From: Escherichia virus TH44
Length of the DNA: 64,000 nt
Strand: one strand, 5' to 3'
Sequence record: MT446415.1
In this document: positions 1-64,000 of the stretch, piece after piece
How the letters are laid out: each line of letters begins with the position of its first letter
Position numbering within the stretch: position 1 is the first letter of the stretch
Notes under the pieces: model-generated
Seen by the model: only the letters and a program-made list of their open reading frames with translations
Databases searched by the model: none
What the model was told of the DNA's origin: nothing
Translations under genes and position numbers: made by a program

Positions 1-1573
1 AACGAGTATCATCACGGCGAGACCAGTTAAAGAACGGTTCAGCGTAATATGACATACGTCCAGGTTTAAACTCTTCCCAACCTGAATCTTTATTTGACCT
101 AAAACTCATCATCAAATAATGCTTGTCATGTATCCATTGTTCATCATACACATATTTGACTGCTTCGTTAACTTCTTCAGGATACTTAGCAGGGAGTTCG
201 GTATCTGGCTCAACGGAATAACGGAAGTTACTTGAACTGATAAAAAGTTCAATTCCATCAGTTGACATGCTTGTGTAACCATGTTCAATACGGCGACGTT
301 CATCCTCTGTATTACCAAAAACTCGTGTCCATGTATCGGTATCGGTATTTAATTTATAAACACCCTTTGATAATGAATCGACAACGTTTTCAGGCTTAGT
401 CGGGTCTTGGCGTTCTTCCTTTACTTCACCCGTGATTAATGCAAACACTTCACCGTCAATTGAATCCATCTTGTAACAAACAGCTTTTGGGTTGCCGCTT
501 ATTGTGCTATATCCAGCTTCAAATAATTTTTCACCGAATGTTGGGGAGTTAGGGTCGTTATCAATTGGAGCATCAGAAGATTTAGCTTTATATACACGGT
601 CGCGGCCAGCAACGTAAATCATGGAATCGGTCGTGGTAATTGCTTCGGCAATTGTTGAGATATATGCCGGAAGTCTTGCGTATGTGCCAAATATTTCAAT
701 ATCAAATCCGAGATTGATATCCGAACCAATTTTTGCAAATGTTATATCCTGAGAACTGAATCGAACATCATCAGCAGACCATCTTATGTCACTTGATTTA
801 CGACCGTAAAAAATTCGGTCATATCCGAGTACATAAGTTGTCGTATCTGATTGATAATAAATTGTGCGCGATACTGGGTTACCGATACGGTCATTAAACA
901 ATTTTACATAATACCAGTTCTGCCCTTTATCATTGGAGACTTTGACAGTTGTCTGGAATCGTTCAAACAAATACAGTACACCACCAAGTTCAGCAATCAT
1001 CGTACGATTAACATCGTTACACACTGGCTGAATACTGCCCTGAATTTCGTGATATTGGTCTTCTTTTAATACATAGTTTGAAATTGAAGACAAATGAGAA
1101 TAAGCAGGAGTAAAGCTAAAATCTTCAGACATCAACGATGCCATAATTGCATCATTATTAAAGTTGATATAAGCCTGATTATTGTTTGTGAATTTTTCTT
1201 CGATGAATTTATTTGTTAATGTAAACTCACGCATGTGTTCAAATGTGTATGCGTTAGTTGCAAAGGTTTCAAATTCTTCGGTATAAACCCAATCAGATTG
1301 TTCAAAACCCATTGCTGCAACAGCAACACGCATTTTGTAAAATGACACTGGACGAATAAAATCTTGTTCGAACCATTCATTGTCTGGAGTATAACCTAAA
1401 TTCCTCCATAACAGATTTTCTTCTGGAATAGCAACACCATTTTCTTTTGTCGTAGCAATCTCAACAAAATAATAAAAGTTGGCGCCAACATTATCCCATT
1501 TTATGCTAACCTGGTTAGCAGATAGTTTATCAATCCGTAAGCTGGTTACATAAGGGGCTTTAACACTCATCAT
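1..1573 (-). CDS. 7: baseplate wedge protein gp7, N-terminal ~524 codons (gene runs past window start)
   Basis: Open minus-strand frame from ATG at 1573 to window edge; N-terminus MMSVKAPYVTSLRIDKLSANQ resembles T4 gp7; lies after gene 6 as in T4. Confidence 0.8.
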   Translation of the reverse strand, partial: MMSVKAPYVTSLRIDKLSANQVSIKWDNVGANFYYFVEIATTKENGVAIPEENLLWRNLGYTPDNEWFEQDFIRPVSFYKMRVAVAAMGFEQSDWVYTEEFETFATNAYTFEHMREFTLTNKFIEEKFTNNNQAYINFNNDAIMASLMSEDFSFTPAYSHLSSISNYVLKEDQYHEIQGSIQPVCNDVNRTMIAELGGVLYLFERFQTTVKVSNDKGQNWYYVKLFNDRIGNPVSRTIYYQSDTTTYVLGYDRIFYGRKSSDIRWSADDVRFSSQDITFAKIGSDINLGFDIEIFGTYARLPAYISTIAEAITTTDSMIYVAGRDRVYKAKSSDAPIDNDPNSPTFGEKLFEAGYSTISGNPKAVCYKMDSIDGEVFALITGEVKEERQDPTKPENVVDSLSKGVYKLNTDTDTWTRVFGNTEDERRRIEHGYTSMSTDGIELFISSSNFRYSVEPDTELPAKYPEEVNEAVKYVYDEQWIHDKHYLMMSFRSNKDSGWEEFKPGRMSYYAEPFFNWSRRDDTR

Positions 1574-1601
1574 GGTTTCCTTAAAAAGCCTCCGAAGAGG
1601 C

Positions 1602-3548
1602 TTATAGTGTAATTGGTTCAAGGTCAATCTTTGTATATTGCGGACGAAGGTCATTCTCAAATACAATCAGTGAACCATCTTGCGTGTATATATTATCTTG
1701 GTTAGGACTTGCATAAAGTTCGATTGATTGAACTTCAAAGCGCTCGGAGGTCAATCCAATCGCGGCGATATCCCAAAAAATATAATCAGAGTAATAGTCA
1801 ATTTCGCCAATTGCGTAATAAACTGTTTGGTCAGCCGGAGCTTCCATTTTATTAAAGTCATCTTGCAGGTAAGGCTGGATGTTTACATTTTCAATAACAT
1901 CGCCTGGACGGAATGGACCAATTACCATTTTACCATCGCCACGAGAATCTTTATCAGTTGCAACAATGCGAACGTTATAGGCTTCACCCGTGGTCGGAAC
2001 AAATTCAAATTCACTTGATTCGACTGAACGGTTGCCATACTGGTTATAGTATTTAATGCCGGATTCTGGAGTCTTAAAGAAGTTCAGGACTTCACGCACC
2101 ATCGAAATGGTTGCAGATGAACCAAGAATACTATGGTCAGTATTATCCACATACGTAAGCATTTTTGACTTAGCAAAACTTCTGTTAAAGATTTCAACTT
2201 CATCGATATAATAACGGTCAATCTGATTAATGATTTGTGCTTGCAGCCATTGTTCAGATTCTTGTAATTTGTTCAGCGCATAAGATACTTTGATATTATG
2301 TTTAAGGAACAAATAATCCGGAGAAATTACCGAGGGTGTAATTGTTGATACGTTGAACTCGCTAAGGTAGTTCTGGATGTCCTCACGCTGCACTGCAGTG
2401 AGATACAAGCCCGATTTAGGCTTAACTGATATAAACGCATACCCAGGCTTATTTGCGTCTGTAAACGTCTGTACGGCTTGCACGATTGAACCAAATCTTT
2501 CAGATACGAAGGTATCATAATCTGTTCCGGTGACAGCACGCATCTGCGCTTCACGTTTAACAACAGCCAGTTCACGGATACGTTCGATATCTTCTGGGTC
2601 ACCACCGCCATCGGCACCGACATAATCAGGGTCGTTGTTGTAGTTTTCAGTAATTTTATCCACTGTGATATAAGACAAAGTATCGGCATAACTGAAATCA
2701 ACAGCGCCGTTTGCATCTGCCCCTGAGGTACGAAGATATTCAATAACAATTGTCGAATCTTGCACCGGTTTGAGACCGCCAATATAGTTGGCTTCCATAA
2801 CGCCACCGGCTACGGATTTGGTGGATTCACCTTCACCGAAGAAAAATTCAGTATAGCCATCGATTGTTTCACGCATATAAAATATGGTGGAAGTCGAACC
2901 AGCATGGACCATTGATTTGTTCGTCCAGTCAACCCACTCAACACCGTTCACATATAACTTAACTTCTTTGCGGTCGATATCCGGGTCGCGAATAAGAATA
3001 GGTTGTTTCGGGTCATATAAAAGTTCTGTACGAATAATACGGCCCTGGGCCAGAGATACAATCGGAAGGTATTGGTTGTTAATATCTTTAACCGCAATAA
3101 CGTTTTCCGTGGTAACAAAAACATAAGGGTCAGCTGATGTATCACGAGCATATGCCAGGAATTTAGTTCCTCGTGGGATTTCAATATTCGATGGTTGCAG
3201 AGCATGAGAACATGTCAACATAACCGAAGTCTTTGCGGCCGAACGTGAAGATGGAAGATATCCATTATCCTGTGCCGCCTGAACAACCGAAGACCTTAAG
3301 TTTGCAGTTCCGATAAATGATTCATAAACTGCTGTATTAGCAAACTGCTGCATATAAAGTGTATTATACGCAAGCATGTCAATCAGGATATTCATTCGCG
3401 AACCTACGAAATCATAATCCTTAAATTCATCCTGGCTTGATAACCAGTCGATGATGTTCTTTTTAATTTCTTCAAACGTAGCTCCCACAAATACTTTTGG
3501 GATAGCGTTAACGGTTCTTGTTAATTGGTAATTCGTAGGAGTAGCCAT
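1602..3548 (-). CDS. 6: baseplate wedge protein gp6
   Basis: 648 aa; N-terminus MATPTNYQLTRTVNAIP...DYDFVGSRMNIL matches remembered T4 gp6; T4 gene order. Confidence 0.9.
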   Translation of the reverse strand: MATPTNYQLTRTVNAIPKVFVGATFEEIKKNIIDWLSSQDEFKDYDFVGSRMNILIDMLAYNTLYMQQFANTAVYESFIGTANLRSSVVQAAQDNGYLPSSRSAAKTSVMLTCSHALQPSNIEIPRGTKFLAYARDTSADPYVFVTTENVIAVKDINNQYLPIVSLAQGRIIRTELLYDPKQPILIRDPDIDRKEVKLYVNGVEWVDWTNKSMVHAGSTSTIFYMRETIDGYTEFFFGEGESTKSVAGGVMEANYIGGLKPVQDSTIVIEYLRTSGADANGAVDFSYADTLSYITVDKITENYNNDPDYVGADGGGDPEDIERIRELAVVKREAQMRAVTGTDYDTFVSERFGSIVQAVQTFTDANKPGYAFISVKPKSGLYLTAVQREDIQNYLSEFNVSTITPSVISPDYLFLKHNIKVSYALNKLQESEQWLQAQIINQIDRYYIDEVEIFNRSFAKSKMLTYVDNTDHSILGSSATISMVREVLNFFKTPESGIKYYNQYGNRSVESSEFEFVPTTGEAYNVRIVATDKDSRGDGKMVIGPFRPGDVIENVNIQPYLQDDFNKMEAPADQTVYYAIGEIDYYSDYIFWDIAAIGLTSERFEVQSIELYASPNQDNIYTQDGSLIVFENDLRPQYTKIDLEPITL

Positions 3549-3556
3549 TTTATTTC

Positions 3557-3850
3557 CTATTTTATAAAGACTTTTGATGAGGCTTGAGCCACAGTATCAC
3601 CACATGAAATCGGGTCTGCCATTTGAACAGCTTTCTTACCGGTAACAAATACTTTTGATGTGCGCGGTTGTGTTACTCCACCGTGAGTTTCATATGGTTT
3701 TTTAATTTCGGTATGCTCGGTAATAGGGTCCCCGGCAACTAACACCGGAATTCCCCCGGTGAATACTTTACCTTGAGTTGCATTAATTACAGTCGGTGGC
3801 CATGCTTCGTGGCCTGCTGTAACACATTGATTGAAACTTAATCCAGCCAT
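3557..3850 (-). CDS. 5.4: PAAR-repeat spike-tip protein gp5.4
   Basis: 97 aa, same length and position as T4 gp5.4; start overlaps 5.1 stop (TAATG). Confidence 0.8.
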
Positions 3851-4371
3851 TAATCCCTCGCATATACGTATGAACGCAATTTATCTGCCCATCTTGACCA
3901 GTTACCAACGATAGTTTTTGTGTAAACTTTTGTCATTGTTTTTCTTACTGGAGCAGGAGGTGGGTCGGTCTCATTACCCGCACGGCTATTACTGCCACCA
4001 GAGCTCCCTGTGTCTCCACCAGAGCTCTCTTCTTGAAAGTCATAGGTTAGGGTTACCGTGTATGAAAAGACTCTCTGGAGGCTCGCTGGGGCCCTCCAGA
4101 GATACAATTGAGTACTCTTATCGGTAGGAAGGTCTTCCCATGAACCAGCAGTTTTGAATTCATCATTAAGCCGATATTTAAGTGCATCATCTGCGAATCC
4201 GAACACGGATTCATAAACGCCATAAAGATGATTCTCCTCAACATTAACGCCAGGGGTGGCCTCATATTCAGTTATATTTATTTCGACTAATGTTTCGTTT
4301 GTTTCTAATTGAGCTGTAAACGTAACATCGATTGAGGCTCCTTCCATGGAGTCTCCTAAGTCAGTGCTCAT
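3850..4371 (-). CDS. 5.1: gp5.1-like protein
   Basis: ORF between genes 5 and 5.4; first ATG downstream of gene 5 stop chosen (track ORF begins at TTG 4431). Confidence 0.6.
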
Positions 4372-4381
4372 TGGAAGTATA

Positions 4382-6124
4382 TTAGCCAATGTCAATCCTC
4401 GAACCATCAATAGTATATTGACCAGATGCAATAGAACTCATTGTTGACATTGTTTCGGACCAATTGCCAGCCACGGTCATATCAACGTTTCCATTAACGG
4501 ACCATTTGACATTACCATTTACCGTATAATCATGGTTACCTTCGACAAGAGTTTTTGCGTCACCTTTAACAGTTATTTCAGCATTACCTTCGACCAAAAT
4601 ACTTACATTACCTTTGACAATAATTGTACCGTCACCTTCAATGGTTTTGGTTTCATTCCCACGAATATGAATGCTTTCGTTTCCATCGGTCTGACGACGA
4701 ACGTTAGCCATATTATAATAGGTTTCATCACCACCAACGTTGACTTTATTATTACCGCCAACGTAAGTACTCGAATCGCCCTGGGTCATATAATAACCAT
4801 CAGCCACTGTCTTCGAAGTCTTACGACCGTCTGGTGCAACTTCCTCATAGGAACCGGTTGGATGAATCAGTCGATAACGTTCTTGTCCAGGGGTGTTATC
4901 AAATTCCTGAATATGACCGCCTTCAGTTTGCATTGTCTGCACGTAAGGATATTCGCCCTTGTAACTGGATTCTGGCTCTTTAAACAGAATCCTCGTATCT
5001 TCTGGAGTCCATGGGTCGGCTGGGTCAGAATTTGCAGGGGCTGCAAAGGTTTGAATCATCCTATATGAACGCCCTTTAAATGACCTTTCTTTAGGGGCCA
5101 TAATACCATATGATTCCATGTTACCTGTAAGGATAATCATTGATACCCTTGATGCACGGCCTTTAGTTTGGTTAAACCATACAGAATCACGAGCGGCATC
5201 AAATGCTTTCTTATAATCTCCAGCTAACATTGCAGCGAGCATCGTTTTAAATTTAGCAAGCCCACCCAATCCCATTTGGAAAGCCATGTTTTCAAGAGCC
5301 ATTTGTCTCGAACGGTTTTCTTTATTGTAAACTGGACCCACGACACTATGTCGACCTATATCGTTTTGCACTTTTTTAAGGTCTTCTTGGAATAATTTAG
5401 AGGCCTCGTCCATTGATATTGCACCAGGGTTACCTTTAACTTCACGGCCTATTTGATTAGATAATATTTTGTTTATCTGATTCATATCTCTAATAGGTTG
5501 TGGTGCAATCAAGTGTCCTATACCTATAGTAGGATAACCTTCGGTGTCCCAATATACTTTCAAACGAAGACCTTCATCACGGTGAAGCATATTTTCAATT
5601 GTGAAATTAGGATTATCATCTGGCTTAACTTGACTCAAATCAAGGCCATCGGGGTTAATACCAAGGTCAAGGTTTGCATCCTGAATTACGTTCGAAGTTG
5701 CATCATAACCGACCTCACCGCCTCGGTTGAGCGCAGCAGCATCATTACCTACATAAAGTGGATATTGTCCTGTGGGGTCAGAGAAGCCTTCGTTGGGATT
5801 TGCTTTTTGTCTTGAGGCTGAACCATATGTACCAAGGACTAATCCGTTAAGTTTCCACTTGTCTAAAAAGTGACCATACACTTGAGTCCCTGGCACCATA
5901 CCGGTCATTGCAGTTTGAATACCCGAAACTGATGCAGATGATGTTGGCATCAATACAGACATCCATGGCAGGTCTTCAGTTCTGATACCTTTTACAGGCC
6001 CTTGCGATTTCTCATATGGATGCATACCCCATACACGGACACGGACTCGACCTTGTTGAAGTGGGTCCATTCGGTCTTCGACAACACCGACGAACCAACT
6101 TACACTATCTGACATATTAATCAT
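4382..6124 (-). CDS. 5: baseplate hub and tail lysozyme gp5
   Basis: 580 aa; internal lysozyme motif GYPTIGIGHLI; C-terminal VxGxxxxx beta-helix repeats; start overlaps gene 53 stop (ATGA). Confidence 0.93.
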   Translation of the reverse strand: MINMSDSVSWFVGVVEDRMDPLQQGRVRVRVWGMHPYEKSQGPVKGIRTEDLPWMSVLMPTSSASVSGIQTAMTGMVPGTQVYGHFLDKWKLNGLVLGTYGSASRQKANPNEGFSDPTGQYPLYVGNDAAALNRGGEVGYDATSNVIQDANLDLGINPDGLDLSQVKPDDNPNFTIENMLHRDEGLRLKVYWDTEGYPTIGIGHLIAPQPIRDMNQINKILSNQIGREVKGNPGAISMDEASKLFQEDLKKVQNDIGRHSVVGPVYNKENRSRQMALENMAFQMGLGGLAKFKTMLAAMLAGDYKKAFDAARDSVWFNQTKGRASRVSMIILTGNMESYGIMAPKERSFKGRSYRMIQTFAAPANSDPADPWTPEDTRILFKEPESSYKGEYPYVQTMQTEGGHIQEFDNTPGQERYRLIHPTGSYEEVAPDGRKTSKTVADGYYMTQGDSSTYVGGNNKVNVGGDETYYNMANVRRQTDGNESIHIRGNETKTIEGDGTIIVKGNVSILVEGNAEITVKGDAKTLVEGNHDYTVNGNVKWSVNGNVDMTVAGNWSETMSTMSSIASGQYTIDGSRIDIG

Positions 6125-6723
6125 AATGACTTCTCCATCTCACGGATTAATGCCGAAATAAATGATTCGATATCATTAGGGTCGATTATCTTTATTTCTC
6201 GTTTATATTCATTTTTGCGAATAGCATCTTCATAGATATCTACTGCAGCTAATGGACCTTCATATTGGGGGTACAATTTATTCTTATCACCTTTATCATA
6301 CCAGGTGTACGGATTATCAGGATAAGAAACAAGATTCCAGAATTTTTCACCATCTTCATTTACATGATAAAGAACCTGATTACCACCTATATTCGAATAG
6401 CGTTGAATTGATGCCTGATACGATGATTCTTGTGAACATATCCAACCATAATAAGGGTCATAGATATTATTAAGCATAAGGAGAACCCAATAGAGTTGCG
6501 TGTTCCCATAGAGCTGGTATGCAAGTTCTTCAGGTCTCGGAGCTCCGGCGATGTAATATGTTTTTGGTGTATAATTAACCGCAACCTTATCAAAATAGGC
6601 ACGATAGTTTCTGAAGATGTCAGTCATTGGGATGCTTAAGACGTCTTCTTTCGTTAATGATGCCGAGTTTTTTCTGATTGTTTTTGCATCATAATCAATT
6701 GGGTTAAAAAATGAAAAAAGCAT
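6121..6723 (-). CDS. 53: baseplate wedge protein gp53
   Basis: N-terminus MLFSFFNPIDYDAK resembles T4 gp53 (MLFTFF...); ATG at 6723 with GGAGG 5 nt upstream (track ORF starts at upstream TTG). Confidence 0.88.
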   Translation of the reverse strand: MLFSFFNPIDYDAKTIRKNSASLTKEDVLSIPMTDIFRNYRAYFDKVAVNYTPKTYYIAGAPRPEELAYQLYGNTQLYWVLLMLNNIYDPYYGWICSQESSYQASIQRYSNIGGNQVLYHVNEDGEKFWNLVSYPDNPYTWYDKGDKNKLYPQYEGPLAAVDIYEDAIRKNEYKREIKIIDPNDIESFISALIREMEKSL

Positions 6724-6735
6724 AAAGCCTCCATT

Positions 6736-6743
6736 TATAAATA
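6736..6743 (+). promoter_or_regulatory. T4-type late promoter TATAAATA for gene 4; divergent 7/8 late-like box on the other strand (6754-6761) for gene 53
   Basis: Exact TATAAATA about 28 nt before gene 4 ATG with SD taggagg in between. Confidence 0.6.
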
Positions 6744-6771
6744 AGTATATCAATATTTATTAGGAGGCTAT

Positions 6772-7221
6772 ATGGCATACTCCGGGAAATTTAAGCCCAC
6801 CAATATAGAAAAATATAAGGGCGACTGGAAGAAAATACAATACCGGTCAAGCTGGGAGGCTTGGTTGATGAGATGGCTCGACAATCATCCGAACGTTGTT
6901 CAATGGGGCTCTGAGACTGTGATTATTCCATACTTCTGCAATGCTGAAGGGAAAAAGCGCAGATATTATATGGATTTCTGGGTTAAGTTTGATACAGGGC
7001 AACAGTTCTTTTTTGAAGTTAAGCCGTTAAAAGAAACAAGACCCCCAACCAAACCGGCTAATAATACCACTGCGAGTAAAAAGAGATTTATTAACGAAAT
7101 GTACACCTGGAGCGTTAACTCTGACAAATGGAAAGCTGCACAAGCTACCGCGGATAAGATGGGTATAACTTTCAGGATAATCACTGAAAACTCACTGAAA
7201 AAATTAGGATGGAAAGGATGA
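6772..7221 (+). CDS. 4: head completion protein gp4
   Basis: 149 aa; MAYSGKF...[11 protein letters not shown] resembles T4 gp4. Confidence 0.92.
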
Positions 7222-8042
7222 GTATTTTTACATTTATCAATGAATCTGCAGATAAACCAGGTCCGAAACCCAGTAAATCAGAACAACAATGGGTTGAAAT
7301 AGGGGTTGAATTTTATACAGCAAAAGAAAAGGGAATGACCTCGAAGAAGTTTGCTGAAGAGAAAGGAATCAACTATTCGACCTTTACCAAAAGCATGTCA
7401 AGATATCATTCGAGAATTCAGACTGCTTATAAAGTATCCAAGCTCAAAAAGAAACCTGCTGGTAAACTTACGAAGGCTGAACGTCAGCTGATAATGGTGA
7501 ATAGCTTTAGAAAGAGCATAAGAGATAAGATTGCTAACGAAGGCGCTGCAAGCAACACCAAATCTGCCAGATGGTTCGCTGAGACAATTAAGAAATCAGT
7601 TCGTGGTCACGTAACGGCTAAACCCCAACCGGGTAAGATTTATGCTTATATCTATGATGCAAAGCATAAGGATACTCTTCCGTACTGGGACAAATATCCG
7701 TTAATCATTTATCTTGGGCTAGGTAAGCACAATTTGATGTATGGTTTGAACTTGCACTATATTCCACCGAAGGCACGTCAAGAGTTCCTTGAGGAACTTC
7801 TTAAGCAATATGCTAATACTCCTACGATTACGAACAAGACTCATCTGAAGATTGATTGGTCAAAGGTAAAGGGATTTAAAGGGGCTGACCAGATGATTAA
7901 AGCATATATACCTGGCAATATAAAAGGTACTATCACTGAAATCAAGCCCAGCGACTGGGCAAACGTGGTATTACTCCCCCTTCAGCAGTTCATGTCGAAA
8001 GGCAAAAGATATTCTTCCCAGAAAGTATGGAGAAATTCATAA
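7209..8042 (+). CDS. 2: DNA end protector protein gp2
   Basis: 277 aa ORF in T4 gene-2 position (T4 gp2 is 274 aa); called by synteny and size. Confidence 0.8.
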
Positions 8043-8053
8043 TCTATTATCGG

Positions 8054-8101
8054 TCAGTGTTATTGGTAAGGACAAAAGGTCTAGAACCATTATAACACTG
8101 A
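8054..8101 (+). repeat. 10-bp perfect inverted repeat (tcagtgttat / ataacactga) with 28-nt spacer between genes 2 and 3
   Basis: Read directly from sequence; possible RNA hairpin or protein-binding site. Confidence 0.5.
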
Positions 8102-8127
8102 TTGTTTTAAAGCAAACAAGGTGCACT

Positions 8128-8727
8128 ATGTCAGGTTTATATAATCAAACTAACACGACTAACTTTATATTAGAGGTGAGCGATTCAAACCTCACACAGA
8201 CCTTTAAACTAAACGTTCAAGACGTTACCCTCCCAGGGGTTCACATTCCTGTGACGGATGTTCCTGGCGGAACACAAGGTATAAATCGCTCCAGTCTTCC
8301 TGGTAGTACAATAGAATTCGACCCGCTGATTGTTAACTTTCTGTGTGACAAAGACCTAAGAGCGTGGCTTGACATCTATAAATGGATGCTCTCGCTCAAC
8401 AACTACATCACACACGAATCAAAAGCATGGCATCCGAAGGGTCGTCCCGAAGCGGTCACGCTTCATATCTTAGATAACAACAAGGACAAAATTGTCATGT
8501 CAATCCATTACTATGGAGCATGGCCGTCCGACCTGTCAGAGATTCAGTACTCATATAAAGAAGATTCTGACCCGGCTATCAATGCAACAGCAACTTTTAA
8601 CTTTAAGTCTTTTGCTGTAGAAATTGATGGTATAATAATAGAAGGTAGACCACAGATTGATAGTAATGCAGCAATGCAACAGGAAATCAGGTCTAAGTCA
8701 ATGCATCCATCTATGAGAAACGTATGA
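8128..8727 (+). CDS. 3: tail completion / sheath stabiliser gp3
   Basis: 199 aa ORF in T4 gene-3 position between 2 and 1; called by synteny. Confidence 0.7.
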   Translation: MSGLYNQTNTTNFILEVSDSNLTQTFKLNVQDVTLPGVHIPVTDVPGGTQGINRSSLPGSTIEFDPLIVNFLCDKDLRAWLDIYKWMLSLNNYITHESKAWHPKGRPEAVTLHILDNNKDKIVMSIHYYGAWPSDLSEIQYSYKEDSDPAINATATFNFKSFAVEIDGIIIEGRPQIDSNAAMQQEIRSKSMHPSMRNV

Positions 8728-9400
8728 AATTAATTGCGATTGTGGGTAAAAAACGCAGTGGTAAAGATACGACTGCTGATTATGTTATTAGTCAAAACGG
8801 AACAAAGTGGCAGCTTGCAGGTCCGATTAAAGAAGCGCTTTATAAAGCGTGGATTCGTCAAGACCTGCCACACAATTTGACCCTGGAAAATTTTGATGGA
8901 CAAGGTTATGACCGTGAAAAAACCTTGATAATGAACAACACCGAAGCTCATATTCTTCTGGCTGATGCTCTTGAATGGTTGAAACAACAATACAATCTCG
9001 ACCTTCCGAATCCGGATATGGTTCGTAAAATTATTGAATTTCACACACTAAATAATGTTGAGCCCTGGACAGTTAGACGTTTCATGCAGACCCTTGGAAC
9101 TGACATTGTTTGTACAGAGTTCGACAGCATGTTTTGGATTAAAACTTTTGCCTGCGACTATCTTGACAACCTCTATTCTGGATATAAATATTACGTTGTC
9201 CCAGATGTTCGCCAAAAGAACGAACTTGATTCGCTTCGGGCGATGGGTGCTACAATAATCTTTGTAGAACGCGATGAAGCAAATCATTCTACTGATACAC
9301 ACATTACGGAAGCTGGACTTCCACCACTAGCTAGTGACATTGTTATTAAAAACGATGGCACACTCGAAGAACTTTTTGATAAAATTAATAAGGTAATATA

Positions 9401-9401
<1 letters not shown>
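8724..9401 (+). CDS. 1: deoxynucleoside monophosphate kinase gp1
   Basis: MKLIAIVGKKRSGKDTTADYV P-loop start and ...THITEAGLP...NDGTLEELF resemble T4 gp1. Confidence 0.92.
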
Positions 9402-10092
<691 letters not shown>

Positions 10093-10152
10093 TGTACAAA
10101 TGAGTGTAGGTGCAGTATTATGCACCTACGTCAACGAACAAACGGAGTTAAA

Positions 10153-10485
10153 ATGAACATCAAAACTTACAACGAGTTTTTAGCCGAATCCGCCATCAAT
10201 GAGACCAAATCAATTGATGATAGTGAAGGCTCTCTGAAATTTGGTTTATCCAAAAATGCAGATGGTGTTTTCTTTCAGATTGGTAATGAACGTTTTCAAA
10301 CGTCCAAATATTCCAAAGCTGCAGTTGAAGCTGTCCTGAAATCTGGTGGCAAGTGGAAAGGCAAAGAAGGTACTAAAGAAATTGGTATCGCTGTTGACGG
10401 TGGTATGGCTTATTTTAAAATTGGCGATGAACAATTTATTATGTCTGCTCGCGGGCGTAAAGAACTGGCAAAACTTTATAAATAA
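10153..10485 (+). CDS. CTS-tagged internal-protein-like protein
   Basis: Starts MNIKTYNEFLAES (T4 internal-protein capsid-targeting motif); ATG after ggag; track ORF starts upstream at 10120. Confidence 0.65.
   Translation: MNIKTYNEFLAESAINETKSIDDSEGSLKFGLSKNADGVFFQIGNERFQTSKYSKAAVEAVLKSGGKWKGKEGTKEIGIAVDGGMAYFKIGDEQFIMSARGRKELAKLYK
10477..10484 (+). promoter_or_regulatory. T4-type late promoter TATAAATA
   Basis: Exact octamer overlapping stop of previous gene, 9 nt before the 10494 CTS gene. Confidence 0.5.
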
Positions 10486-10493
10486 GGTTTCTT

Positions 10494-10766
10494 ATGAAAA
10501 CTTTCAATGAATTTTTCAACGAGTCACAACTGAATGAAGAAGTAAAAATTAGTAAAGCAGTCAAATCTATGATTGACAATATCAATCACCTGTATAGCAT
10601 TGACTTGACTGACCATATAACAATTGGTAACAAACGCAACTTTTTCGCGTTTGACATTTCAGAACTTGACCAGAACCAAATTAATAACATTGAGCGTTTT
10701 GCCAATGACAAGGGTCTCCGTCATGAGACGGCTGGTTATAAAAAATATGCAATTTATCTAAAATAG
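10494..10766 (+). CDS. CTS-tagged internal-protein-like protein
   Basis: Starts MKTFNEFFNES. Confidence 0.65.
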   Translation: MKTFNEFFNESQLNEEVKISKAVKSMIDNINHLYSIDLTDHITIGNKRNFFAFDISELDQNQINNIERFANDKGLRHETAGYKKYAIYLK

Positions 10767-10774
10767 GATTTCAA

Positions 10775-11074
10775 ATGCAAACGCTCCATGAATTTTTAGT
10801 AGAAAACAATTACCTGGCAGAAGCAAAAACCTGGCCTCTGGGTCTTCAGAAGAAAAACACTTTCAAATGGGTTGACTTCAAAGGTAAAGGTGACGAAGAA
10901 GATTTTATGCAACTGCGTAAAAATGGTTATACCTTCCTTGACTCCAACTATAACAAAATTACCTCTTTTAGTCAGAAGTCAAGCATTGCCTTCATTGAAA
11001 CTGGTAAGAACTCTCCTAAAGATATTTCTGACGACTTCGCCGCTTATGGTGTAATTCGTGGCGGTAAGATGTAA
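10775..11074 (+). CDS. CTS-tagged internal-protein-like protein
   Basis: Starts MQTLHEFLVEN; C-terminal ...YGVIRGGKM tail shared with the 24785 gene. Confidence 0.6.
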   Translation: MQTLHEFLVENNYLAEAKTWPLGLQKKNTFKWVDFKGKGDEEDFMQLRKNGYTFLDSNYNKITSFSQKSSIAFIETGKNSPKDISDDFAAYGVIRGGKM

Positions 11075-11083
11075 ATAACACAA

Positions 11084-11104
11084 GGGGATAATTATCCCCT
11101 TTTT
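11084..11104 (+). terminator. rho-independent terminator
   Basis: ggggataattatcccc palindrome followed by TTTTT. Confidence 0.7.
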
Positions 11105-11120
11105 ATGGCTTGGAGACAAC

Positions 11121-11363
11121 ATGAAAACTTATCAAACATTTATAACAGAATCTTCTCATGGTATGGAAGTTAAACTTGGTCAAGCCCTTGCTGAAGCTGA
11201 GCGTTTGTTTGCACGCATCAAAGAACTTGCTGATTCCGTAGATGCATCATCTTTTAAAGGTGACCAAGGCAAAGTTAAAGCTCTCCTCGCTCTTTGTTCA
11301 GACGCGGGTGAAATTGCTAAGAATGGCACCAAGATGAAAAAACGTCTGGAAGACTTAAAATAA
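11121..11363 (+). CDS. CTS-tagged internal-protein-like protein
   Basis: Starts MKTYQTFITES. Confidence 0.65.
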   Translation: MKTYQTFITESSHGMEVKLGQALAEAERLFARIKELADSVDASSFKGDQGKVKALLALCSDAGEIAKNGTKMKKRLEDLK

Positions 11364-11393
11364 GTATACGCGATGGGATAACTGCATTATAAT
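11364..11393 (+). promoter_or_regulatory. early-promoter cassette (gtatac-N18-tataat) with gggataa/ttatccc inverted repeat around the -10
   Basis: Sigma70-like spacing; followed by conserved leader tatcccatcaactactggagacaacATG. Confidence 0.55.
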
Positions 11394-11418
11394 TATCCCA
11401 TCAACTACTGGAGACAAC

Positions 11419-11697
11419 ATGAAAACTTATCAAGAATTTATTAACGAATCAATTAGTCACCCGGATATGCTGGAAGACCTGAAAGGATATCTGATGGTTA
11501 AGGCCAAACCGGTTGATGGTGGCGCATTTGAGTTGTTTCTTGTTAAAGGCGAAAACGGTCCTGATAACAAGAAAGTTTCAGCAATGATGTTGACTAAAGG
11601 TTACAAAGTCAGTTCTTCCTGGAATGCTCCATTCACTTACGCGGTAAGCCCTCGTGAACTGAAAAAAGTTAAAGCTGGGCAATATACAAAAATTTAG
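11419..11697 (+). CDS. CTS-tagged internal-protein-like protein
   Basis: Starts MKTYQEFINES. Confidence 0.7.
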   Translation: MKTYQEFINESISHPDMLEDLKGYLMVKAKPVDGGAFELFLVKGENGPDNKKVSAMMLTKGYKVSSSWNAPFTYAVSPRELKKVKAGQYTKI

Positions 11698-11726
11698 TGT
11701 ACGTGATGGGATAACTGTAGTATGAT
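11697..11726 (+). promoter_or_regulatory. early-promoter cassette (gtgtac-N18-tatgat)
   Basis: Same architecture and leader as the 11364 cassette. Confidence 0.55.
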
Positions 11727-11751
11727 TATCCCATCAACTATTGGAGACCAC

Positions 11752-12006
11752 ATGAAAACTTATCAAGAATTTATTACTGAATCTGCAAATACAAAAGTTG
11801 AGTTTGCTTATGTTGGTTCGCCGCGTGGCAGTTTTTCCAATGAGGAATTCCGTCGTTCACTGGACAATTTCATGCAGTTAAGTGCTGAAGTATCGCATGA
11901 TGGTCGTTATGACATCGTTACTATTAGCGGTTCTGAAGACCTTATCAAAAAGTGGCACAAGCAGAAAGATGTTGAGATGCGTTACTATCGTATCCCTAAA
12001 AAATAA
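11752..12006 (+). CDS. CTS-tagged internal-protein-like protein
   Basis: Starts MKTYQEFITES at internal ATG of track ORF 11722. Confidence 0.7.
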   Translation: MKTYQEFITESANTKVEFAYVGSPRGSFSNEEFRRSLDNFMQLSAEVSHDGRYDIVTISGSEDLIKKWHKQKDVEMRYYRIPKK

Positions 12007-12035
12007 GTGTACTTTTAAATGGGATAGTGTATAAT
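12007..12035 (+). promoter_or_regulatory. early-promoter cassette (gtgtac-N17-tataat)
   Basis: Followed by leader tatcccatcaactactgaggagaataaaATG. Confidence 0.55.
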
Positions 12036-12063
12036 TATCCCATCAACTACTGAGGAGAATAAA

Positions 12064-12249
12064 ATGAAACGTTGCGAATTAATTAGAAATGTTACTGCCC
12101 TTGTTGCTGTTACCACTTTTGGTTTTAACATGTTTGCTGGCTTTATGTTGAATATGCTTTCAACTTCTGAGAATATAATCTCTTTAGTAGTTGCATTTTT
12201 AATTGGTTCAATCTCTTTCGTTATGGATAAAATCTCTAAAGGTGAGTAA
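12064..12249 (+). CDS. small hydrophobic protein
   Basis: 61 aa, predicted membrane helices; cassette-driven. Confidence 0.55.
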   Translation: MKRCELIRNVTALVAVTTFGFNMFAGFMLNMLSTSENIISLVVAFLIGSISFVMDKISKGE

Positions 12250-12250
12250 A

Positions 12251-12640
12251 ATGTATAAAGTGTATGCGGATTATCAGGCAAATCCATCTGAAAAACCAGA
12301 TTGTCAAATTGGGTGGGCGCATGACACCCTGCTTGAAGCGGTAGATGAAGCTCAAAAATTAGGGTATAGTTATGTAGATATTGTTCAACCAAATGGAACA
12401 GTTATTACTCTTGAAGAATTCAAGAATATCAAAACAAACTTTTTGCTCTTTGCTGGTGATAGCTATTATCCTCGTGGCGGTTATGCTGACTTAATTGCAA
12501 AAGCTGCGACTGAAGATGAACTGCGTGATATCATTAAAGAAAACGAGAAGAAGCCTTGTTATGGTTCCAACCGTTTTGACTGGTGGCAGATTGTTAATGC
12601 CAATACGCATACTATTGTTGATGAAGGAACATGCGAATGA
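12251..12640 (+). CDS. hypothetical protein
   Basis: ATG after ggtgagtaaa; track ORF starts at 12203. Confidence 0.55.
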   Translation: MYKVYADYQANPSEKPDCQIGWAHDTLLEAVDEAQKLGYSYVDIVQPNGTVITLEEFKNIKTNFLLFAGDSYYPRGGYADLIAKAATEDELRDIIKENEKKPCYGSNRFDWWQIVNANTHTIVDEGTCE

Positions 12641-13113
12641 ATATCAAATTTGGTCAGACCATCCCTAAAGGTTATGTGATTGAAATTGAAACCTGGGAAA
12701 ATGATGGTGACAACTATAAAACCCAAACGGTATTTGGCGTAGAAGAACAAGAAATCCAACAGTACAAATATATCCTGGAACTTTTCCATGGTTCGCATTG
12801 CAATAACCGCAATAAATGTGGTAATTCAGAATGGGATGTGGTTAAACACTTGGTTATCGCCCACATTGCATCTGGTGTAAAATCTGGCCAGTTGACTTAT
12901 GAATTTTTGGATAAAGTTCTTGGTATCCAAGACTTAGAAGCCTTGCTGAATGATGATGAAGAAGCATACTATTTGAATGAAGCCCTTACTGAGCTCCTTG
13001 GTATGGCTTGCGAATATGATGGCGATTTCATGCGTGTAATTTCTTATGTTAAGCTATATATAATCGAAGAAGAAATCCGAATCCCATCTGTTAAAGCGCT
13101 TGATATGCTTTAA
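12631..13113 (+). CDS. hypothetical protein
   Basis: 160 aa ORF, start overlaps previous stop. Confidence 0.6.
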   Translation: MRMNIKFGQTIPKGYVIEIETWENDGDNYKTQTVFGVEEQEIQQYKYILELFHGSHCNNRNKCGNSEWDVVKHLVIAHIASGVKSGQLTYEFLDKVLGIQDLEALLNDDEEAYYLNEALTELLGMACEYDGDFMRVISYVKLYIIEEEIRIPSVKALDML

Positions 13114-13234
13114 CAAAAACGCGTTATTATTAATAAGTACCCTCTATTACCAAAGGTTCTTCCCTCAAAGAACCTTTCATAATAGCATGTGCTATTAATC
13201 AAACTTACTTTACTTAATTTTACTTGAGGTGTTT

Positions 13235-13504
13235 ATGTTAGTATTAAAATTAGCTTTTTACGACCCTAAAACAAAGACAACCACTACCAAACGTTGCTCT
13301 ATCTCGTATGAGTGTCAATTTGGCGAAATTCAGCATCCAACAGGCGAAACCTTTATGTCAATTGGTTGTTCAACATTCAATAAAGTCAAATTAATCCCGT
13401 TGGTTAATACGGCGGCTTATCTGGTTGCACCAGAAGAAATGACTTATCATACAATTCAGCATATGGTTAAAGATGATAATGCTCCCGCTGGATTTGTAAT
13501 TTAA
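13235..13504 (+). CDS. hypothetical protein
   Basis: ATG 7 nt after gagg (track ORF begins at GTG 13229). Confidence 0.5.
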   Translation: MLVLKLAFYDPKTKTTTTKRCSISYECQFGEIQHPTGETFMSIGCSTFNKVKLIPLVNTAAYLVAPEEMTYHTIQHMVKDDNAPAGFVI

Positions 13505-13509
13505 TTTTA

Positions 13510-13583
13510 GGCCCTGTAGCTCAATTGGTTAGAGCATCCGGCTCATAACTGGCAGGTTTCCGGTTCAAGTCCGGATGGGGCCA
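13510..13583 (+). tRNA. tRNA with CAT anticodon (Met or lysidine-type Ile2)
   Basis: Manual cloverleaf: acceptor ggccctg/tggggcc, D arm gctc..gagc, anticodon loop ctCATaa, T arm tccgg-ttcaagt-ccgga; resembles E. coli tRNA-Ile2. Confidence 0.8.
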
Positions 13584-13585
13584 CC

Positions 13586-13662
13586 CGGGGTGTAGCTCAA
13601 TTGTATAGAGCAACGGTCTTCTAAACCGTAGGTTGTGGGTTAGAATCCCACCACCCCGACCA
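13586..13662 (+). tRNA. tRNA-Arg (anticodon TCT), CCA encoded
   Basis: Manual cloverleaf: acceptor cggggtg/caccccg, anticodon stem acggt/accgt, loop ctTCTaa, T arm gtggg-ttagaat-cccac, then A+CCA. Confidence 0.88.
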
Positions 13663-13677
13663 ATTACTGAGGATATT

Positions 13678-13917
13678 ATGGTTATTAGTGAATCATATGC
13701 AGTTATGGATATAACCAGCAACGAGCTGGTTTATAGCTTTGATGAGTTTGACGAAAATGATAAACAAGTCCCATGGTTTGCATTAACTGCTCCACCTGAA
13801 CATAATAAATATCTAAGTTTCCCGACTCGCAGACTAGCAACAAATTTTATGGAATTCAATGACCTTGATTCCAATTATAAGGTTGTTAAAGTCAAATTAG
13901 CTATTACAATTGAATGA
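13678..13917 (+). CDS. hypothetical protein
   Basis: ATG after gagga; track ORF 13633 would overlap the tRNA. Confidence 0.55.
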   Translation: MVISESYAVMDITSNELVYSFDEFDENDKQVPWFALTAPPEHNKYLSFPTRRLATNFMEFNDLDSNYKVVKVKLAITIE

Positions 13918-14110
13918 GAAACCGGGTCGCTACCGGTAAGTCGTCGGACTGATGTTCCCTGGAGTATAGTTCCTCCCACGGTTTTACTGTGTTCTGGTTC
14001 TTTACTATCACAGCTGAAACGGCGCACCCTTTTAACGGAGTTTTTCCAGAGCGGACGGTGCGTCCGGTAGTACGAGAAATCAGAGCGGGTGGTGCATCCG
14101 GTACTATGGA
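13918..14110 (+). ncRNA. candidate small stable RNA (ORF-free, stem-rich)
   Basis: About 190 nt with no ORF; repeated GC-rich stems (accgggtcgctaccggt, ggacggtgcgtccggtag, gggtggtgcatccggtac); T4 has small stable RNAs in its tRNA region. Confidence 0.3.
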
Positions 14111-14111
14111 A

Positions 14112-14119
14112 TATAAATA
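14112..14119 (+). promoter_or_regulatory. T4-type late promoter TATAAATA
   Basis: Exact octamer 32 nt before the 14151 CTS-like gene. Confidence 0.55.
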
Positions 14120-14150
14120 TTAACAACAACCCTAATAATGGAAAAACAAA

Positions 14151-14534
14151 ATGCTTACATATGCAGAATTTTTAAATCGCAATACCATCACTGAATCCGT
14201 ACTGACTGAAGCTGGCAAATTTTCTTTAGTGGCTCCAGAAAAAGCCGGTGTTTCAATTGGTGACCGTGTTATGTTCAAGAAACCAGTTAATGGCGTTTCT
14301 TGGGGTATCGTAACTGGGTTTGGCATCAAAGCTAAAGACGTTAAAAACGCCGCAGCACCTGGTGCTAAACTGGCTGGTTCCAAAGTTTCAACTTATATGG
14401 TTCGCCCTAAACAGTCTCCAGGTAATGGTGCTGCTGACTGGGTTGGTGCTCCAATCGAAATCGCTCGTGATAAATTCTTGAACATCACTGACCGTGCCAA
14501 CGAACGCGCTGCAATGGCATTCGCTCGCGGATAA
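14151..14534 (+). CDS. CTS-like small protein
   Basis: Starts MLTYAEFLNRN (variant of the MKTYQEF tag); late promoter upstream. Confidence 0.6.
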   Translation: MLTYAEFLNRNTITESVLTEAGKFSLVAPEKAGVSIGDRVMFKKPVNGVSWGIVTGFGIKAKDVKNAAAPGAKLAGSKVSTYMVRPKQSPGNGAADWVGAPIEIARDKFLNITDRANERAAMAFARG

Positions 14535-14571
14535 GAACACTTGCCTTGCAGGTGGAACCCCGACAAGGTAT

Positions 14572-14600
14572 AGCCCCTTCCGAAAGGTTGGGGCTTTTTT
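14572..14600 (+). terminator. rho-independent terminator
   Basis: agcccc-ttccgaaaggtt-ggggct hairpin followed by TTTTTT. Confidence 0.75.
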
Positions 14601-14623
14601 ATAAATCAACTAAAGAGAAACGT

Positions 14624-15178
14624 ATGAAACTGTTAAAATATTTGAGTTGGATTCTGTTAGTTCCGCTGGATTTTATCTCCATGATTCTGGCCGTTATCCT
14701 GGCTCCATTTGTAGTTCCGTTCCATAATAAAAAGACTGGTAAACTTCCGTTCGGGTTTGATTGGATGATGACTTATGATAATCCGATTGATGGTGACCGT
14801 GGCCATGTCAAACGTTGGTCAAAAATCCGAAAATGGCCATTAGGTGTTTACTTCCAACGAGTAGCCTGGCTCTGGCGAAACAAAGCATACAATTTTGCTT
14901 ACCACAAGCTCGGCCGTGATTGCAATTCAGAATTCCATTATAAAGGTAATCCGGATGTTGAATCGGGCTCCCCTGATAAAGCTCATCATGGTTGGCTCTT
15001 TATGTGGACTGATAATGCATGGGGTGTTTTTGCTTCTGTTCCTTATCTTAAGGTCGGTGGAATCACCTTTTATCTGCGTGTTTATTGTGGCTGGAAGCTC
15101 AAGAGTCTTCTGTCCCGACCTATCCCTAAGGCTATGCTCGCCTTCCATATAAATCCGTTCCGCTTTTATAAGAACTAA
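14624..15178 (+). CDS. membrane protein
   Basis: Starts MKLLKYLSWILLVPLDF... after the terminator; hydrophobic N-terminus. Confidence 0.6.
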   Translation: MKLLKYLSWILLVPLDFISMILAVILAPFVVPFHNKKTGKLPFGFDWMMTYDNPIDGDRGHVKRWSKIRKWPLGVYFQRVAWLWRNKAYNFAYHKLGRDCNSEFHYKGNPDVESGSPDKAHHGWLFMWTDNAWGVFASVPYLKVGGITFYLRVYCGWKLKSLLSRPIPKAMLAFHINPFRFYKN

Positions 15179-15179
15179 C

Positions 15180-15201
15180 AGCCCGCATTGCGGGCTTTTT
15201 T
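15180..15201 (+). terminator. rho-independent terminator
   Basis: agcccgc-attg-cgggct followed by TTTTT. Confidence 0.75.
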
Positions 15202-15238
15202 ATACCCCGAATAAATTTGAAATTTTCTTCAAAAAGTA

Positions 15239-15268
15239 GTGTACATCCGAATTGACCCGGCGCATAAT
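15239..15268 (+). promoter_or_regulatory. early-promoter cassette (gtgtac-N18-cataat)
   Basis: Followed by leader gattccatactgagttac...ggagaaataaaATG. Confidence 0.55.
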
Positions 15269-15319
15269 GATTCCATACTGAGTTACACACTGAATCAAAC
15301 AAAACTTTGGAGAAATAAA

Positions 15320-15745
15320 ATGAACTTTCTGACCCTGACCTCTGCATTCTCTGTTACCCGCATCACCAACAAAATGGTTGCTGACGAAGTATGTGAAATC
15401 TGCATTCGTGAAGATGCACTTATCCATCTGACTTCAACCCAGATTGTTGCCATTGCCAAGTCCCTTAATTCTGAACTGAAGGTAAACACCAAACAGTCAA
15501 AAGAATCTATCATTGAATTAATCCAAGCTGAAATGATTGAATTCCCAATTGAAGAAGTTAAAGAAGAAAAAATCCAGTCCAAATCTGGTAATGCTCGTGA
15601 CATTTGCTTCCAGGCATTTGCAGAAATTGATATGAATGATAATGCAGCTCGTCGCGCTCTGATTGATGTTCTGGTTACCACCCATGATATCAAAAAGACT
15701 GTTGTTCAGTCATATGCTTCCAACTTCCGCAAAGCTCAAAAATAA
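15320..15745 (+). CDS. hypothetical protein
   Basis: Starts MNFLTLTSAF after the cassette leader; C-terminal module shared with the 16198 gene. Confidence 0.6.
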   Translation: MNFLTLTSAFSVTRITNKMVADEVCEICIREDALIHLTSTQIVAIAKSLNSELKVNTKQSKESIIELIQAEMIEFPIEEVKEEKIQSKSGNARDICFQAFAEIDMNDNAARRALIDVLVTTHDIKKTVVQSYASNFRKAQK

Positions 15746-15756
15746 TTGAGAAAAGT

Positions 15757-15786
15757 GTTTTACTTCCAGATGGGATAATGTATAAT
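15757..15786 (+). promoter_or_regulatory. early-promoter cassette (gtttta-N18-tataat)
   Basis: gggataa/ttatccc repeat around the -10; same leader. Confidence 0.5.
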
Positions 15787-15827
15787 TATCCCATACTGAG
15801 TTACCAAATAAAACACTGGAGAATAAA

Positions 15828-16124
15828 ATGTTTAACGCACCTGCATGGCACGCTACCCAAGCTCAAGAAGAAAACAAAGCAATCGTTTCTGCTAAAATTG
15901 AAGCTCAACTGAATGAATTGTGTGAAACTGCTTCTGAAGAAGTTGTTGCAATCATCAAACAGTATCCTGCATCCAACTACTCCCTGGCATGCATCAAAAC
16001 AGAAATGGTTAACTTGTGGCGTAAGAACAAGAAAACTTTCTTGGGTATGCAGTACCAAGCAATCGCGTCTGCAGTAGTAAACATGTATGACTTTGAAGTT
16101 TATTTCCCAACTTCTGAAAATTAA
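15828..16124 (+). CDS. hypothetical protein
   Basis: 98 aa ORF after cassette leader. Confidence 0.6.
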   Translation: MFNAPAWHATQAQEENKAIVSAKIEAQLNELCETASEEVVAIIKQYPASNYSLACIKTEMVNLWRKNKKTFLGMQYQAIASAVVNMYDFEVYFPTSEN

Positions 16125-16125
16125 T

Positions 16126-16155
16126 GTGTACTTTGGAATTTAACTAAGACATAAT
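16126..16155 (+). promoter_or_regulatory. early-promoter cassette (gtgtac-N18-cataat)
   Basis: Same architecture. Confidence 0.55.
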
Positions 16156-16197
16156 GATTCCATACTGAGTTAACAAATAAACAAACGGGATAATAAA

Positions 16198-16641
16198 ATG
16201 AAAACTTCAAAACTGGTTAAGTATGTTAAACTGGCATTAAACAACTCTTCTGAAGCTGAAGCACAATCCGCAGCACGTATGTTCTTCAAACGTCTGACAG
16301 CTGAAGGTATTTCATTTAACCCGGCAGTATTTGGTATCACTCGTGGCGAAGCTGCTAAACTGGCAACTCTGGCAGGTAAAATTTTTAAAGGTCTGAATGA
16401 TGGACAGGTTAAACCAGAAGTTAAACCTACTCCTAAAGCTGAACCAAAAGCTGAACGTAAGGCACCTAAACGCTCCGGTATGAGCAACAAAGATTTATGC
16501 TATGATATGTTCAAAACTGTTAATATGTCTAATGGTGCCGCTCGCAGGGCTGTTATTGATATGATTGTGCGTGAGTTTGGATTCAACAAAGCATCAGTTC
16601 AGTCTTATGCTTCCAACTTCCGCAAAGAATTTGAAATTTAA
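16198..16641 (+). CDS. hypothetical protein
   Basis: 147 aa; C-terminus ARRAVIDMIV...VQSYASNFRK parallels the 15320 gene. Confidence 0.6.
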   Translation: MKTSKLVKYVKLALNNSSEAEAQSAARMFFKRLTAEGISFNPAVFGITRGEAAKLATLAGKIFKGLNDGQVKPEVKPTPKAEPKAERKAPKRSGMSNKDLCYDMFKTVNMSNGAARRAVIDMIVREFGFNKASVQSYASNFRKEFEI

Positions 16642-16652
16642 TTTAAAAGGGG

Positions 16653-16682
16653 GTATACAAGCCCCCTGCTTTAAGGCATAAT
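16653..16682 (+). promoter_or_regulatory. early-promoter cassette (gtatac-N18-cataat) inside hairpin gggggtatacaagccccc
   Basis: -35 sits in the loop of a 5-bp G/C stem directly after the upstream stop. Confidence 0.5.
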
Positions 16683-16723
16683 GATTCCATACTGAGTTAC
16701 ACAATAAAACACTGGAGAATAAA

Positions 16724-17029
16724 ATGAAATTCATCATCAACCTGGCGCTTGTTGACTTTGATAAAACTGGTAATTTCGCATCTGCTGAAAATATGATTCG
16801 TAACACCAAGTTCAAAGTGCAAGTCCAACAGGCGGTAGCAAAAGAGTTCTTTACTGATAAATTAACTAACGTTGTTAATCACCTGAATGTGCAAGTTAAA
16901 TTTACTCGTGAAGCGGAAACTACTGTTGCATTTGATTTTGACTGCCAATACCATGATGAATATGTTCGCCGCATCCTGGATATCGTGTCTGACGAACTTT
17001 ATTATGGTGTACAGGAAAACAAAATCTAA
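16724..17029 (+). CDS. hypothetical protein
   Basis: 101 aa ORF after cassette leader. Confidence 0.6.
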   Translation: MKFIINLALVDFDKTGNFASAENMIRNTKFKVQVQQAVAKEFFTDKLTNVVNHLNVQVKFTREAETTVAFDFDCQYHDEYVRRILDIVSDELYYGVQENKI

Positions 17030-17101
17030 ATTAGTGCTTTAATGGGAACATGATAGTATGTTCCCTGGATAATAAAACATTAACCAACTGAAGGAAATAC
17101 C

Positions 17102-17695
17102 ATGAATACTTTAAAGAAACTTGTTGAATTCATCCGCTCCAAACTGGGTACTGCAATGGCACAAAACCTGTCTATTGAAGACCAATATACTAAAGCTGCT
17201 TCTACCCTGATTGACAAGATTACTGAGCTCCAGACTGCCCATGTTAAGTCTGTTAATGAAGAAAAACGCATCCGCGAGTTAGCGAATGAAAAAGACCAGC
17301 TCGCCGCTTCAAAAGAGCGTGAAATCCGCAAACTGATTTCTGATGGTGCAGATGTTCAGGTCCATGCTAAACTGGGTCTTCTGTATCGTCGCACTGCTAA
17401 ACAACTTCGTAAGAAGGCAGATGATTATGTTGAAATGCGTAATGAAATTAAATTGAAAGTTAAAGAGCTGGATGACTCTCGTCAGGAACTAGCTGTTAAA
17501 CTGGAATACATCCGCGAAACCCGTAAGGTGTCTGCACTGGGTATTGCGACTGCAGATGATGTTGTTGAAATCGCTGCATTGACTAAGATTGATATTGAAG
17601 ACACCCTGATGCGTGTTGAAACCTTCAAAGGCCCACAGGTTGGTGTGGATACCACGTCCGCGGACATTGAAGAATACATCAATTCACTTAAGTAA
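17102..17695 (+). CDS. hypothetical coiled-coil protein
   Basis: 197 aa, charged heptad-rich sequence. Confidence 0.6.
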
Positions 17696-17737
17696 GATAA
17701 AGGGGGCTTTGCCCCCTAATTGGGAGAGGAGAATATT

Positions 17738-18292
17738 ATGAGCTTATATAATGACCTTATATCAAATGTAGAATGGTTTGGCGGTAGTGGTCTTGCTACT
17801 GAAACTAATACAGTTCTTTATAGAATCCGTGGTGACTTGGGTTATTCCAATGATTTCTTAAGAAGAACAACTAGCCGTGGACACACTACAAAATTGCCTT
17901 TTATTTTTGCTTTAGCTGAAGACCTTTCTTTCGCAGATGCCTTGGAAATTATTGATGTAAATCTGGGTATTCAACGAGTGGAATTCGGTGGGCTGAGTTA
18001 TTCCGTGTATGCGTTAAATGACCCAAGCGATTATAGGCAACTTATTAATGCGAACGATGATGACCATTTGGTGTGTTATTTGATGTTGGAAAATGGTGAC
18101 CACTTTGGAATGGTTGACCGCCGACCAGCTTATACTGATATTAAAAATTATGATAAAGATGAGCTTCTTGATTTGACGTCTGAGTACACATTAGAGAGTC
18201 GTAAACAAAAACGAAAGCTTAATCGTTTTATTGCTGAATGTCGTGAATATGCTAAAGAGGTTCAAAATGCGAACGTTATATCTGCCAAATAA
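17738..18292 (+). CDS. hypothetical protein
   Basis: ATG after gaggag (track ORF starts at TTG 17720). Confidence 0.55.
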   Translation: MSLYNDLISNVEWFGGSGLATETNTVLYRIRGDLGYSNDFLRRTTSRGHTTKLPFIFALAEDLSFADALEIIDVNLGIQRVEFGGLSYSVYALNDPSDYRQLINANDDDHLVCYLMLENGDHFGMVDRRPAYTDIKNYDKDELLDLTSEYTLESRKQKRKLNRFIAECREYAKEVQNANVISAK

Positions 18293-18626
18293 ACCAGAAA
18301 AATTTGTATACGCAAACAAGATTGATAAAGACTTGATGCCTCCATTTGGAGCTTTGTCCATGTGCATCGTTGGGGTTATAATGATGGTGCTTTGTGGGGA
18401 TATGGATATCATTAGTGTCGGAGTCGCCTGGGCACTAATAATCGCAGCTCCTTTTATTACAGTCCTGAGCATGATTTTGATAAATGTGTGGCATCAAAAT
18501 CATATGAATAAAGGATATCGTGGGCGAGTTAAAGAGTGGGAACAAAAATGTATTTCCCTACAAGAAGAGCACAAAATTAAATGTGCAGAAGAATTTATCA
18601 AGGAGGTTCGTAATGGAACGGCCTAG
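18267..18626 (+). CDS. membrane protein
   Basis: ATG after aaagagg; two predicted TM helices; overlaps upstream gene end. Confidence 0.5.
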   Translation: MRTLYLPNKPEKFVYANKIDKDLMPPFGALSMCIVGVIMMVLCGDMDIISVGVAWALIIAAPFITVLSMILINVWHQNHMNKGYRGRVKEWEQKCISLQEEHKIKCAEEFIKEVRNGTA

Positions 18627-18966
18627 TCTTGCATCACATGTTTATCAATTGGCTGAATATGATATTGGTGCCAGTTTATTATTAGGGATACCCACCGCCA
18701 TGCTTGGTGGTTTGGTTGGTCTGGTAATGACCACGGTTATGGCTGCAATCGAGGGAGTGATGCCCATTGAGATGGGTTTCTTTATGATAATCGCTCCGGC
18801 TGTTGTGTCTTATTTTATCCCTGTTGTGTATGATATCTGCCACACAAACGCCGTGAATGCTCCTAGTCGGAAGAGATATGCTTCAGCAATGGCTGAGTAT
18901 AATAAGTTCCTAGACAAAACAAAACGTAATGACCTTGAAACCTTTATTAAGGAATGTAAATCATGA
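18613..18966 (+). CDS. membrane protein
   Basis: ATG after aggagg; TM helices; C-terminus LETFIKECKS resembles end of the 22203 gene. Confidence 0.55.
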   Translation: MERPSLASHVYQLAEYDIGASLLLGIPTAMLGGLVGLVMTTVMAAIEGVMPIEMGFFMIIAPAVVSYFIPVVYDICHTNAVNAPSRKRYASAMAEYNKFLDKTKRNDLETFIKECKS

Positions 18967-19253
18967 ATAAAATTGAAATTGCTATCCCCAAGTATTATGA
19001 TGAGAAATCTGCAGAAAAAGCTATCTATTCTCTTCTAAATAAGACCTCTGAAATTGAAAAACACTGTGAAGAAATCGCAGATGAATATGGTATCGAATTC
19101 AGCACTGGCGATTACGGCACCGGCCGTACATATCACCCAGTCGGTTATGAATGTTCCGAATGGTTCGCTCACCATATTGAAAACAACGGCGGGCAAGTTG
19201 AAAACGGCATTGTTACTGTTGGTGCCTGGGTTTCCTCTTCTGAGGTGTGCTAA
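18963..19253 (+). CDS. W-SS-C tail family paralog 1
   Basis: 96 aa; ends ...GAWVSSSEVC. Confidence 0.6.
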   Translation: MNKIEIAIPKYYDEKSAEKAIYSLLNKTSEIEKHCEEIADEYGIEFSTGDYGTGRTYHPVGYECSEWFAHHIENNGGQVENGIVTVGAWVSSSEVC

Positions 19254-19254
19254 T

Positions 19255-19536
19255 ATGATGAATGATTACCGTAAAAATAAAGAACTGGCTAACGCAGTAA
19301 ATGATATCCATAAAGCTATTCGTCGTGCCGAGGAAATTGCAAACAAATATGAGACTCATTTTAATATATACCCTGCTCGCGGTATGGGCGGTGACTATTA
19401 TTCTCCTGGCGCCCTGAAAGCTGACCTTGCTCATTGGGAAGAACATGGTCATCCTGAATGGGCTATTGTTAATACTCATGACTATACAACTGACCTGGAA
19501 AAAGGCGGTTGGGTGTCCTCCTCTTCTGAATGTTAA
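19255..19536 (+). CDS. W-SS-C tail family paralog 2
   Basis: 93 aa from ATG after previous stop; ends ...GGWVSSSSEC. Confidence 0.6.
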   Translation: MMNDYRKNKELANAVNDIHKAIRRAEEIANKYETHFNIYPARGMGGDYYSPGALKADLAHWEEHGHPEWAIVNTHDYTTDLEKGGWVSSSSEC

Positions 19537-19544
19537 GGAATGTT

Positions 19545-19742
19545 ATGTCTCGTGAATTAGATTGTGCAATCCGTACTGCTGCGGCAGCTATTGAAAACGT
19601 TATCCAGATTTGTAAAGAAGAGCGTGAAGAAGCTGATATCTATATTGACGGTCAGCGTAATCTGGAACGTCATATCACGCTTTATAATGGTTGTATTACA
19701 ATTAGTGGTACCTCTTGGGTGTCCTCCTCTTACGAATGCTAA
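19545..19742 (+). CDS. W-SS-C tail family paralog 3
   Basis: 65 aa; ends ...TSWVSSSYEC; taaggaa SD. Confidence 0.6.
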   Translation: MSRELDCAIRTAAAAIENVIQICKEEREEADIYIDGQRNLERHITLYNGCITISGTSWVSSSYEC

Positions 19743-19751
19743 GGAAATAAA

Positions 19752-19970
19752 ATGACTACTAAAACTGTTAAAGAAATTGAAGACCAAATCCGTGCACTAA
19801 TCTGTGAAGGTGAACAACTGGCCGATAAAACCGGCGAACACTTCTGTAGCGGTGGCGAAGAATATATTCCAGCTTCTAGTCCGGAATATAACGATTACGA
19901 ATGGGTTCGTGATGAATATTGTATTCCAGAAGGTGAAGGTTTCTGGTTTAACTCCTCTATGTCTTGCTAA
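19752..19970 (+). CDS. W-SS-C tail family paralog 4
   Basis: 72 aa; ends ...GFWFNSSMSC. Confidence 0.55.
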   Translation: MTTKTVKEIEDQIRALICEGEQLADKTGEHFCSGGEEYIPASSPEYNDYEWVRDEYCIPEGEGFWFNSSMSC

Positions 19971-19979
19971 GGTGATAAA

Positions 19980-20213
19980 ATGACTACTGCTGTTGAACAT
20001 GCTGAATTAGAAAAAGCTGCCCTTGAACTGGCCGCGCTGTATAAGAAAGTAAAAGATATGGCTTTTGCTCAAGATTTCGGTGTCGAGCTTGATGATTATG
20101 ACGGCGAAGTTCGTCTTGAAGATTGGTTGAATAGCTCTTGTTACGGTGAAGAAGCTGGTCGTACCTTCGTTGCTCGTGCCGATGGTAAAATCTGGTATCC
20201 GAGTAGCTGCTAA
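19980..20213 (+). CDS. W-SS-C tail family paralog 5
   Basis: 77 aa; ends ...KIWYPSSC. Confidence 0.55.
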   Translation: MTTAVEHAELEKAALELAALYKKVKDMAFAQDFGVELDDYDGEVRLEDWLNSSCYGEEAGRTFVARADGKIWYPSSC

Positions 20214-20258
20214 AATTATCACAAGGATGTGATAGGAGGACTTATGTGCAGAAATTTA

Positions 20259-20288
20259 GTGTACAAGCCTAAAGAAACGTAGTATCAT
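20259..20288 (+). promoter_or_regulatory. early-promoter cassette (gtgtac-N18-tatcat)
   Basis: Preceded by perfect 7-bp palindrome tatcaca-agga-tgtgata (20217-20234). Confidence 0.5.
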
Positions 20289-20316
20289 TATCTCGTCAAC
20301 TAATGAGGAAAATATT

Positions 20317-20484
20317 ATGTATAATGTTCTTATTGTTTTTGTCACTCACCCGCAAGGTGGAGTAAGACAGAATACTTCTCAAGTGGTTCAATTTTCTTCA
20401 CTAGAGGCCGCCAATCTTGCTGCCTCACGAATTGAAGCGAAAAAATCGGCACTTGGAAAATATGAAGTAACTCGTCTTTACTAA
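20317..20484 (+). CDS. small hypothetical protein (55 aa)
   Basis: Below track cutoff; ATG after leader aatgaggaaaatattATG, which also precedes the 20498 and 21517 genes. Confidence 0.45.
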   Translation: MYNVLIVFVTHPQGGVRQNTSQVVQFSSLEAANLAASRIEAKKSALGKYEVTRLY

Positions 20485-20497
20485 TGAGGAAAATATT

Positions 20498-21457
20498 ATG
20501 ATGTTAGTTATTGGTTCTCGTGCATTACATAACGCTGGTCTGATTGAAAGTCAGAAAATTGAAAACTCTGATTGGGACTTTATCGCTGACCAGGGTTCTT
20601 GGAACCACTTTAAAGCACGTATGTTCGGGGCTCATGTTCCTGTGGATAACCCTAACGTCCAAGCTTTTAAATGTATGTACAATGGCAAAGAAACCTATTT
20701 TGAAGCTTATATTGTCCGTGCCCTGACCAATGTCAGAGAAATTACTGGTGAGCTTCAAGACGAAGATTTCACCTCAAGTTATCGTCTCTTGAAATACGCT
20801 GAAAATCATATTAAGAAAGACCGTCTTACAGGTTTCTATTGGGCGACGCCTGATATTTGCCTGGCGATTAAATTGTCTCATCGTTACCTGAAGAACAATC
20901 CATTCTTCCTGAAGACCATGAGTCATATTAATTACCTTCGCAATAAGGGTGTTGTTCTTAATGATGAACTGCAAAAAATCATGCTACAGCGTCAGGCAGA
21001 AACATTGTCATATAGTCACCCTAAACTAGACGTGGGCAAGAAAACTTTCTTTAATGATACAATCTATACCCTTGACCATGACTCCATCCACGAGGCCGTG
21101 GCGCTTGCTGATAAGCCTGCATATAAGTTCTATATGAAGGATGATTCAGAAGTCATGACCTCACGTGAAAAATTTGAAGCACTCCCTGATGTTATTAAAC
21201 TGGCAGGGGTTTATGAAGAAGCATGTGTGCTCGCTCTGGAGCGTTCGCAGGTTCCTAATGAGTTCAATATCTCTCCATCCGTGAGCTTCCATGTTGCGCT
21301 GGAAAAAGTCTGCACCTCCATTACTTCTGGATGGTTCCGTGAGTACGCCTGGGAACATTACCAGGAAGTGGTTAATATGTATAACACCCTGGGTCGCGAA
21401 GACTATGTTAAACGCTTCAAGGCTAACCAACATTTAATTCGCCCTTTCACAAAATAA
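20498..21457 (+). CDS. hypothetical protein (319 aa)
   Basis: N-terminus LVIGSRALH...ENSDWDF weakly resembles a nucleotidyltransferase G[S]...D.D motif. Confidence 0.6.
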   Translation: MMLVIGSRALHNAGLIESQKIENSDWDFIADQGSWNHFKARMFGAHVPVDNPNVQAFKCMYNGKETYFEAYIVRALTNVREITGELQDEDFTSSYRLLKYAENHIKKDRLTGFYWATPDICLAIKLSHRYLKNNPFFLKTMSHINYLRNKGVVLNDELQKIMLQRQAETLSYSHPKLDVGKKTFFNDTIYTLDHDSIHEAVALADKPAYKFYMKDDSEVMTSREKFEALPDVIKLAGVYEEACVLALERSQVPNEFNISPSVSFHVALEKVCTSITSGWFREYAWEHYQEVVNMYNTLGREDYVKRFKANQHLIRPFTK

Positions 21458-21516
21458 GTATGTACATCCAAGTGGGACCATGACACAATGGTCCCACAAT
21501 CAATGAGGAAAATATT

Positions 21517-22203
21517 ATGAACAGTCCAAAAACTTTTAATTCTCAAGCTCGTGCAGTAGGCGGATTTGCAGGTCATATTTCTAATGATGATATTAAAAAC
21601 GAGCCTATGTTCTTTAACTGTGATTTGAATTTTGCTGCACAAAATGGCGGTCCTATTACTCGTAGCTTTATTACTAATCTCCCTGATGAGTGGAAAGCCG
21701 CTGAATGTGTATTTGATTCTCGGGTTCATATGTTGATGCCTGGTTGGTATCCTGCTATCCCAGGGTATCATCATGACGATGTACCACGCCCAGATATTCC
21801 GGTTGGTCAACACTTTATTACTGCAGGGCAACCTGATTATGATAATCCTCGTTACCATTCTGAACATATTCTTGGTCTTGTTAACGCTGATGTGTGTCCT
21901 ACTTATTTTGCAACCGGAACTGCACAATTTAGTCAGATTCCTGAAGGCGAACTTATCTATCGCCAGTGGCATAAAGAAGTTCTGGAAAAAATTGAGTCCA
22001 ATGAATTAACCAAGTGGGATGCTCCTGACCGTACGTTGCTCCAGTTTGATTGGCAGACATGGCATACAGGTTCTCGCGCAGTAAGTAATGGTTGGCGCTG
22101 GTTTGGTCGCGTATCTCGTAAAACTGACCGCGTTAATAAAATCACCAATGAAATTCGCGTTAATGCTCAAGTATATCTGGAATTCCCTATGGAGGGCTGG
22201 TAA
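21517..22203 (+). CDS. hypothetical protein (228 aa)
   Basis: Preceded by hairpin gtgggaccat...atggtcccac and the shared leader. Confidence 0.6.
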   Translation: MNSPKTFNSQARAVGGFAGHISNDDIKNEPMFFNCDLNFAAQNGGPITRSFITNLPDEWKAAECVFDSRVHMLMPGWYPAIPGYHHDDVPRPDIPVGQHFITAGQPDYDNPRYHSEHILGLVNADVCPTYFATGTAQFSQIPEGELIYRQWHKEVLEKIESNELTKWDAPDRTLLQFDWQTWHTGSRAVSNGWRWFGRVSRKTDRVNKITNEIRVNAQVYLEFPMEGW

Positions 22204-22790
22204 TGGCCCTTTATGAACCTGGGTGTATGGGTGTTGATGTAAACTTCATCCGTCGCCCAGAAAATGCAGGAATTATTGTCTCAAGAGACGAATTTATGAT
22301 TACCAAAAGATATTGGGCGGACCTTGATGATGGTGATGAAGGAATCAAGGTTGAAAACGTTGATTGGTCGCGATGCAATCGTCATGTGAAAGAGCTTTTA
22401 ATTAAGGAATATAAAATGGGATATATTGTTAATGGGTATCAACCGGAACCACTCAAAGAACAGACACCCGACCCATTAATTTCTTATAGCAAGAAATATG
22501 GATTTCGTACCTGGAGTGATGAATTTGATAAGTTAATTTGTTCCAGGTTTTATGCCTGGTCTGGAATCTTATTTTTACCATTCCTGTGGTTTTTCCTGAC
22601 AGGTAAAAATGAAGCATCTGTAGCTGTAATGGGCGCGTGCTTTTCTACTGCTCTTGCTGGACTTATTGCATCATTTTTATGGACTATGGTTATTGAAGTA
22701 CCTTTTCGTATTTCTAAAGTTAAAAAGGTGTACGACGATATCACTAAGAAAAATACATTGAACTCTTTTATTGAGGAATGCCGTAAATGA
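22203..22790 (+). CDS. membrane protein
   Basis: 195 aa with predicted TM helices; ATGG overlap with upstream stop. Confidence 0.6.
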   Translation: MALYEPGCMGVDVNFIRRPENAGIIVSRDEFMITKRYWADLDDGDEGIKVENVDWSRCNRHVKELLIKEYKMGYIVNGYQPEPLKEQTPDPLISYSKKYGFRTWSDEFDKLICSRFYAWSGILFLPFLWFFLTGKNEASVAVMGACFSTALAGLIASFLWTMVIEVPFRISKVKKVYDDITKKNTLNSFIEECRK

Positions 22791-23023
22791 GTATTGCAAT
22801 TTATATTAAATCCGAGTCATGTGATTCTTATCTGTATTCCTATGACACCGGAACATCAGAAGAGAAAATCAAAGAAGATTTAGAAAGTGATTTGGATATG
22901 TTCTGCCCAATTTCCGATTATATGGTCCAAATATCTGATAGTGAAAGTCCGTCAACAGAAACACGCGTTGAAATTATTATGGCCGAAATCTTTAAAAAAT
23001 CTTGGGAACGTGATGATGAGTAA
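22787..23023 (+). CDS. acidic small protein
   Basis: 78 aa ORF overlapping nudE start. Confidence 0.5.
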   Translation: MSIAIYIKSESCDSYLYSYDTGTSEEKIKEDLESDLDMFCPISDYMVQISDSESPSTETRVEIIMAEIFKKSWERDDE

Positions 23024-23468
23024 GAAAGTGAAGGAATTATCTGCTGGCATTATTTTCATGACCGAAGATAAAGAGTTATTCATGGGTCGTGTGACTGGTT
23101 CTCGTAAACCAGGTATGCCTGCGCACAAATGGGACATCCCTAAGGGTCATGTTGAAGCTGGCGAATCACCGATTGAAGCTGCTATCCGTGAAACCGAAGA
23201 AGAAACTGGGTTTACCCAATACGACCCGGCATTCTTAAAAGACCTCGGTGAATTCCGTTATTCAGATAATAAAAACCTTCACCTGTTTTTATATACGGTT
23301 CCGGTTGAGCATGAACAATTCAGACATAGTAAATGCTCTGCATATCATACCTTCCCGGATGGTAGTACGGTCCCAGAGTTCGATGCATTTGCTCTGATTA
23401 AACCGAGCCAATGGCAGTATGTGATGGGCAAATCGATGTACAAGGTAATGACTCAAATTTTCGGATAA
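23013..23468 (+). CDS. nudE: Nudix hydrolase NudE
   Basis: 151 aa; Nudix box GHVEAGESPIEAAIRETEEETG; directly upstream of e as T4 e.1/nudE. Confidence 0.85.
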   Translation: MMSKKVKELSAGIIFMTEDKELFMGRVTGSRKPGMPAHKWDIPKGHVEAGESPIEAAIRETEEETGFTQYDPAFLKDLGEFRYSDNKNLHLFLYTVPVEHEQFRHSKCSAYHTFPDGSTVPEFDAFALIKPSQWQYVMGKSMYKVMTQIFG

Positions 23469-23493
23469 TAAATACCCCTATATAAGGGGGTAT
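23467..23493 (+). promoter_or_regulatory. late-promoter-like box (aataaata) plus RBS-sequestering hairpin of the lysozyme gene
   Basis: Hairpin atacccc-tatataag-ggggtat ends 1 nt before the e ATG and contains its SD; 7/8 late box overlaps the 5' arm. Confidence 0.55.
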
Positions 23494-23494
23494 T

Positions 23495-23986
23495 ATGAAT
23501 ATATTCGAAATGTTACGCATAGATGAAGGTTGTAAGTTGGATTTGTATAAAGATACCGAAGGCTATTGGACCATTGGTATCGGGCAATTGATAACTAAGA
23601 ACCCATCAAAAGATGTAGCTCGTGCTGAGCTCGACAAGCTTATGGGTCGCGTCTGTAATGGTCGCATAACCCAGCACGAAGCTGAAACATTGTTTAATCG
23701 TTCGGTCGAAAAAGCTAAAGCCGGAATCTTGAGGCATCCTGTCTTAAAACCTGTTTATGATGTACTGGATGAAGTTCGTCGTTGTGCGCTCATTAATATG
23801 GTATTCCAGATGGGTGTTGCCGGGGTAGCTGGTTTTCCTAAGGGTATGCGATTGCTGAAGGCTAAATCATGGGAAGCCGCTGCTAAGGAACTAGCTGACT
23901 CAAGATGGTATAAAGTCCAGACTCCGAATAGGGCAAAACGAGTTATCGAAACTTTCCGTACTGGAACTTTTGACGCATACAAATAA
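23495..23986 (+). CDS. e: endolysin (T4 lysozyme)
   Basis: 163 aa; [12 protein letters not shown]...[18 protein letters not shown]...[14 protein letters not shown], near-identical pattern to T4 gpe. Confidence 0.97.
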
Positions 23987-23994
23987 GGTAAAAT

Positions 23995-24264
23995 ATGAAA
24001 ACGTATCAAGAATTTTTGGCTGAATCTGTATTAAATGAATCAGATGAAAGTCGCATGGCATTTTTAGCTAAGAAAGAAGGCTTTGAGTTTACTTCTATTA
24101 AAAAAGTTAATGGAACTTCATTTAAAGTTGGTGATTGGACCTTTGGTAACAAAGGAAATGGCCAGTGGCAAATTGTAGATAAATCTGGCAAAGAAGTGGA
24201 TTATTTGTTTAATCAGAAATTGGGTGATATCGCTAAACTTATGGGTCAATACTCTAAGAAATGA
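23995..24264 (+). CDS. CTS-tagged internal-protein-like protein
   Basis: Starts MKTYQEFLAES. Confidence 0.7.
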   Translation: MKTYQEFLAESVLNESDESRMAFLAKKEGFEFTSIKKVNGTSFKVGDWTFGNKGNGQWQIVDKSGKEVDYLFNQKLGDIAKLMGQYSKK

Positions 24265-24293
24265 TGTACATCTCCAAACGATAGGGTTATAAT
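24264..24293 (+). promoter_or_regulatory. early-promoter cassette (atgtac-N18-tataat)
   Basis: Leader ccctatcaactacggagaataaacATG before denV. Confidence 0.5.
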
Positions 24294-24319
24294 GACCCTA
24301 TCAACTACGGAGAATAAAC

Positions 24320-24736
24320 ATGACTCGTATTAATTTAACCCTGGTATCTGAACTTGCCGACCAACATCTTATGGCTGAATACCGTGAACTTCCTCGCGTG
24401 TTTGGTGCGGTTCGTAAGCATGTGCAAAATGGTAAAAAGGTTTCTGACTTTAAAATCCCATCATCTTTTCTTTTAGGGACTGGTCATGTCACCTTCTTTT
24501 ATGATAAACTTTTGTTCCTTAAAAACCGCCATCAAGAACTTATTGCGGAATGTTTAAAGCGAGGGTTTAACATAAAAGATATTTCTACCCAGGATTTAAA
24601 TGATATTCCTGATGAATGGAAGAATGATTATCAACCATCAATCTGGTCAATTGAAATCAGTCAAGCCAGACTGAATGAGAAAATTTCTCAAAAGCCTACC
24701 TGGTACAAATACTATGGGAAAGCTGTGTACGCTTAA
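24320..24736 (+). CDS. denV: endonuclease V (pyrimidine-dimer DNA glycosylase)
   Basis: 138 aa; [35 protein letters not shown]...[13 protein letters not shown], near-identical to T4 DenV. Confidence 0.96.
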
Positions 24737-24754
24737 TTAAAAAGGTTGTATAAT
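24725..24754 (+). promoter_or_regulatory. early promoter (gtgtac-N18-tataat)
   Basis: Overlaps denV 3' end; TG immediately before the -10. Confidence 0.5.
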
Positions 24755-24784
24755 GATTTTATCAACCAAACAATGGAATATAAA

Positions 24785-25048
24785 ATGAAAACTTATCAAG
24801 AATTTATTACTGAATCTGCCAAAGCTCCTGCTGGTTCTTTTAAAGTTCGCGCCTTCGCGGGTGATGCTGAAGACTTTGGCACCATGAAGCGTAACGGTTA
24901 TTCTTTCTTTGGCGGAGATGGTAAAGAAATTGTAACCTATGCAAAACGTCGCGAAATCGCATTTGTGGTTGCTGGTAAGAAAGTTGATGTTGACGATATT
25001 GAATGGGACTTTGAGACCTTTGGTATTGTTTCTGGCGGTAAAGCATAA
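24785..25048 (+). CDS. CTS-tagged internal-protein-like protein
   Basis: Starts MKTYQEFITES at internal ATG of track ORF 24746; C-terminal ...FGIVSGGKA tail shared with the 10775 gene. Confidence 0.7.
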   Translation: MKTYQEFITESAKAPAGSFKVRAFAGDAEDFGTMKRNGYSFFGGDGKEIVTYAKRREIAFVVAGKKVDVDDIEWDFETFGIVSGGKA

Positions 25049-25050
25049 CT

Positions 25051-25079
25051 GTTTACTTTATGATGGGATAGTGTATAAT
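25051..25079 (+). promoter_or_regulatory. early-promoter cassette (GTTTAC-N17-TATAAT)
   Basis: Best match to a T4 early promoter in the window; gggata/ttatccc repeat; conserved leader. Confidence 0.6.
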
Positions 25080-25107
25080 TATCCCATCAACTACTGAGGA
25101 GAATAAA

Positions 25108-25305
25108 ATGTTAACTTATAAAGAATTTATGAAAGAAGTTAAAAAACTTAAAAAGACTTCTGGTGATGTTAAAATTGAAATCCATGGCCAAACCGTAAAT
25201 GCGGTAGCGGATGGTCAGGCATTAGTTCTTTATAGTGATAAAGACCAAGAATTTCGCGAAGCACAAAAGAAAAAATTTACCGTGTGGCTCAAAAAAGCTG
25301 TTTAA
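25108..25305 (+). CDS. CTS-like small basic protein
   Basis: Starts MLTYKEFMKEV. Confidence 0.6.
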   Translation: MLTYKEFMKEVKKLKKTSGDVKIEIHGQTVNAVADGQALVLYSDKDQEFREAQKKKFTVWLKKAV

Positions 25306-25313
25306 GGACCAAT

Positions 25314-25613
25314 ATGAAAACTTATCAAGAATTTATCACAGAAGCCAAAGCCCCTAAAGCATTCCAAATTGGAGTCCAAGGCAATTTAGACCAACAATAT
25401 GTTGATGCTATTGTAGCAAGCCTCGGTAAACAGGGTGTACAAGTGGATTTGGTTGATTTTACTAAAGGCAATACTTTTAATATTGTCACATCTAAAGGTT
25501 CTTTAGCTAAAGTTAAAAAGGCCTTTGGTGTAGCACAAGCATATGAAATCGACCACTCTGAATTGGAAAATAAAGGTCGCCAGAACACAATTAAAGGTTC
25601 TGGTTCTTTCTAA
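25314..25613 (+). CDS. CTS-tagged internal-protein-like protein
   Basis: Starts MKTYQEFITEA at internal ATG of track ORF 25284. Confidence 0.7.
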   Translation: MKTYQEFITEAKAPKAFQIGVQGNLDQQYVDAIVASLGKQGVQVDLVDFTKGNTFNIVTSKGSLAKVKKAFGVAQAYEIDHSELENKGRQNTIKGSGSF

Positions 25614-25777
25614 TAAAGGCAAGCCGACCCTCTCCTCATGAACTTCGTGTCCTCTGAGTGATGGACCTTTCCCTACCTGTAATAAGGTCGAGCCCAAGTG
25701 CGGTAAAGGGTTTACATACGGATACATGGACGAATTATGTGCCAAGGAATGGCCCCACAACTTAAAAAGAGACAATT

Positions 25778-26323
25778 ATGAAAACGTTTTTAACCGGTAG
25801 TTATCTATCCCTGATGAATGCTTTTGCAAACCATTCTGATGCTAGAGTAGAACACATTTGTAATAGTGGGTTTTATGTACCCGATTCGCAAACCTTGTTT
25901 AAAGAATGTTGCACCTTAAAACTTGATGGTGGGCGCCAATCTGGTAAAACTAAAGCAGTATCCATTTTTGCTACGGAATGGTTAGCTGATGGCGGCTCTA
26001 TTGTTATTTTGTCTAATAACACGGCATATGCTAATGTTTCGGCTACTGCAATCCGAAAGGAATATTTTAATAACCATACAGAAAGTATTAAGCACCGCTT
26101 GTACACTGATTCTGTTCGTAGTTTTATTGGTAACACTGCATGTAAATTCCGTGGATTATCACTTTCACGGGTTCTGTATATAATTGATGAGCCTGTTAAA
26201 ACACCTGATATGGATAAGATTTATGATGCCCACATAAAGGTTGTGCATTATTGCTGCCGTGCATCATGTGAAGAAACCAATCAAACCACACGCCCTCTGT
26301 TCTTTGTGATAGGAATGCAATGA
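25778..26323 (+). CDS. small P-loop NTPase-like protein
   Basis: Walker A-like GGRQSGKT and Walker B-like LYIIDEP. Confidence 0.55.
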   Translation: MKTFLTGSYLSLMNAFANHSDARVEHICNSGFYVPDSQTLFKECCTLKLDGGRQSGKTKAVSIFATEWLADGGSIVILSNNTAYANVSATAIRKEYFNNHTESIKHRLYTDSVRSFIGNTACKFRGLSLSRVLYIIDEPVKTPDMDKIYDAHIKVVHYCCRASCEETNQTTRPLFFVIGMQ

Positions 26324-26619
26324 TGACCCATGAAGAGCTTTTTGACCAAATCTATTTTATTCCAAAGGTTAGGTCAGAAGATTTCGTAAAGAATTTTGAA
26401 ATCTTTAATAAAGCAAATTTCTTTGAGTATGTGTTTTTGTCTGGGCCTTTTAATGGGTCCAGATTTCGTTGCACTGCTCCGAGTATTCGCTTGATGAAGT
26501 TGGTTCCTTACTTTACTCTGGAATTTATTTCTGGACCGTGTAAGGGTATTATCACTCGTAGCCTCCTGACCTATGACCAGGATGTGCGATTAATTAGTGA
26601 CTGGAAAAAATATGTCTAA
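26320..26619 (+). CDS. hypothetical protein
   Basis: 99 aa, overlapping start/stop with neighbours. Confidence 0.55.
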   Translation: MMTHEELFDQIYFIPKVRSEDFVKNFEIFNKANFFEYVFLSGPFNGSRFRCTAPSIRLMKLVPYFTLEFISGPCKGIITRSLLTYDQDVRLISDWKKYV

Positions 26620-26826
26620 ATTGACTATTGAAGGTTCTGATGCAGCCCTGAAAAGATTTGTTGAATGGTTTAATGGCCCAGGTGAACAAGACTTTCTGGA
26701 AGTCTGGAACGGTGGACAGTGGAATGGTAAAGAAATAGTTTACCCAACTACCTATATCTCCGTGCAAGGTTGGACTGAAGGCCTTCGTTTGGTAGAATAT
26801 GATATCGCAACTGGCGAGGAAGTGAA

Positions 26827-26830
<4 letters not shown>
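26612..26830 (+). CDS. hypothetical protein
   Basis: Internal ATG of track ORF 26597. Confidence 0.5.
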
Positions 26831-27409
<579 letters not shown>

Positions 27410-27410
<1 letters not shown>

Positions 27411-27439
27411 TGTACAAGCAGGTTGAAATGAGTTATGAT
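27410..27439 (+). promoter_or_regulatory. early-promoter cassette (gtgtac-N18-tatgat)
   Basis: Leader tatcccatcaaacaaaaggagataatcATG. Confidence 0.5.
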
Positions 27440-27466
27440 TATCCCATCAAACAAAAGGAGATAATC

Positions 27467-27925
27467 ATGACTACTATCGATTCAAGTGTTTACATTCGCC
27501 GCAATAAACTTCGTCGCATTTTTGAAACGGAGTTCCTCAAAATTAATAATGCTATCAACAAGGCTTGTAAAGAAGCAGGCCTTGAAGCATTCTTCATTAA
27601 GTACAGTCCACACCTGTTGGACCGTGCAATCCAACGTGAAATTGATGAACAATATGTTTTTGACTTGTTTGGAAAAATCACACCACATGTAAAAGAAATC
27701 GTTGAATTCCTGGAGATGAAACCACTCCCGGAAGTTGAAGCACAAATTGACCCGAATGTGAACTATCGTCCACTTCGTCTGGAAATCACAGACAAGAACC
27801 TGTGGTTAGGAATGACAGTTAACCCAGCTCTTCCTGGGAAGTCTCCGACCATGTGTTGTCGTATGGCGTTTGTTAACTCTAATCGTCTGGAAGGAAAAAT
27901 TAGCACAAAAGTGATTTATATCTAA
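27467..27925 (+). CDS. hypothetical protein
   Basis: 152 aa from ATG after aaggag. Confidence 0.6.
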   Translation: MTTIDSSVYIRRNKLRRIFETEFLKINNAINKACKEAGLEAFFIKYSPHLLDRAIQREIDEQYVFDLFGKITPHVKEIVEFLEMKPLPEVEAQIDPNVNYRPLRLEITDKNLWLGMTVNPALPGKSPTMCCRMAFVNSNRLEGKISTKVIYI

Positions 27926-27935
27926 TGGGGAATTC

Positions 27936-28478
27936 ATGAAAAAAGTAATCGCCACCTTACTATTGACAGTTAGTATGTCTGCCCATAGCGTAGAGCCTAC
28001 TTTCAGTAATGAACAAATGGGGAACCTCCAATATGCTTATGCGTTTGGAGAACAGTTCCAGAAAAATGGTAAGTACAAAGAAAATCCGCACCAACATAAT
28101 GGTTTGGGATATATCATGGCTGGTTTAGCCTGGCAGGAAAGTTCTGCTGGGATTAATACTGGATTAAATAAAGATAAGCATCATGCATATGGTATATTCC
28201 AAAATTATCTTCCAACCGTGCGCGAACGCGTGAAACAGGTTGGGTGGACAATGACAGATAAAGAAATAATCAAGATGATAAGCAAGAGAGAGAACAGTGC
28301 ACGCTGGGCTTATATTGAGCTTTCATACTGGTTGAATATTCATAAGGGGGATATAAGGAAAACACTATCATCATATAACGCAGGGTGGAATGTGAAAGCT
28401 GGTAATACGTATGCTTCACAGGTCCTAGAAAAAGCTAACTACTTAAAATCACGAGGCCTATTAAAAACGGTGGATTAA
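27936..28478 (+). CDS. secreted lytic-transglycosylase-like (SLT-domain) protein
   Basis: N-terminal signal peptide MKKVIATLLLTVSMSAHS; motifs AWQESSAG, GIFQ and SSYNAGWN resemble SLT-domain motifs. Confidence 0.6.
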   Translation: MKKVIATLLLTVSMSAHSVEPTFSNEQMGNLQYAYAFGEQFQKNGKYKENPHQHNGLGYIMAGLAWQESSAGINTGLNKDKHHAYGIFQNYLPTVRERVKQVGWTMTDKEIIKMISKRENSARWAYIELSYWLNIHKGDIRKTLSSYNAGWNVKAGNTYASQVLEKANYLKSRGLLKTVD

Positions 28479-28480
28479 AA

Positions 28481-28840
28481 ATGGTAAGAGTTATCACTTT
28501 AGCCATAGGGTTAGTATTCAGCACGGGAGGAATAGCTTCAGTACAGAGCGACGACAACAACAGCATCATAGAATATGCAACGAGGACGGCTAAAGATTAT
28601 TGCGCAGCAAGCAATGTGGATTGTGTAATCCAGTTCAGTGCCAAGCTCACCGCAGCCTATAAAGATGGCCAAAATGATGTTGAACATACGCTTTTGAAAA
28701 AGAATGTATTATCCAACAAATATGAAAAGAAACTATTTGAAATGGATTGCATTCTGTCAAGTGCAAAATATAAGGCGGCCTGCACCAGTATGGTTGACAG
28801 GTTAGTGGATTCATATAATAGAGGATTGAACTCTAAATGA
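28481..28840 (+). CDS. secreted small Cys-containing protein
   Basis: Signal-peptide-like N-terminus MVRVITLAIGLVFSTGGIASVQS; four Cys. Confidence 0.55.
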   Translation: MVRVITLAIGLVFSTGGIASVQSDDNNSIIEYATRTAKDYCAASNVDCVIQFSAKLTAAYKDGQNDVEHTLLKKNVLSNKYEKKLFEMDCILSSAKYKAACTSMVDRLVDSYNRGLNSK

Positions 28841-29310
28841 TTACCCAGTATATTAAGGGCGATATCGTCGCCCTCTTTCTTCAAGGCAATATTATTGCAC
28901 ATGGTTGTAACTGCTTTCACACAATGGGTTCTGGCGTAGCTGGGCAGCTGGCGAAGGCTTATCCAAAAGTTTTAGAAATAGATAAAACCACTACTGAATA
29001 CGGTTCTCGTGATAAATTAGGCGATATGTCTATTGTTTTTAAACATAAGACTACAGGTTTTGGCATGTGCTATAACTTGTATACGCAATACGAACCAGGC
29101 CCTAATCTTGATTATGGTGCTTTAGTAAATTGTATGATAGAATTAAATCTACAAGCAGAAACCCTTTTGTTTAAACCGGTAATTTATATTCCTCGTATTG
29201 GTTGCGGTATTGCAGGCGGAGATTGGGATAAGGTTTCTAAATTAATCGACATGTTTACTCCTGACATTGATTTAATAGTGGTGGATTATGAGCCAAGCCC
29301 GAATTCTTAA
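28837..29310 (+). CDS. macro-domain-like protein (putative ADP-ribose binding/hydrolase)
   Basis: Motifs HGCNCFHTMGSGVAGQ and PRIGCGIAGGDW resemble the two glycine-rich signatures of macrodomains. Confidence 0.6.
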   Translation: MITQYIKGDIVALFLQGNIIAHGCNCFHTMGSGVAGQLAKAYPKVLEIDKTTTEYGSRDKLGDMSIVFKHKTTGFGMCYNLYTQYEPGPNLDYGALVNCMIELNLQAETLLFKPVIYIPRIGCGIAGGDWDKVSKLIDMFTPDIDLIVVDYEPSPNS

Positions 29311-29494
29311 AACGGCCAAATGTGAAAAATGTGAATGGCCAGTAATCGCAGCTTTGTGCAACGATGAAATGAATTGCGAATATGATTACTGGTGGTACTG
29401 TTCTAATAAAGGATGTTCTAATCATAAGGGTGAAGGTTTTCATTCTGGTTATTGCGAACATCCTAAATTTGTGCGATATGGGGAACCGAAATGA
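29288..29494 (+). CDS. Cys-rich small protein (zinc-binding-like)
   Basis: 68 aa with 9 Cys incl. CEKCEW, CSNKGC. Confidence 0.5.
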   Translation: MSQARILKTAKCEKCEWPVIAALCNDEMNCEYDYWWYCSNKGCSNHKGEGFHSGYCEHPKFVRYGEPK

Positions 29495-29676
29495 GTTTAA
29501 GCATTAGTCAGAAAAGTAGATTATTTGAGCTTATCCATGAGCTTTTGGATGAGCATACGGAAGCAAACGCCTTTTATGATGAATACGGTCCAATAGATGC
29601 CGAACATCAGGAAGAATTTGCCAATCGATTTGATGCGAAAGAAAACGAATTAATAGCTTATGTGAATACGCTTTAA
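29491..29676 (+). CDS. acidic small protein
   Basis: 61 aa. Confidence 0.5.
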   Translation: MSLSISQKSRLFELIHELLDEHTEANAFYDEYGPIDAEHQEEFANRFDAKENELIAYVNTL

Positions 29677-29685
29677 GAAGGTGAT

Positions 29686-30258
29686 ATGGCGAGTTTAATT
29701 TATCATTACGCAGCAATGAATGCAGGCAAAACAGCTTCATTGCTGACTGCAGCTTATTCCTATAAAGAGCGTGGAATGAGTGTGCTTTTGCTAAAACCTG
29801 TTATTGATAATCGGGACTCGGAAGGCGAAATTAAATCACGCATCGGTATTAGCCAGGAAGCAAACCTGGTGACGGCCGACATGAACCTGTTTGAATTCTA
29901 TAAATGGGCCGAGTCTCAAAAGGATATCCATTGTGTCCTGGTCGATGAAGCTCAATTTTTGTTACCAGAGCAAATTGACCAGTTAGCTCAAGTGGTTGAT
30001 AATTACAATATCCCCGTTATGTGTTACGGGTTAAGAACAGATTTTCGGGGCCAATTATTTCCCGGTTCGGCTAGACTTCTGGCTATTTCGGATAAACTGG
30101 TTGAATTAAAGGGCGTCTGTCATTGCGGTCGGAAAGCAACCATGACCGCTCGAGTAATCGACGGTGCTGCTGTAAAGGACGGCGAGCAAGTATTGGTCGG
30201 TGGGAATGAATCGTACGTATCTTTATGCAGAAAACATTGGCTCGAATTGACAAGCTGA
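29686..30258 (+). CDS. tk: thymidine kinase
   Basis: 190 aa; MASLIYHYAAMNAGKTASLL...VDEAQF...CHCGRKATMTAR...LCRKHW, very close to T4 Tk. Confidence 0.95.
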   Translation: MASLIYHYAAMNAGKTASLLTAAYSYKERGMSVLLLKPVIDNRDSEGEIKSRIGISQEANLVTADMNLFEFYKWAESQKDIHCVLVDEAQFLLPEQIDQLAQVVDNYNIPVMCYGLRTDFRGQLFPGSARLLAISDKLVELKGVCHCGRKATMTARVIDGAAVKDGEQVLVGGNESYVSLCRKHWLELTS

Positions 30259-30265
30259 GGTTCGC

Positions 30266-30541
30266 ATGGTATACAAGGTTTGGACGTATATCTCTATTTT
30301 GATATTCCTGGTTTTGGTTTTTGTTCCGATGCAACAAGACCAGGAAAGGTATGAGCGCGAAGTTGAAATTGTTGCAAGTACCTATCACTCGTTCAACAAA
30401 GAGTGCCCCAATAAAAACGGAATAAGCCTGCAACAAGCATACTATTTGTCAACGGTCACCAGCCCAAAACAACGGGTCTGGGTTGAACGTAATTTTGCAA
30501 GTTTATTTTCAGAGTACTGCTTTAATTTTAAACGTCTATAA
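30266..30541 (+). CDS. membrane-anchored small protein
   Basis: N-terminal TM helix. Confidence 0.55.
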   Translation: MVYKVWTYISILIFLVLVFVPMQQDQERYEREVEIVASTYHSFNKECPNKNGISLQQAYYLSTVTSPKQRVWVERNFASLFSEYCFNFKRL

Positions 30542-30613
30542 ATACAGTTACTAACTAGTATTCCGCTATGTTAAGGCTGCAAAGCGTAATCATGACCAAC
30601 AATAGGAGTCCTT

Positions 30614-30907
30614 ATGGACCTTATTCGAGGACTTTCATTAAGTCTAATAATCCTGGGCTGTTTAGGCCCAAATCTGTCCTCTGCAACAGAGGGGAAGTTT
30701 ACCCAATATGCAGATAGTGCGATGAAGATTTATTCGCAATTCAAAGAACCAAGCGTGCACCAATCCGAACAGTTCTGGGCGTTTATCAAGACTGAATGGA
30801 ACAACAAAAGCCAATGCGAAACAGAAATCACCTGCAAAAGCGATGGTAAAGCTGCGGCGAGAGAGTACGCTAAATTAATGAAGGTAAAATTGGAAGATGA
30901 AATTTGA
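30614..30907 (+). CDS. rI: lysis-inhibition regulator RI-like protein
   Basis: 97 aa with signal-anchor-like N-terminus; ...SEQFWAFIKTEW...YAKLMKVKLEDEI resembles remembered T4 RI; next to tk. Confidence 0.6.
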   Translation: MDLIRGLSLSLIILGCLGPNLSSATEGKFTQYADSAMKIYSQFKEPSVHQSEQFWAFIKTEWNNKSQCETEITCKSDGKAAAREYAKLMKVKLEDEI

Positions 30908-31280
30908 TGATTTCGTAACGGGTCGTGGGTCTGAGGTGGATTCATATATTGGGTGGCTATTAGTCTCTTTGGCTTATTTTAAGTCTGCTCATCTTGAAAC
31001 CAAAAGTTATGCCCGCCATAAAGCTTATGATTTCTACTTCACAGAAATCCAGGGTCCACTCGACCAGTTCAGTGAGCAATGGTTAGGTTACAGCGGGAAA
31101 CAATACAAAGCTGCATTACCGTCCGCCTCGGACTTGCCGAAAGATACAATTTTGTTTTTAGATGAAATGATTAAAAGCTCGGAAAGAGTCTATAAAGTTG
31201 TACCCAAGGCTATTCAATCGACTCTGGACGATATCGTTGGAGTTTTCTTTCAGACTAAGTATCTGTTAACACTAGAGTAA
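30897..31280 (+). CDS. hypothetical protein
   Basis: 127 aa. Confidence 0.55.
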   Translation: MKFDDFVTGRGSEVDSYIGWLLVSLAYFKSAHLETKSYARHKAYDFYFTEIQGPLDQFSEQWLGYSGKQYKAALPSASDLPKDTILFLDEMIKSSERVYKVVPKAIQSTLDDIVGVFFQTKYLLTLE

Positions 31281-31286
31281 TTCAAA

Positions 31287-31313
31287 AGGTCTGCCTTCGG
31301 GTGGACCTTTTTT
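31287..31313 (+). terminator. rho-independent terminator with UUCG tetraloop
   Basis: aaggtctgcc-ttcg-ggtggacctt then TTTTT; ~90-bp block repeated at 60581-60670. Confidence 0.75.
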
Positions 31314-31381
31314 CATTTAGGGGGTTTACAACACCATAAAAAGGGTGTACTATTATCCCATCAACTACTGAGGAGAACACA

Positions 31382-31585
31382 ATGAGAATTAAAAATATCA
31401 AGATTGATGCAGTTAATACTGGTGATGAGGTTGTTATCTATCTTAATGATTATGCAATCTTTATGGACAGTGCCACTGATGAAGAAGTGGTTGAACTCTT
31501 ACAGAAAGCTCCATTTGAACTGTGTGAAGAAGATGCTACCCATCTTTCATCAGCAATTTTCTCATTATCATATGTGGTGGAATAA
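31382..31585 (+). CDS. hypothetical protein
   Basis: 67 aa after conserved leader. Confidence 0.55.
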   Translation: MRIKNIKIDAVNTGDEVVIYLNDYAIFMDSATDEEVVELLQKAPFELCEEDATHLSSAIFSLSYVVE

Positions 31586-31821
31586 TGAAACTTACAAATA
31601 CCATGGTTTCATTGGAATATGAAACCAATAATCATATTCTTGAAATTAAGATATTTGATGACGGAAGCATATTTGCTGATTACCGCGGATATAGAATCCG
31701 CCTGGAAAAGGATGAGCTCAATGAACCATGGCTCCTTAAAGACACCTTAAAGGGTTGTGGGTGTAAACTGAAGACCACTCAAGTCCAAGAATTAATTTCT
31801 ACCATCAAAAAATACTGGTGA
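31585..31821 (+). CDS. hypothetical protein
   Basis: 78 aa. Confidence 0.55.
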   Translation: MKLTNTMVSLEYETNNHILEIKIFDDGSIFADYRGYRIRLEKDELNEPWLLKDTLKGCGCKLKTTQVQELISTIKKYW

Positions 31822-31825
31822 TATT

Positions 31826-32008
31826 ATGTTAACTACTGAACAGATTGAACAAATCCTTAAACTTGCTACTGCTGTTGAACGCGATTCTTATGATATGGCA
31901 GTAGAACATTGTGAAGGCTATTCATATTCCGGAATAGAGCAGTGTAAACGAGATTTAGCGAATTCTAAAGCAGCATTGGTTGGGTATCTGAATGAGTTGA
32001 AAGAATAA
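31826..32008 (+). CDS. hypothetical protein
   Basis: 60 aa. Confidence 0.5.
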   Translation: MLTTEQIEQILKLATAVERDSYDMAVEHCEGYSYSGIEQCKRDLANSKAALVGYLNELKE

Positions 32009-32265
32009 TGGCTGTTGGATTTGCAAAAGATGGTGCTGAACAGTTAGAGATGGAAGCGGTTGTCCAAGCCGCTATCACCCACGCTCGTAAGCAAGTTGCA
32101 GTTGAAAGGGAGTCTGCTGAATTCTGTTTTGACTGCGACGAAAAAATTCCTGAAGCGCGGAGACAAGCGATTAAAGGCGTGATATATTGTGTTGGTTGTC
32201 AATCAATGCATGATGAAATTTTTAAACGTGAGCCACGAAATTGTTGGCACAGGAGCATGAGATGA
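32008..32265 (+). CDS. TraR/DksA-family C4 zinc-finger protein
   Basis: CFDCDEKIP...CVGCQ (CxxC-N17-CxxC). Confidence 0.65.
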   Translation: MAVGFAKDGAEQLEMEAVVQAAITHARKQVAVERESAEFCFDCDEKIPEARRQAIKGVIYCVGCQSMHDEIFKREPRNCWHRSMR

Positions 32266-32356
32266 TTTACTATCTTGAATCTTGGGCTTGGTTAACAATG
32301 ACCGTAGGACCTGTTTTAATTGGTTTATTCTTTTCATGGTTAGCGAGGAAACTGTA

Positions 32357-32554
32357 ATGTTATATGACCCGAGTGGTAATTCTGAAGATGGTATTATTGT
32401 CCTCTTGGCAGATGTTGAAGAATCCGACGATGACATCTTTGTTAAAGATTGGGAAGAAAAAGGTGGAATCACAATCCAGCAAGAAAATGATATGATTTGT
32501 CTGAATGCAGACCAAGTCGAAGAGCTTTATAGTATTTTAAAACATAACCGTTGA
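32357..32554 (+). CDS. acidic small protein
   Basis: ATG after gcgaggaaactgtaATG; track ORF 32282. Confidence 0.5.
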   Translation: MLYDPSGNSEDGIIVLLADVEESDDDIFVKDWEEKGGITIQQENDMICLNADQVEELYSILKHNR

Positions 32555-32564
32555 GGAACAGAAA

Positions 32565-33125
32565 ATGATTATTGAAACAACTGAATTGTTTGGCGAACTG
32601 ACCGCTGAAGTAGTTAATAATGCAATTGAGCTTTGTCAAGAAGACGATAAAATCGTACTGACTATCCAAGATATTAAACCACTTTATGATTTAATGGTTT
32701 TGGATAGACACGATTATCTTAATGGTCGTGCTAGTGCTCCTATTGATATCAATGATGATATGTATGCCTATATCTATAAAAATGAAGCTGGGTTTAATCT
32801 GGAAAATGGTATTGAATGTCTGAGCATCAGCGATTCTGATAAATTCTTTGATTGTATCTTCAAACTCTTCCAGGAAGAATGCAAGCCAGAAGTTGAATGG
32901 AAAGTACCAGGTCAAGATGCGCTGATTCGCTCCAGTGAAACCTTTGATGGCGACGAAGAAGAATTGAATTATAATACTGAACTGTCTGTTGTTCAACATG
33001 GCGGCCGTGACCAACTATGTATTACCCAAGTACACGATGGTTTTAATGAAGTGGTATTTACTAAAGACGAGCTAAAAGTTTTAGTCTCTTATCTGAACTC
33101 TGTTATCCCAACTATGAACGCTTAA
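32565..33125 (+). CDS. acidic hypothetical protein
   Basis: 186 aa. Confidence 0.6.
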   Translation: MIIETTELFGELTAEVVNNAIELCQEDDKIVLTIQDIKPLYDLMVLDRHDYLNGRASAPIDINDDMYAYIYKNEAGFNLENGIECLSISDSDKFFDCIFKLFQEECKPEVEWKVPGQDALIRSSETFDGDEEELNYNTELSVVQHGGRDQLCITQVHDGFNEVVFTKDELKVLVSYLNSVIPTMNA

Positions 33126-33135
33126 GGAAAATATT

Positions 33136-33588
33136 ATGATTATCAATGCAAACTCTTGGCACGTTAAATTACACGACCGTTTTTACGACCGTAATTCTCG
33201 ACCACACTCTCTGTGTGCTTATTTCTGGAAAATGGTTTGGGCTTGTTTTGCTTGTGCTGTTGTTGCAGGTAGTACGCTTTTTGGATTAACTGTTGCAGGG
33301 GCTGGGGTATTAGAGCATTTCTTTGTATTAAGTACTCCTGTTCTGTTGAGTCTCGGGTTTGTTTTAGGGTTGGCTACGATAGCTCTTATTATTGCGCTAT
33401 CCATTGGTTTGGCATTAGGTGCGATGAATTTACACGCATGGTATGATGCACGTATAGAAGAAAAGGAATGGCAACGTATTCTAGCCAAACGTGAAGGAAA
33501 GGAAATTAAAGAAAATATCGTCATTCAATATATCAAAGCTCGTAAATCTAAGATGTGTCCGGTAATCCATTTTGAGGCGAAGAAATGA
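33136..33588 (+). CDS. membrane protein
   Basis: 150 aa, several TM helices. Confidence 0.6.
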   Translation: MIINANSWHVKLHDRFYDRNSRPHSLCAYFWKMVWACFACAVVAGSTLFGLTVAGAGVLEHFFVLSTPVLLSLGFVLGLATIALIIALSIGLALGAMNLHAWYDARIEEKEWQRILAKREGKEIKENIVIQYIKARKSKMCPVIHFEAKK

Positions 33589-34595
33589 GAACAGTTATGA
33601 AAGGCTACTTCGGTAGCCATCTTTATGGAACAAGTACCCCGGAATCTGATGTCGATTTTAAAGAAATCTTTGTTCCGCATCCTCGTGATATTCTACTTGG
33701 GACGGCGATGAACCATACCAACCTGAATACGAATAACACGGCCACCAAAAATACAAAAGATGATGTTGACCATGAGCTTTACAGCCTGAAATATTTCTTT
33801 AAACTGGCGGCCGAAGGCGAAACCGTTGCTCTGGATATGATTCACACCCCGGCTGACCTGGTTGTCAAATCCGATTTACCGGATGTATGGAAGTTTATTC
33901 AAGACAACCGTTCGCGGTTTTATACAACTAACATGAAAGCCTATTTGGGGTATGTCCGTAAGCAAGCTTCCAAATATGGTGTTAAAGGTTCTCGTCTGGC
34001 TGCTCTGCGTGGTGTACTGGCAATCGTTAACCAGATTCCTGAACAGTGGGTCGACTATCAAGAAGGAATCCCTGATAGACTTCGTCGTACTAAGGTAGAA
34101 GATATCAAACACAGACTCCCTGAAAACGAGTTCTGTGAATGGGTATTCCATAACCATGAGAAAACAGGTCCACAAACGTTCTATACTGTTCTCGGACGTA
34201 AGTACCAAACAACGTTATCAATTACAGAGCTTAAGCAATCTCTGAATAAACTTGATGCTGAATATGGTGAACGTGCTCGTAAGGCAGAAGCCAATGAAGG
34301 TATTGACTGGAAAGCTCTGAGTCACGCTTATCGCGCAGGGTATCAATTGATGGAAATCTACCAAACAGGTGACTTGGTGTTCCCATTGCGCGAAGCCTCT
34401 ATCATTAAGCTGATTAAAGCCGGTGAATTACCATTTAAAGAAGTTCAAGAACTTCTTGAAGATACTGTTGATTTGGTTGAAGTTCTGGCTATCCAGGCTC
34501 ATAAGAACGGTATGCCTGAGAAGGTAGACATGAAGTTCTGGGACAAGTTCGTTGAAGAGGTATATCTTGACAACCACAACTCTTATTATCGATAA
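33585..34595 (+). CDS. Pol-beta-superfamily nucleotidyltransferase-like protein
   Basis: N-terminal GSHLYGTSTPESDVDF fits G[S]x9D.D nucleotidyltransferase motif; 336 aa. Confidence 0.6.
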   Translation: MRTVMKGYFGSHLYGTSTPESDVDFKEIFVPHPRDILLGTAMNHTNLNTNNTATKNTKDDVDHELYSLKYFFKLAAEGETVALDMIHTPADLVVKSDLPDVWKFIQDNRSRFYTTNMKAYLGYVRKQASKYGVKGSRLAALRGVLAIVNQIPEQWVDYQEGIPDRLRRTKVEDIKHRLPENEFCEWVFHNHEKTGPQTFYTVLGRKYQTTLSITELKQSLNKLDAEYGERARKAEANEGIDWKALSHAYRAGYQLMEIYQTGDLVFPLREASIIKLIKAGELPFKEVQELLEDTVDLVEVLAIQAHKNGMPEKVDMKFWDKFVEEVYLDNHNSYYR

Positions 34596-34791
34596 CCAGG
34601 AAATCAAGGTCTTCTTATCATATGGAAGACCTCATAAAGGTCGCCGCTGGTATCTCGAAGCAGTCTGTCGGGAAACTGGTCGTCGAGTCAATATTAAGTA
34701 CACATGCAAACCAACTCCCAAGCAAACTCGCAGGTTTGTCAACTGGGCTATCAATACTATAAGATTCCATAATTTTTGGAGTGCAATCTAA
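34552..34791 (+). CDS. small basic protein (uncertain)
   Basis: 79 aa ORF overlapping previous gene by 44 nt; terminator directly after its stop. Confidence 0.35.
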   Translation: MKRYILTTTTLIIDNQEIKVFLSYGRPHKGRRWYLEAVCRETGRRVNIKYTCKPTPKQTRRFVNWAINTIRFHNFWSAI

Positions 34792-34814
34792 GGACCCTTC
34801 GGGGTCCTTTTTTA
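34792..34814 (+). terminator. rho-independent terminator
   Basis: ggaccc-ttcg-gggtcc followed by TTTTTT. Confidence 0.75.
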
Positions 34815-34826
34815 TTTTAAAAAGTA

Positions 34827-34856
34827 GTGTACAACCAGATGGTCATGAGGCATAAT
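34827..34856 (+). promoter_or_regulatory. early-promoter cassette (gtgtac-N18-cataat)
   Basis: Leader gattccatactgagttaccaaataaacaaacggagaataaaATG. Confidence 0.55.
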
Positions 34857-34897
34857 GATTCCATACTGAGTTACCAAATAAACAAACGGAGAATAAA

Positions 34898-35104
34898 ATG
34901 TTAGAATTAATCAAAGCTGCTGGTGAAAAAGGTCTGATGGTTAACACTCGTGACCCAGAACAACGTCAAGCATTTGGTGAGTTAAAAGCCAAAGGGCTGG
35001 TTAAAGCATCCCTTGGTATTGGTAATGCTTTGCGTGTGACTTTGACCCCTGCAGGTAAAGCAATGTTCTTCCCTAAACCATTACCAAAACGTCGTCGCAA
35101 GTGA
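34898..35104 (+). CDS. small basic protein
   Basis: 68 aa, C-terminal KRRRK. Confidence 0.55.
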   Translation: MLELIKAAGEKGLMVNTRDPEQRQAFGELKAKGLVKASLGIGNALRVTLTPAGKAMFFPKPLPKRRRK

Positions 35105-35110
35105 GGAATT

Positions 35111-35413
35111 ATGAAGAAGTATGAACTTGACATGATTGATGCATGTCTGAAATCTGCTGACCATTTTAAGTTGAAAATGCACAAGTTAAGAGGAATGATC
35201 AAAACTCCAGAAGAGAAGAAGCGATATGCTCTGAAGGAGAAATGTAAAGCTCTTATCATGATGGATAAGCTGCAAATGGTCGCCGCAGAAGCCCACAGGA
35301 CACGTAAAGCTGAGGCCCTTGGTGTTTATATGGCAGAGCAGCTTCATCGCGCCCAGCAAGCTGTTAAGAGCGTCTGGTTCAGCGGTGAAAATACTGAAAG
35401 AACTTTTAATTAA
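35111..35413 (+). CDS. hypothetical protein
   Basis: 100 aa. Confidence 0.55.
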   Translation: MKKYELDMIDACLKSADHFKLKMHKLRGMIKTPEEKKRYALKEKCKALIMMDKLQMVAAEAHRTRKAEALGVYMAEQLHRAQQAVKSVWFSGENTERTFN

Positions 35414-35415
35414 AT

Positions 35416-35445
35416 GTGTACATAGTATGGGGATAGACGTATAAT
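35416..35445 (+). promoter_or_regulatory. early-promoter cassette (gtgtac-N18-tataat)
   Basis: Leader gttcccatactgagttaccaaatactggagaataaaATG. Confidence 0.55.
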
Positions 35446-35481
35446 GTTCCCATACTGAGTTACCAAATACTGGAGAATAAA

Positions 35482-36006
35482 ATGGAAGCCAAATCAATCT
35501 TTAATCTGATTAATTACAATAATGGTAATTTTAAATCAGAAGCACAAAGTAAGTTCTTTAATGATGTTGCTTGTGCAGGCGAGATTACAGTATCAGGTGG
35601 TCAGACTTATAAAAACGCCTGGAACTGGATTGTGACTGTTGATTCAGTTGGTATTGTTGATGTGTATAAAAACACCAACAAAAACCGCTCTTTGTTCTGG
35701 TCAAGAGAGACTAATGCAGAATATCAAGCGGCAAGAGCAAAGAAAAATATGCCTACTGAATCTGATGTACAAAACATCAAATCAGATATTCAATATTATG
35801 ATGGTCTGATTGCTGAACAACAAGCGGTGCTTGATAAGTTCAATGAAATCAAGGCGTGTAAAGAGATTCCTGAATTCATGAGGGAATCAGTTAATGAACA
35901 ATACAATCTCACTTCAGAGCGTATTGAAACCTATACCAAACAAAGAGCAGAGCGCCAGGTACTCCTTCAGAAGTTTGAAGAGCGTTTAAAGACGGTTCTC
36001 GCATAA
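35482..36006 (+). CDS. hypothetical protein
   Basis: 174 aa. Confidence 0.6.
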   Translation: MEAKSIFNLINYNNGNFKSEAQSKFFNDVACAGEITVSGGQTYKNAWNWIVTVDSVGIVDVYKNTNKNRSLFWSRETNAEYQAARAKKNMPTESDVQNIKSDIQYYDGLIAEQQAVLDKFNEIKACKEIPEFMRESVNEQYNLTSERIETYTKQRAERQVLLQKFEERLKTVLA

Positions 36007-36069
36007 ACGCTTTATACCAAGGATGGTATAATGGTTCTGACCTTTGATTAATCTATTGAGGAAATTATT

Positions 36070-36918
36070 ATGTCACAAGCAATTAATGAAATTCGTTCTG
36101 AAGTTAAAAACGCTGTTAAATTCACAGGACGTATTCCAAGCACTAAAGATGTGGTTTTAAATGTTCTGTATATGATGTGGAATAAGTTCAATGTTTGTAC
36201 TAATTCTGCTGAATTCACTAAAATCTTTGAAAAGACCAAAGGTCTTCTTACATTAGAAGACCGAGTCATGAAATCTCTTCATCGTTCAGGTATGTTGTCT
36301 CGTGCTAATGCCAAAATTATTCTTAAAAAATATAACAAAGGCTATGACCTTTATGGTCGTGCGATTAGCACCATGACGTTTGATGAAGTGGTTAAAGACC
36401 TTTGGAAGAACCAACGTCGTTTACTGGCGCTTGGTGCGCGTCTTGCGAGTGGTCAAGATAAACAAATGACCTTTAAAACCAATAATTCTTTAGATTATAA
36501 ACTATTTAATGTTATTAAAGGTCAAAATGAAGGCGAATACAGTATTTCTTCTTTTAGTGGATGTCAATACGAAAACTGGAAATTCCATCTTCGTTTGGCG
36601 TTGTCTGTACTGGAATGCCACGGTGTTCTTACCTTTTATGATGTTCAAACTGGAGGCGTCCAGCGTATTAAATTATGTCAAATTAAAGACCAAGTTGAAG
36701 CCAGCCCTTCAGAACAAGCTCCTAAAATGGAACCTGTTCCAGTGCGAAGCAATGAAAAATATTCAGAGCAAATTGAGCTTTTCACTAAACAGATTGAAGA
36801 ACTTAACATCACCATCCAGCAACAAGATGATGAAATTTTCCGCCTGACAGGGTTGAACAGCGCAGCGAAAGCTGAACGTCAGAAACTGATGAACGTTATT
36901 GAATTGCTTAAGGATTAA
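36070..36918 (+). CDS. hypothetical protein
   Basis: 282 aa, C-terminal coiled-coil-like. Confidence 0.6.
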   Translation: MSQAINEIRSEVKNAVKFTGRIPSTKDVVLNVLYMMWNKFNVCTNSAEFTKIFEKTKGLLTLEDRVMKSLHRSGMLSRANAKIILKKYNKGYDLYGRAISTMTFDEVVKDLWKNQRRLLALGARLASGQDKQMTFKTNNSLDYKLFNVIKGQNEGEYSISSFSGCQYENWKFHLRLALSVLECHGVLTFYDVQTGGVQRIKLCQIKDQVEASPSEQAPKMEPVPVRSNEKYSEQIELFTKQIEELNITIQQQDDEIFRLTGLNSAAKAERQKLMNVIELLKD

Positions 36919-37002
36919 TAATGGAATGGCTTGCTGTTCTTGGTTATGTAATCATCGCCACAGGTATTCTGTGGCTGATATTCTCAAATATTGTAGGTTA
37001 AT

Positions 37003-37218
37003 ATGGAAATAGTAGGTTTTATTCTCCTTTACTTTGTGCTAGGATTCATAACGACCATTATCATTCATAAATCGGGTGATTGGAATCCAATCGAAATTGA
37101 ATCAAGCTATGACGCAGTATTCATTACACTAGTATGGCCTCTGCTTTGGTTTGTTTGGGCAATTATGATGGTGTTTTGGCCTATTGCTAAATTCTATGAA
37201 AAATTATTTGGACTATGA
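37003..37218 (+). CDS. small membrane protein
   Basis: 71 aa, two TM helices. Confidence 0.55.
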   Translation: MEIVGFILLYFVLGFITTIIIHKSGDWNPIEIESSYDAVFITLVWPLLWFVWAIMMVFWPIAKFYEKLFGL

Positions 37219-37219
37219 T

Positions 37220-38104
37220 ATGAAAATTAAAACTCGCGCTGAATATGCTAGTAGTTATGGACCATATGACGGTCGTGTGACTCGTCTTATCGCAATGAAT
37301 TCTTTGGTTAACTTTGGCAAAATCAAATCAGGTTCTGCTACCCAGGGGTATGGTCAACGTATTGTAAGAATTAACTCTCTGAATGATTACTGCCGTCGCC
37401 CGGCGTTTTTGTTTGGTGCCACGGTTCGTAAGAGTATCAAGGAAATCCTGGCTGCTGGATTTCGTATTCGCAAAGCTCCGGTTAACATCAAGAACTATAA
37501 TTTTAACTCTGACAACTTGATTATCAATATCAATTATGATGGTGTACAGATTAAGTTCAAACCAACCACTAAGGGTGATGTTGCTCTTTGTGATACCTTT
37601 AAAGAGGTTATGGGTATTGCTCTGTTTTATATGCGTCATGCCGTTGAAGCATACACGTTTGAAGAAGATACAAATTATATCCATCAAACAGAAAAATTCC
37701 TTAAAACCGTAACTATCGATATTAAACTGACAAAGGAATATCTTTTGTCTTATGCACCTTATCAAGAGAAAAAGGAACCAGAAATGGCGGAACGTATCCC
37801 TACTGCGACATATAACCCATCAGTTACAGGTCAGTTTAAATCTTACGACCAGGCTAAAATTTCACCGCTGGACGTTAAAAATATGTATCAATGGAAAATC
37901 CAGCCAAACAGCTCTCTTGAAATCTTTAACCCACCAATGAAGCCTATTGAGAGCTATCATGCTGATGCTATCCAGGAATCAGTCAACCGCTTAAATGGTC
38001 TGATTGAAGATGAGAAAAAGGGTATCCAGGATGTTCTGAATCGCATCAAGAACATGGAAAAACAACGCAATAAATTGCAAGCTGCAATCAAAGCATTAAA
38101 ATAA
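37220..38104 (+). CDS. hypothetical protein
   Basis: Start at ATG 2 nt after previous stop (alternatives 37184, 37196). Confidence 0.55.
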   Translation: MKIKTRAEYASSYGPYDGRVTRLIAMNSLVNFGKIKSGSATQGYGQRIVRINSLNDYCRRPAFLFGATVRKSIKEILAAGFRIRKAPVNIKNYNFNSDNLIININYDGVQIKFKPTTKGDVALCDTFKEVMGIALFYMRHAVEAYTFEEDTNYIHQTEKFLKTVTIDIKLTKEYLLSYAPYQEKKEPEMAERIPTATYNPSVTGQFKSYDQAKISPLDVKNMYQWKIQPNSSLEIFNPPMKPIESYHADAIQESVNRLNGLIEDEKKGIQDVLNRIKNMEKQRNKLQAAIKALK

Positions 38105-38162
38105 TGTTTACTTCCAAGGATGGAGGGAGTATAATGAATTCCTACTTTATGAGGAGAACACT

Positions 38163-39152
38163 ATGACACGTAACGAATATATCCAGGCCTTTAACTCAAC
38201 TATCGACACAAAAGTAAAACCATTAATAGGTGAATCGGCTATCCTTTTAATTATCAATTACTGGTTAAATCAGATTGACTCGACGATTGTTGCATCTGGT
38301 CGCTTCAAGAAAGACATTGCAACTATTGCGAGTCGTGCTGGTAACGATGATATCAAGAAAACTTTTAAAAGTTCCCGAGTCCTGGCATACCTGGTTAATA
38401 AAGACCTTCTTAATAAGTTTGGTGTTGAATCCAGACGTGGTAAAGGTACAATTGGATATCATTGGTTTGGTGATGTTGAAAAATACTACCTTGATAAACA
38501 AGGCTATACTGTTTCTGAATTCGCACATTGCTGGGCTCGTGAATTCAGAGATAACAAAATGTCTATCATAAAATCAGCGACAAAATTGATGGATGGCGAT
38601 TATCGCACTATCTGTCATTTGGCAGAGCACATGGTCAAGGTTAAAGAGTCTGGTAAAAACCAGGTAATTATTACAGTTAATCATGAGTTCTTTACTCCAG
38701 TGGCTACTCCAGAAAATGTCAAAAAGTATTTTGATGCTGCGAGCACGCTTACTTCACAGATGCAGTGTGCCCTTAACTATATGCGCACTGTTGAAAAAAT
38801 TAAAGTAGACCCTATCACCAGTACTCGTGGTTGGAAAGGTTGGAAAATTGTGGTGACATTGCGTGAAGTTAAATGCGCAAAACAACCAACTGATGCAGAA
38901 ATTTATAAAAAGAAAAGTGAGGAAATTATGAATGCACCGCAAGAAACCACCCTTGAAGACCTGATTGATAATCTGAACAATGAGCCAGTGAAACAAAAAG
39001 CGCCTGAAATTATTGCTCTGGAAATGGCGTATAATAAAGCTCTTGCTGTTAATAAAAAGGCAACTGAAGATTATACAAAAGCCAAGCGACTTTGGGAAGA
39101 ATCAACTAATCGTCTGGATAAACTGGAACAGGCTCTGGAGCTGCTGAAATGA
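38163..39152 (+). CDS. hypothetical protein
   Basis: 329 aa. Confidence 0.6.
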   Translation: MTRNEYIQAFNSTIDTKVKPLIGESAILLIINYWLNQIDSTIVASGRFKKDIATIASRAGNDDIKKTFKSSRVLAYLVNKDLLNKFGVESRRGKGTIGYHWFGDVEKYYLDKQGYTVSEFAHCWAREFRDNKMSIIKSATKLMDGDYRTICHLAEHMVKVKESGKNQVIITVNHEFFTPVATPENVKKYFDAASTLTSQMQCALNYMRTVEKIKVDPITSTRGWKGWKIVVTLREVKCAKQPTDAEIYKKKSEEIMNAPQETTLEDLIDNLNNEPVKQKAPEIIALEMAYNKALAVNKKATEDYTKAKRLWEESTNRLDKLEQALELLK

Positions 39153-39463
39153 AACAACGTTTAGCTGAAGATATTGCTTCATCATCTAATACCGGTTTAT
39201 TGGAATTTATTAAAGCCGAGGATGTTGAAGCTGAATTGGTTGGTAAGATTCATGGCTGTGATGATTATAGCCAAGATATTCCCGATTGGAATGCTATTAT
39301 TAAAATTGTCGAACGTCGTGAAAAAGCTTCTAAGAACGTTCCGAACTGTCCTATGTGTGGAACTGAACAGGTCCAGTTGGTTCAATGGCGGCATAATCCG
39401 CTTCAGTATAAATGTCGCATGTGTAAACACAAATTTGAGCGAGACGAAAATGGCAAAGCGTAA
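39149..39463 (+). CDS. zinc-ribbon small protein
   Basis: CPMCG...CRMCKHKF. Confidence 0.55.
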
Positions 39464-39695
39464 AGAATATGTTGAGACCGCCGAAAGGGTGGTCCGCGAA
39501 CTTGCTCTGGCTTATTATAAAGAACATGGTAAATTCCCGGATAGTTATTCGGTATTGAAATCTGCTTTAACTCGTTCGTATAATAATATCCTTACTGAAG
39601 TGCATGATATCAGAAATGCACACCTTAAAGAAACTGGAACAGAGCTTGACCGCTCTGAAGTATTCAAACAAGTATTAGGAATTCAAGATGTTTAA
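39450..39695 (+). CDS. hypothetical protein
   Basis: Internal ATG of track ORF 39174. Confidence 0.5.
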
Positions 39696-39951
39696 AATTT
39701 ATGGTTACGATTCAAACATTCATCGTTGCGTTTTCTGCGATAATGCAAAACGTTTACTTGACGTTAAAAAACAACCTTATGAGTTCATCAATGTTATGCC
39801 GGAAAAAGGTGTGTTTGATGATGAGAAGATTGCTCAACTCCTGTCTGCACTTGGTCGTGAATCTCAAATTGGTTTGACCATGCCACAGGTATTTGCCCCT
39901 GATGGAAGTCATATTGGCGGCTTTGACCAACTGCGAGCATATTTCAAATGA
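39688..39951 (+). CDS. nrdC: glutaredoxin/thioredoxin NrdC
   Basis: 87 aa; [24 protein letters not shown]...[24 protein letters not shown], near-identical to T4 NrdC. Confidence 0.95.
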
Positions 39952-40115
39952 TTGAATTAATGTTGGGTGTTTTGTATCTTATCATCGGTATTGGTTATGC
40001 TAAGACCCTAGCTAAATTAGATGATTTCGGTGCAGGTGACTTTTGCTGGTGGCTGACGTCTATGATTTGTTGGCCTTTATTTCTGGTTGGTGCTTCATTC
40101 TGGAACTTTAAATGA
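39948..40115 (+). CDS. small membrane protein (55 aa)
   Basis: Below track cutoff; ATGA overlap with nrdC stop; hydrophobic. Confidence 0.4.
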   Translation: MIELMLGVLYLIIGIGYAKTLAKLDDFGAGDFCWWLTSMICWPLFLVGASFWNFK

Positions 40116-40300
40116 CCGAATTTGATATGGCCTATGAAACCTGCGCAAGAGAGTTTGCAAGAGAGTTTGATACTCCTGCGCCTAGTAAAGAAACCGTATT
40201 GGCAAATCTCCCGGATTGGTTAAAAGAAGAAGCCAACAAATGGGGTTGGACTGATACTTGTGTACGTGACCAGCTATTTGAATTTATGGTGGAATTATGA
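40112..40300 (+). CDS. hypothetical protein
   Basis: 62 aa. Confidence 0.5.
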   Translation: MTEFDMAYETCAREFAREFDTPAPSKETVLANLPDWLKEEANKWGWTDTCVRDQLFEFMVEL

Positions 40301-40605
40301 GTGAATTAGACGGACAAACAATTTATCTGGGTGACGGTAAAGAAGACGACCTGGAATATAAACTCTATGAATACATGGTAGCCCTGGCGAAAGAAGAAGG
40401 TATCGATTTTGCTGTGGCTAACCCGTATGGTGAGAACACTGTTGTAATTGGTGGCACTGCTTATGAAGTCCAATGGCAATATGTTGGACTTGAATCTGAA
40501 ATATACGAAGAAGATAAGCATGGCGATTGGCATCCGGTTGGTCCTTGGTACTGGGACGACGGCGAGCCTGATTTTGAAGTAAGCAGTTATTGGTGTGACC
40601 GTTAA
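40297..40605 (+). CDS. acidic hypothetical protein
   Basis: 102 aa. Confidence 0.55.
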   Translation: MSELDGQTIYLGDGKEDDLEYKLYEYMVALAKEEGIDFAVANPYGENTVVIGGTAYEVQWQYVGLESEIYEEDKHGDWHPVGPWYWDDGEPDFEVSSYWCDR

Positions 40606-40721
40606 GCCATGGTATACCGCTCGATGGGAAACTGTCGAGCCAGAGGAACCTGTTTACAACGATTCCGAAATAGATTATAATGAACCTTCAAACAATGATT
40701 TAATCGATATGAGGTTTGGAT

Positions 40722-40895
40722 ATGAGTACCAAAATTGAAGTTGGCCGTCACAAAGGCCGTCTGATTGAACATTCACTTTACGAATTGTCGGATTCTCGTA
40801 AGTTACCCGATGAAGAATCTGCTTTAATTTTTGCTGCAGCTGACTACATTCATTGGCTTGAAGCACAACTCCGCTTTTCTGATGAGGCCTTTTAA
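40722..40895 (+). CDS. small hypothetical protein (57 aa)
   Basis: Below track cutoff; ATG after gagg; stop overlaps next start. Confidence 0.4.
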   Translation: MSTKIEVGRHKGRLIEHSLYELSDSRKLPDEESALIFAAADYIHWLEAQLRFSDEAF

Positions 40896-41167
40896 TGTTT
40901 TTAGAAATTGTTAATATTCATGCTGCTGCTCAATCAGGTTTTATGAAAGAGCTTCAAGACGCAGGATTTAAAAATGGCGATGTTATCCAGGCATTAAGAC
41001 AACGTTTTGACCCTGATGTTGAATGTAATGTTTGGGACGTTGTTGAAACAGATGAATACCTTTTTGATACCATAGAAATTGAAGGGTCATGGGCCTGTAT
41101 CACTGAGTATATGATAATTGATAATGGTAACGTTGAATGTCATTATCCTTGTTTTAGGATTGTTTAA
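40895..41167 (+). CDS. hypothetical protein
   Basis: 90 aa. Confidence 0.55.
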   Translation: MFLEIVNIHAAAQSGFMKELQDAGFKNGDVIQALRQRFDPDVECNVWDVVETDEYLFDTIEIEGSWACITEYMIIDNGNVECHYPCFRIV

Positions 41168-41343
41168 TGAAAACTGCATTAGTCTATACCGAAAAGTTAA
41201 ACGGTGACAAGGTCTGGAAACTTCTTATTAAAGGAAGTCCTACTGACCAGTTTATGGCCACCTGTGTGGGATTGTATACTCGTCCTACCAAAAAGATGAT
41301 TCGACAATTTAAACGGTTACATCGCTCGTTCTATGGGGTCTGA
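41167..41343 (+). CDS. small hypothetical protein (58 aa)
   Basis: Below track cutoff; start overlaps previous stop. Confidence 0.4.
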   Translation: MKTALVYTEKLNGDKVWKLLIKGSPTDQFMATCVGLYTRPTKKMIRQFKRLHRSFYGV

Positions 41344-41472
41344 TATGGATGCTCTTATTACGGTATTTTGGGCCGGAGTTGCTTTATTCGGATTGTTGTT
41401 AGTGCTAAGTTGCACTGCTAAACTATTAGGATATTAATAAATACCCTTATCTAATAATGGTAAGGGTTGATT

Positions 41473-41946
41473 ATGTTGTTGACTGGCAAATTATACAAAG
41501 AAGAAAAACAAAAACTTTATGATGCACAAGCTGGTAAGTGTCCAATTTGCCACCGTGATTTGGACTCCGATGTTCAGGCCAACCATCTTGACCATGACCA
41601 CGAATTGAACGGGCCAAAAGCTGGTAAGGTTCGCGGGTTACTATGCAATCTGTGCAATGGAACAGAAGGACAAATGAAGCATAAGTTCAGCCGTTCGGGT
41701 CTAAAAGGTCGCAATGTTGACTACCTGGAATGGTTAGAGAGTTTGCTTGTCTATCTGAAATCTGATTATACCGAAAATAATATTCACCCTAATTTTGTGG
41801 CAGACAAAGCCAAAGAGTTCGGTCGCCTAGGGAAAGAAGAAATGATTCAGGAAATGCTTTTGAACGGCATGACTTATAATGAATCTGATACGAAGCCTAA
41901 ACTACAAGCTTCATTTAAAAAACAACTGAGGAAATCACTTAAATGA
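41473..41946 (+). CDS. 49: endonuclease VII (Holliday junction resolvase)
   Basis: MLLTGKLYKEEKQKLYDAQAGKCPIC...HLDHDHELNGPKAGKVRGLLCNLCN...FKKQLRKSLK, near-identical to T4 gp49. Confidence 0.95.
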   Translation: MLLTGKLYKEEKQKLYDAQAGKCPICHRDLDSDVQANHLDHDHELNGPKAGKVRGLLCNLCNGTEGQMKHKFSRSGLKGRNVDYLEWLESLLVYLKSDYTENNIHPNFVADKAKEFGRLGKEEMIQEMLLNGMTYNESDTKPKLQASFKKQLRKSLK

Positions 41947-42031
41947 TTAATTTTTATGGAATTATTGTTTATTGTATTGGCGAAGCTATAAACAATTTAA
42001 TACGAGTGATGGGTGACGAGTATCCTTCTCA

Positions 42032-42283
42032 ATGGCTATTCCTCGTAACCAATACAGGACCTTTCTAATGAACAAATTTCGTAATGCTGTTTCTGATATC
42101 CTGGCCAATATTACATTTGTCCTGTTTATTGTATGCCTTTTAATCTTGGTCATCCCATTTGGATTGCTGTTTGTGATGATTGGCGCCCTGAGTACTGAAA
42201 AGGGCCTTGAAGGGTCTGAGTTCGACAAACGAATCCAGGCTGTCCATAGTGTTATTACTAAAATGATGAAGGTGAAAGAATGA
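42032..42283 (+). CDS. small membrane protein
   Basis: 83 aa with TM helix; start uncertain. Confidence 0.45.
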   Translation: MAIPRNQYRTFLMNKFRNAVSDILANITFVLFIVCLLILVIPFGLLFVMIGALSTEKGLEGSEFDKRIQAVHSVITKMMKVKE

Positions 42284-42579
42284 AACGTTTTGAAGAATAT
42301 GTAGCTACTAATTGGACCGCGTGGGACAAGTTCGGTGATGAATGGTACTTCCACGACTGTGACTTGGACCCGGAATTCTTTGTCGGTAAGGAAGAAGACC
42401 TTAAAGACATCTATGCATTGTCTGAGATTCATGGAATCAAACCGACGGTTTATTTCTCTTTCGACGATACCGGATTTCTTATTCAGATTTATGTTCCATA
42501 CAAAACCGTTGATGATGAAGAAGTTATTAAAACCTGGAACTACCAAGGAGTGATTTCCTGTGGGCCAAAACTCGACTAA
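42280..42579 (+). CDS. hypothetical protein
   Basis: 99 aa. Confidence 0.55.
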   Translation: MKRFEEYVATNWTAWDKFGDEWYFHDCDLDPEFFVGKEEDLKDIYALSEIHGIKPTVYFSFDDTGFLIQIYVPYKTVDDEEVIKTWNYQGVISCGPKLD

Positions 42580-42877
42580 GATTGAAATCTATGGTATCCC
42601 CGAAGAAGTCGGTCGATGCCCTGGTTGTATGCACGTCAGGAGCCTTCTGGGCTCCTTAAACCTTCCTTATACATTCTATTCAGTCCTTAACAAACAAGGC
42701 TCTGAAATCGCTTATGACAGGCCTTTAATCGTGTCTCTGGCTAAGCGTGCTGGATATCCTACCCTTAACATTCGTTACCCGGTGATTTTTGTCAATGATG
42801 AAAAAATGACCAATATTCCTGCCTTTAAAACAAAACTGATATCCCTGGGGTATGACCAGGACTTAATTGAAGATTAA
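42560..42877 (+). CDS. glutaredoxin-like protein (CPGC active-site motif)
   Basis: GTG start after aaggag; KIEIYGIPEEVGRCPGCMHV thioredoxin-fold signature. Confidence 0.55.
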   Translation: MGQNSTKIEIYGIPEEVGRCPGCMHVRSLLGSLNLPYTFYSVLNKQGSEIAYDRPLIVSLAKRAGYPTLNIRYPVIFVNDEKMTNIPAFKTKLISLGYDQDLIED

Positions 42878-42883
42878 AAAGGG

Positions 42884-42913
42884 GTGTACAAGCCCCTTTG
42901 AATGATGTATCAT
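42884..42913 (+). promoter_or_regulatory. early-promoter cassette (gtgtac-N18-tatcat) in hairpin ggggtgtacaagcccc
   Basis: Leader tatcccatcaactactgatgaggaaaacataATG. Confidence 0.5.
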
Positions 42914-42944
42914 TATCCCATCAACTACTGATGAGGAAAACATA

Positions 42945-43121
42945 ATGACTATCCAAGATAAAGAAATTAAAGTCAACCAGTATTATTCAATCAACGGCAA
43001 AGCTGTTCTAGTGACTGGAATATCTAGCCTGGATGTGTGGTATACCATAATTGACCTTAATATTAAAATGATTTGTGACCGTGGTGTATTTTGTTCGATA
43101 GCTAAGGAAATCAAATTATGA
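42945..43121 (+). CDS. small hypothetical protein (58 aa)
   Basis: Below track cutoff; ATG after cassette leader. Confidence 0.45.
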   Translation: MTIQDKEIKVNQYYSINGKAVLVTGISSLDVWYTIIDLNIKMICDRGVFCSIAKEIKL

Positions 43122-43372
43122 GCCTGAAATTACATTCAATGAAAAATGTCGCCACCCTTAATCTTGATGATGAACGTTTGATTTTTATCACCGTCACTGA
43201 TAAGAATATTGAAATTGCAAATGGTCCTAAGACTTATTGTTGCCCAGTGAAGAATTGGAAACATGTAACCTTTTTGACCCTGGGCGAACGTCTGAAAGAC
43301 CTTAAGTTGGATTTGGATGTCAAAGATATCCAGTACATTAAAAATCTTATTGGATACAAACTGCTGAGGTAA
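43118..43372 (+). CDS. hypothetical protein
   Basis: 84 aa. Confidence 0.55.
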   Translation: MSLKLHSMKNVATLNLDDERLIFITVTDKNIEIANGPKTYCCPVKNWKHVTFLTLGERLKDLKLDLDVKDIQYIKNLIGYKLLR

Positions 43373-43400
43373 CTATGGGTAAACTATTCGTCGCAAAGAA

Positions 43401-43667
43401 TTGTCTGTAAAAGATTTTTATTATTCAGGGCGTCGTCAGGCACCTGATGGTGTAAGTCAGGAACAAGTTGAAGAAAATATCTTCCGTTCAGACAAATGGA
43501 AGCGTATGCGTGGCGTTGATTCAGAAGTCAAGAATGAGATGAATCGTCAACTGCGTAAAGAAGTTCGTCAGTTGAAAAAAGATGTATACGTTGAGGATGA
43601 TTTGGATTATAATACTTCTCATCGTGTTGCAAAACGTAAATCAAACGAGTGTTATCGTTACAGCTGA
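43401..43667 (+). CDS. hypothetical basic protein (uncertain start)
   Basis: Track ORF begins at TTG; no in-frame ATG near the 5' end. Confidence 0.3.
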   Translation: MSVKDFYYSGRRQAPDGVSQEQVEENIFRSDKWKRMRGVDSEVKNEMNRQLRKEVRQLKKDVYVEDDLDYNTSHRVAKRKSNECYRYS

Positions 43668-43674
43668 GGAAAAT

Positions 43675-43872
43675 ATGAATCCTGAATCTAAATTATCACA
43701 GCGAATTGCTGAATCTCGTCGTCAGTTCTTTGAAAATATGATAGCTCAAGGTATTGATGATGAAGTTTTTCTGAACTGGTTTTGGAATCTCTATTATTCA
43801 AAATGTGCAGGAGCAATATTAATTTCCGCCGCAATGATGTATGAAGGTTGGAAAGGCGCTAAAGCGCAGTAA
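43675..43872 (+). CDS. small hypothetical protein
   Basis: ATG after gaggaaaat; track ORF 43582. Confidence 0.5.
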   Translation: MNPESKLSQRIAESRRQFFENMIAQGIDDEVFLNWFWNLYYSKCAGAILISAAMMYEGWKGAKAQ

Positions 43873-43944
43873 AAACCAACGGGGTCATGGTATAATGACC
43901 CCAGGATAATAAAATTTTAATTGAATGAGACTGAGGAATATATC

Positions 43945-44271
43945 ATGACTGCATCTATCACTAACACCATCGCTAATTTCGCATTTGCTAAAGTTAACAC
44001 TCTGATGAAATCTGGTTTCGTTACCCCTGAGATTCTGGACCAGTGGGAAGGCGATGTACAGAAGTTGATTATTGCAGAAGGTCAGACAATGGGTAAAGCT
44101 CGCATTCGTGAAAGCCTTGTCCAGTATATCCTGAATGAATTTGATGTAGTAGCGTTTGGTCTGCCGCTTCCACGTGAAAACAAAGAAGTTTCTGACAAAG
44201 CCATCAAGCGTATGAACTCCCAGCGTAAGAAAGGTTTTGTTGACCTGAAAATTATTAAGGGTGCGAAATGA
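43945..44271 (+). CDS. hypothetical protein
   Basis: ATG after gagga; track ORF 43921. Confidence 0.55.
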   Translation: MTASITNTIANFAFAKVNTLMKSGFVTPEILDQWEGDVQKLIIAEGQTMGKARIRESLVQYILNEFDVVAFGLPLPRENKEVSDKAIKRMNSQRKKGFVDLKIIKGAK

Positions 44272-44516
44272 ATAATTTACCAGAAGGTGTATCAGCCATA
44301 ATCGTCCTTAAAGCTTTGTCTAGCTTCCAACGTACATCTATGATGGTTAATAGTGAAACTATTATAAAAGAGGCTAAGATGCTAAGTGGAAGTCATCGTG
44401 ATTTCAGGATACTTCCTATAAGCTCTAAGACCACTTATATGCAAATGCCTGACCCTAAAATAGCCTGGGACGAAGGCATGACATTAGACGAATTCCTGGA
44501 CTACTTAAATGATTAA
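44268..44516 (+). CDS. hypothetical protein
   Basis: 82 aa. Confidence 0.55.
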   Translation: MNNLPEGVSAIIVLKALSSFQRTSMMVNSETIIKEAKMLSGSHRDFRILPISSKTTYMQMPDPKIAWDEGMTLDEFLDYLND

Positions 44517-44775
44517 AATAAAACTCTCTAATTACGATAAAAACCTGGAAATGATTACTATGAAAGAAGAACTCCTGAATGATGTCCGCTTTACGGGTTA
44601 TGCAGTTCAATTTAATAATGCTGGCGTTCTCCAGATTGAAGGTGACCACTTTATTATTGAATACGAATTCCACCAGTATTGGTTGTATGCTAAAGATGAA
44701 GTTGGTGGGATTGATTATATTGACCAGTTTGATAAGCTTGATGATGTTTTAGAAGCTGCTCAATTGGTGTACTGA
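44509..44775 (+). CDS. hypothetical protein
   Basis: 88 aa; start ambiguous (44509, 44551, 44560). Confidence 0.45.
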   Translation: MIKIKLSNYDKNLEMITMKEELLNDVRFTGYAVQFNNAGVLQIEGDHFIIEYEFHQYWLYAKDEVGGIDYIDQFDKLDDVLEAAQLVY

Positions 44776-45041
44776 TGCACATCAATCATACAATGATATC
44801 CATCCAGGACCTGGGAACGTTTTGGGTGGATGAATTCATGAAAATAACATTCTTCCCACACGTAGAAGGGTATGGCTCTTGGGAGTCTCATATCGGCATG
44901 TTGAATGAAGGACAATACCGCAACGAGCATGACCGTCTGATGGAATTCATTAGTGATGCCGAGGTTATCCCTTATATTGACATCCATGAATTTAAGGCAA
45001 TTATGGAGAAGGTCTTCCAGGCTTACTGTTTACTTCGCTAA
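44775..45041 (+). CDS. hypothetical protein
   Basis: 88 aa. Confidence 0.55.
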   Translation: MHINHTMISIQDLGTFWVDEFMKITFFPHVEGYGSWESHIGMLNEGQYRNEHDRLMEFISDAEVIPYIDIHEFKAIMEKVFQAYCLLR

Positions 45042-45089
45042 TGCTTTGTATCAAGGATGATATAATATTCATATACTAAGTGAGGCGAT

Positions 45090-45647
45090 ATGAACGAAAT
45101 TAAATTAACCAAGAATAACTATGTAAATAATAAAGAGCTTTTGAAAGCTATTTCGGAGTGGAAACAGAAGCTGAATGCGAACACTGACCCGAACAAAATT
45201 ATTCGCCAGAACGATGTTATTGGTCTGGCGATTATGCTTATAGCCGAAGGTCTTAGCAAACGTTTTAACTTCTCCGGATATACCCAATCCTGGAAGCAAG
45301 AAATGATAGCGGACGGAATTGAGGCCGCAATAAAAGGTCTTCACAACTTCGACGAAACAAAATACGATAATCCACATGCTTACATAACAATGGCTTGCTT
45401 CAATGCTTTCGTTCAGCGTATCAAAAAAGAACGTAAAGAAATGGCAAAGAAATATAGCTACTTCGTCCATAACGTATATGATTCACGTGACGACGATATG
45501 GTGGCTCTGGCTGATGAAACATTTATCCAGGACATCTATGACAAAATGACACAGTACGAATCCTCCTTAGTTAAAGTGCCAGGGTCTGATAAGAGCACCA
45601 AAGATAAAGAGGGTGATTTGGATTTTTTATATGGAACATCAATTTGA
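45090..45647 (+). CDS. 55: late-transcription sigma factor gp55
   Basis: 185 aa; [12 protein letters not shown]...[41 protein letters not shown]..., near-identical to T4 gp55. Confidence 0.96.
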
Positions 45648-45864
45648 TATTACCGATTTTTTAGATAAAATCGAGGAAGACTTTACGGCTCTCCCATATT
45701 TCATTAAACTTTATCTGCGAGACATAAAAGGTCTTCCAATTGATATCGACCCTTTAAACGTCCGGAATCTGGAATTTACTTCACCGGATAATAACGTTGA
45801 TTATCGTTATCATGTGGATAATGCTAATCTATATTTTACAATTGAGTTAACTCCCAAGGATTAA
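45631..45864 (+). CDS. hypothetical protein
   Basis: Internal ATG of track ORF 45613; overlaps gene 55 end. Confidence 0.45.
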
Positions 45865-45865
45865 T

Positions 45866-46177
45866 ATGCAAGCTCCAGATATTTCTCAACTGACCGATAA
45901 GCAGATTGAAGAAGCACAGGAACGTCTCGAAGAAGCGAACGCACTCGAAGCAACCAGTCAAGCAGCGAAGATTCTGAAAAAGAATGCTCGCGAAATTGCA
46001 CGACTGAATAAGCATGCTCAAGGGGCAGTGCTGGAAAACAATTTTGAAGCATACAAATACGCTTTAGTTAAACTGCGTGGGATTTACCGCCAACCCGTTA
46101 CGGAAGACCTGATTAAGTTGATGTGGGATTCTACTCGCAAACAAATTTGGGAAATCGTAAATGGCATTAGTAAATAA
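45866..46177 (+). CDS. hypothetical coiled-coil protein
   Basis: 103 aa. Confidence 0.55.
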   Translation: MQAPDISQLTDKQIEEAQERLEEANALEATSQAAKILKKNAREIARLNKHAQGAVLENNFEAYKYALVKLRGIYRQPVTEDLIKLMWDSTRKQIWEIVNGISK

Positions 46178-46361
46178 ACCCTTTAAACGGCTTCTTATTG
46201 GAGCCGCTTTCAGACTTCGCTCATATGGTAATATCTGTATCAAGCAGACCGAAACCGAATACAAAATGATGGGCCAATATTCTGATGGTATTTTTAAGAT
46301 TGAGCCTGTAGCCAAGGTTTGGGTCGATTCTCATCAACTTAAGAAATGGTGGCAACGATGA
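46161..46361 (+). CDS. small basic protein
   Basis: 66 aa ORF. Confidence 0.45.
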   Translation: MALVNKPFKRLLIGAAFRLRSYGNICIKQTETEYKMMGQYSDGIFKIEPVAKVWVDSHQLKKWWQR

Positions 46362-46379
46362 TAACATGGACAGGTGGCT

Positions 46380-46480
46380 AATGAAAGACGAACATCCTGA
46401 TTTTTAAAAGCTTATGAATGACGAATATGAAAAAGTTTAAGAGGCTGTATGAATGACGAATTCGACGGATTTTGATAAGA
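46380..46480 (+). repeat. three tandem ~34-bp units, each starting tATGAA(A/T)GACGAA and encoding an 8-codon mini-ORF
   Basis: Mini-ORFs MKDEHPDF (46381), MNDEYEKV (46414), MNDEFDGF (46449). Confidence 0.6.
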
Positions 46481-46626
46481 TTAAATCTGACAAAAATGAG
46501 ATGATACTTCAATTTGAAGCCGCTCGCATTAAAGCAGAAAATGAAGGTACTATTACCTATAAGCCTATCAAGTTCAGGTCTTCTCATGAACCTCTGTACG
46601 GTGTATTAATTGGAAAGGAAGCCTAG
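46453..46626 (+). CDS. small hypothetical protein (57 aa)
   Basis: Below track cutoff; ATG nested in third repeat unit, 8 nt after aagagg; stop inside terminator loop. Confidence 0.4.
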   Translation: MTNSTDFDKIKSDKNEMILQFEAARIKAENEGTITYKPIKFRSSHEPLYGVLIGKEA

Positions 46627-46639
46627 CGCTTCCTTTTTT
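46616..46639 (+). terminator. rho-independent terminator
   Basis: aggaagc-ctagc-gcttcct followed by TTTTT. Confidence 0.7.
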
Positions 46640-46683
46640 GCTTTATATTCGAGATGATAAAATGAACCAACTGAGGAGAACAT

Positions 46684-46827
46684 ATGGAATTATTTTTAGG
46701 ATATGTCGTGTTATTCATGGCATTCTACACATTCACACGAGCTTGTTGGATAGGATTCTTTTCCACTCCTGACGGGTTCATTTCAATAATTTTATTTTGC
46801 ACTGCGATAACGGCGCTTGGCTTATGA
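46684..46827 (+). CDS. small membrane protein (47 aa)
   Basis: ATG after ctgaggagaacat; hydrophobic; stop overlaps gene 47 start. Confidence 0.45.
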   Translation: MELFLGYVVLFMAFYTFTRACWIGFFSTPDGFISIILFCTAITALGL

Positions 46828-47843
46828 AAATTTTAAATTTAGGTGATTGGCACTTAGGTGTCAAAGCTGACGACCCATGGGCTCAAAACATTCAACGCGA
46901 TGGTATTTTACAGGCGATTGCATATTCCAAAGCGAATGGGATTAAAGTCTGGATTCAATATGGTGATATTTTTGACGTCCGTAAGGCCGTAACGCATAAG
47001 ACGATGGAATTCAGCCGTGAGATTATGGAACTCCTTCGTGAAGCAGGAATTACTATGCACACGATAGTCGGGAACCATGACATGAATCTGAAGAATAAGA
47101 TTCATCCTAATGCTATCACTGAACTCCTGAATAAGTATGACCATGTTAAAATCTACGATAAGCCAACGACTGTTGATTTTGACGGTTGTCAGATTGATAT
47201 GATTCCATGGATGTGTGACGAGAACGCAACTGACATTCACCAACATATCAAAACTTCTGGGGCTGAATATTGCATCGGTCACTGGGAATTAACCGGGTTT
47301 TATTTCTATAAAGGATTGAAATCCCACGGTCTTGAGCCTGATTTCCTTAAGAAGTACAAGCAAGTTTGGTCTGGTCACTTTCACACAATTTCAGAAGCTG
47401 CAAACGTTAAGTACATCGGGACACCATGGACATTAACAGCAGGTGATGAGAACGACCCGCGCGGGTTCTGGGAATTTGATACCGAAACCGAAGAGATGAA
47501 ATTTATTCCGAATGAAACCACCTGGCATCGGAAGATTTTCTATCCAAACGAAACTATTAACTACGACGACTTCAAAGACTTATCAGTCCGTGTTATTGTA
47601 GAAAAAGTCGATAAAGACCTGACCAAGTTCGAATCCGAATTAGAAAAGCGTGTACATGAATTACGTGTTGTCAATAAGGTTGATAACAGTGTTGATACGA
47701 CTGACTCCGAAGAAGAGTTAGATATAAAACGCTTAACTGATATGATGGCAGAATATATCGATGCATTACCTGACGCCAATGAGAAAGAATCAAAAGCTCT
47801 CAAAGCATTGGCCAACAAATTATATCTTGAGGTGCAACCATGA
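46824..47843 (+). CDS. 47: recombination endonuclease subunit gp47 (Mre11/SbcD-like)
   Basis: MKILNLGDWHLGVKADDPWAQNIQ...IQYGDIFDVRKA...VGNHD, near-identical to T4 gp47. Confidence 0.96.
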   Translation: MKILNLGDWHLGVKADDPWAQNIQRDGILQAIAYSKANGIKVWIQYGDIFDVRKAVTHKTMEFSREIMELLREAGITMHTIVGNHDMNLKNKIHPNAITELLNKYDHVKIYDKPTTVDFDGCQIDMIPWMCDENATDIHQHIKTSGAEYCIGHWELTGFYFYKGLKSHGLEPDFLKKYKQVWSGHFHTISEAANVKYIGTPWTLTAGDENDPRGFWEFDTETEEMKFIPNETTWHRKIFYPNETINYDDFKDLSVRVIVEKVDKDLTKFESELEKRVHELRVVNKVDNSVDTTDSEEELDIKRLTDMMAEYIDALPDANEKESKALKALANKLYLEVQP

Positions 47844-48103
47844 GACTTTATGATTTTAATGAAGCGGGACTTGAGCATATCCGTGAATGTGATGTGGTTG
47901 ACGACGATAATCAACCGAATATTATTAAGTATTGGTTTGAAGCTATCACTGACCGGGAAACCGGTCAACTTATCAAAGTCTATGTAGTCACCGATTGGGC
48001 CGTAGAATTTAGTTTTAATGTAATGGAAAGTGATACTCCAGAAACATTAATCCATATGGCTGAATCATGCATTAAGGATGCTTATAATGATGAAAATGTA
48101 TAA
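47840..48103 (+). CDS. hypothetical protein
   Basis: 87 aa between 47 and 46. Confidence 0.55.
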   Translation: MRLYDFNEAGLEHIRECDVVDDDNQPNIIKYWFEAITDRETGQLIKVYVVTDWAVEFSFNVMESDTPETLIHMAESCIKDAYNDENV

Positions 48104-48302
48104 ACATGATTTTCATATTGGCGATGGCTGGTTCGGTAATGTAGAATGGGACGTGGATGGTTCTTGGTATACCGGAACTATGTATGTCACTTCTGAATAT
48201 TCTGAAGGTGTTTCATGGGCCATGGAACTTGACGACGTGTTTGCTTCTTCCGAAGAAATGCTAGAATATGCTGAACAAACAATTCGTGGGAACAATACAT
48301 GA
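48096..48302 (+). CDS. hypothetical protein
   Basis: Start ambiguous (48078-48096). Confidence 0.45.
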   Translation: MYKHDFHIGDGWFGNVEWDVDGSWYTGTMYVTSEYSEGVSWAMELDDVFASSEEMLEYAEQTIRGNNT

Positions 48303-49981
48303 AAACGTTTAAGCTAAAGAAAGTCATCTACAAAAATATTATGTCGGTAGGCCAGCAACCTATTACAATCCAACTTGACAAGGTCCAAAAAACTCTGGTC
48401 ACCGGTAAGAATGGCGCTGGTAAATCTACGTTCCTTGAAGCCGTTACATTTGCTCTGTTTGGAAAGCCTTTTCGTGATGTTAAGAAAGGGCAGTTGATTA
48501 ACTCAAGTAATAAGAAAGACCTTTTGGTCGAACTGTGGATGGAATATGATGGAAAAGAATACTATATCAAACGCGGGCAAAAACCCAATGTTTTTGAAAT
48601 CACTTGTGGCGGTAAACGTCTTGATGAATCTGCCAGCAGTAAAGACTTCCAAGCGGAATTTGAACAGCTCATCGGAATGTCCTATGCGAGCTTCAAACAA
48701 ATTGTCGTACTCGGCACAGCTGGATATACCCCTTTTATGGGCCTATCCACTCCTGCAAGAAGAAAACTTGTCGAAGACCTTTTAGAGGTTTCTGTACTGG
48801 CCGATATGGATAAGCTGAACAAATCTCTTATCCGCGAAGTCAATAGTCAAATCCAGGTGATGGATGTGCAGCATGACGGGATTGTTCAACAGATTAAAAT
48901 CTATCAGGACAACGAAGACCGTCAAAGAAAATTATCAGGTGATAATCTGTTGCGGCTGCAAACGATGTATGATGAACTTGCCACAGAAGCACGTGGAATC
49001 AAAACGACTATCGAAGAAGCAACGACAAGACTGACCGAGATAATCTTGGGAGAAGACCCTGAGCATGAACTCACGAAGTTAAAGCAGGAATCATTCCTGA
49101 TTAAATCGAAGATTGACGATTACCGAAAGGTGGTTGGTCTGTACGAGAAAGGTGGTTGTTGTCAGACTTGTGCCAGTCAGTTGCATCCAGGAGACCCTAT
49201 TGTCGCCAGGATTGAGTCAAAGATTGAAGAATGTAATGTATCAGCTGATAACCATAAAGCTCGCCAGAATGCTGTTCAGGAGCAATTTGATGAGTATTCT
49301 GCTGCAAGACAAAAGCAACGTACAATAGCTCAAGACATTCAAACTAAGAAACAAACCTTAGTCCAGACTGTCGAAAAAGCTAAAAAGGTTAAAGCATTAA
49401 TCGAGCAAGCTAAGTCAGAATTCATTGACCATGCAGCAGACATTAAAATGCTTCAAGACCAGCTTGATAAAATAGTCAAACAGAAATCTGACCTTGTGAT
49501 GGAAAAATATCAACGTGGCATCTTAACGGATATGTTGAAAGATTCTGGTATTAAGGGCGCGATTATTAAGAAATATATTCCTATCTTTAATAAGCAGATA
49601 AACGCTTACCTTAAAGTTATGGAAGCTGATTATAGTTTTACGTTAGATGAAGAGTTCAACGAAACGATTAAATCTCGTGGACGTGAAGACTTCAGCTATG
49701 CATCATTTAGCCAGGGTGAAAAAGCTCGTATCGATATTGCATTGCTGTTTACATGGCGTGATATTGCTGCGAAAGTATCTGGTGTTAATATTAACACATT
49801 GATTCTGGACGAAGTTTTCGATTCAGCTACTGATGTAGAGGGTGTTAAAGCAATTGCTACCATCCTGAACAAATTGGAAGACACCAACATCTTTATTATC
49901 AGTCACCGAGACCATGACCCGGAAGCATACGGGCAACATCTCCAGATGAAAAAAGTTGGTCGATTCACTGTTATGGAATAA
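48299..49981 (+). CDS. 46: recombination endonuclease subunit gp46 (Rad50/SbcC-like ATPase)
   Basis: 560 aa; Walker A TGKNGAGKST, central coiled coil with CQTC zinc hook, C-terminal LILDEVFDS. Confidence 0.96.
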   Translation: MKTFKLKKVIYKNIMSVGQQPITIQLDKVQKTLVTGKNGAGKSTFLEAVTFALFGKPFRDVKKGQLINSSNKKDLLVELWMEYDGKEYYIKRGQKPNVFEITCGGKRLDESASSKDFQAEFEQLIGMSYASFKQIVVLGTAGYTPFMGLSTPARRKLVEDLLEVSVLADMDKLNKSLIREVNSQIQVMDVQHDGIVQQIKIYQDNEDRQRKLSGDNLLRLQTMYDELATEARGIKTTIEEATTRLTEIILGEDPEHELTKLKQESFLIKSKIDDYRKVVGLYEKGGCCQTCASQLHPGDPIVARIESKIEECNVSADNHKARQNAVQEQFDEYSAARQKQRTIAQDIQTKKQTLVQTVEKAKKVKALIEQAKSEFIDHAADIKMLQDQLDKIVKQKSDLVMEKYQRGILTDMLKDSGIKGAIIKKYIPIFNKQINAYLKVMEADYSFTLDEEFNETIKSRGREDFSYASFSQGEKARIDIALLFTWRDIAAKVSGVNINTLILDEVFDSATDVEGVKAIATILNKLEDTNIFIISHRDHDPEAYGQHLQMKKVGRFTVME

Positions 49982-50016
49982 TGTTTTAAAACAAGGATGT
50001 TATAATAGAGGCTATT

Positions 50017-50208
50017 ATGGCTGACTTCTTAACCGGGCAGCATTTATTGGCTGTCCCTGAAATTAAACGGTATGTGTTAGTTAATACCTTTTCGAAAGAT
50101 GAACACCTTGTTACTGAACGTGACTTACAAAACGCTTTCGGTGAAGAATATGTTAAAATAATCGCGAACAGACATAATGCCTGGTTTGCATATGAATACT
50201 TTGATTAA
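50017..50208 (+). CDS. gp45.2-like small protein
   Basis: 63 aa in the T4 45.2 position. Confidence 0.55.
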   Translation: MADFLTGQHLLAVPEIKRYVLVNTFSKDEHLVTERDLQNAFGEEYVKIIANRHNAWFAYEYFD

Positions 50209-50232
50209 TTGATAATGAATAGAGAGAATATT

Positions 50233-50640
50233 ATGAACAACGTAACTGCTAAAGATATCCAAGTTAAAACCATTCGCACCGACGCTAACCCACATAACCA
50301 AAACCGCGTCCGCAAATCCTGGGTCCTGGCATGTGATGAAGCATCTGCTACCCGTCTGCAGTCTCTGCCGCAAGAAATTAAATTCATGCTGTATGGTGTG
50401 ATTGATACTGATGTATCTGATAAGTGGATTGAACTGATGCGCAATCACTACAACGATTCACTGGCTGCTGGTGCTAAACTGGTTATCGACCGTGACGGTT
50501 CCGAACGTCTTGAAGATGATTATTGTGTTAACTCTGACGACCATCTGGTGCAAGCTGGTTCTATTATTGCTGCACAACTTCCAGAGTATATTGAATCTCT
50601 TCCGGAAGCTATCCGCAAACAAATGGCAGTTGTTGCTTAA
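50233..50640 (+). CDS. rpbA: RNA-polymerase-binding protein RpbA-like
   Basis: 135 aa from MNNVTAKD...; between 46 and 45 as T4 rpbA. Confidence 0.6.
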   Translation: MNNVTAKDIQVKTIRTDANPHNQNRVRKSWVLACDEASATRLQSLPQEIKFMLYGVIDTDVSDKWIELMRNHYNDSLAAGAKLVIDRDGSERLEDDYCVNSDDHLVQAGSIIAAQLPEYIESLPEAIRKQMAVVA

Positions 50641-50670
50641 TTAATTTTGATTTGAATAAAAGGTAATTAA

Positions 50671-51366
50671 ATGAAATTCTCTAAAGACACCATCGCAGTT
50701 TTGAAAAACTTCACCTCCATCTACTCTGGCATTATGCTTAAACCAGGTAATACCATCCTGACTCGTTCCGTAACTGGAGCGTCATATGGCGAATCCGAAA
50801 TCAATGATACAATTGACTTTGAAGCTGCGATTTATGACCTGAACGGCTTCTTAAGTATTCTGGGCCTGGTAACTGACCAAGCTGAAGTATCTCTGGCTGA
50901 AGATGCATCGAATATCATTATCAAAGACCAACGTTCAACGATTCACTGGCCTGCGGCAGACCCGAGCACTATCGTGTTCCCTGCTAAGAAGATTCCTTTC
51001 CCGGTAGCTAAGGTTATCTTCGACCTGAAAGGCAGTGACCTGCAGCAGCTTCTGCGTGTGGCTGGCGGTTTGTCTCTGGATACTTTTGCAATCACCAACA
51101 AAGACGGTAAGATTGTTATCCATGGTTATAACCAGCTCGAAGATAAAGAATTAGCGCGTCCATTGTATTCCCTGGTGTGTGGCGATTACGAAGGCGATGC
51201 AGCGTTTAAATTTATCATTAACAAACTGAACATGAAAATGATTCCGGCTGATTACCGTGTTATGCTTTGGGCGAAAGATGATAAATTTGCTACGAAGTTT
51301 GAAGGCACACAAGCAAGCTATGTGATTGCAATGGAACAAGGCTCTAGCCACGAATTCCAAGATTAA
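50671..51366 (+). CDS. 45: sliding clamp gp45
   Basis: MKFSKDTIAVLKNF...FWPAADPSTIVFP...LQQLLRV, near-identical to T4 gp45. Confidence 0.96.
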   Translation: MKFSKDTIAVLKNFTSIYSGIMLKPGNTILTRSVTGASYGESEINDTIDFEAAIYDLNGFLSILGLVTDQAEVSLAEDASNIIIKDQRSTIHWPAADPSTIVFPAKKIPFPVAKVIFDLKGSDLQQLLRVAGGLSLDTFAITNKDGKIVIHGYNQLEDKELARPLYSLVCGDYEGDAAFKFIINKLNMKMIPADYRVMLWAKDDKFATKFEGTQASYVIAMEQGSSHEFQD

Positions 51367-51422
51367 TAAATGGGGCTTCGGCCCCATGGAGTACAAAGTA
51401 GAAACTAATATGAGGAAAATAT

Positions 51423-52382
51423 ATGTTAACGGTTAATGACAAAGAATTCATGTGGGAACAAAAATACCGCCCAGGTACATTATCAGAGTGTATTCTCCCG
51501 GCTCATGATAAAGAAACATTAGAGGCGATTGTTAAAAAAGGTTTGATTCCTAACTTGATTCTGGTCAGTAGTTCTCCTGGCACTGGTAAGACAACAGTTG
51601 CAAAAGCTATGTGCGCAGATACGAATTCTGATATGCTGTTTGTTAACGGCTCCGATTGTCGAATTGACTTTGTGCGTAATGAATTGACTCGCTTTGCATC
51701 ATCCAAATCAATCGAAGGTCGCCGCAAGGTAATCGTTATCGATGAGTTTGACCGTGCAGGTCTGGCTGAATCACAACGACACCTCCGTAGCTTTATGGAA
51801 GCTTATTCAAGCAACTGTTCAATCATTATGACCGCGAACAATATTGATGGTATCATCACTCCGTTGCAGTCTCGTTGTCGCGTCATTAAGTTCGGTGAAG
51901 CAACTCCGGCTGACCAGACTACCATGATGAAAGAGATGATTCATCGTGCAGTTGCGGTATGTAAAAACGAAGGCGTTGAAATCGAAGACCTGAAAGTTGT
52001 TGCTGCTCTGGTTAAGCATAACTTCCCGGACCTGCGTAAGACAATTAACGAGCTTGACCGTTACTCTGCAAAGGGTGTTATCGATTCTGGTATTCTGAGT
52101 ATCGTGACAAACAATCGCACACCAATTGATGATGTGATTGATGCCCTTAAGGACCGTAACTTTAAAGTTCTCCGTGGCCTGGCTCCTAAGCATGCAAATG
52201 ATTATTCAAGCTTCATTGCAAAGCTGGCTGATGAAATGTATGGTAAACTGACTGGTGCAAGTATCATCCGCATGTATGAGATTGTAGGTGAGAATAATCA
52301 GTACCATGGCATTGCGGCCAATACCGAAGTACACTTGACTTATCTGTTTGCTCAACTGGCTGGGGAAATGAAATGGCTGTAA
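51423..52382 (+). CDS. 44: clamp loader large subunit gp44
   Basis: 319 aa; SPGTGKTTVAKA, VIVIDEFDR, IIMTANNIDGII, near-identical to T4 gp44. Confidence 0.97.
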   Translation: MLTVNDKEFMWEQKYRPGTLSECILPAHDKETLEAIVKKGLIPNLILVSSSPGTGKTTVAKAMCADTNSDMLFVNGSDCRIDFVRNELTRFASSKSIEGRRKVIVIDEFDRAGLAESQRHLRSFMEAYSSNCSIIMTANNIDGIITPLQSRCRVIKFGEATPADQTTMMKEMIHRAVAVCKNEGVEIEDLKVVAALVKHNFPDLRKTINELDRYSAKGVIDSGILSIVTNNRTPIDDVIDALKDRNFKVLRGLAPKHANDYSSFIAKLADEMYGKLTGASIIRMYEIVGENNQYHGIAANTEVHLTYLFAQLAGEMKWL

Positions 52383-52951
52383 GTCTCTTTGATGATGACG
52401 TTCAATTAAACGAACATGAGGTTGCGTGGAAATCACGCGACTTTAACAAAATTCAGGAATTGTCCGATTCATACAAAGAGAAAGCAGAAAATGAATTGTT
52501 CGCGATTCTTAACGACATAACCGTTAGCAAAAAACCACGGAACCTGATTCAATCAGAAAACTACAATAAATTCTGGCTGGATAACGCATTGAGTCAACAT
52601 GTTGATTGCATCATGCAGGTGAACGTGATGAACTTAATCGGTTCCGGGTTAACAGACCAGCAGCATTATAATTATTTGCTGCATGCAGTTCCACAAGGCA
52701 AGCGTTATGGCAAATGGGCCAAGGCTGAACCGGATGTAGTCAACGTCCAGCTTGTGCTCAAGCTTTTAATGAAATATTATACAATTAATGCAGATGATGC
52801 TTTGATGTATATGGAAACATTGAAAGTCAAAGGTAGTCTTAAAGATGTTTTGAAAAAGACAAAAGGTCTGGTGACGGATGAATTCTTAAAGACCGTTACC
52901 AGTAATGTGAAAGAACAAAAAGAAATTAAAAAACAAATATTGGAATGGTAA
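52373..52951 (+). CDS. 62: clamp loader small subunit gp62
   Basis: 192 aa ORF overlapping gene 44 end as in T4. Confidence 0.88.
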   Translation: MAVSLFDDDVQLNEHEVAWKSRDFNKIQELSDSYKEKAENELFAILNDITVSKKPRNLIQSENYNKFWLDNALSQHVDCIMQVNVMNLIGSGLTDQQHYNYLLHAVPQGKRYGKWAKAEPDVVNVQLVLKLLMKYYTINADDALMYMETLKVKGSLKDVLKKTKGLVTDEFLKTVTSNVKEQKEIKKQILEW

Positions 52952-52952
52952 A

Positions 52953-53321
52953 ATGATTGAAATTACATTAAAGCAACCTGAAGACTTCCTGAAAGTTAAA
53001 GAAACTCTGACCCGTATGGGCATCGCAAATAATAAAGACCGTGTGCTGTACCAGAGCTGCCACATCCTCCAGAAGCAAGGTCGTTATTATATTGTTCACT
53101 TCAAAGAAATGCTGCGCATGGATGGTCGTCAGGTTGATATTGACGGCGAAGACTACCAGCGCCGTGATTCCATTGCTCAACTGCTCGAAGACTGGGGCTT
53201 AATCGCTATTAAAGAAGAAGAGCATAATGAATTGTTCGCAGTAACAAATAACTTCCGTGTTATCTCATTCAAACAAAAAGACGACTGGAAGCTCGTAGCC
53301 AAATATACAATTGGTAATTGA
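52953..53321 (+). CDS. regA: translational repressor RegA
   Basis: 122 aa; MIEITLKQPEDFLKVKETLTRMGIANNKD...FKEMLRMDGRQV, near-identical to T4 RegA. Confidence 0.96.
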   Translation: MIEITLKQPEDFLKVKETLTRMGIANNKDRVLYQSCHILQKQGRYYIVHFKEMLRMDGRQVDIDGEDYQRRDSIAQLLEDWGLIAIKEEEHNELFAVTNNFRVISFKQKDDWKLVAKYTIGN

Positions 53322-53322
53322 T

Positions 53323-53538
53323 ATGAAGCATGAAATTGAAACATGTGAACGCCTTAAAGAAGTATACGGACTTTCCCCAACTCAAACTATTTTTGACCTT
53401 TCCGAAGAACTTCAAATAGAATTTCAAAAGGAACTCAATAAATTATTGCATCCTGGTCAGAGAGTCTTCCAGGCTATGGTTAGAACTAAAGATGAAACTG
53501 GTAATCCGACTATCGAACGTCGTACAATAGAAATTTAA
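53323..53538 (+). CDS. hypothetical protein
   Basis: ATG 1 nt after regA stop (track ORF starts at TTG 53311). Confidence 0.5.
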   Translation: MKHEIETCERLKEVYGLSPTQTIFDLSEELQIEFQKELNKLLHPGQRVFQAMVRTKDETGNPTIERRTIEI

Positions 53539-53544
53539 AGCAAA

Positions 53545-53562
53545 GGGACTTCGGTCCCTTTT
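53545..53562 (+). terminator. rho-independent terminator with UUCG tetraloop
   Basis: gggac-ttcg-gtccc followed by TTTT. Confidence 0.7.
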
Positions 53563-53623
53563 GTAGTATAATAGCGTCAAGTCATAAAACAAAAGTCAAT
53601 CACTCGACTATAAAGGAAACCAA

Positions 53624-56338
53624 ATGCAAGAATTTTATTTAACTATCGAACAAATTGGTGACAATCTGCTCGAACGATACATTGACAAGAACGGTCATGA
53701 ACGTGTTCGTGAAATCCCTTATGCTCCATGCTTGTTTATGCACGCCCGGGAAGGTCAGGCTGCAAAGTATACAGACATCTATAATAAAGGTTGTGTGAAA
53801 AAAGAATTCGATTCCATGCGTGATGCGTCCCAGTGGATGAAGCGAATGAATGACATGGGTCTCGAAGCTATGGGTATGGATGACTTTAAACTCGCATACT
53901 TGTCCGACCGTTACCCGCACGAAATCAAATATGATTCAAGTAAAATCCGTGTTGCTAACTTCGATATCGAGGTGACATCTCCCGATGGGTTCCCTGAACC
54001 GTCTGAAGCACGTCACCCTATTGATGCCCTGACGCACTATGATTCGGTAGACGATAAATTCTATGTCTTTGACCTTTTGGGCTCACCATACGCCACTGTG
54101 GAGCAATGGTCTATTGATATTGCTGCTAAGCTACAGGAAGACGGCGGTGATGAAGTCCCTGAAGAAATCCTGGAAAAAATTGTTTATATGGCTTTCGATT
54201 CAGAAGAAGAAATGCTCCAGCAGTATTTGGTATTCTGGAACGAGAAAACTCCGGTTATGCTAACTGGTTGGAACATCGAGAAGTTTGATATTCCATATAT
54301 CTACAACCGCCTTAAAAATATATTTGGTGAAGCTACAGCAAAACGTCTGAGCCCACATCGTCGTACAAAAGTTAAGGTCATTAACAACGGCTTTGGTGAA
54401 GAACAAGAAATCATTCAGATTCTGGGTATCTCTGTTCTGGATTATCTGGACCTGTATAAAAAGTTCAGCTTCACAAACCAACCGTCTTATTCGTTGGATT
54501 ATGTTGCGGAATCTGAACTTGGTGTTGGTAAACTCCCGTATGATGGCCCGATTTCTAAACTGCGTGAATCAAATCACCAGCGGTATATTTCTTATAACAT
54601 CATCGACGTTTATCGTGTTGTGCAGATTGACCGTAAGCGGCAGTTTATTAACCTGAGCCAGTCAATGGGTTATTATGCAAAAATGCAGATTCAGTCTGTA
54701 TTCAGCCCAATCAAAACTTGGGATGCGATTATCTTTAACAGCCTGAAGACTCAAAACAAAGTCATTCCGGAAACCAAATCGCATGTTCGTCAATCGTTCC
54801 CTGGTGCATTTGTTAAGGAACCGATTCCGAACGCATACAAATATGTAATGAGCTGTGACTTAACATCTCTGTATCCGAGCATTATCCGACAGATTAACAT
54901 CAGTCCAGAAACGATTGCCGGTTCATTTGCACCAGCCCAGATGTATGAATACATCGCAGGAACTGCTGACCGTCCATCTGATACATTTAGTTGTGCTCCA
55001 AATGGTATGATGTATTTTAAAGATGTTGCGGGTATTATTCCGACAGAAGTCACCAAGGTGTTTAATCAGCGTAAAGAACACAAAGGCTATATGCTTGCGG
55101 CTCAACGTAATGGTGAACTGATTAAGGAAGCTCTGCGTAATCCAGGAACGGGTACAACCGAGCCTGAAGTTGATTATCGTTATGACTTTGATGACAATAT
55201 GAAAACGGCCCTGCATGGTCTGAATCAAACAGTCCTGAATGGTATGCTGTACAAAGCGCAGATGGAAGAAGTTGCAGGCATGACCGCACAGATTAACCGT
55301 AAACTGCTTATCAACAGTTGTTATGGCGCTCTGGGCAATATCTGGTTCCGTTACTTTGACCTGCGAAATGCGACCGCGATTACATCTTTCGGACAACTTG
55401 CATTGCAGTGGATTGAGCGTAAAGTTAACGAATACTTCGATAGTGTTTGTGGGACAAGCGGCGAAACTTATGTGTTCTATGGCGATACTGACTCCATTTA
55501 TATCCAGTGCGATAACCTTATTAAAAAGGTTGGTGGTGAATCTAAATTCCGTGATACAAACCACCTGGTTGACTTCATGGACAAGTTTGCGAAAGACCGC
55601 CTGGAACCGGCAATCGATAAAGCTTTCCGTGAGCTGGCTGAATACATGAACAACAAACAGCATCTTATGTTTATGGACCGTGAAGCGATTGCATGTCCTC
55701 CGCTGGGTTCTAAAGGTGTGGGTGGATTCTGGACGGCGAAGAAACGTTATGCGCTGAACGTGTACGATATGGAAGGCACACGTTATGCTGTTCCGAAATT
55801 GAAAATCATGGGTCTGGAAACTCAAAAGTCGAGTACTCCAAAGGCATGTCAGAAAGCTCTGAAAGAATGTATCCGCCGTATGCTGCAAGAAGGTGAAGAA
55901 TCCCTGCAGACATACTTCAAGGAATTCAATAAGGAATTTAATGAGCTTAACTATATGACCATCGCGGGTGTATCATCGGTTAACAACATCCAGAAATATA
56001 ATGAAGGTGGTTTCCCTGGATTTAAGTGCCCGGCTCATATCAAAGGTGTGCTTGCATATATGCGTGCAACTAAAGGTCTGAAGACTGTTCCGCAAATCAT
56101 GGAAGGGGAAAAGGTGTATGTACTTCCTCTTAAAGTCGGCAACCCGTTTGGTGAAACCGTGATTGCATGGCCATCTGGGATTGAACTCCCGATTGAAATC
56201 CGTGACCAGGTTCTGCAGTGGATGGATTACAGTGCTTTGTTCCAGAAGACTTTTGTTAAGCCGTTATCAGGTTTCTCTGAAGCTGCAAAGGTTGATTACG
56301 AAAAGAAAGCAACTCTTTTTGACATGTTCGACTTTTAA
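53624..56338 (+). CDS. 43: DNA polymerase gp43
   Basis: 904 aa; exo motifs FDIEV and YNIIDV, pol motifs DLTSLYPSII, KILINSCYGALG, YGDTDS. Confidence 0.98.
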   Translation: MQEFYLTIEQIGDNLLERYIDKNGHERVREIPYAPCLFMHAREGQAAKYTDIYNKGCVKKEFDSMRDASQWMKRMNDMGLEAMGMDDFKLAYLSDRYPHEIKYDSSKIRVANFDIEVTSPDGFPEPSEARHPIDALTHYDSVDDKFYVFDLLGSPYATVEQWSIDIAAKLQEDGGDEVPEEILEKIVYMAFDSEEEMLQQYLVFWNEKTPVMLTGWNIEKFDIPYIYNRLKNIFGEATAKRLSPHRRTKVKVINNGFGEEQEIIQILGISVLDYLDLYKKFSFTNQPSYSLDYVAESELGVGKLPYDGPISKLRESNHQRYISYNIIDVYRVVQIDRKRQFINLSQSMGYYAKMQIQSVFSPIKTWDAIIFNSLKTQNKVIPETKSHVRQSFPGAFVKEPIPNAYKYVMSCDLTSLYPSIIRQINISPETIAGSFAPAQMYEYIAGTADRPSDTFSCAPNGMMYFKDVAGIIPTEVTKVFNQRKEHKGYMLAAQRNGELIKEALRNPGTGTTEPEVDYRYDFDDNMKTALHGLNQTVLNGMLYKAQMEEVAGMTAQINRKLLINSCYGALGNIWFRYFDLRNATAITSFGQLALQWIERKVNEYFDSVCGTSGETYVFYGDTDSIYIQCDNLIKKVGGESKFRDTNHLVDFMDKFAKDRLEPAIDKAFRELAEYMNNKQHLMFMDREAIACPPLGSKGVGGFWTAKKRYALNVYDMEGTRYAVPKLKIMGLETQKSSTPKACQKALKECIRRMLQEGEESLQTYFKEFNKEFNELNYMTIAGVSSVNNIQKYNEGGFPGFKCPAHIKGVLAYMRATKGLKTVPQIMEGEKVYVLPLKVGNPFGETVIAWPSGIELPIEIRDQVLQWMDYSALFQKTFVKPLSGFSEAAKVDYEKKATLFDMFDF

Positions 56339-56340
56339 GT

Positions 56341-56370
56341 GTTTACAACGGCAATGGATTGCCGTATTAT
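56341..56370 (+). promoter_or_regulatory. early promoter (GTTTAC-N18-TATTAT) with palindromic spacer
   Basis: Directly after gene 43 stop; spacer contains cggcaat-gg-attgccg. Confidence 0.5.
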
Positions 56371-56407
56371 TACCTCATCAACTGATGAATAACTTAAGGA
56401 TATTAAA

Positions 56408-56650
56408 ATGGAAACATTAATTGCGGGTACTGTTGTTCTTGGTGCAGGTTCTTTCTTCCTGGCTGCACTGGCATATTTTCTGCCGTGGATTATCGCGCTG
56501 CTGCGTGGTACCAAAAGTAATTGTGGAATCTTCTTTGTTAACCTCCTGATAGGTTGGACAATGGTCGGATGGTTTATTGCATTTATCTGGGCACTCGTTG
56601 CTGAACGTAAATCAAACGCACAAGTAATTATCATCAAGGAAGCAAAATGA
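56408..56650 (+). CDS. small inner-membrane protein (Imm-like position)
   Basis: 80 aa, two TM helices; lies where T4 has imm. Confidence 0.55.
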   Translation: METLIAGTVVLGAGSFFLAALAYFLPWIIALLRGTKSNCGIFFVNLLIGWTMVGWFIAFIWALVAERKSNAQVIIIKEAK

Positions 56651-56790
56651 AGATAATTACAATTATTGTACTGATTGCATTTTTTAGTATGTCAATCTAT
56701 TGGGCAATAATGACTCCACATATGATTCCAACTTTAATTTTGGGTTGGGTATTTTTGGGGCTCCAAGCCCGCTATGAATGTTTTAATTAG
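56647..56790 (+). CDS. small membrane protein (47 aa)
   Basis: Below track cutoff; hydrophobic; ATGA overlap. Confidence 0.4.
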   Translation: MKIITIIVLIAFFSMSIYWAIMTPHMIPTLILGWVFLGLQARYECFN

Positions 56791-56798
56791 GAAGCAAA

Positions 56799-57302
56799 AT
56801 GAAAAAGTTAGCTATCGCAGCTGTTATGCTGCTATCTGGTTGTGCTTACCAGGGTGATGTTGTTAATGCCAACGAGATTGGTAAAGCGCGAATTGCTGCA
56901 GACCGTCAGGTGCATAATGGTTCCTTTGATTTCAAAGGTGGTACTGGACTTATCTACAAACGCGACAACAATCAATGTGGAAACAACTGCGCGAAATATG
57001 CTCAACAAGAAATTGAGTACAAACGCGAGCAAGCTGCGAAGCATGACGAAATCATTGCCAAGCTGGAAGCAGAAACCAAGCGACAAAATGACCTGGATAC
57101 TGTTAACCAGATTTCACAGGTCTGCATGTCATATATCAATATGCAGATAAACATCATGCGCGCAGAAGCTTATCAGGCAGCGGAGACGGGTTCTCCAAAA
57201 GCTAATGAGTACCGCGATATGTATCAGCGTTCTGCTCAAAACCGTCTGAGCTATATTAATAAATGTGTAGCTAAAGAGAAAGCACGCCAAGGTATTAACT
57301 GA
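56799..57302 (+). CDS. lipoprotein
   Basis: Signal peptide with lipobox MKKLAIAAVMLLSGC. Confidence 0.65.
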   Translation: MKKLAIAAVMLLSGCAYQGDVVNANEIGKARIAADRQVHNGSFDFKGGTGLIYKRDNNQCGNNCAKYAQQEIEYKREQAAKHDEIIAKLEAETKRQNDLDTVNQISQVCMSYINMQINIMRAEAYQAAETGSPKANEYRDMYQRSAQNRLSYINKCVAKEKARQGIN

Positions 57303-57644
57303 TGTTATTATTACTTCTGATTGTTGTAACAGTAATTGGTTTGTTGCTATTAGAAAAGCGTAATAAGCATTTGGCTGAAGAAAACTGGAAACGTGGTAAC
57401 GTTTACTAAATTACTCTGAACTGCGAGAAAAATATTATGATTGGTGCGCTATTGATTAGTCTGTGGCTGTTGTCTGCATTTGGTATTGGTTTTATGTACT
57501 GGTGGGACAAACGTCAGACCCGGAAGATTGTTGAACGTGCAATTAATCGTGGTTTCAATCGTTAATTGCTCTAAAAATACAGTGATATAATTATCCTATC
57601 TTAAACCTGTGAGAAAAATATAATGGTGCCTATGGAAAAAATGA

Positions 57645-58823
57645 ATGTCTATTGCAGATTTGAAATCCCGTTTGATTAAAGCTTCTACATCCAAAATGAC
57701 CGCGACTCTTACCAAGTCCAAGTTTTTTAATGATAAAGATGTAGTTCGTACAAAAATCCCGATGCTGAACATTGCAATCAGCGGTGCACTAGATGGTGGT
57801 ATGCAGTCAGGTTTGACTATTTTTGCTGGTCCGTCAAAACACTTTAAATCCAATATGGGTTTAACGATGGTCTCTGCATATATGAACAAATACCCCGATG
57901 CAATCTGTTTGTTCTATGATTCAGAATTTGGTATCACAGAAGCATATCTTCGTGCAATGAAAGTTGACCCGGAACGTGTTATCCATACACCAATCCAGTC
58001 GGTTGAACAATTGAAAGTTGATATGGTTAACCAGCTTGAAGCAATTGAGCGTGGTGAAAAAGTCATTATCTTTATTGACTCAATCGGTAACATGGCGTCG
58101 AAAAAAGAAACAGAAGATGCGATGAACGAAAAAGTCGTTGGCGATATGACCCGTGCTAAATCCTTGAAATCTCTATTCCGTATTGTTACTCCGTATTTTA
58201 GTATCAAGGATATTCCTTGTGTCGCGGTTAACCATACAATCGAGACGATTGAGATGTACAGCAAAACCGTTATGACTGGTGGTACTGGTGTTATGTATTC
58301 TGCTGATACCGTATTCATTATCGGTAAACGCCAGATTAAAGAAACCGGTAAAGAACTTGAAGGTTTCCAATTTGTTCTGAACGCCGAAAAATCTCGTATG
58401 GTCAAAGAGAAAAGTAAATTCTTCATTGATGTAAAATTCGATGGTGGGATTGACCCGTATTCTGGCCTGCTTGATATGGCAATGGAAATCGGATTTGTGG
58501 TGAAACCGAAAGTTGGTTGGTATAACCGTGAATATCTTGATGTTGAGACCGGTGAAATGGTCCGCGAAGAAAAATCATGGCGTGCAAAAGATACCAACTG
58601 TACTGAATTCTGGGGCCCGTTGTTCAAGCACGAACCTTTCCGTGACGCAATCAAACGTCATTACCAGCTGGGTGCAATCGATAGCAATGCTGTTGTTGAT
58701 GCCGAAGTTGATGCGCTTATTGCCTCCAAGGTTGAAAAATACTCCGCTCCTGAAGGTAAGACAAAACCGTCCGCGGCAGATATCGAAAACGATTTAGATA
58801 TGATGGAAGACCTTGATGAATGA
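57645..58823 (+). CDS. uvsX: RecA-like recombinase UvsX
   Basis: 392 aa; LKSRLIKASTSK, GPSKHFKSN (Walker A), VIIFIDSIGN, near-identical to T4 UvsX. Confidence 0.97.
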   Translation: MSIADLKSRLIKASTSKMTATLTKSKFFNDKDVVRTKIPMLNIAISGALDGGMQSGLTIFAGPSKHFKSNMGLTMVSAYMNKYPDAICLFYDSEFGITEAYLRAMKVDPERVIHTPIQSVEQLKVDMVNQLEAIERGEKVIIFIDSIGNMASKKETEDAMNEKVVGDMTRAKSLKSLFRIVTPYFSIKDIPCVAVNHTIETIEMYSKTVMTGGTGVMYSADTVFIIGKRQIKETGKELEGFQFVLNAEKSRMVKEKSKFFIDVKFDGGIDPYSGLLDMAMEIGFVVKPKVGWYNREYLDVETGEMVREEKSWRAKDTNCTEFWGPLFKHEPFRDAIKRHYQLGAIDSNAVVDAEVDALIASKVEKYSAPEGKTKPSAADIENDLDMMEDLDE

Positions 58824-59157
58824 TATCGATTTATCTGATTTAGATAATTTCGAGAAAGATGCGGAGGGAGCTAAGGCTCCTTCTGTACCTTACTACGAAA
58901 AAAGTTTGGAGATTATCCGGCAATCCATGGGAACCGTACGACAGGAAATTCTGTTATCACTCCCTGATGGGTCCAGTCACATTGTGTACGTAACCGGAAT
59001 TAAAATTGAACCATCTGGAAAAGTTTCAGTTGATTTCGGCACCCCTTCTGAAGACCGCAAAGCGGAGCTTGCAGTGCATGTAGAAAAGTGTGTTACAATG
59101 CAAATACAAGATGAAATTGATAAGATTAAAATGAAAAAGAGGTGGTGGAAGTGGTAG
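58813..59157 (+). CDS. 40: gp40-like protein
   Basis: 114 aa ORF between uvsX and 41 as T4 gene 40; called by synteny only. Confidence 0.55.
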   Translation: MMNDIDLSDLDNFEKDAEGAKAPSVPYYEKSLEIIRQSMGTVRQEILLSLPDGSSHIVYVTGIKIEPSGKVSVDFGTPSEDRKAELAVHVEKCVTMQIQDEIDKIKMKKRWWKW

Positions 59158-60581
59158 AAACTATTTTATCCCAGCTACTCTTTAACAAGGAATATTTTGT
59201 TAAAGTCTGGCCATATCTGAATAACACATATTTTGAAAAGGGTCCTGCAAAGACCCTTTTTAATACGATTAACGAACACGTAAAAGAATATCAAGCGGTA
59301 CCAACTAAGACTGCACTTGATATCGCGCTCGACAGTTCTGACCTTTCTGAAGTCGAATATGAAGGCACAAAGAAACTCTTAGGAGTCCTGGCCGATACTC
59401 CAGAAGACCAGGAATGGTTGGTTAAAGAAACCGAGAAGTATGTGCAGAAGTCTGCGATGTTCAATGCCACATCCAGGATTATCGAAATCCAGAGTAATGC
59501 CGAACTTCCGAAAGACAAACGTGATAAACGAATCCCGGATATTGGCGCTATCCCCGACATCATGCGCGATGCATTGTCTATCTGTTTTGACTCTGCTCTG
59601 GGTCATGACTGGTTAAACGATTACGAAGCTCGATTCCAGACTTATCTGAACAAATCGAAGAAGGTTCCGTTCCGTATTAACATCCTGAATAAAATCACAA
59701 AGGGTGGGGTTGAGTACGGTACAGAGAACGTTTTACTGGCCGGGACAAACGTCGGGAAATCCCTTGGACTTTGTTCGTTAGCGGCTGACTATCTTCAGAC
59801 TGGCCATAATGTGCTTTATATAAGCATGGAAATGGCAGAAGAAGTATGTGCCAAGCGTATTGACGCCAACTTGCTGGATGTATCTCTGGATGATATTGAT
59901 GAAGGTCATATATCGTGGGCAGAATACAAAGCTAAGATGGAAAAATGGCGTGCAGCAGGGACTCTTGGGACTCTGAAGATAAAACAATATCCAACTGGCG
60001 GTGCTCATGCGGATACCTTTCGTGCATTGCTGAATGAATACAAACTGAAGCAAGGGTTTGTGCCGGATGTGATTATTGTTGACTACCTAGCAATCTGTGC
60101 AAGCTCAAGACTGAAAACGTTTACCGAAAACAGTTACGGTCTGATTAAGATGGTTGCAGAAGAACTTCGTGGTCTGGCGGTCGAGAAAAATGTGGTCCTG
60201 TGGACTGCAGCACAGACAACCAGGGGTGCGAACGTTGCAGCTGAGATTGATATGGCTGACATCGCAGAATCATTTGGTATTGCTCACACGGCCGACTTTA
60301 TGTTGGGTGTTGTTGAGACCGAAGAATTCGCTCAAATGGGACTACAGTTAATCAAACAGCTTAAGTCTCGTTATGGCGATAAGAACTACTATAATAAATT
60401 CAAGATGGGTGTTAAGAAAGGTAATCAGCGCTGGTATGAGGTTGATGATGATTCAGCTCCTAAACAAGGCCCTACGGTTAAAGAAGCCACTGGTGAGATG
60501 AATCGCCAGGCTGAAATGAATAGACAAACCAGGGTCAACAGGAGCGACCTGGACGACCTTGCTGCTCAAATGAAATTCTAA
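59151..60581 (+). CDS. 41: replicative DNA helicase gp41 (DnaB family)
   Basis: MVETILSQLLFNKEYFVKVWPY...GTNVGKSLGLCSLAADYL...VLYISMEMAEE resembles T4 gp41; GTG start 5 nt after gaggtgg. Confidence 0.95.
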   Translation: MVETILSQLLFNKEYFVKVWPYLNNTYFEKGPAKTLFNTINEHVKEYQAVPTKTALDIALDSSDLSEVEYEGTKKLLGVLADTPEDQEWLVKETEKYVQKSAMFNATSRIIEIQSNAELPKDKRDKRIPDIGAIPDIMRDALSICFDSALGHDWLNDYEARFQTYLNKSKKVPFRINILNKITKGGVEYGTENVLLAGTNVGKSLGLCSLAADYLQTGHNVLYISMEMAEEVCAKRIDANLLDVSLDDIDEGHISWAEYKAKMEKWRAAGTLGTLKIKQYPTGGAHADTFRALLNEYKLKQGFVPDVIIVDYLAICASSRLKTFTENSYGLIKMVAEELRGLAVEKNVVLWTAAQTTRGANVAAEIDMADIAESFGIAHTADFMLGVVETEEFAQMGLQLIKQLKSRYGDKNYYNKFKMGVKKGNQRWYEVDDDSAPKQGPTVKEATGEMNRQAEMNRQTRVNRSDLDDLAAQMKF

Positions 60582-60600
60582 AGACCTTCGGGTCTTTTTC
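60581..60600 (+). terminator. rho-independent terminator with UUCG tetraloop
   Basis: aagacc-ttcg-ggtctt then TTT; start of ~90-bp block also at 31283-31381. Confidence 0.7.
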
Positions 60601-60670
60601 ATTTAGGGGGTTTACATCCTCATAAAAGGGGTGTACTATTATCCCATCAACTACTGATGAGGATAATAAA

Positions 60671-60919
60671 ATGTTATTAGTTAATGTGCATTACCAGTTC
60701 AAATCTGAAGAAGCTCTCCAAAAGTATGCTGACATTTGTGAGCATAATAAAAGAACAGCTGCCATTGTTGGTCTGAAGCCTTTTAAAATTTTGGATTGCT
60801 CCTTGAACAGAGCAAGGCGCTGGTGTAGTGTTGCCTGTCATGCTTCAGTTGAAGGGAATGATTATTTTTTCATTACTTTCAATGCACAAGATTTTCATTT
60901 AATTAATGAATTAAAATAG
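60671..60919 (+). CDS. hypothetical protein
   Basis: 82 aa after conserved leader. Confidence 0.55.
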   Translation: MLLVNVHYQFKSEEALQKYADICEHNKRTAAIVGLKPFKILDCSLNRARRWCSVACHASVEGNDYFFITFNAQDFHLINELK

Positions 60920-60948
60920 TGTACAAACCCCTTGTCTTAGGACATAAT
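60919..60948 (+). promoter_or_regulatory. early-promoter cassette (gtgtac-N18-cataat)
   Basis: Leader gattccatactgagttacacaataaacc... Confidence 0.55.
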
Positions 60949-60998
60949 GATTCCATACTGAGTTACACAATAAACCAACTGTTAAAAAGGAAAACCAT

Positions 60999-61301
60999 AT
61001 GTTTAATCAAACCGATATGAACCGTTACTATTTTGGTCAGTTCGCTCGCCGTGATGAAAACTGTGCTGCTCTTATCGCATCAGGCATTCAAACTGGTAAA
61101 TTAATAAAGCTCAAAAGCGATGTTCAACCTTCATCTGTTCGCAGCTCTCTTCGTGAGTATCTGCTTGCAGGCGGTGAAGTGTACGTCATCGCTGAACCTT
61201 TTGTTAACGTGTGTGATGATTACACAATTAGTGTGACTGTTATGCACCCAACTACTGGGAAAATTCGTTGTCTGACTATGCACAACTATGAGTTGGCGTA
61301 A
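60999..61301 (+). CDS. hypothetical protein
   Basis: 100 aa. Confidence 0.55.
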   Translation: MFNQTDMNRYYFGQFARRDENCAALIASGIQTGKLIKLKSDVQPSSVRSSLREYLLAGGEVYVIAEPFVNVCDDYTISVTVMHPTTGKIRCLTMHNYELA

Positions 61302-61311
61302 GTGAACAAAA

Positions 61312-61331
61312 GGGGCTTACAGCCCCTTTTT
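61312..61331 (+). terminator. rho-independent terminator carrying the -35 of the next promoter
   Basis: ggggc-ttaca-gcccc then TTTTT; followed by TGtTATAAT (61336-61344). Confidence 0.65.
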
Positions 61332-61370
61332 CTTATGTTATAATGACTCTATCAACTACTGGAGAATAAA

Positions 61371-61688
61371 ATGAAAACCATTGATTGCAAGGCAGAATAC
61401 AAAGTTTATTATCATGGGTCAAGCTCTAATGCTGGAATCCAAAATATGCTTTGTCCTCCTGATGCAACTGGTGTTCTGTCAGAAGTTGGACGTAAGAAAA
61501 ATTTAGGGCGTGTGTTTTTTACTGAAGATATTGGTTTGGCGCGTATCTATGCAGGAAGAGCAGCTCGCTCATATGGAGGAGAACCCCGTCTTTATCGTGT
61601 GATTGCACCTGTTGACGTGGTTTGTTTAAATGACACTAAAGGCGCAACAGTTTATCACGCCGCATGGGCGTTTTGTGAGGAAATCTAA
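61371..61688 (+). CDS. hypothetical protein
   Basis: 105 aa after leader ctatcaactactggagaataaaATG. Confidence 0.55.
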   Translation: MKTIDCKAEYKVYYHGSSSNAGIQNMLCPPDATGVLSEVGRKKNLGRVFFTEDIGLARIYAGRAARSYGGEPRLYRVIAPVDVVCLNDTKGATVYHAAWAFCEEI

Positions 61689-61892
61689 ATGTATAAATTA
61701 GAGAACGTAGTGTTTATTGGTTGGTTTGAAAATGGTAATATGTTTACCAAAGAAACCGCGCTGGATGTCAGTGACAAAAATATGATTGAATGGGTTACAG
61801 TGCAGTATGCAGAAGTGAATAATGCGCTGGTTAAAGCCTTTGTTAATGACAATAAAGTTTTTGAATATGATGCCCGCATTGAGGAAATCTAA
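61689..61892 (+). CDS. hypothetical protein
   Basis: 67 aa; ends ...ARIEEI; weak paralog of next gene. Confidence 0.5.
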   Translation: MYKLENVVFIGWFENGNMFTKETALDVSDKNMIEWVTVQYAEVNNALVKAFVNDNKVFEYDARIEEI

Positions 61893-62234
61893 ATGACTTT
61901 TAATCCAGAAGACCGCGTAAAAGTAACAATCAAAGTGAGTGCCGTTGGCGTTCCATCTTTTGAGCGCTCAAGTATGTTCCATCCCGCAGGTATTCACTGG
62001 TATGTCCAGAAGACTGCTGATAACTATAATGCACTGGTTGAAGCTTTTGTTGATGACAAGCTAATTCATAAAGTAGACATGCGTAAGGGTACTGCATTGC
62101 GTAATCTGATTTTGACCGTTGAAGCTCAACTGGTAAATGAAGAAATCTGCCTTACTGATATTGAAGCGGCTCTTCATATTGCGCGTGCTGAATATTACAA
62201 CTTGACTGGTTTTTCAGTTGAAGGTGAAAAATAA
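61893..62234 (+). CDS. hypothetical protein
   Basis: 113 aa. Confidence 0.55.
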   Translation: MTFNPEDRVKVTIKVSAVGVPSFERSSMFHPAGIHWYVQKTADNYNALVEAFVDDKLIHKVDMRKGTALRNLILTVEAQLVNEEICLTDIEAALHIARAEYYNLTGFSVEGEK

Positions 62235-62264
62235 GTGTACATCAAAGGGATAATGCAGTATATT
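62235..62264 (+). promoter_or_regulatory. early-promoter cassette (gtgtac-N18-tatatt)
   Basis: agggataa/ttatccct repeat; leader atcaactactgaggagattgaaATG. Confidence 0.5.
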
Positions 62265-62292
62265 ATCCCTATCAACTACTGAGGAGATTGAA

Positions 62293-62586
62293 ATGAAAAA
62301 GTTATTAATCGCAGCAATTCTTACCGTAGCATCATGTGGTACAGCTCCAGTTACTGCTGGACTTGATAAAGACCTTTGTGAGTGGTCTATGACTGCGGAC
62401 CAGACTGATGTTGAACACCAGATTTATGCTGACATCATGAACATTACTAAACGTGACCGCCCAGATATGGTTAAAGAAGTATCTGACCAACTGGCTTCTG
62501 GTGACGTTATGCAGTATAACTATGTTCTGTATTGCGATGCTTCATTTGACAACAGCAAGATTGTTCAATGGGTTACAGGTGAATAA
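62293..62586 (+). CDS. lipoprotein
   Basis: Signal peptide with lipobox MKKLLIAAILTVASC. Confidence 0.6.
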   Translation: MKKLLIAAILTVASCGTAPVTAGLDKDLCEWSMTADQTDVEHQIYADIMNITKRDRPDMVKEVSDQLASGDVMQYNYVLYCDASFDNSKIVQWVTGE

Positions 62587-62587
62587 A

Positions 62588-63028
62588 ATGATTAACAGAA
62601 ATTTAGTTATCAAAAAACTTCGTTGTAAAAATCAAAATGCACAAGCATACAGGATGTTTTGGAGCGACGAGCCCATTCAATACCTGGGTTATTTTCTTGT
62701 TGATAGTGATAATAGAATTACGTTTGCTCATAAACTTCTTAACAAAGAATTAAACCATTGGCAAGAACTTATTGCGGTCAAGTCTAAATTATTTTCGCGC
62801 AATACAATACACCAATTGGTTTATTTTTTCGCTGATGGTATTCCTGACAAGGTTGAGTTTGACGGGTTTGAATTTAAAGACATCAACCCTGATAATGAAT
62901 TGAATGACAGTATTGTTAATATGGGTATCCCGGGTAAGTACATCAAAAACAGTCTTTTGAAACTTCTGGAAACCCCTGTATATTCAGTTGACGACCAGAT
63001 TTTTAATGCCTTCATGAAGCGAGATTAA
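62588..63028 (+). CDS. hypothetical protein
   Basis: ATG 1 nt after previous stop (track ORF 62453 is another gene's region); ends DDQIFNAFMKRD. Confidence 0.55.
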   Translation: MINRNLVIKKLRCKNQNAQAYRMFWSDEPIQYLGYFLVDSDNRITFAHKLLNKELNHWQELIAVKSKLFSRNTIHQLVYFFADGIPDKVEFDGFEFKDINPDNELNDSIVNMGIPGKYIKNSLLKLLETPVYSVDDQIFNAFMKRD

Positions 63029-63032
63029 TATG
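62990..63032 (+). repeat. 43-bp direct repeat, copy 1 (3' end of gene plus next ATG)
   Basis: gacgaccagatttttaatgccttcatgaagcgagattaatATG vs copy at 63362. Confidence 0.7.
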
Positions 63033-63184
63033 CATATTCAAAGTGATTTATCTTATCTGAATTTTGAATTAGTTAAAAATAATGATGGTAATGCTCATTA
63101 TGAATTCCGTGAACCCAGGTTTAATCAGGCGCGATTGGTTATATTATCGTTAAAGATGATGTTATCATAAAGGCTCGCTCATTT

Positions 63185-63400
63185 ATGGTAATGAATGGAC
63201 CGTATGAAGATACTCGTGGCTACCCATTTGATAAAAAGAATGTGCGCGATTGTGCAGTCTGGATAACTGGAAACCCTGAAATTGGGGTCATGTTATCTAC
63301 TGAAGCAAATGACATTCTGGAAGCGGGCTGGGTCAAAGCTCAAGAACCGCCTACTGATATTGATGACCAGATTTTTAATGCTTTCATGAAGCGAGGTTAA
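63185..63400 (+). CDS. hypothetical protein
   Basis: 71 aa; ends DDQIFNAFMKRG. Confidence 0.55.
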   Translation: MVMNGPYEDTRGYPFDKKNVRDCAVWITGNPEIGVMLSTEANDILEAGWVKAQEPPTDIDDQIFNAFMKRG

Positions 63401-63404
63401 TATG
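63362..63404 (+). repeat. 43-bp direct repeat, copy 2
   Basis: tgatgaccagatttttaatgctttcatgaagcgaggttaatATG; 40/43 identical to copy 1. Confidence 0.7.
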
Positions 63405-63623
63405 TTTGTTTTGACACAATTCTCTAAAGCAATATATAGTTACACTTGTCAGTGGGAAGTCTTTATTGATACTCCATCTCCCAAGTATGGAGTTTTTGGA
63501 CGAGTAACTACTCAAGCCTACGTTGCACGACCGACTAAACGTCAGATTCGTAAACTTAAAAAGGCGCATCGTCAACTGATTAAAAGAAGGGAACAATATG
63601 AGTGCAATGTGTACGGGCTCTAA
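63402..63623 (+). CDS. small basic protein
   Basis: 73 aa, Lys/Arg-rich C-terminus. Confidence 0.5.
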   Translation: MFVLTQFSKAIYSYTCQWEVFIDTPSPKYGVFGRVTTQAYVARPTKRQIRKLKKAHRQLIKRREQYECNVYGL

Positions 63624-63789
63624 GATTTCTGTCTTCCAGATTTTTGAAGAATATGAAATCGTGTCGCAAGACCAAGAAGCAATCCATGTTATCGCTGATG
63701 ATGGTGTTACCTGGATTATTCCGTTGTATCATGAAGACACTTATGAAGTGACTGATGCAAATGGTGATAAAGCTATCTTCGTTGTATAA
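63598..63789 (+). CDS. hypothetical protein
   Basis: 63 aa ORF overlapping previous gene end. Confidence 0.4.
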   Translation: MSAMCTGSKISVFQIFEEYEIVSQDQEAIHVIADDGVTWIIPLYHEDTYEVTDANGDKAIFVV

Positions 63790-63792
63790 ATA
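63785..63792 (+). promoter_or_regulatory. T4-type late promoter TATAAATA
   Basis: Exact octamer 17 nt before the 63809 CTS-like ORF. Confidence 0.55.
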
Positions 63793-63808
63793 GCGGAAAG
63801 GGGGTGTT

Positions 63809-63976
63809 ATGAAAACATTCAAAGATTTTATCAACGAAGATATGGTTGCTGGTGACGCAGGTGGAAACCCAACTAATATCGCAACAGGTACCACTTCCGG
63901 GGCAGTTGTCAATAAAGGCCCTGAACAAATCCCATCAAAAAAGCGTAAGAACAAAGACGATAAACCTACAGTATAA
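63809..63976 (+). CDS. CTS-like small protein (55 aa)
   Basis: Below track cutoff; starts MKTFKDFINED; ATG after aaagggggtg. Confidence 0.5.
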   Translation: MKTFKDFINEDMVAGDAGGNPTNIATGTTSGAVVNKGPEQIPSKKRKNKDDKPTV

Positions 63977-64000
63977 TGGTCCTCCGGGACCATTGAAATG

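Follow-up and report, generated by a model that had tools for sequence, protein, structure and literature searches.

The question raised by the window analysed here, a stretch of 64,000 nucleotides (64 kb) of Escherichia virus TH44 DNA (MT446415.1), is why twelve of its small genes begin with nearly the same residues. An earlier note on this DNA had claimed twelve small open reading frames with a T4-type capsid-targeting sequence (CTS) at the start, and all twelve were found on the + strand at the coordinates listed below. A search with the regular expression M-x-T-[YFLW]-x-x-F-[ILMFV]-x-[ER] gave 11 matches in six frames against 0.04–0.06 in 200 shuffles (maximum 1), and the strict DNA pattern MKT[YF]x[DE]Fx-x-E gave 7 matches against 0.00 in the shuffles. 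The twelfth frame, 10153, reads MNIKTYNEFLAE, and the displacement of its motif by two residues places it outside the regular-expression count. A chance origin of the set (11–12 occurrences, about 0.05 expected) was thus ruled out, and a looser scan of the window yielded no additional CTS genes. The phage belongs to Gaprivervirus (VR7/VR20 group), and it is probable that the twelve genes are polymorphic internal-protein (Ip) cassettes of this T4-like lineage.

The leaders share the consensus MKTYQEF[IL]xE over their first ~10 residues. The targeting determinants of the T4 leader are position 4 (Tyr or hydrophobic) and position 7 (Phe), and the gp21 processing positions are Ile/Leu at 8 and Glu at 10 (PMC9026906, section 2.6). 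All twelve leaders have Y, F or L at position 4 and F at position 7, with the motif shifted by two residues in 10153; Ile or Leu at position 8 was present in nine, Glu10 in eleven, and the strict gp21 motif (I/L8 plus Glu10) in 9/12. The deviants are 10153 with two additional N-terminal residues, 10494 with Phe8, 25108 with Met8 and 14151 with Arg10. The description of the tag as ending in the cleavage Glu therefore stands for eleven leaders and fails for 14151, and the length of ~10 residues stated for the tag of IPI has to be corrected, the T4 IPI leader being 19 residues long. Variant leaders in the set read MNIKTYNEFLAE, MLTYAEFLNRNTITESVLTE, MLTYKEFMKE and MKTFNEFFNE.

Comparison of gene order placed ten of the twelve genes at the hyperplastic T4 ip loci, six between 57B and trna.4 (ipI) and four around e/denV (ipII/ipIII). 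The first cluster consists of the following genes, where a slash marks the putative gp21 site.

10153 to 10485, + strand: CTS gene 1, leader MNIKTYNEFLAE/S, 110 aa; VR7 ORF156c / phrog_3966
10494 to 10766, + strand: CTS gene 2, Ip9 family, MKTFNEFFNE/S; 98% identical to VR7 Ip9; phrog_7673 "internal head protein", E 2.5e-56
10775 to 11074, + strand: CTS gene 3, MQTLHEFLVE/N, second site LAE/A; VR7 ORF154c; paralog of 24785
11121 to 11363, + strand: CTS gene 4, Ip5 family, MKTYQTFITE/S; phrog_3499, E 2.4e-41; ortholog annotated ip5 in ECML-359
11419 to 11697, + strand: CTS gene 5, MKTYQEFINE/S; VR7 ORF153c / phrog_15565
11752 to 12006, + strand: CTS gene 6, distant Ip6 relative, MKTYQEFITE/S; 42% identical to VR7 Ip6; phrog_8111 "internal virion protein"

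For the first gene, the start at 10153 was preferred to the alternative at 10120 (121 aa, VR7 annotation) because GGAG lies 8 nt upstream of it and the orthologs begin at the CTS. The 10153 homologs, at 51–72% identity, keep the leader and diverge in the remainder, and 10153 and 23995 have a common extended leader, EFLAES[AV][IL]NE. The second cluster and the CTS-like gene 14151, which lies outside the ip loci beside the tRNA cluster, are as follows.

14151 to 14534, + strand: CTS-like gene 7, MLTYAEFLNRNTITE/SVLTE/A, 127 aa; rare family beside the tRNA cluster
23995 to 24264, + strand: CTS gene 8, MKTYQEFLAE/S, between e and denV (T4 ipIII/ipII position); phrog_8765 "internal virion protein", E 4.6e-37
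24785 to 25048, + strand: CTS gene 9, MKTYQEFITE/S; VR7 ORF127c; generic alpha+beta sandwich fold
25108 to 25305, + strand: CTS-like gene 10, MLTYKEFMKE/V, 65 aa; very rare cassette
25314 to 25613, + strand: CTS gene 11, Ip7 family, MKTYQEFITE/A; 97% identical to VR7 Ip7; phrog_2667, E 8e-43

Two of the genes, 14151 and 25108, represent rare families unannotated as Ips. The former occurs in only 15 phage records, all ~100% identical, and forms one near-identical cluster in 5.8 billion proteins; the latter has no PHROG family, and among 50,697 phage records a single one (TH41) contains it. Cleavage of the 14151 product, with Arg10, would need an alternative site, for which ITE(15) and LTE(20) downstream are candidates, as compared with ITE(19) of the 19-residue T4 IPI leader. 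Its remote homologs P0018 and P0019 begin MYTFKEFLVE and MKSFKEFMLSE, and at 43–47% identity the leader is kept while the rest diverges. Capture of a cellular domain was considered for 14151 and rejected: a full HMMER search against 1.84 billion representatives turned up two real relatives only, and since both have CTS-like N-termini they offer no evidence for a tag-less cellular ancestor.

The earlier note had regarded the cargos as mutually dissimilar except for 10775 and 24785, and proposed profile and structure-based searches of each mature domain. After trimming of the leaders, 10775/24785 was indeed the sole significant pair (38% over 61 aa, E 1e-14), to which the PHROGs add 25314 by remote homology (phrog_2667). 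Seven of the genes matched PHROG "internal head/virion protein" families, and four were assigned to named families (Ip9, Ip5, Ip6-like and Ip7) by full-length homology to the VR7 or ECML-359 annotation. Pfam gave nothing above threshold for any of the 12 proteins; the nearest match, of 25108 to tRNA_Me_trans_C (20.1 bits, cut-off 20.6), was treated as noise. None of the twelve matched the IPI_T4 profile (PF11634) even at E ≤ 1, the value for T4 IPI itself being 7e-54, and BLASTP of the leader-trimmed sequences against T4 IPII and IPIII gave nothing below E 0.15. PDB sequence searches with 10153, 14151 and 25314 returned nothing usable. For the mature part of 10153, a moderate-confidence model (pLDDT 76) predicted a Whirly/PUR-like double (beta4-alpha) fold, matched at 5–13% sequence identity; apart from the ortholog of 10153 itself, a BFVD search with this model retrieved nothing but phage proteins lacking annotation.

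The composition of the mature parts bears on a rival explanation, namely that most of these proteins have a structural role, either filling the head as charge-neutralising proteins associated with the DNA or aiding assembly as T4 IPIII does, and that they are diverse through weak constraint and not through an arms race. The mature parts are basic in 10/12 (pI > 8.8), as such a role would predict, but those of the two others are near neutral (pI 6.2 and 6.8). In T4, each IP is present at ~300 copies and binds to DNA when salt is low, and IPIII mutants have head-assembly defects (PMC9026906); the fold predicted for the 10153 cargo is likewise typical of single-stranded nucleic-acid binders, although some members of the Whirly / PUR-alpha / MRP1-MRP2 fold (SsgA, ErpC) do not bind nucleic acids. 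Against this, specific activity is now established for all three T4 proteins, Ip1, Ip2 and Ip3 each inhibiting a distinct GmrSD (PMC9026906, PMC3012670, PMC12373910), and the gain and loss of cassettes between near-identical phages is the pattern typical of accessory anti-defence genes. We regard the head-filler explanation as unlikely for the set.

The turnover of the genes could be followed at its joints. Gene 11121 is an insertion relative to VR7, 23995 has no counterpart in VR7, and the 333-bp cassette of 11419 is missing in EAWsc9 and ECML-359. The 333-bp indel relative to EAWsc9 is flanked by a 94-nt repeat comprising a hairpin-promoter, the SD and the CTS codons, and in the replacements relative to VR7 one breakpoint, at 11786, directly follows the CTS and the other, at 11993, coincides with the stop/hairpin. 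The repeats and related elements are:

11357 to 11450, + strand: 94-nt direct repeat, copy 1 (PeSL-like hairpin-promoter, SD, CTS codons), left joint of the 11419 cassette
11690 to 11783, + strand: second copy of the 94-nt direct repeat (88% identical), forming the right joint of the 11419 cassette
12019 to 12050, + strand: PeSL-like hairpin containing TATAAT at the end of the first ip cluster, before trna.4
24265 to 24308, + strand: sigma-70-like promoter with degenerate PeSL element, upstream of denV
25052 to 25094, + strand: PeSL-like hairpin-promoter upstream of 25108; promoter match 10/12; hairpin −17.2 kcal/mol, z −6.5

The tested hairpins are stable, with energies between −12.6 and −17.2 kcal/mol (z between −3.8 and −6.5) and promoter matches of 10/12, and the window holds eight copies of the element against 0 expected, five of the eight in the ip loci. 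These properties are alike to those of PeSL (promoter-early stem-loop) shuffling in T4-like phages (Arbiol et al. 2010; Comeau et al. 2014, PMC4122927), in which small accessory genes are separated by copies of a hairpin that overlaps a sigma-70-type promoter, and the repeats border indels between relatives. Two features differ: the stem GGGATAA/TTATCCC is specific to this lineage, and the ip-locus repeat unit, 94 nt long, takes in the SD and reaches the CTS codons, so that the protein tag is itself part of the recombination joint.

Such joints invite the reading that the 5′ sequence is kept mainly as a DNA-level recombination joint and translation-initiation module, and that some frames, especially 14151, 25108, 10153 and 63809, carry a relic leader on never-packaged cytoplasmic early proteins. 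It accords with the near-identity of the CTS codons even at synonymous sites (11752 and 24785 do not differ over 30 nt), with the cassette breakpoints at the CTS and the sigma-70-type early promoters in the PeSL hairpins of several genes, and with the loss of the original ATG in 10153 and of Glu10 in 14151. However, the distant homologs keep the leader as protein despite DNA divergence, and the + strand of the window has six TATAAATA late promoters, three of which sit 17–39 nt upstream of CTS genes, at 17 nt from 10494, 39 nt from 14151 and 24 nt from 63809. The T4 IP genes are expressed both early and late, which also counts against this reading. Finally, the CTS alone suffices to package foreign proteins in T4 (PMC9026906, PMC3012670, PMC12373910), and retention of the leader mainly as DNA is judged unlikely.

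The last of the twelve genes, also outside the ip loci, is of another kind.

63809 to 63976, + strand: gene 61.1, MKTFKDFINE/D, 55 aa, immediately upstream of primase gene 61

The earlier note had counted it among the diverse cargos, but it is the conserved gene 61.1, 100% identical to VR7 gp61.1 and present in 1261 phage records, T4 included, where gp61.1 has the same architecture. The product aligns to residues 57–101 of the T4 major capsid protein gp23 (E 2e-10) with the site FLTE/A in register, and a PDB match to gp23 was obtained at E 8.9e-5. The 64-kb window contains no genes for the scaffolding core and the gp21 prohead protease; the close relative VR7 encodes gp20, 67, 68, 21, 22 and 23, and the FLTE/A site recurs in VR7 gp23. 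By these alignments 63809 is a conserved mini-paralog of gp23 around the gp21 cleavage site, mimicking the N-terminal region of the capsid protein. For this gene it is quite possible that gp61.1 is not an internal-protein effector and acts as a decoy or regulator mimicking the propeptide–mature junction of gp23, perhaps as a competitor for gp21 or for scaffold/shell contacts during head maturation. The in-register alignment, the late promoter directly upstream and its retention across distant T4-like phages, unlike the cassette-type Ips, are in agreement with this role. On the other hand, gp61.1 has the N-terminus MKTFKEF in common with T4 IPI, and packaging in the manner of an Ip would be a simple alternative; the literature search yielded no experimental data on gp61.1.

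For the set as a whole, the internal-protein reading leads to the following scheme. Each gene would give a small, usually basic protein whose first ~10 residues act as the CTS and bind the gp22/gp21 scaffolding core, so that the protein is enclosed as the prohead shell forms. The prohead protease gp21 would then cut after the Glu of [LI]-x-E, and the freed mature domain would remain in the head with the DNA and be ejected into the next host cell, where its most likely action, by analogy to T4 IPI, IPII and IPIII, is to block a defence of the host as the DNA enters. The genes would turn over as cassettes, with the CTS codons as the homology joint at the 5′ end and the repeated hairpin-promoter at the 3′ end, giving different combinations in related phages. 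Packaging, cleavage, injection and anti-defence activity of the 12 proteins are thus what we infer; no mature domain resembles T4 IPI, IPII or IPIII, hence anti-restriction is suggested by analogy only. The literature search found no virion-proteome paper covering the VR7-group Ips or these 12 proteins. The proposal of the earlier note, one delivery tag on diversifying injected effectors, is supported, with qualifications for 63809 and 14151, by the synteny, the PHROG and Ip families, the leader residues, the basic mature parts and the homologs that keep the leader at 43–63% identity.

That proposal already stands in the literature as the accepted interpretation (Repoila 1994; Black reviews; Silas 2025). 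Passages of PMC3012670, PMC9026906 and PMC12373910 give the tag-on-diverse-cargo reading, each citing Repoila et al. 1994 (EMBO J 13:4181), and according to the citing papers variable internal-protein cassettes in T-even phages have been described since that work. The set in the window is a large but ordinary case of these cassettes, with which it shares an N-terminal CTS identical or near-identical to T4 MKTYQEFIAE, the same two loci, the size range, basic character and mutually unrelated mature parts, and four genes homologous to Ip5, Ip6, Ip7 and Ip9. It differs in lacking homologs of the IPI (PF11634), IPII and IPIII mature domains, in the rare genes 14151 and 25108, not annotated as Ips, and in a lineage without hmC-glucosylation genes; the copy number is also high, with 7 strict-pattern genes in 64 kb as compared with 1–6 per whole genome among 28 IMG/VR T4-like genomes. 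Anti-CRISPR and anti-defence hotspots are similar in their clustered, small, unrelated and fast-exchanged accessory genes at fixed genomic positions, but the products of the window carry a packaging signal and would presumably be pre-made and delivered with the DNA, not expressed after entry. What is new is modest: the large repertoire, the two rare unannotated families (14151 and 25108), the predicted Whirly/PUR-like fold of 10153, and the lineage without hmC-glucosylation genes.

The Gaprivervirus lineage is devoid of gene 42, alpha-gt and beta-gt (see also PMC8056088), and VR7 DNA is modified but unglycosylated (PMC6326788), so that the known Ip targets, which recognise glucosyl-hmC, may not be relevant here. 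Growth of VR7 is blocked more than 10^11-fold by BREX (PMC6326788). In Gaprivervirus DNA the cytosine is modified yet not glycosylated. It is a doubtful proposal, taken jointly, that the enlarged Gaprivervirus CTS set has been re-aimed beyond glucosyl-hmC-specific GmrSD, with possible new effector classes such as an injected Whirly/PUR-like nucleic-acid binder (10153), and that, separately, gp61.1 is a CTS-type head protein, overlooked so far and universal in T4-like phages, that mimics the major capsid protein in its N-terminal arm. Since internal proteins are injected and act ahead of phage gene expression, they help to set the wild-host range of therapeutic T4-like phages. Targets are known for T4 Ip1–3 only; the principle is not new, and the window adds about ten tagged proteins, from a lineage with a different DNA modification, as a candidate list for anti-defence screens.

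All twelve genes that the earlier note had reported to begin with a T4-type capsid-targeting sequence (CTS) were confirmed, each on the + strand. A protein regular expression for the leader gave 11 instances, against 0.04–0.06 in shuffled sequences, and a strict DNA pattern gave 7 in the window against 0.00; the twelfth gene, 10153, which lies beyond those found by the regular expression, begins with MNIKTYNEFLAE. A looser scan of the window revealed no additional genes. A Shine–Dalgarno (SD) sequence was recognisable before all twelve, being weak at 14151 and 24785. Ten of the genes, named by their start coordinates, are found in the two classical internal-protein (ip) loci, and the other two (14151 and 63809) elsewhere:

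10153–10485, +, 57B-trna.4 locus, VR7 ORF156c, phrog_3966
10494, +, 57B-trna.4 locus, Ip9
10775, +, 57B-trna.4 locus, VR7 ORF154c
11121, +, 57B-trna.4 locus, Ip5
11419, +, 57B-trna.4 locus, VR7 ORF153c
11752, +, 57B-trna.4 locus, 42% to VR7 Ip6
14151–14534, +, adjoins tRNA cluster
23995, +, around e/denV, phrog_8765 "internal virion protein"
24785, +, around e/denV, VR7 ORF127c
25108, +, around e/denV, no family, present in 1 of 50,697 phage records
25314, +, around e/denV, Ip7
63809–63976, +, gene 61.1

The gene order of the window is that of T4 read backwards:

57A, 9401–9637
57B, 9637–10092
first small-gene cluster, after 57B, then trna.4/trna.3 and tRNAs
nudE, after the tRNAs and before e
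e, 23495–23986
denV, 24320–24736
second small-gene cluster, after denV, then vs.8 and onward to gene 43, uvsX, 41, 61.1 and 61

Region 9400–14600 was matched by 751 phage records, none of which contained it whole; the best matches (94–95% coverage, 96–98% identity) were Escherichia phages EAWsc9, TH41, UPEC01 and ECML-359, all of the genus Gaprivervirus (VR7/VR20/SP18 group of Tevenvirinae). The 57B homolog directly precedes the first ip cluster and in one relative bears the annotation anti-CBASS cyclic-nucleotide phosphodiesterase Acb1, so that a known anti-defence gene adjoins the ip cassettes.

In T4, the CTS leader is 10–19 residues long, capsid targeting depends mainly on positions 4 and 7 and processing on positions 8 and 10, and an Asp at position 10 prevents cleavage while leaving targeting intact (PMC9026906, section 2.6). 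Position 4 was Y, F or L and position 7 was F in 12/12 leaders, with Glu10 in 11 and I/L8 in nine; a second [LI]-x-E site was found within the first 17 residues of 10153, 10494, 10775 and 23995. The 14151 leader has Arg10, but ITE at 13–15 and LTE at 18–20, and in these downstream sites it resembles the T4 IPI leader MKTFKEFTSTTTPVSTITE, which is cut at residue 19. Orthologs of 10153 in other phages begin directly with MKTY..EF; in the window the ancestral ATG is now ATC and the start used is a new ATG two codons upstream (MNIKTY..., GGAG 8 nt before), thus displacing the tag by two residues.

The cargos had been described as mutually dissimilar except for 10775 and 24785. After leader trimming this pair alone was significantly similar (E 1e-14), although PHROGs also groups 25314 with them. 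None of the twelve trimmed cargos resembled T4 IPI, IPII or IPIII, and a Pfam search of the twelve proteins gave no domain. The mature parts of ten have a pI of 8.8–10.0. That of 10153 contains an internal duplication, GVFFQIGNERFQTSK/MAYFKIGDEQFIMSA, and is predicted to adopt a Whirly/PUR-like fold; the 24785 model (pLDDT 84) was a generic alpha+beta sandwich, and its structure comparison gave no informative match.

Gene 14151 was found in only 15 phage records (Gaprivervirus), all about 100% identical, and forms one cluster in a 5.8-billion-protein database. Exhaustive HMMER searching with the leader-trimmed product gave two real relatives (43–47% identity), beginning MYTFKEFLVESELDLITEA and MKSFKEFMLSE; since both start with a CTS-like leader, the tag is conserved in this family. 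One of them, P0018 (202 aa), has a further domain in its N-terminal part, placed after the tag and ahead of the C-terminal domain that it shares with 14151. The GC content of 14151 is 45% (40% for the window), and its product is Ala/Gly/Pro-rich.

Gene 61.1 was present in 1261 phage records, among them T4-like phages of Acinetobacter and Aeromonas; T4 also has it, and its copy begins MKTFKEFIKED... Residues 2–46 of its 55-aa product align in register with residues 57–101 of T4 gp23 (44% identity, E 2e-10), placing FINE/D of gp61.1 on FLTE/A of gp23, the gp21 cleavage site; gp61.1 also aligns with VR7 gp23, and a PDB sequence search returned gp23 chains only (E 8.9e-5). The protein is a mini-paralog of the major capsid protein gp23 (residues ~57–101). 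A literature search for its function found none. Packaging in the manner of an Ip is conceivable, as is a role as a decoy for gp21 or for shell–scaffold contacts.

Gene 61.1 has its own late promoter (63785–63792). Three of the six + strand T4 late promoters (TATAAATA) in the window lie 17–39 nt upstream of 10494, 14151 and 63809, and a repeated element, GATGGGATAACTG..TATAATTATCCCATCAACTAC, stands in front of other genes. Its sequence (GGGATAA..TATAAT..TTATCCCATCAACTAC) folds into a stable hairpin with an energy of −12.6 to −17.2 kcal/mol and a z-score of −3.8 to −6.5. The hairpin overlaps a promoter of the sigma-70 type, for which the copies at 24265 and 25052 each gave 10/12 matches. The element agrees with the promoter-early stem-loop (PeSL) elements known from T4-like phages (PMC4122927). 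Eight copies were found against 0 expected, five of them in the two ip loci:

11357–11450 and 11690–11783, 94-nt repeats
12019–12050
24265–24308
25052–25094
31348–31368
42908–42928
60634–60654

The two 94-nt direct repeats (88% identical) extend from the hairpin across the SD and into the CTS codons, and flank a 333-bp unit, gene 11419, which is extra relative to EAWsc9 and ECML-359, whose single repeat copy aligns to both. Compared with VR7, the window has an inserted Ip5 and the additional genes 23995 and 25108, and it lacks ip10, the junction lying within the CTS; the body of the Ip6-type gene has been exchanged between a breakpoint immediately past the CTS (11786) and one at the stop codon (11993). 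The two homology joints of these exchangeable cassettes are therefore the CTS codons and the hairpin-promoter. Repoila et al. in 1994 reportedly hinted at such a mechanism. It was developed by Arbiol and Comeau (PMC4122927).

The 7 strict-pattern matches in 64 kb compare with 1–6 per whole genome among 28 genome-sized T4-like IMG/VR contigs, the maximum belonging to one contig of 170,336 bp; the CTS set ranks at the upper end without being different in kind. That T-even phages carry highly diverse internal proteins which have nothing but a conserved CTS in common and co-evolve with host restriction systems is explicit in PMC3012670 and PMC9026906, both citing Repoila et al. 1994, so the earlier reading of one tag on diversifying effectors, with presumed packaging, processing and function, was correct but already established. 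A 2025 paper counts at least ten reported Ips and adds Ip2 and Ip3 to Ip1 as inhibitors of one GmrSD variant each (PMC12373910).

In the VR7 annotation gene 42, alpha-gt and beta-gt are absent at the syntenic sites while 42.1 and a-gt.2-5 are kept, and between gene 43 and uvsX (56338–57645) the window has no ORF of sufficient size to encode dCMP hydroxymethylase (gene 42) or beta-glucosyltransferase; its a-gt region is near 45–47 kb. Gapriverviruses are without known modified-base enzymes and keep Alc, DenB and dCTPase (PMC8056088); VR7 DNA is reported to contain modified, unglycosylated cytosines, and BREX to block VR7 >10^11-fold (PMC6326788). The window is a large example of a system of putatively packaged and processed proteins that has long been known, to which it contributes a few new members and leads. 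Given the loss of these genes and the unglycosylated VR7 DNA, the natural targets of its Ips may not be the enzymes specific for glucosyl-hmC that T4 Ip1–3 inhibit.

Follow-up and report, generated by a model that had tools for sequence, protein, structure and literature searches.

Three genes with CTS-type N-termini in a 64,000-nucleotide stretch of Escherichia virus TH44 DNA (MT446415.1; hereafter the window) are each preceded by an exact match to the octamer that defines late promoters in phage T4. Do these boxes serve the genes directly behind them, and is a proximal late promoter a mark of packaged proteins in general?

The late-transcription machinery

The window is Gaprivervirus DNA from a T4-like coliphage, with ~98% identity to TH41. 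In T4, the late-promoter element is the octamer TATAAATA, which resides at -13 to -6 and, either in this form or with A in the first position, is the sole sequence element of the promoter (PMC1524935, PMC2988020). Among 50 listed T4 late sites, 32 carry the exact octamer and 9 have A at -13, and the DNA just 3′ of the box is usually A+T in composition (PMC2988020). Two components of the corresponding machinery are encoded in the window, while gp33 lies outside it:

45090-45647, + strand: gp55, the sigma factor for late genes, which recognizes the octamer (phrog_234, E 8.4e-68)
50671-51366, + strand: gp45, the sliding clamp that activates late transcription (Pfam gp45-slide_C and DNA_PPF)

The original prediction placed exact octamers 9-32 nt upstream of three CTS-type ORFs and took them to be T4 late-promoter elements. 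The boxes are indeed exact copies of TATAAATA at 10477-10484, 14112-14119 and 63785-63792, all on the + strand, with measured gaps of 9, 31 and 16 nt to the ATGs at 10494, 14151 and 63809, respectively. The identification of the element is borne out by the T4 literature (PMC1524935, PMC2988020) and by the presence of genes for gp55 and gp45. Such boxes are an ordinary, already known feature of T4-like phages. From sequence we infer promoter activity, start sites and timing of the T4 type: late in infection, host RNA polymerase equipped with the phage sigma factor gp55 would recognize the octamers with the assistance of gp33 and the clamp gp45, and transcripts are predicted to start 6 nt past the last A of the octamer. 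The explanation that we favor, with a probability of roughly 0.65, is that the octamers are T4-type late promoters, that those at 14112 and 63785 work for their own genes and that at 10477 does not work for ORF 10494, and that the CTS class as a whole is not defined by late promoters.

Boxes upstream of gene 61.1 and ORF 14151

Two of the boxes are placed such that they could serve the gene behind them:

63785-63792, + strand: exact TATAAATA, positions 3-5 of which are the TAA stop of an upstream 63-aa ORF; gap to ATG 16 nt
63809-63976, + strand: gene 61.1 homologue, 55 aa, MKTFKDFINE (phrog_1823, function unknown)
13914-14031, + strand: homologue of the T4 stable RNA rnaD, the left boundary of the ORF 14151 module
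14112-14119, + strand: exact TATAAATA in non-coding DNA, followed by the A+T-rich stretch TTAACAACAA; gap to ATG 31 nt
14151-14534, + strand: orphan 127-aa ORF with CTS-like start MLTYAEFLNRNTITE (MLTYAEFLNR), with R for E at position 10 and I-T-E at 13-15
14572-14601, + strand: intrinsic terminator AGCCCCTTCCGAAAGGTTGGGGCT followed by U6 (-16.5 kcal/mol, z -2.75)

The assignment of box 63785 as the late promoter of 61.1 is strongly supported by comparative sequence evidence. The predicted start is a purine, A63798, and the late transcript would begin at about this position with an 11-nt leader, AAGGGGGTGTT, that opens with the 61.1 ribosome site (AAGGGGG). Five different sequence contexts upstream of genes of the 61.1 family, which is present in at least 1261 T4-like phage records, contain the exact octamer. 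In addition, 12 of 13 contexts retain a TAAATA core at a distance of 12-27 nt from the ATG, against a background of 3.6% per context (P ~6e-17, an overstated value since these contexts, although mutually <80% identical, are related by descent). Downstream of this box is a G+C-rich segment (GCGGAA), unlike the usual A+T; the box before gene 19.1 of VR7, a phage of the same genus, is also G+C-rich downstream (CGCGCA). T4's own 61.1 carries TATGAATA only 9 nt from its ATG. The T4 61.1 RNA is classed as early, and gp61.1 protein was undetected in the infected-cell proteome (PMC9697503).

The predicted start for box 14112 is likewise a purine, A14125, which would leave a 26-nt leader to ORF 14151, and the segment downstream of the box (TTAACA) is A+T-rich. 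Neither a sigma-70 -35 element nor a MotA box could be read in the sequence upstream of it. The octamer, the ORF and the terminator form a predicted self-contained cassette, in which a late unit would run from ~A14125 through the CTS-like ORF to the terminator at 14572-14601; the module stands where T4 has rnaC. ORF 14151 has no family match and no homologue outside the genus, occurring only in 15 near-identical Gaprivervirus records, and conservation is therefore uninformative for this cassette.

The late promoters of T4 genes e and 49, which depend on gp55, gp33 and gp45, display the same octamer, the same strand logic and similarly short leaders. In T4 gene e, TATAAATA lies 13 nt from the ATG, and the gaps of 16 nt (61.1) and 31 nt (14112) fall within the same range. 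The window's own e and 49 genes match the known T4 layout, each with AATAAATA followed by a hairpin over the ribosome site. Unlike e and 49, neither 14112 nor 63785 showed a hairpin sequestering the ribosome site; box 63785 also differs from the T4 e and 49 promoters in its G+C-rich downstream stretch, and the window's sites are predicted ones.

The box upstream of ORF 10494

The third box resides within a run of CTS-type genes:

10477-10484, + strand: exact TATAAATA lying in TAT AAA TAA (Tyr-Lys-stop), the end of ORF 10150-10485, and comprising both final sense codons plus part of the stop codon
10494-10766, + strand: gene for a CTS-type internal head protein, MKTFNEFFNE... (phrog_7673 'internal head protein', E 2.5e-56)
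10775-11074, + strand: next CTS-type ORF, MQTLHEFLVEN (phrog_2667), with its own AGGA ribosome site
11082-11108, + strand: AAGGGGATAATTATCCCCTT, a hairpin with TTTTTAT behind it, as read off the sequence (the hairpin scan listed the palindrome on the - strand only)

Only 9 nt separate this box from the ATG of ORF 10494. Transcription would start at ~10490, on a pyrimidine, giving a 4-nt leader and leaving the AAGG ribosome site upstream of the predicted transcript; the segment downstream of the box (AGGTTT) is A+T-rich in part. The shortest precedent found is the 13-nt gap of T4 gene e, and gene-proximal boxes in VR7 lie 17-52 nt from their genes. Box 10477 is thus predicted to be too near ORF 10494 for a translatable leader and, lacking a ribosome-binding site in those 4 nt, cannot serve this ORF in the usual way. 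The proposal that each box drives its adjoining CTS gene is probably right for 14112 and 63785, which are well placed, but not for 10477.

If box 10477 fires at all, it would conceivably serve the next CTS gene, 10775-11074, as far as a terminator near 11100. We regard an active late promoter of this kind as possible but rather doubtful, and it would be compatible with our preferred explanation. The box is exact, lies on the coding strand and is retained in all close relatives, and ORF 10775 begins in CTS-like fashion behind an AGGA ribosome site of its own. The hairpin and T-run at 11082-11108, seen by the scan on the - strand only, are likely the 3′ end of a 10775 unit, and a start on T is also predicted for 3 of 12 VR7 late boxes. 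On the other hand, the codons Tyr-Lys-stop fully account for the octamer, which is missing in more distant homologues of either flanking gene: homologues of ORF 10150-10485 in other genera end in Phe-Lys-stop (TTT/TTC AAA/AAG stop) without an octamer, phage PM2 has gTTTAAATAAggttcaaaATG, and ORF 10494 homologues elsewhere have no box upstream. By a rough estimate, ~0.2 genes ending in TATAAATAA are expected per such window, and a chance origin is not unlikely.

Octamer placement across the window

Similar boxes, exact or with A at -13, occur elsewhere in the window:

6736-6743, + strand: exact octamer, 28 nt ahead of the head-completion gene 4; the T4 octamer lies 26 nt before its gene 4
6754-6761, - strand: A(-13) variant AATAAATA, 30 nt before the gene 53 ATG (6723), which, as in T4, pairs divergently with the box of gene 4
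9183-9190, + strand: exact octamer, a candidate late promoter at most, in gene 1 (codons Tyr-Lys-Tyr), 210 nt before 57A, overlapping a sigma-70-like TTGACA-18-AATATT
23467-23489, + strand: AATAAATA 20 nt before the lysozyme gene e, followed directly by the hairpin CCCCU-AUAUA-AGGGG over the ribosome site
30537-30544, + strand: exact octamer 69 nt before rI (antiholin, 30614-30907), with the upstream ORF's stop at positions 3-5
41436-41466, + strand: AATAAATA 29 nt ahead of the endonuclease VII gene 49 (41473-41946); an 8-bp hairpin (-10.5 kcal/mol, z -3.4) comes next, over the ribosome site

T4 gene 1 likewise contains an octamer, although at a codon not homologous to that at 9183. A late start inside the e hairpin would free the e ribosome site, and the promoter at 23467 would also feed four CTS genes at 23995-25613.

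The number of octamers is not enriched over chance. Six exact copies are present in the window against 5.08 +/- 2.47 expected on both strands, with six or more in 42 of 100 shuffles, and there are 112 one-mismatch copies against 118 expected. Their placement is more distinctive. All six lie on the + (coding) strand, and four have a same-strand start codon 5-45 nt downstream, compared with 44 of 425 (10.4%) when the 55 remaining octamers with A5T3 composition are taken as controls. For start-proximal placement, TATAAATA ranks first of the 56 words (binomial P=0.0015), and the comparison holds when controls are limited to the + strand (15.6% start-proximal, P=0.0068); gene starts in these tests come from our own heuristic ORF caller rather than from a curated annotation. 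Three of the six copies (10477, 30537 and 63785) overlap a TAA stop codon, and such A+T-rich words are thus biased toward gene junctions. Given a count at chance and two copies far from the next start (9183 and 30537, at 210 and 69 nt), an exact match alone is no proof of function.

It is improbable that no working promoter is among these octamers and that all arose as chance A+T-rich words or as side effects of TAA stops at tight gene junctions: the unremarkable count, the stop codons embedded in half of the copies and the somewhat elevated frequency of other TAA-containing permutations close to gene starts would fit such an origin, but it accounts poorly for the first rank in start proximity, the uniform coding-strand orientation, the retention of the motif ahead of 61.1 in 12 of 13 diverged contexts (where the codon before the stop varies among GTA, ATA and CTA, yet the octamer is completed every time) and the same motif at late genes across the structural region of VR7. 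In that 49.9-kb region there are 18 exact octamers, all pointing at late genes, 16 of them in the direction of the + strand structural genes and the other two in that of genes 26 and alt on the - strand; 12 of the 18 lie 17-52 nt before genes 9, 13, 18, 19.1, 19, 20, 22, 24, uvsW, 51, 26 and alt.

Promoters and timing of CTS genes

In the 10-residue CTS motif, an aromatic residue at position 4 and Phe at 7 are associated with targeting, and Ile/Leu at 8 and Glu at 10 with cleavage by gp21 (PMC9026906). CTS-like N-termini are present in all three box-proximal ORFs (MKTFNEFFNE at 10494, MLTYAEFLNR at 14151 and MKTFKDFINE at 63809), with Phe rather than Ile/Leu at position 8 in ORF 10494. Most other CTS genes in the window lie behind early promoter/stem-loop cassettes, in agreement with the mixed timing originally proposed. 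One such cassette lies before the first IP gene:

10093-10129, + strand: early-type promoter TGTACA-17-TATTAT overlapping a stem-loop, GTAGGTGCA...TGCACCTAC, before the IP gene at 10150

Similar cassettes precede 11419, 11752, 24785 and 25108. With a -10 element in or beside the stem-loop at all five positions, these "early-type cassettes" correspond to the PeSL-like (promoter-early stem-loop) cassettes of T-even IP loci (Repoila 1994, as cited in PMC2839356; Comeau 2014, PMC4122927). PeSL-like cassettes are sigma-70/early elements; they account for when most CTS genes are expressed but leave the three octamer boxes unexplained.

The T4 genes ipI, ipII and ipIII are of the same kind as the window's IP genes, sit in the same pair of variable loci (one behind 57B, the other behind e) and share with them the N-terminal motif MKTYQEFIxE; early promoter/stem-loop cassettes precede several IP genes in both phages. 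In contrast to the T4 IP genes, which have no exact box, the window has one IP gene with a box at an unworkable distance and, in orphan ORF 14151, a gene with a box and no early cassette. IPI, IPII and IPIII, which are proven CTS proteins, are classed as early-RNA/late-protein (PMC9697503 supplement). The argument that a late promoter independently supports capsid targeting is weakened accordingly: the T4 ip genes lack exact octamers upstream, most CTS genes here lie behind early cassettes, and having a late promoter does not mark a gene as CTS-type. Most of these genes would instead use early promoter/stem-loop cassettes together with read-through from the late promoters of gene 4 (6736) and gene e (23467).

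The original prediction, that all three octamers drive the CTS gene just 3′ of them and that packaged proteins in general can be recognized by a proximal late promoter, appears unlikely. A proximal exact octamer is found in 3 of 12 CTS-type ORFs but only 1 of 134 others (Fisher P=0.0017); once 10477 is dropped for its 4-nt leader without a ribosome site, and A(-13) variants are counted, the comparison becomes 2 of 12 against 4 of 134 (P=0.077). Packaged Alt offers a parallel, as T4 alt encodes a packaged ADP-ribosyltransferase with a late promoter and VR7 alt has a proximal exact box 25 nt upstream. Alt, however, is a large enzyme with demonstrated packaging, whereas the ORF 14151 product and gp61.1 are putative packaged proteins known from sequence. 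In a survey of 64 distinct CTS-ORF contexts from related loci, a box within 110 nt was rare among classic IP genes, most of which instead have an early promoter/stem-loop cassette or abut the preceding gene. The early-RNA/late-protein classification of T4 ipI, ipII and ipIII, without exact boxes, points in the same direction.

Resemblance of gp61.1 to the major capsid protein

The N-terminus of gp61.1 fits the CTS motif at all four positions (4, 7, 8 and 10). Residues 2-46 align to residues 57-101 of gp23, including the maturation cleavage site, such that Glu10|Asp11 of gp61.1 corresponds to Glu65|Ala66 of gp23, and the CTS-defining residues 4, 7, 8 and 10 fall on gp23 residues 59, 62, 63 and 65. 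The protein thereby reproduces both the cleavage site and the N-arm of gp23, the major capsid protein. As a tentative speculation, the 61.1 family could be a late-expressed, free-standing copy of the gp21 site of gp23 and the N-arm of mature gp23*, in which the CTS would imitate the end of the gp23 propeptide docking on the prohead core and protease, and gp61.1 might act as a decoy of the capsid N-arm that is packaged or modulates maturation.

Late-promoter octamers in the window

The T4 late promoter is an 8-bp box at positions -13 to -6, without a -35 element, and among the 50 T4 late sites listed, 32 carry the exact box, while in nine -13 is occupied by A (PMC1524935; PMC2988020). As the original prediction held, the exact octamer, TATAAATA, lies at 10477-10484, 14112-14119 and 63785-63792, with gaps of 9, 31 and 16 nt to the ATGs at 10494, 14151 and 63809, respectively. 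The placement of the octamer, not its number, is above chance. The window contains 6 exact copies against 5.08 +/- 2.47 expected, and one-mismatch octamers are likewise at chance (112 against 118 expected). All six exact copies reside on the coding strand, and 4/6 are positioned 5-45 nt 5′ of a same-strand start codon, a placement that composition-matched controls (the other 55 octamers) show in 10.4% of cases. TATAAATA thereby ranks first of 56 same-composition octamers (P=0.0015); with + strand controls only (15.6%), the same test gives P=0.0068.

Late transcription of this type fits the phage. Both gp55, the late sigma factor (phrog_234, E 8e-68), and gp45, the sliding clamp, are encoded in the window. 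The congeneric phage VR7 has 18 exact octamers across 49.9 kb of its structural genes, all co-oriented with late genes 3′ of them, and 12 of the 18 lie 17-52 nt 5′ of 9, 13, 18, 19.1, 19, 20, 22, 24, uvsW, 51, 26 and alt. Promoter annotation was looked for in the T4 RefSeq record, and none was present. The original prediction, which assigned the three boxes as late promoters to genes with a capsid-targeting N-terminal motif (CTS), thus stands in part: these are real late-promoter elements in an octamer-using phage and two are well placed, but the third, at 10477, is badly placed. T4-type late promoters, internal head protein (IP) loci and the early cassettes of IP genes are all well known already; what is new here is two lineage-specific instances of the late box and the rejection of the third.

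The genes on the + strand match the order of the T4 “early” strand. Gene starts are those of our own heuristic ORF caller, and an Rfam scan of 13300-14300 returned only the two tRNAs above threshold, rnaD being without an Rfam family.

Features of the window
Up to 6753, - strand: gp5 and gp53
6772 to 10092, + strand: genes 4, 2, 3, 1, 57A and 57B
10150 to 12006, + strand: small-ORF cluster with CTS-like N-termini
13510-13662, + strand: two tRNAs
13914-14031, + strand: homologue of the stable RNA rnaD (BLAST against T4T)
14151, + strand: ORF 14151, after the rnaD homologue
23495, + strand: lysozyme gene e
23995-25613, + strand: four further CTS ORFs, 3′ of e
30614, + strand: rI
41473, + strand: gene 49
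45090, + strand: gp55
Between gp55 and 61.1, + strand: genes 46, 45, 44, 62, regA, 43, uvsX, 40 and 41, in this order
63809, + strand: gene 61.1

The T4 layout recurs at other late boxes: genes 4 (TATAAATA, gap 28) and 53 (AATAAATA, the A(-13) variant, gap 30) are preceded by a divergent pair, and AATAAATA is found 20 nt 5′ of lysozyme gene e (23467-23500) and 29 nt 5′ of the endonuclease VII gene 49 (41436-41476). Directly 3′ of AATAAATA at both e and 49 is a hairpin in which the ribosome site is paired, a combination of box and hairpin familiar from these two genes in T4; a late start within the hairpin would unmask the ribosome site. No such switch is apparent at 63785, 14112 or 10477, where no hairpin spans the predicted start and folds are no better than those of shuffled sequences (z about 0 for two long constructs). 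At 9163-9192, a sigma-70-like site whose TTGACA is perfect overlaps an exact octamer inside gene 1 (codons Tyr-Lys-Tyr). T4 gene 1 also contains an exact octamer, although the codons concerned are not homologous (121 against 154). The gene 1 octamer is either convergence on an internal 57A promoter or chance.

A conserved late box upstream of gene 61.1

The 63785 box has a predicted late start at A63798, which leaves the ribosome site within the leader AAGGGGGTGTT. Among homologous loci, the exact octamer is found 5′ of 61.1 in five different contexts, in which octamer positions 3-5 are invariably the stop codon of the preceding gene, while the codon before the stop varies (GTA, ATA, CTA) and the spacer is wholly different. 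Most other 61.1 contexts carry octamers with one or two mismatches (GATAAATA, CATAAATA, ATTAAATA, GTTAAATA). Taking upstream contexts less than 80% identical, a TAAATA core lies 12-27 nt from the ATG in 12/13, against a background of 3.6% per context; the resulting P of about 6e-17 is overstated because these contexts share ancestry. By sequence comparison, then, a late box is conserved in the 61.1 family.

The exception is the T4 genus, in which 61.1 abuts 61.2 (TAAtATG) and TATGAATA is just 9 nt away; T4 61.1 has RNA of the early class and its protein is undetected (PMC9697503 data). Two extra small ORFs intervene between the 61.2-like genes and 61.1 in the window, which may be why 61.1 has its own promoter here. 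The sequence 3′ of the 63785 box is G+C-rich and atypical, although there is a precedent in the VR7 box before 19.1. A sigma-70/MotA reading of the box was rejected, since neither an acceptable -35 element nor a MotA box could be read upstream.

At the junction itself, ORFs 62453-63028 and 63185-63400 both end nearly like the C-terminal peptide of T4 gp61.2 (...DDQIFNAFMKRD/G), and the small ORFs 63402-63623 and 63598-63789 sit between these 61.2-like ORFs and 61.1. T4, by comparison, has a single 61.2 gene that is translationally coupled to 61.1. This arrangement suggests duplication and insertion at the 61.2/61.1 junction.

gp61.1 resembles the maturation region of gp23

Residues 2-46 of gp61.1 align with residues 57-101 of T4 gp23, the major capsid protein (44% identity, pairwise E 2e-10), and when the whole set of PDB sequences was searched, gp23 was the sole relative (E 8.9e-5). 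The mature gp23* chain 5vf3_A starts two residues N-terminal to the aligned IGGD, and thus Glu10/Asp11 of gp61.1 correspond to the Glu65/Ala66 maturation site of gp23. Positions 4 and 7 of the CTS are reported to matter for targeting, and 8 and 10 for cleavage (PMC9026906); these four match residues shared with gp23 (F59, F62, L63 and E65). Judged by these alignments, gp61.1 (window 63809-63976; L040:2967-3131, - strand; L066-L083, the L-numbers being loci from related phages) duplicates, as a protein of its own, the stretch of gp23 comprising the gp21 cleavage site and the mature gp23* N-arm, followed by a basic C-terminal tail. Co-variation of gp61.1 with the gp23 of its own phage gave no signal, since T4 and VR7 hardly differ in the gp23 N-arm, and no paper on gp61.1 function was found in the literature collection searched.

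In more distant T4-like phages, the gp23-like peptide makes up the C-terminal third of a longer conserved protein (154-160 aa), where it is preceded by ...PLFE/DMVAGD and followed by a basic tail. All members of this family are annotated as hypothetical, and no Pfam family covers any of them. A structure model of the long form (154 aa; mean pLDDT 60.8) shows helices in the N-domain and disorder in the gp23-like part, and a Foldseek search of it against the PDB returned nothing with E<1. Fusion with T4 61.2 was rejected as the origin of the long form, there being no similarity. A long-form member is also present in IMGVR_UViG_2974739009 (121,442 bp; L014, L035, L067), together with an rnaD-like segment and a CTS gene of the IP type that shares 71% identity with ORF 10494.

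A late-box module in place of rnaC

Over 9000-15500, sequence identity is 98% with Escherichia phage TH41 and 96-98% with other Gaprivervirus phages (Tevenvirinae, T4-like). Within this region, the 14112 box resides in non-coding DNA 3′ of the rnaD homologue, followed by A+T-rich sequence and a predicted purine start at 14125. From the end of the rnaD homologue, at about 14031, the order is spacer, late box and ORF 14151 (13914-14601), with a good terminator 3′ of the ORF at 14572-14601 (-16.5 kcal/mol, z -2.75, then U6). The 3′ flank of T4 rnaC (ACACTTGCCTTGCAG) recurs at about 14538-14552, after ORF 14151 and directly before the terminator; the octamer-ORF module therefore replaces T4 rnaC.

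ORF 14151 is an orphan: beyond 15 near-identical phage records, no homologue was found in Pfam, PHROGs, NCBIfam, PDB or a search of 5.8 billion proteins. Conservation is thus unusable as evidence, and the case for 14112 as a probable promoter rests on cassette architecture. A promoter scan of 6500-15500 listed no site overlapping the box, and a sigma-70/MotA reading was rejected here as well, because the upstream sequence could be read neither as an acceptable -35 element nor as a MotA box. The CTS-like start of ORF 14151 lacks Glu10 and has I-T-E at 13-15. Immediately 5′ of the box, at 14047-14106, are two 26-nt direct repeats (CAGAGCGGACGGTGCGTCCGGTAGTA, CAGAGCGGGTGGTGCATCCGGTACTA; 85% identical, 34 nt apart), which fit the pattern of neither early promoters nor MotA boxes.

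The 10477 box is probably not a promoter of ORF 10494

The predicted start of the 10477 box is T10490, giving a 4-nt leader, and the AAGG ribosome site (10484-10487) would fall outside the RNA; as a promoter of ORF 10494, the box is rejected on these grounds. Its 9-nt gap is below that of every gene-proximal late box examined (17-52 nt in VR7, 13 nt at T4 e). The octamer constitutes the codons TAT AAA TAA that close ORF 10150-10485, whose homologues in four other genera end Phe-Lys-stop, and in phage PM2 the same junction reads gTTTAAATAAggttcaaaATG, 5′ of a CTS gene. A single TTT to TAT change thus creates the box. For this upstream ORF, an IMG/VR search yielded three close relatives only, and more distant homologues came from GenBank records. 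In other phages, ORF 10494 homologues lack a box and are preceded instead by early cassettes or an abutting gene. If active, the 10477 box would serve the next CTS gene (10775), with the RNA ending at a hairpin and T-run near 11082-11108.

Late boxes, CTS genes and packaging

Twelve CTS-type ORFs occur in the window. Proximal exact boxes precede 3/12 of them against 1/134 other ORFs (P=0.0017), an association that weakens to 2/12 against 4/134 (P=0.077) when 10477 is left out and A(-13) variants are included. When 64 distinct CTS-ORF contexts from related loci were surveyed, a box within 110 nt was present at few classic IP genes. Upstream of T4 ipI, ipII and ipIII are early promoter/stem-loop cassettes and no exact octamer, and these three genes are “early-RNA, late-protein” in a time-resolved data set (PMC9697503 supplementary tables). 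In the window, early-type cassettes precede 10150, 11419, 11752, 24785 and 25108, in agreement with the PeSL-like elements described for IP loci (PMC2839356). The upstream boxes at 6736, perhaps 9183, and 23467 (before e) could supply late transcription of the two IP clusters; the promoter of e would also supply the four CTS genes at 23995-25613.

A late box near a gene is neither necessary for packaging in T4-like phages, because the T4 IP genes are without one, nor sufficient, because the 10477 box cannot serve its neighbouring gene. The support for capsid targeting that had been drawn from the boxes is mild at best. This corrects a shortcut: what should count in judging a late box is how far it lies from the ribosome site and whether it is conserved. 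The predicted late 5′ ends are now exact, at 14125 and 63798, and two uncharacterised predicted late products, orphan ORF 14151 and the widespread gp61.1, which has homologues in at least 1261 phage records, become candidates for virion proteomics.

Several CTS genes with early cassettes have GGAG in the ribosome site (cttGGAGacaac, ctgaGGAGaataaa; 11105-11120, 11403-11418, 11736-11751 and 25092-25107). The RegB endoribonuclease targets GGAG (T4 record annotation), and conceivably RegB could shorten the early translation window of these genes.

Follow-up and report, generated by a model that had tools for sequence, protein, structure and literature searches.

The interval 11084–12063 is the ipI–trna.4 locus of the phage. 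Internal protein (IP) genes stand here in tandem, each preceded by an intergenic cassette and each encoding the conserved N-terminus MKTYQEFI. The interval begins with a predicted intrinsic terminator after the ORF 10775–11074, whose arms are the same as those of the hairpin that encloses the −10 element in the cassettes. Of the three cassettes that follow (Table 1), the one at 11364 has its hairpin at 11372–11402 with the arms GGGATAA/TTATCCC, the one at 11697 leads into the gene of an internal virion protein (ATG 11752), and the one at 12007 has its T4 ortholog in the early promoter that precedes trna.4. Farther upstream, the cassette at 10092 precedes a product with an IP-like N-terminus (MNIKTYNEFL), and its −10-enclosing hairpin (10106–10129, arms GTAGGTGC/GCACCTAC) is weakened in most relatives. 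The ipI–trna.4 locus gains or loses IP units among relatives, with junction homology of 30–93 bp, and in TH41, TH15 and TH54 a breakpoint falls on the terminator at 11084.

The cassettes of this locus belong to a family that is spread over the window, by which we mean the whole 64,000-nt stretch analyzed. A recurrent module of about 20 copies had been described in the first-pass annotation, and it is real. There are 24 full copies: the 19 listed earlier, all of which are present, and five more, at 10092, 21461 and 38106 and at the promoters 31324 and 60610 inside the duplicated blocks of about 90 bp. Two related −10/hairpin junctions exist besides, at 17033 and 43880. The 19 listed sites consist of a −35 element G(T/C)(G/T)TAC (with the variants GTTTTA at 15757 and ATGTAC at 24264), a spacer of 17–18 nt, a TAtaAT-like −10 element, and either of two leaders running up to the ATG. 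All copies are on the coding strand and each ends in the Shine-Dalgarno sequence (SD) and ATG of an ORF of at least 55 aa.

The repetition far exceeds what base composition would produce. The pattern G[TC][GT]TAC-N17-18-[TC]A[TC]NAT is found 19 times on the plus strand and not at all on the minus strand, when 0.46 per strand is expected from dinucleotide shuffles. Against the same kind of control, the pattern TTATCCCATCAACTA has 10 matches with up to two mismatches (0.31 expected), CCATACTGAGTTA has seven exact copies and nine matches with up to two mismatches (1.5 expected), and GGAGAATAAAATG has 10 with up to one mismatch (0.23 expected). Many copies share identical runs of 20–48 nt, the cassettes at 12007 and 25051 having 48 nt exactly in common; the runs shared by non-overlapping random segments reached at most 11 nt (mean 6.8). 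The duplicate of about 90 bp reported earlier (31283–31381 and 60581–60670) is confirmed by alignment, and its two copies are the units of terminator plus class A cassette at 31288 and 60582. Over the cassettes the promoter consensus is aaAAa...GTgTACa and gTATaATgATcCCATcaacta, with CCC usually preceding the predicted A(+1). The tract upstream is richer in A+T (76%) and in A (43%) than the window (60% and 31%), and the leader is 19–45 nt long, A-rich (49% A) and unstructured (mean z +0.8).

Table 1. Cassettes, predicted terminators and related modules in the window
Feature	Coordinates	Strand	Elements
Cassette	10092..10155	+	−35 GTGTAC 10092; −10 TATTAT 10116; ATG 10153
Intrinsic terminator (predicted)	11084..11104	+	GGGGATAATTATCCCC + TTTTT; after ORF 10775–11074
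Class A cassette	11364..11421	+	−35 GTATAC; −10 TATAAT 11388; ATG 11419 (MKTYQEFI...)
Class A cassette	11697..11754	+	−35 GTGTAC; −10 TATGAT 11721; hairpin 11705–11735; ATG 11752
Class A cassette	12007..12066	+	hairpin 12019–12043; RegB/S1 consensus GGAGAATAAAA 12054; ATG 12064
Predicted terminator, then class B cassette	15180..15322	+	terminator 15180–15196 + T-run; −35 15239; −10 CATAAT 15263; ATG 15320
Class B cassette	15757..15830	+	−10-enclosing hairpin 15770–15794; GGAGAATAAAA 15818; ATG 15828
Class B cassette	16126..16200	+	ATG 16198
Class B cassette	16649..16726	+	−35 (16653) in loop of G+C hairpin 16649–16666; GGAGAATAAAA 16714; ATG 16724
Related module	17033..17104	+	−10 TAGTAT inside hairpin 17044–17065, arms GGGAACAT/ATGTTCCC
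Degenerate class A cassette	20259..20319	+	ATG 20317
Cassette	21461..21519	+	weak −10 CACAAT inside hairpin 21472–21497, arms GTGGGACCAT/ATGGTCCCAC
Cassette upstream of denV	24264..24322	+	−10 TATAAT 24288 inside hairpin 24280–24302, GATAGGGT/ACCCTATC
Cassette upstream of internal head protein gene	24725..24787	+	no hairpin; ATG 24785
Class A cassette	25051..25110	+	hairpin 25062–25088; GGAGAATAAAA 25098; ATG 25108
Class A-like cassette upstream of regB	27410..27469	+	SD GGAGATAATCA; ATG 27467
Predicted UUCG terminator, then class A cassette	31288..31384	+	terminator 31288–31307 + T-run; −35 31324; ATG 31382
Predicted UUCG terminator, then class B cassette	34792..34900	+	terminator 34792–34807 + T-run; −35 34827; GGAGAATAAAA 34888; ATG 34898
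Class B cassette	35416..35484	+	hairpin 35424–35456; GGAGAATAAAA 35472; ATG 35482
Early-type promoter with its own leader	38106..38165	+	GTTTAC-N18-TATAAT; ATG 38163
Class A cassette	42881..42947	+	−35 (42884) in loop of hairpin 42881–42896; ATG 42945
Related module	43881..43947	+	TGn-extended −10 TGGTATAAT inside hairpin 43881–43902, GGGGTCAT/ATGACCCC; ATG 43945
Cassette after gene 43, upstream of imm	56341..56410	+	hairpin 56349–56364 between −35 and −10; ATG 56408
Predicted UUCG terminator, then class A cassette	60582..60673	+	terminator 60582–60595; −35 60610; ATG 60671
Class B cassette	60919..61001	+	ATG 60999
Class A cassette	61312..61373	+	−35 (61315) in loop of predicted terminator 61312–61326 + TTTTT; GGAGAATAAAA 61361; ATG 61371
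Class A cassette upstream of spackle	62235..62295	+	hairpin 62246–62270; ATG 62293

The cassettes had been said to flank nearly every novel ORF, which overstates their reach: they precede about 24 of about 129 plus-strand genes, and known T4 early genes are among these (denV, regB, imm, spackle (sp), a goF-like gene at ATG 60671, and internal proteins). All but one of the products belong to existing PHROG families. When the whole window was scanned against Rfam, two tRNAs were the only hits, and the cassettes matched no known RNA family. A scan of 9000–28999 with a generic σ70 consensus gave 65 sites against 54.6 expected, no overall enrichment; the same scan nonetheless recovers several cassettes as TGTACA-17-TATAAT.

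The repeated intergenic module is very probably the cassette by which T4-like phages, here a Gaprivervirus, ordinarily express their early genes: a stem-loop, a host-type promoter predicted to be strong, a short leader, and a ribosome site that doubles as a putative RegB target. Early promoters of T4-like phages have GTTTAC at −36 to −31, A-rich sequence at −40 to −44 and C at −3 to −1 (Nolan 2006, PMC1524935), and these features of a T4-type early promoter (Pe) are present in the cassettes, from which promoter activity is predicted. By analogy with T4, the A-rich UP-like tract, the −35 element GTKTAC[A], the 17-bp spacer, the TAtaAT −10 element and the CCC before a putative A start would be recognized by the unmodified host σ70 RNA polymerase directly after infection.

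A second signal, missed in the earlier description, lies where the leader is conserved at its 3′-end: the sequence there, GGAGAAUAAAA, is identical to the published cleavage consensus of T4 RegB/S1 (Durand 2006, PMC1702504). Seven cassette SDs carry it without a mismatch, and the seven plus-strand matches to GGAGRAYARAA in the window are, every one, cassette SDs. GGAG is part of the SD in 16 of the 24 cassette genes and in 8 of 105 others (p = 3e-9); the SDs of eight cassettes (GAGG, GGAA, GGAT or GGGA) are off the RegB consensus. The gene regB itself (27467–27925) follows the cassette at 27410; in T4, regB is early and self-cleaved. To judge from the letters, then, the cassette SDs have what is expected of a RegB/S1 target: a single-stranded GGAGRAYARAA in an early initiation region of a phage that encodes RegB. 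The A-rich, unstructured 5′-UTR of 19–45 nt would thus lead into an optimal target, and since the GGAG of the SD is embedded in it, the phage's own RegB could inactivate cassette messages a few minutes into infection, if it acts as in T4.

Do the cassettes also serve to shuffle genes? The window was compared with eight relatives, from which it differs by 61 structural differences, 23 touching a cassette and 38 not. Cassettes, which make up 5.6% of the sequence, hold 13 of the 69 breakpoint clusters (p = 1e-4 by raw sequence length). This enrichment was set aside as a yardstick, since gene junctions of any kind account for 90 of the 103 breakpoints. When cassette junctions are compared with other gene junctions in the same relatives, the excess is not significant (15 of 25 against 42 of 95, p = 0.18; junction-level Fisher tests p = 0.32, 0.18 and 0.18). 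Nor are genes merely preceded by a cassette significantly more variable (8 of 23 against 21 of 98, p = 0.18), whereas genes with a cassette on both sides are (6 of 10 against 23 of 111, p = 0.012). The earlier expectations that breakpoints would coincide with cassettes, and that flanked ORFs would vary among isolates, stand only in part: some joints lie inside cassettes, and the variability is that of doubly flanked genes. Cassettes hold six of the seven junctions that have at least 20 bp of homology (6 of 23 events against 1 of 38, p = 0.009).

Individual rearrangements are instructive. Chimeric cassettes exist; their joints fall variously at the edge of the −35 element, in the leader and in the SD. 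In five relatives a chimera, made up of the 15757 cassette and the 16126 cassette, stands in place of the latter, and the unit 15757–16126 is missing from five of the eight. Breakpoints fall at the 5′-edge of the −35 element at 24264, 34827 and 62235, and on either side of the degenerate cassette at 20259 in several relatives. The upstream half of the 17033 module is MotA-box-like here and early-type (GTGTAC/GTTTAC) in TH15, TH40, TH22 and TH54. The block 60582–61308, two units of cassette plus ORF, is missing from four relatives and replaced in TH54, and the 65-aa ORF at ATG 25108 is present in one of the eight. The promoter region at 38106 is identical in every relative compared.

The cassettes might be expression signals and nothing else, alike through common descent and through selection for one optimal promoter, leader and RegB site. 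Gene-sized indels would, on this view, end between genes in any event, and the junction tests, the genes merely preceded by a cassette and the 38 events without one all agree with it. We consider it possible though the less likely account, as it leaves aside the concentration of long homologies in cassettes, the turnover of doubly flanked genes, and the crossovers inside the leader (16126 and 61315) or at the −35 edge. Identity also extends over spacer and leader positions without known constraint, as in the 48-nt run mentioned above, and in RB49 and phi1 the formation of mini-circles from one cassette of this kind to another has been demonstrated experimentally (Arbiol 2010, PMC2839356). We therefore prefer the view that cassettes do contribute to shuffling but explain only part of it. 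Because many copies share runs of 20–48 identical nt, they could act as homology patches at which phage recombination, as known from T4, would delete, insert or swap the ORF between two of them. Most gene gain and loss in this data set occurs at ordinary junctions without cassettes.

The hairpins vary from copy to copy. In 15 of the 24 promoter regions the folding z-score is below −2. The −10 element is covered by the hairpin in 10 copies and the −35 element in three; the hairpin stands between the two in one copy and upstream in four, and about seven copies are without any. The first-pass annotation spoke of a GC hairpin terminator, often with a UUCG loop. A G+C hairpin followed by T's is indeed found at eight sites (11084, 15180, 16649 with a weak tail, 31288, 34792, 42881, 60582 and 61312) and not elsewhere, and UUCG loops occur at three sites only. 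By T4 precedent, in the third of the copies where such a hairpin with a T-run lies upstream of the −35 element or holds it in the loop, it would end upstream transcripts. The −10-enclosing hairpins lack a U-tract, so the name terminator is doubtful for them. These hairpins, of 7–12 bp and in about half of the copies, would form only in RNA that reads through from upstream, and might therefore act as an attenuator or as a 3′-end stabilizer of the upstream message.

That they are selected as RNA is suggested by how they vary. Among relatives, 19 hairpin variants preserve pairing and 8 break it, where 30% would be expected to preserve it (p = 2e-5), although the counts are small and the relatives compared are not independent. 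One pair of the hairpin 21472–21497 passes, in the relatives, through the series C-G → U·G → U-A. A small alignment gave 100% pairing and three doubly changed pairs, but it was built manually, and the sequences chosen for it were ones whose hairpins had been noticed beforehand. Between copies, at least six unrelated arm sequences occupy the same register around the −10 element. The stems differ between copies and change compensatorily, which speaks for a structure formed in RNA and against an operator bound by protein.

A bolder proposal, which we regard as doubtful, is that the −10-enclosing hairpins are doubly coded, as promoter spacer, −10 element and discriminator in DNA and as a selected stem-loop in the read-through RNA, and that with the RegB site about 20 nt downstream they form a unit of mRNA punctuation. 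If this were so, RegB would cut the SD, exonucleases would trim the RNA back to the hairpin, and the upstream message would be stabilized. The downstream cistron would be translatable only from the transcript of its own promoter, and the CCC conserved at −3 to −1 of T4-like early promoters would be kept partly for pairing with a GGG of the spacer.

The hairpins could instead act in DNA, as cruciforms or single-strand hairpins that either aid promoter opening or cause indels through replication slippage or cuts by endonuclease VII. The arms do overlap the stretch of DNA that is melted when the open complex forms, and the 11084 terminator, with the same arms, is a recurrent breakpoint. Stem-loops of this kind are described as blocking sequencing polymerases, and a recombination protein recognizing them has been speculated upon (Arbiol 2010, PMC2839356). 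We find a role in DNA improbable nevertheless: the tolerated changes yield G·U, which is unstable in DNA, and many breakpoints miss the hairpin, falling instead within the leader or on the edge of the −35 element. Still harder to defend is the dimeric protein site that the first-pass annotation considered possible at the inverted repeat GGGATAA...TTATCCC, where a DNA-binding protein would repress or activate early promoters. This version of the repeat is present, overlapping the −10 element, at six to seven cassettes, and how T4 shuts off its early promoters is only incompletely understood. Elsewhere, however, unrelated arms take the same place (GTAGGTGC, GTGGGACCAT, GATAGGGT, GGGAACAT and GGGGTCAT), as they do in T4 (GATAGGTA-type and ATAGGGT); the loop ranges from 3 to 11 nt; pairing is kept through G·U intermediates, which matter to RNA and not to duplex DNA; and about seven cassettes lack a hairpin altogether. 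Just as implausible is a mobile element that spreads by a mechanism of its own, be it MITE-like or acted on by a site-specific recombinase: the class B leader is limited to Gaprivervirus genomes (8–13 places in each) and the leader variant ACACAAT to two loci in the window and TH41, but there are no terminal inverted repeats, target duplications or associated recombinase, all copies are oriented with transcription and end at a start codon, and crossovers are scattered through the cassette, as in homologous exchange.

The early-gene expression cassette, which remains our preferred reading, has clear counterparts. Composite elements of promoter and stem-loop, called PeSLs, have been described in RB49 and phi1 (Arbiol et al. 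2010, PMC2839356) and in T4/PST and KVP40/nt-1 (Comeau et al. 2014, PMC4122927). An earlier comparison with the RB49 group was right about the composite of stem-loop, early promoter and leader, and wrong about the group: the phage is a Gaprivervirus (VR7/SP18 group) and its promoter is of the T4 type, whereas RB49 has TTGACA. Among published elements the nearest are therefore the PeSLs of T4/PST and those of the T-even IP locus. The promoter of the window matches the T4/PST consensus TTTACW-N17-TAYWAT (Comeau et al. 2014, PMC4122927). As far as those two accounts of PeSLs go, the likeness covers the AT-rich tract, the σ70-type early promoter, an SD and ATG, the intergenic position, many repeats concentrated among small non-essential genes, and the presence at some indel joints; it also covers the variable placing of the stem-loop, which may be upstream of the promoter elements, between them, or over either one. 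PeSL stem-loops are sorted into five positional subclasses, and the class is further characterized by termination or attenuation at the stem-loop and by a promoter that is strong in vivo. With a predicted σ70-type promoter facing the downstream gene, a stem-loop, an AT-rich tract and SD plus ATG, the cassettes in all likelihood belong to this class, whose architecture was already known.

There are differences as well. The window is from the genus Gaprivervirus and has two sharp leader classes, of which class B is genus-specific (8–13 copies per genome). Its SD is the exact RegB/S1 consensus, a feature not mentioned for PeSLs in the available text of Arbiol 2010 and Comeau 2014, and breakpoints are not significantly more frequent at its cassettes than at ordinary gene junctions. 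No published promoter analysis of VR7-group phages was found in the collection of papers searched. The comparison puts numbers on the claim that PeSLs drive shuffling: the cassettes supply the joints with long homology, and doubly flanked genes turn over faster.

T4 early promoters (Miller et al. 2003; Hinton 2010, PMC2988021; Nolan 2006, PMC1524935) share the GTTTAC-type −35 element, the A-rich UP-like tract, the TATAAT −10 element and the C-rich −3 to −1, and are likewise found in front of early genes and small ORFs. The window differs in preferring G at the third position of the −35 element (GTGTAC), and identity between its copies runs much further downstream of the −10 element than the quoted T4 consensus. 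The layout at ipI and trna.4 of T4 GT7 is the same, down to −10-enclosing inverted repeats and an identical leader, CTATCAACTACTGAGGAGAATAAAATG; at this place a Tequatrovirus record annotates an overlapping "T4 early promoter" and "rho-independent terminator". The RegB/S1 sites of T4 early mRNAs (Durand 2006, PMC1702504; Uzan & Miller 2010, PMC3014915) resemble those of the window in that a single-stranded 11-mer, GGAGAAUAAAA, lies where early genes initiate translation, and regB itself is behind such a promoter. The non-consensus SDs of eight cassettes set the window apart, and cleavage in its phage is a prediction.

In closing, the cassettes reveal no new kind of system. Their catalog marks the early transcription units and the likely RegB-controlled genes of this phage group, and it flags small early ORFs swapped among isolates, including new internal-protein candidates. 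The polymorphism of the T-even IP locus (Repoila et al. 1994, as summarized in Arbiol 2010, PMC2839356) has the same tandem IP genes and the same gain and loss of units at ipI–trna.4; in the window, cassettes are found at about 18 further sites outside the IP loci. The architecture of PeSLs and T4 early promoters reaches the genus Gaprivervirus, where it is unusually homogeneous: the leaders fall into two classes, and the predicted RegB sites match the consensus exactly.

Full cassettes, i.e., intergenic modules made of a T4-type −35/−10, a leader, an SD and ATG, most with a stem-loop, number 24 in the window (named by −35 start; see table). The layout is present at all 19 positions listed in the first-pass annotation, and the copies of its ~90-bp duplicate (31283/60581) align. 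Over the whole window, a loose −35/−10 pattern matches the + strand 19 times and the − strand 0 times, whereas 200 dinucleotide shuffles predict 0.46 matches for each strand. The leaders are of two types, each near-identical among copies: the class A 15-mer (≤2 mismatches) has 10 matches vs. 0.31 expected, and the class B 13-mer has seven exact copies. GGAGAATAAAATG (≤1 mismatch) has 10 matches vs. 0.23 expected. An exact run of ≥20 nt is common to another copy in 13/24 cassettes, the longest being 48 nt (12007 vs. 25051); non-overlapping control segments have at most 11 nt in common. The repetition can be seen in 11084–12063, where the terminator is followed by three small genes in tandem, each with an MKTYQEFI-like start. 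An almost identical ~55-nt intergenic block, G(T/C)(G/T)TAC, 17–18 nt, TAtaAT, then TATCCCATCAACTACTG(A)GGAG...ATG, precedes genes 2 and 3 and the next gene (12064).

Features of the window and of its alignment with relatives
Feature	Position	Detail
Cassettes 1–12 (−35 starts)	10092, 11364, 11697, 12007, 15239, 15757, 16126, 16653, 20259, 21461, 24264, 24725	+ strand
Cassettes 13–24 (−35 starts)	25051, 27410, 31324, 34827, 35416, 38106, 42884, 56341, 60610, 60919, 61315, 62235	+ strand
Related −10/hairpin modules (2)	17033, 43880	+ strand
Hairpin terminator	11084–11104	GGGGATAATTATCCCC+TTTTT
Hairpin arms, common register		GGGATAA/TTATCCC; GTAGGTGC/GCACCTAC; GTGGGACCAT/ATGGTCCCAC; GATAGGGT/ACCCTATC; GGGAACAT/ATGTTCCC; GGGGTCAT/ATGACCCC; T4, GATGAGGTA/TACCTCATC
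CAAGGATGnTATAAT family	36018–36032, 45052–45066, 49992–50006	also in cassette 38106, as its spacer
tRNA genes (2)	13510–13662	Met/Ile2 (anticodon CAT), Arg (TCT)
Loss of unit	11364–11697	junction homology 93 bp
Loss of unit	15757–16126	junction homology 49 bp
Two-unit block	60582–61308	absent from four relatives, replaced in TH54; joints within flanking cassettes
Cassette-free insertion junctions	41933–42068; 40600/40604; 50661/50665; 49979/50026; 23481/23495	

The promoter consensus, aaAAa...GTgTACa – 17 bp – gTATaAT-gATcCC-A, agrees with that of T4-like early promoters (GTTTAC at −36..−31, an A-rich stretch at −40..−44, C at −3..−1; Nolan 2006, PMC1524935), and with TTTACW-N17-TAYWAT, the PST/T4 form of the promoter-early stem-loop (PeSL; Comeau 2014, PMC4122927). 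In T4, early promoters are strong, of the σ70 type and in use immediately after infection (Hinton 2010, PMC2988021). Upstream of ipI and trna.4, T4 GT7 shares this design, with an identical leader, CTATCAACTACTGAGGAGAATAAAATG; there a Tequatrovirus record annotates 'T4 early promoter' and 'rho-independent terminator' as overlapping.

A second recurring family, CAAGGATGnTATAAT, has a (T)GCTTT MotA-box-like motif upstream (three exact copies; 7 matches vs. 0.8 expected at ≤2 mismatches). Most likely these predicted sites serve as middle-mode promoters, their spacer being conserved to an unusual degree. Downstream of the tRNA genes and one small ORF lies a G+C-rich non-coding 233 nt (13918–14150). 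No Rfam match to it was found; its position would suit a stable RNA such as T4 rnaC/rnaD.

The predicted 5′UTRs of the cassettes measure 19–45 nt, contain 49% A and lack structure. A point missed by the first-pass annotation is that the 3′ end of the leader, GGAGAAUAAAA, is the exact cleavage consensus of T4 RegB/S1 (Durand 2006, PMC1702504). GGAGRAYARAA matches the + strand of the window seven times, each time at the SD of a cassette, and GGAG lies within the SD of 16/24 cassette genes vs. 8/105 other + strand genes (p=3e-9). T4 regB is an early gene whose product cuts its own SD; here regB (27467–27925) lies downstream of cassette 27410. Other genes after cassettes encode internal head/virion proteins, denV, imm, a goF-like gene, spackle and ~14 PHROG families of unknown function. 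Cassettes thus mark predicted early transcription units, not novel ORFs specifically: they do not flank nearly every novel ORF, as had been proposed, and precede only ~1/5 of + strand genes, many with known function or family. ORF 25108–25305 (65 aa), the only cassette-preceded gene without a PHROG family, starts with MLTYKEFM, a variant form of the N-terminal motif of internal proteins, and is found in only 1/8 relatives, which makes it a candidate for a new injected internal protein.

At eight sites the hairpin is followed by a T-run. In ~10 cassettes their place is taken by a hairpin of 7–12 bp with the −10 in its loop, its arms differing in sequence and sharing one register. Among 8 relatives, 19 variant pair types preserve pairing and 8 disrupt it; window-wide, the preserving kind accounts for just 30% of substitutions (p=2e-5 for the hairpin excess), although these are low counts from relatives that are not independent. 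One pair varies as the series C-G, U·G, U-A. In a small hand-made alignment 64/64 cells are paired, with three pairs changed on both sides; slid controls have only 36–59% paired. The inverted repeat had been read as a possible dimeric protein-binding site, against which the tolerance of G·U argues. This tolerance is suggestive of RNA structure, held at that strength because of the small numbers and related genomes; the RNA would be produced through read-through from upstream.

The terminator stem GGGGATAATTATCCCC (11084–11099) consists of the GGGATAA/TTATCCC arms fused without the promoter loop, and is a recurrent breakpoint in TH41, TH15 and TH54, which together suggest a collapsed cassette. 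The G+C hairpin GGGGGCTTTGCCCCC (17702–17716), adjoining the SD of ORF 17738 on its upstream side without a promoter, is a further stem-loop-only intergenic element.

The window, running from baseplate genes through the ipI/tRNA/e/denV/regB/tk/nrdC/49/nrdD/55/46/45/43/uvsX/41/dmd/sp regions, belongs to a T4-like coliphage of ~170 kb in the genus Gaprivervirus (relatives include EAWsc9, TH41, VR20 and SP18), not to one of the RB49 group. The class A leader occurs in 587 phage records, T4 and PST among them, usually once, at the IP locus, but Gaprivervirus genomes have it at 4–6 places. Class B is essentially Gaprivervirus-specific (8–13 places per genome). Only the window and TH41 have its ACACAAT variant, GAGTTACACAATAAA, at the two loci 16653 and 60919; other relatives have GAGTTACCAAATAAA at 16653. 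This pattern is a hint of copying within the genome or gene conversion among cassettes.

Do cassettes mediate gene shuffling? Alignment with the 8 relatives gave 61 distinct structural differences, 23 with a cassette at one end or more and nine at both. The 15757–16126 loss leaves chimeric cassettes, in which at least two different crossover points are seen. Joints fall exactly at the −35 5′ edge at 24264, 34827 and 62235, and at 17033 one −10/hairpin/leader has upstream halves that differ between phages. Junction homology of ≥20 bp is found in 6/23 cassette events vs. 1/38 others (p=0.009), and genes with cassettes on both sides are more often absent from ≥1 relative (6/10 vs. 23/111, p=0.012). 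Cassettes therefore probably supply patches of homology in some of the events, chiefly in tandem arrays, e.g., IP loci. The proposal of cassette-mediated shuffling would hold to this extent, but breakpoints are not significantly in excess at cassette junctions over other gene junctions among the 8 relatives (15/25 vs. 42/95, p=0.18), nor is absence from ≥1 relative among cassette-preceded genes (8/23 vs. 21/98, p=0.18). Most gene turnover is at junctions without cassettes. At some of these, relatives have insertions of 0.3–2.4 kb, the 2.4-kb one in five relatives; a possibility is that they carry homing endonuclease genes.

In sum, the first-pass observation stands and its interpretation only in part. 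Its suggestion of PeSL-type modules was right, the cassette form being the known PeSL class. All the essentials are already described: T4 early promoters, RegB sites, T-even IP-locus elements (Repoila 1994, as summarised in Arbiol 2010, PMC2839356) and PeSLs. The five PeSL subclasses of Arbiol 2010 already include stem-loops overlapping the −10 or −35, and Comeau 2014 already extends PeSLs to T4/PST. The quantitative breakpoint test tempers the claim of cassette-driven shuffling. What sets the present case apart is its genus, its two homogeneous classes of leader, a RegB consensus matched exactly inside the cassette and, as a suggestive result, covariation that preserves pairing in the −10-enclosing hairpins.
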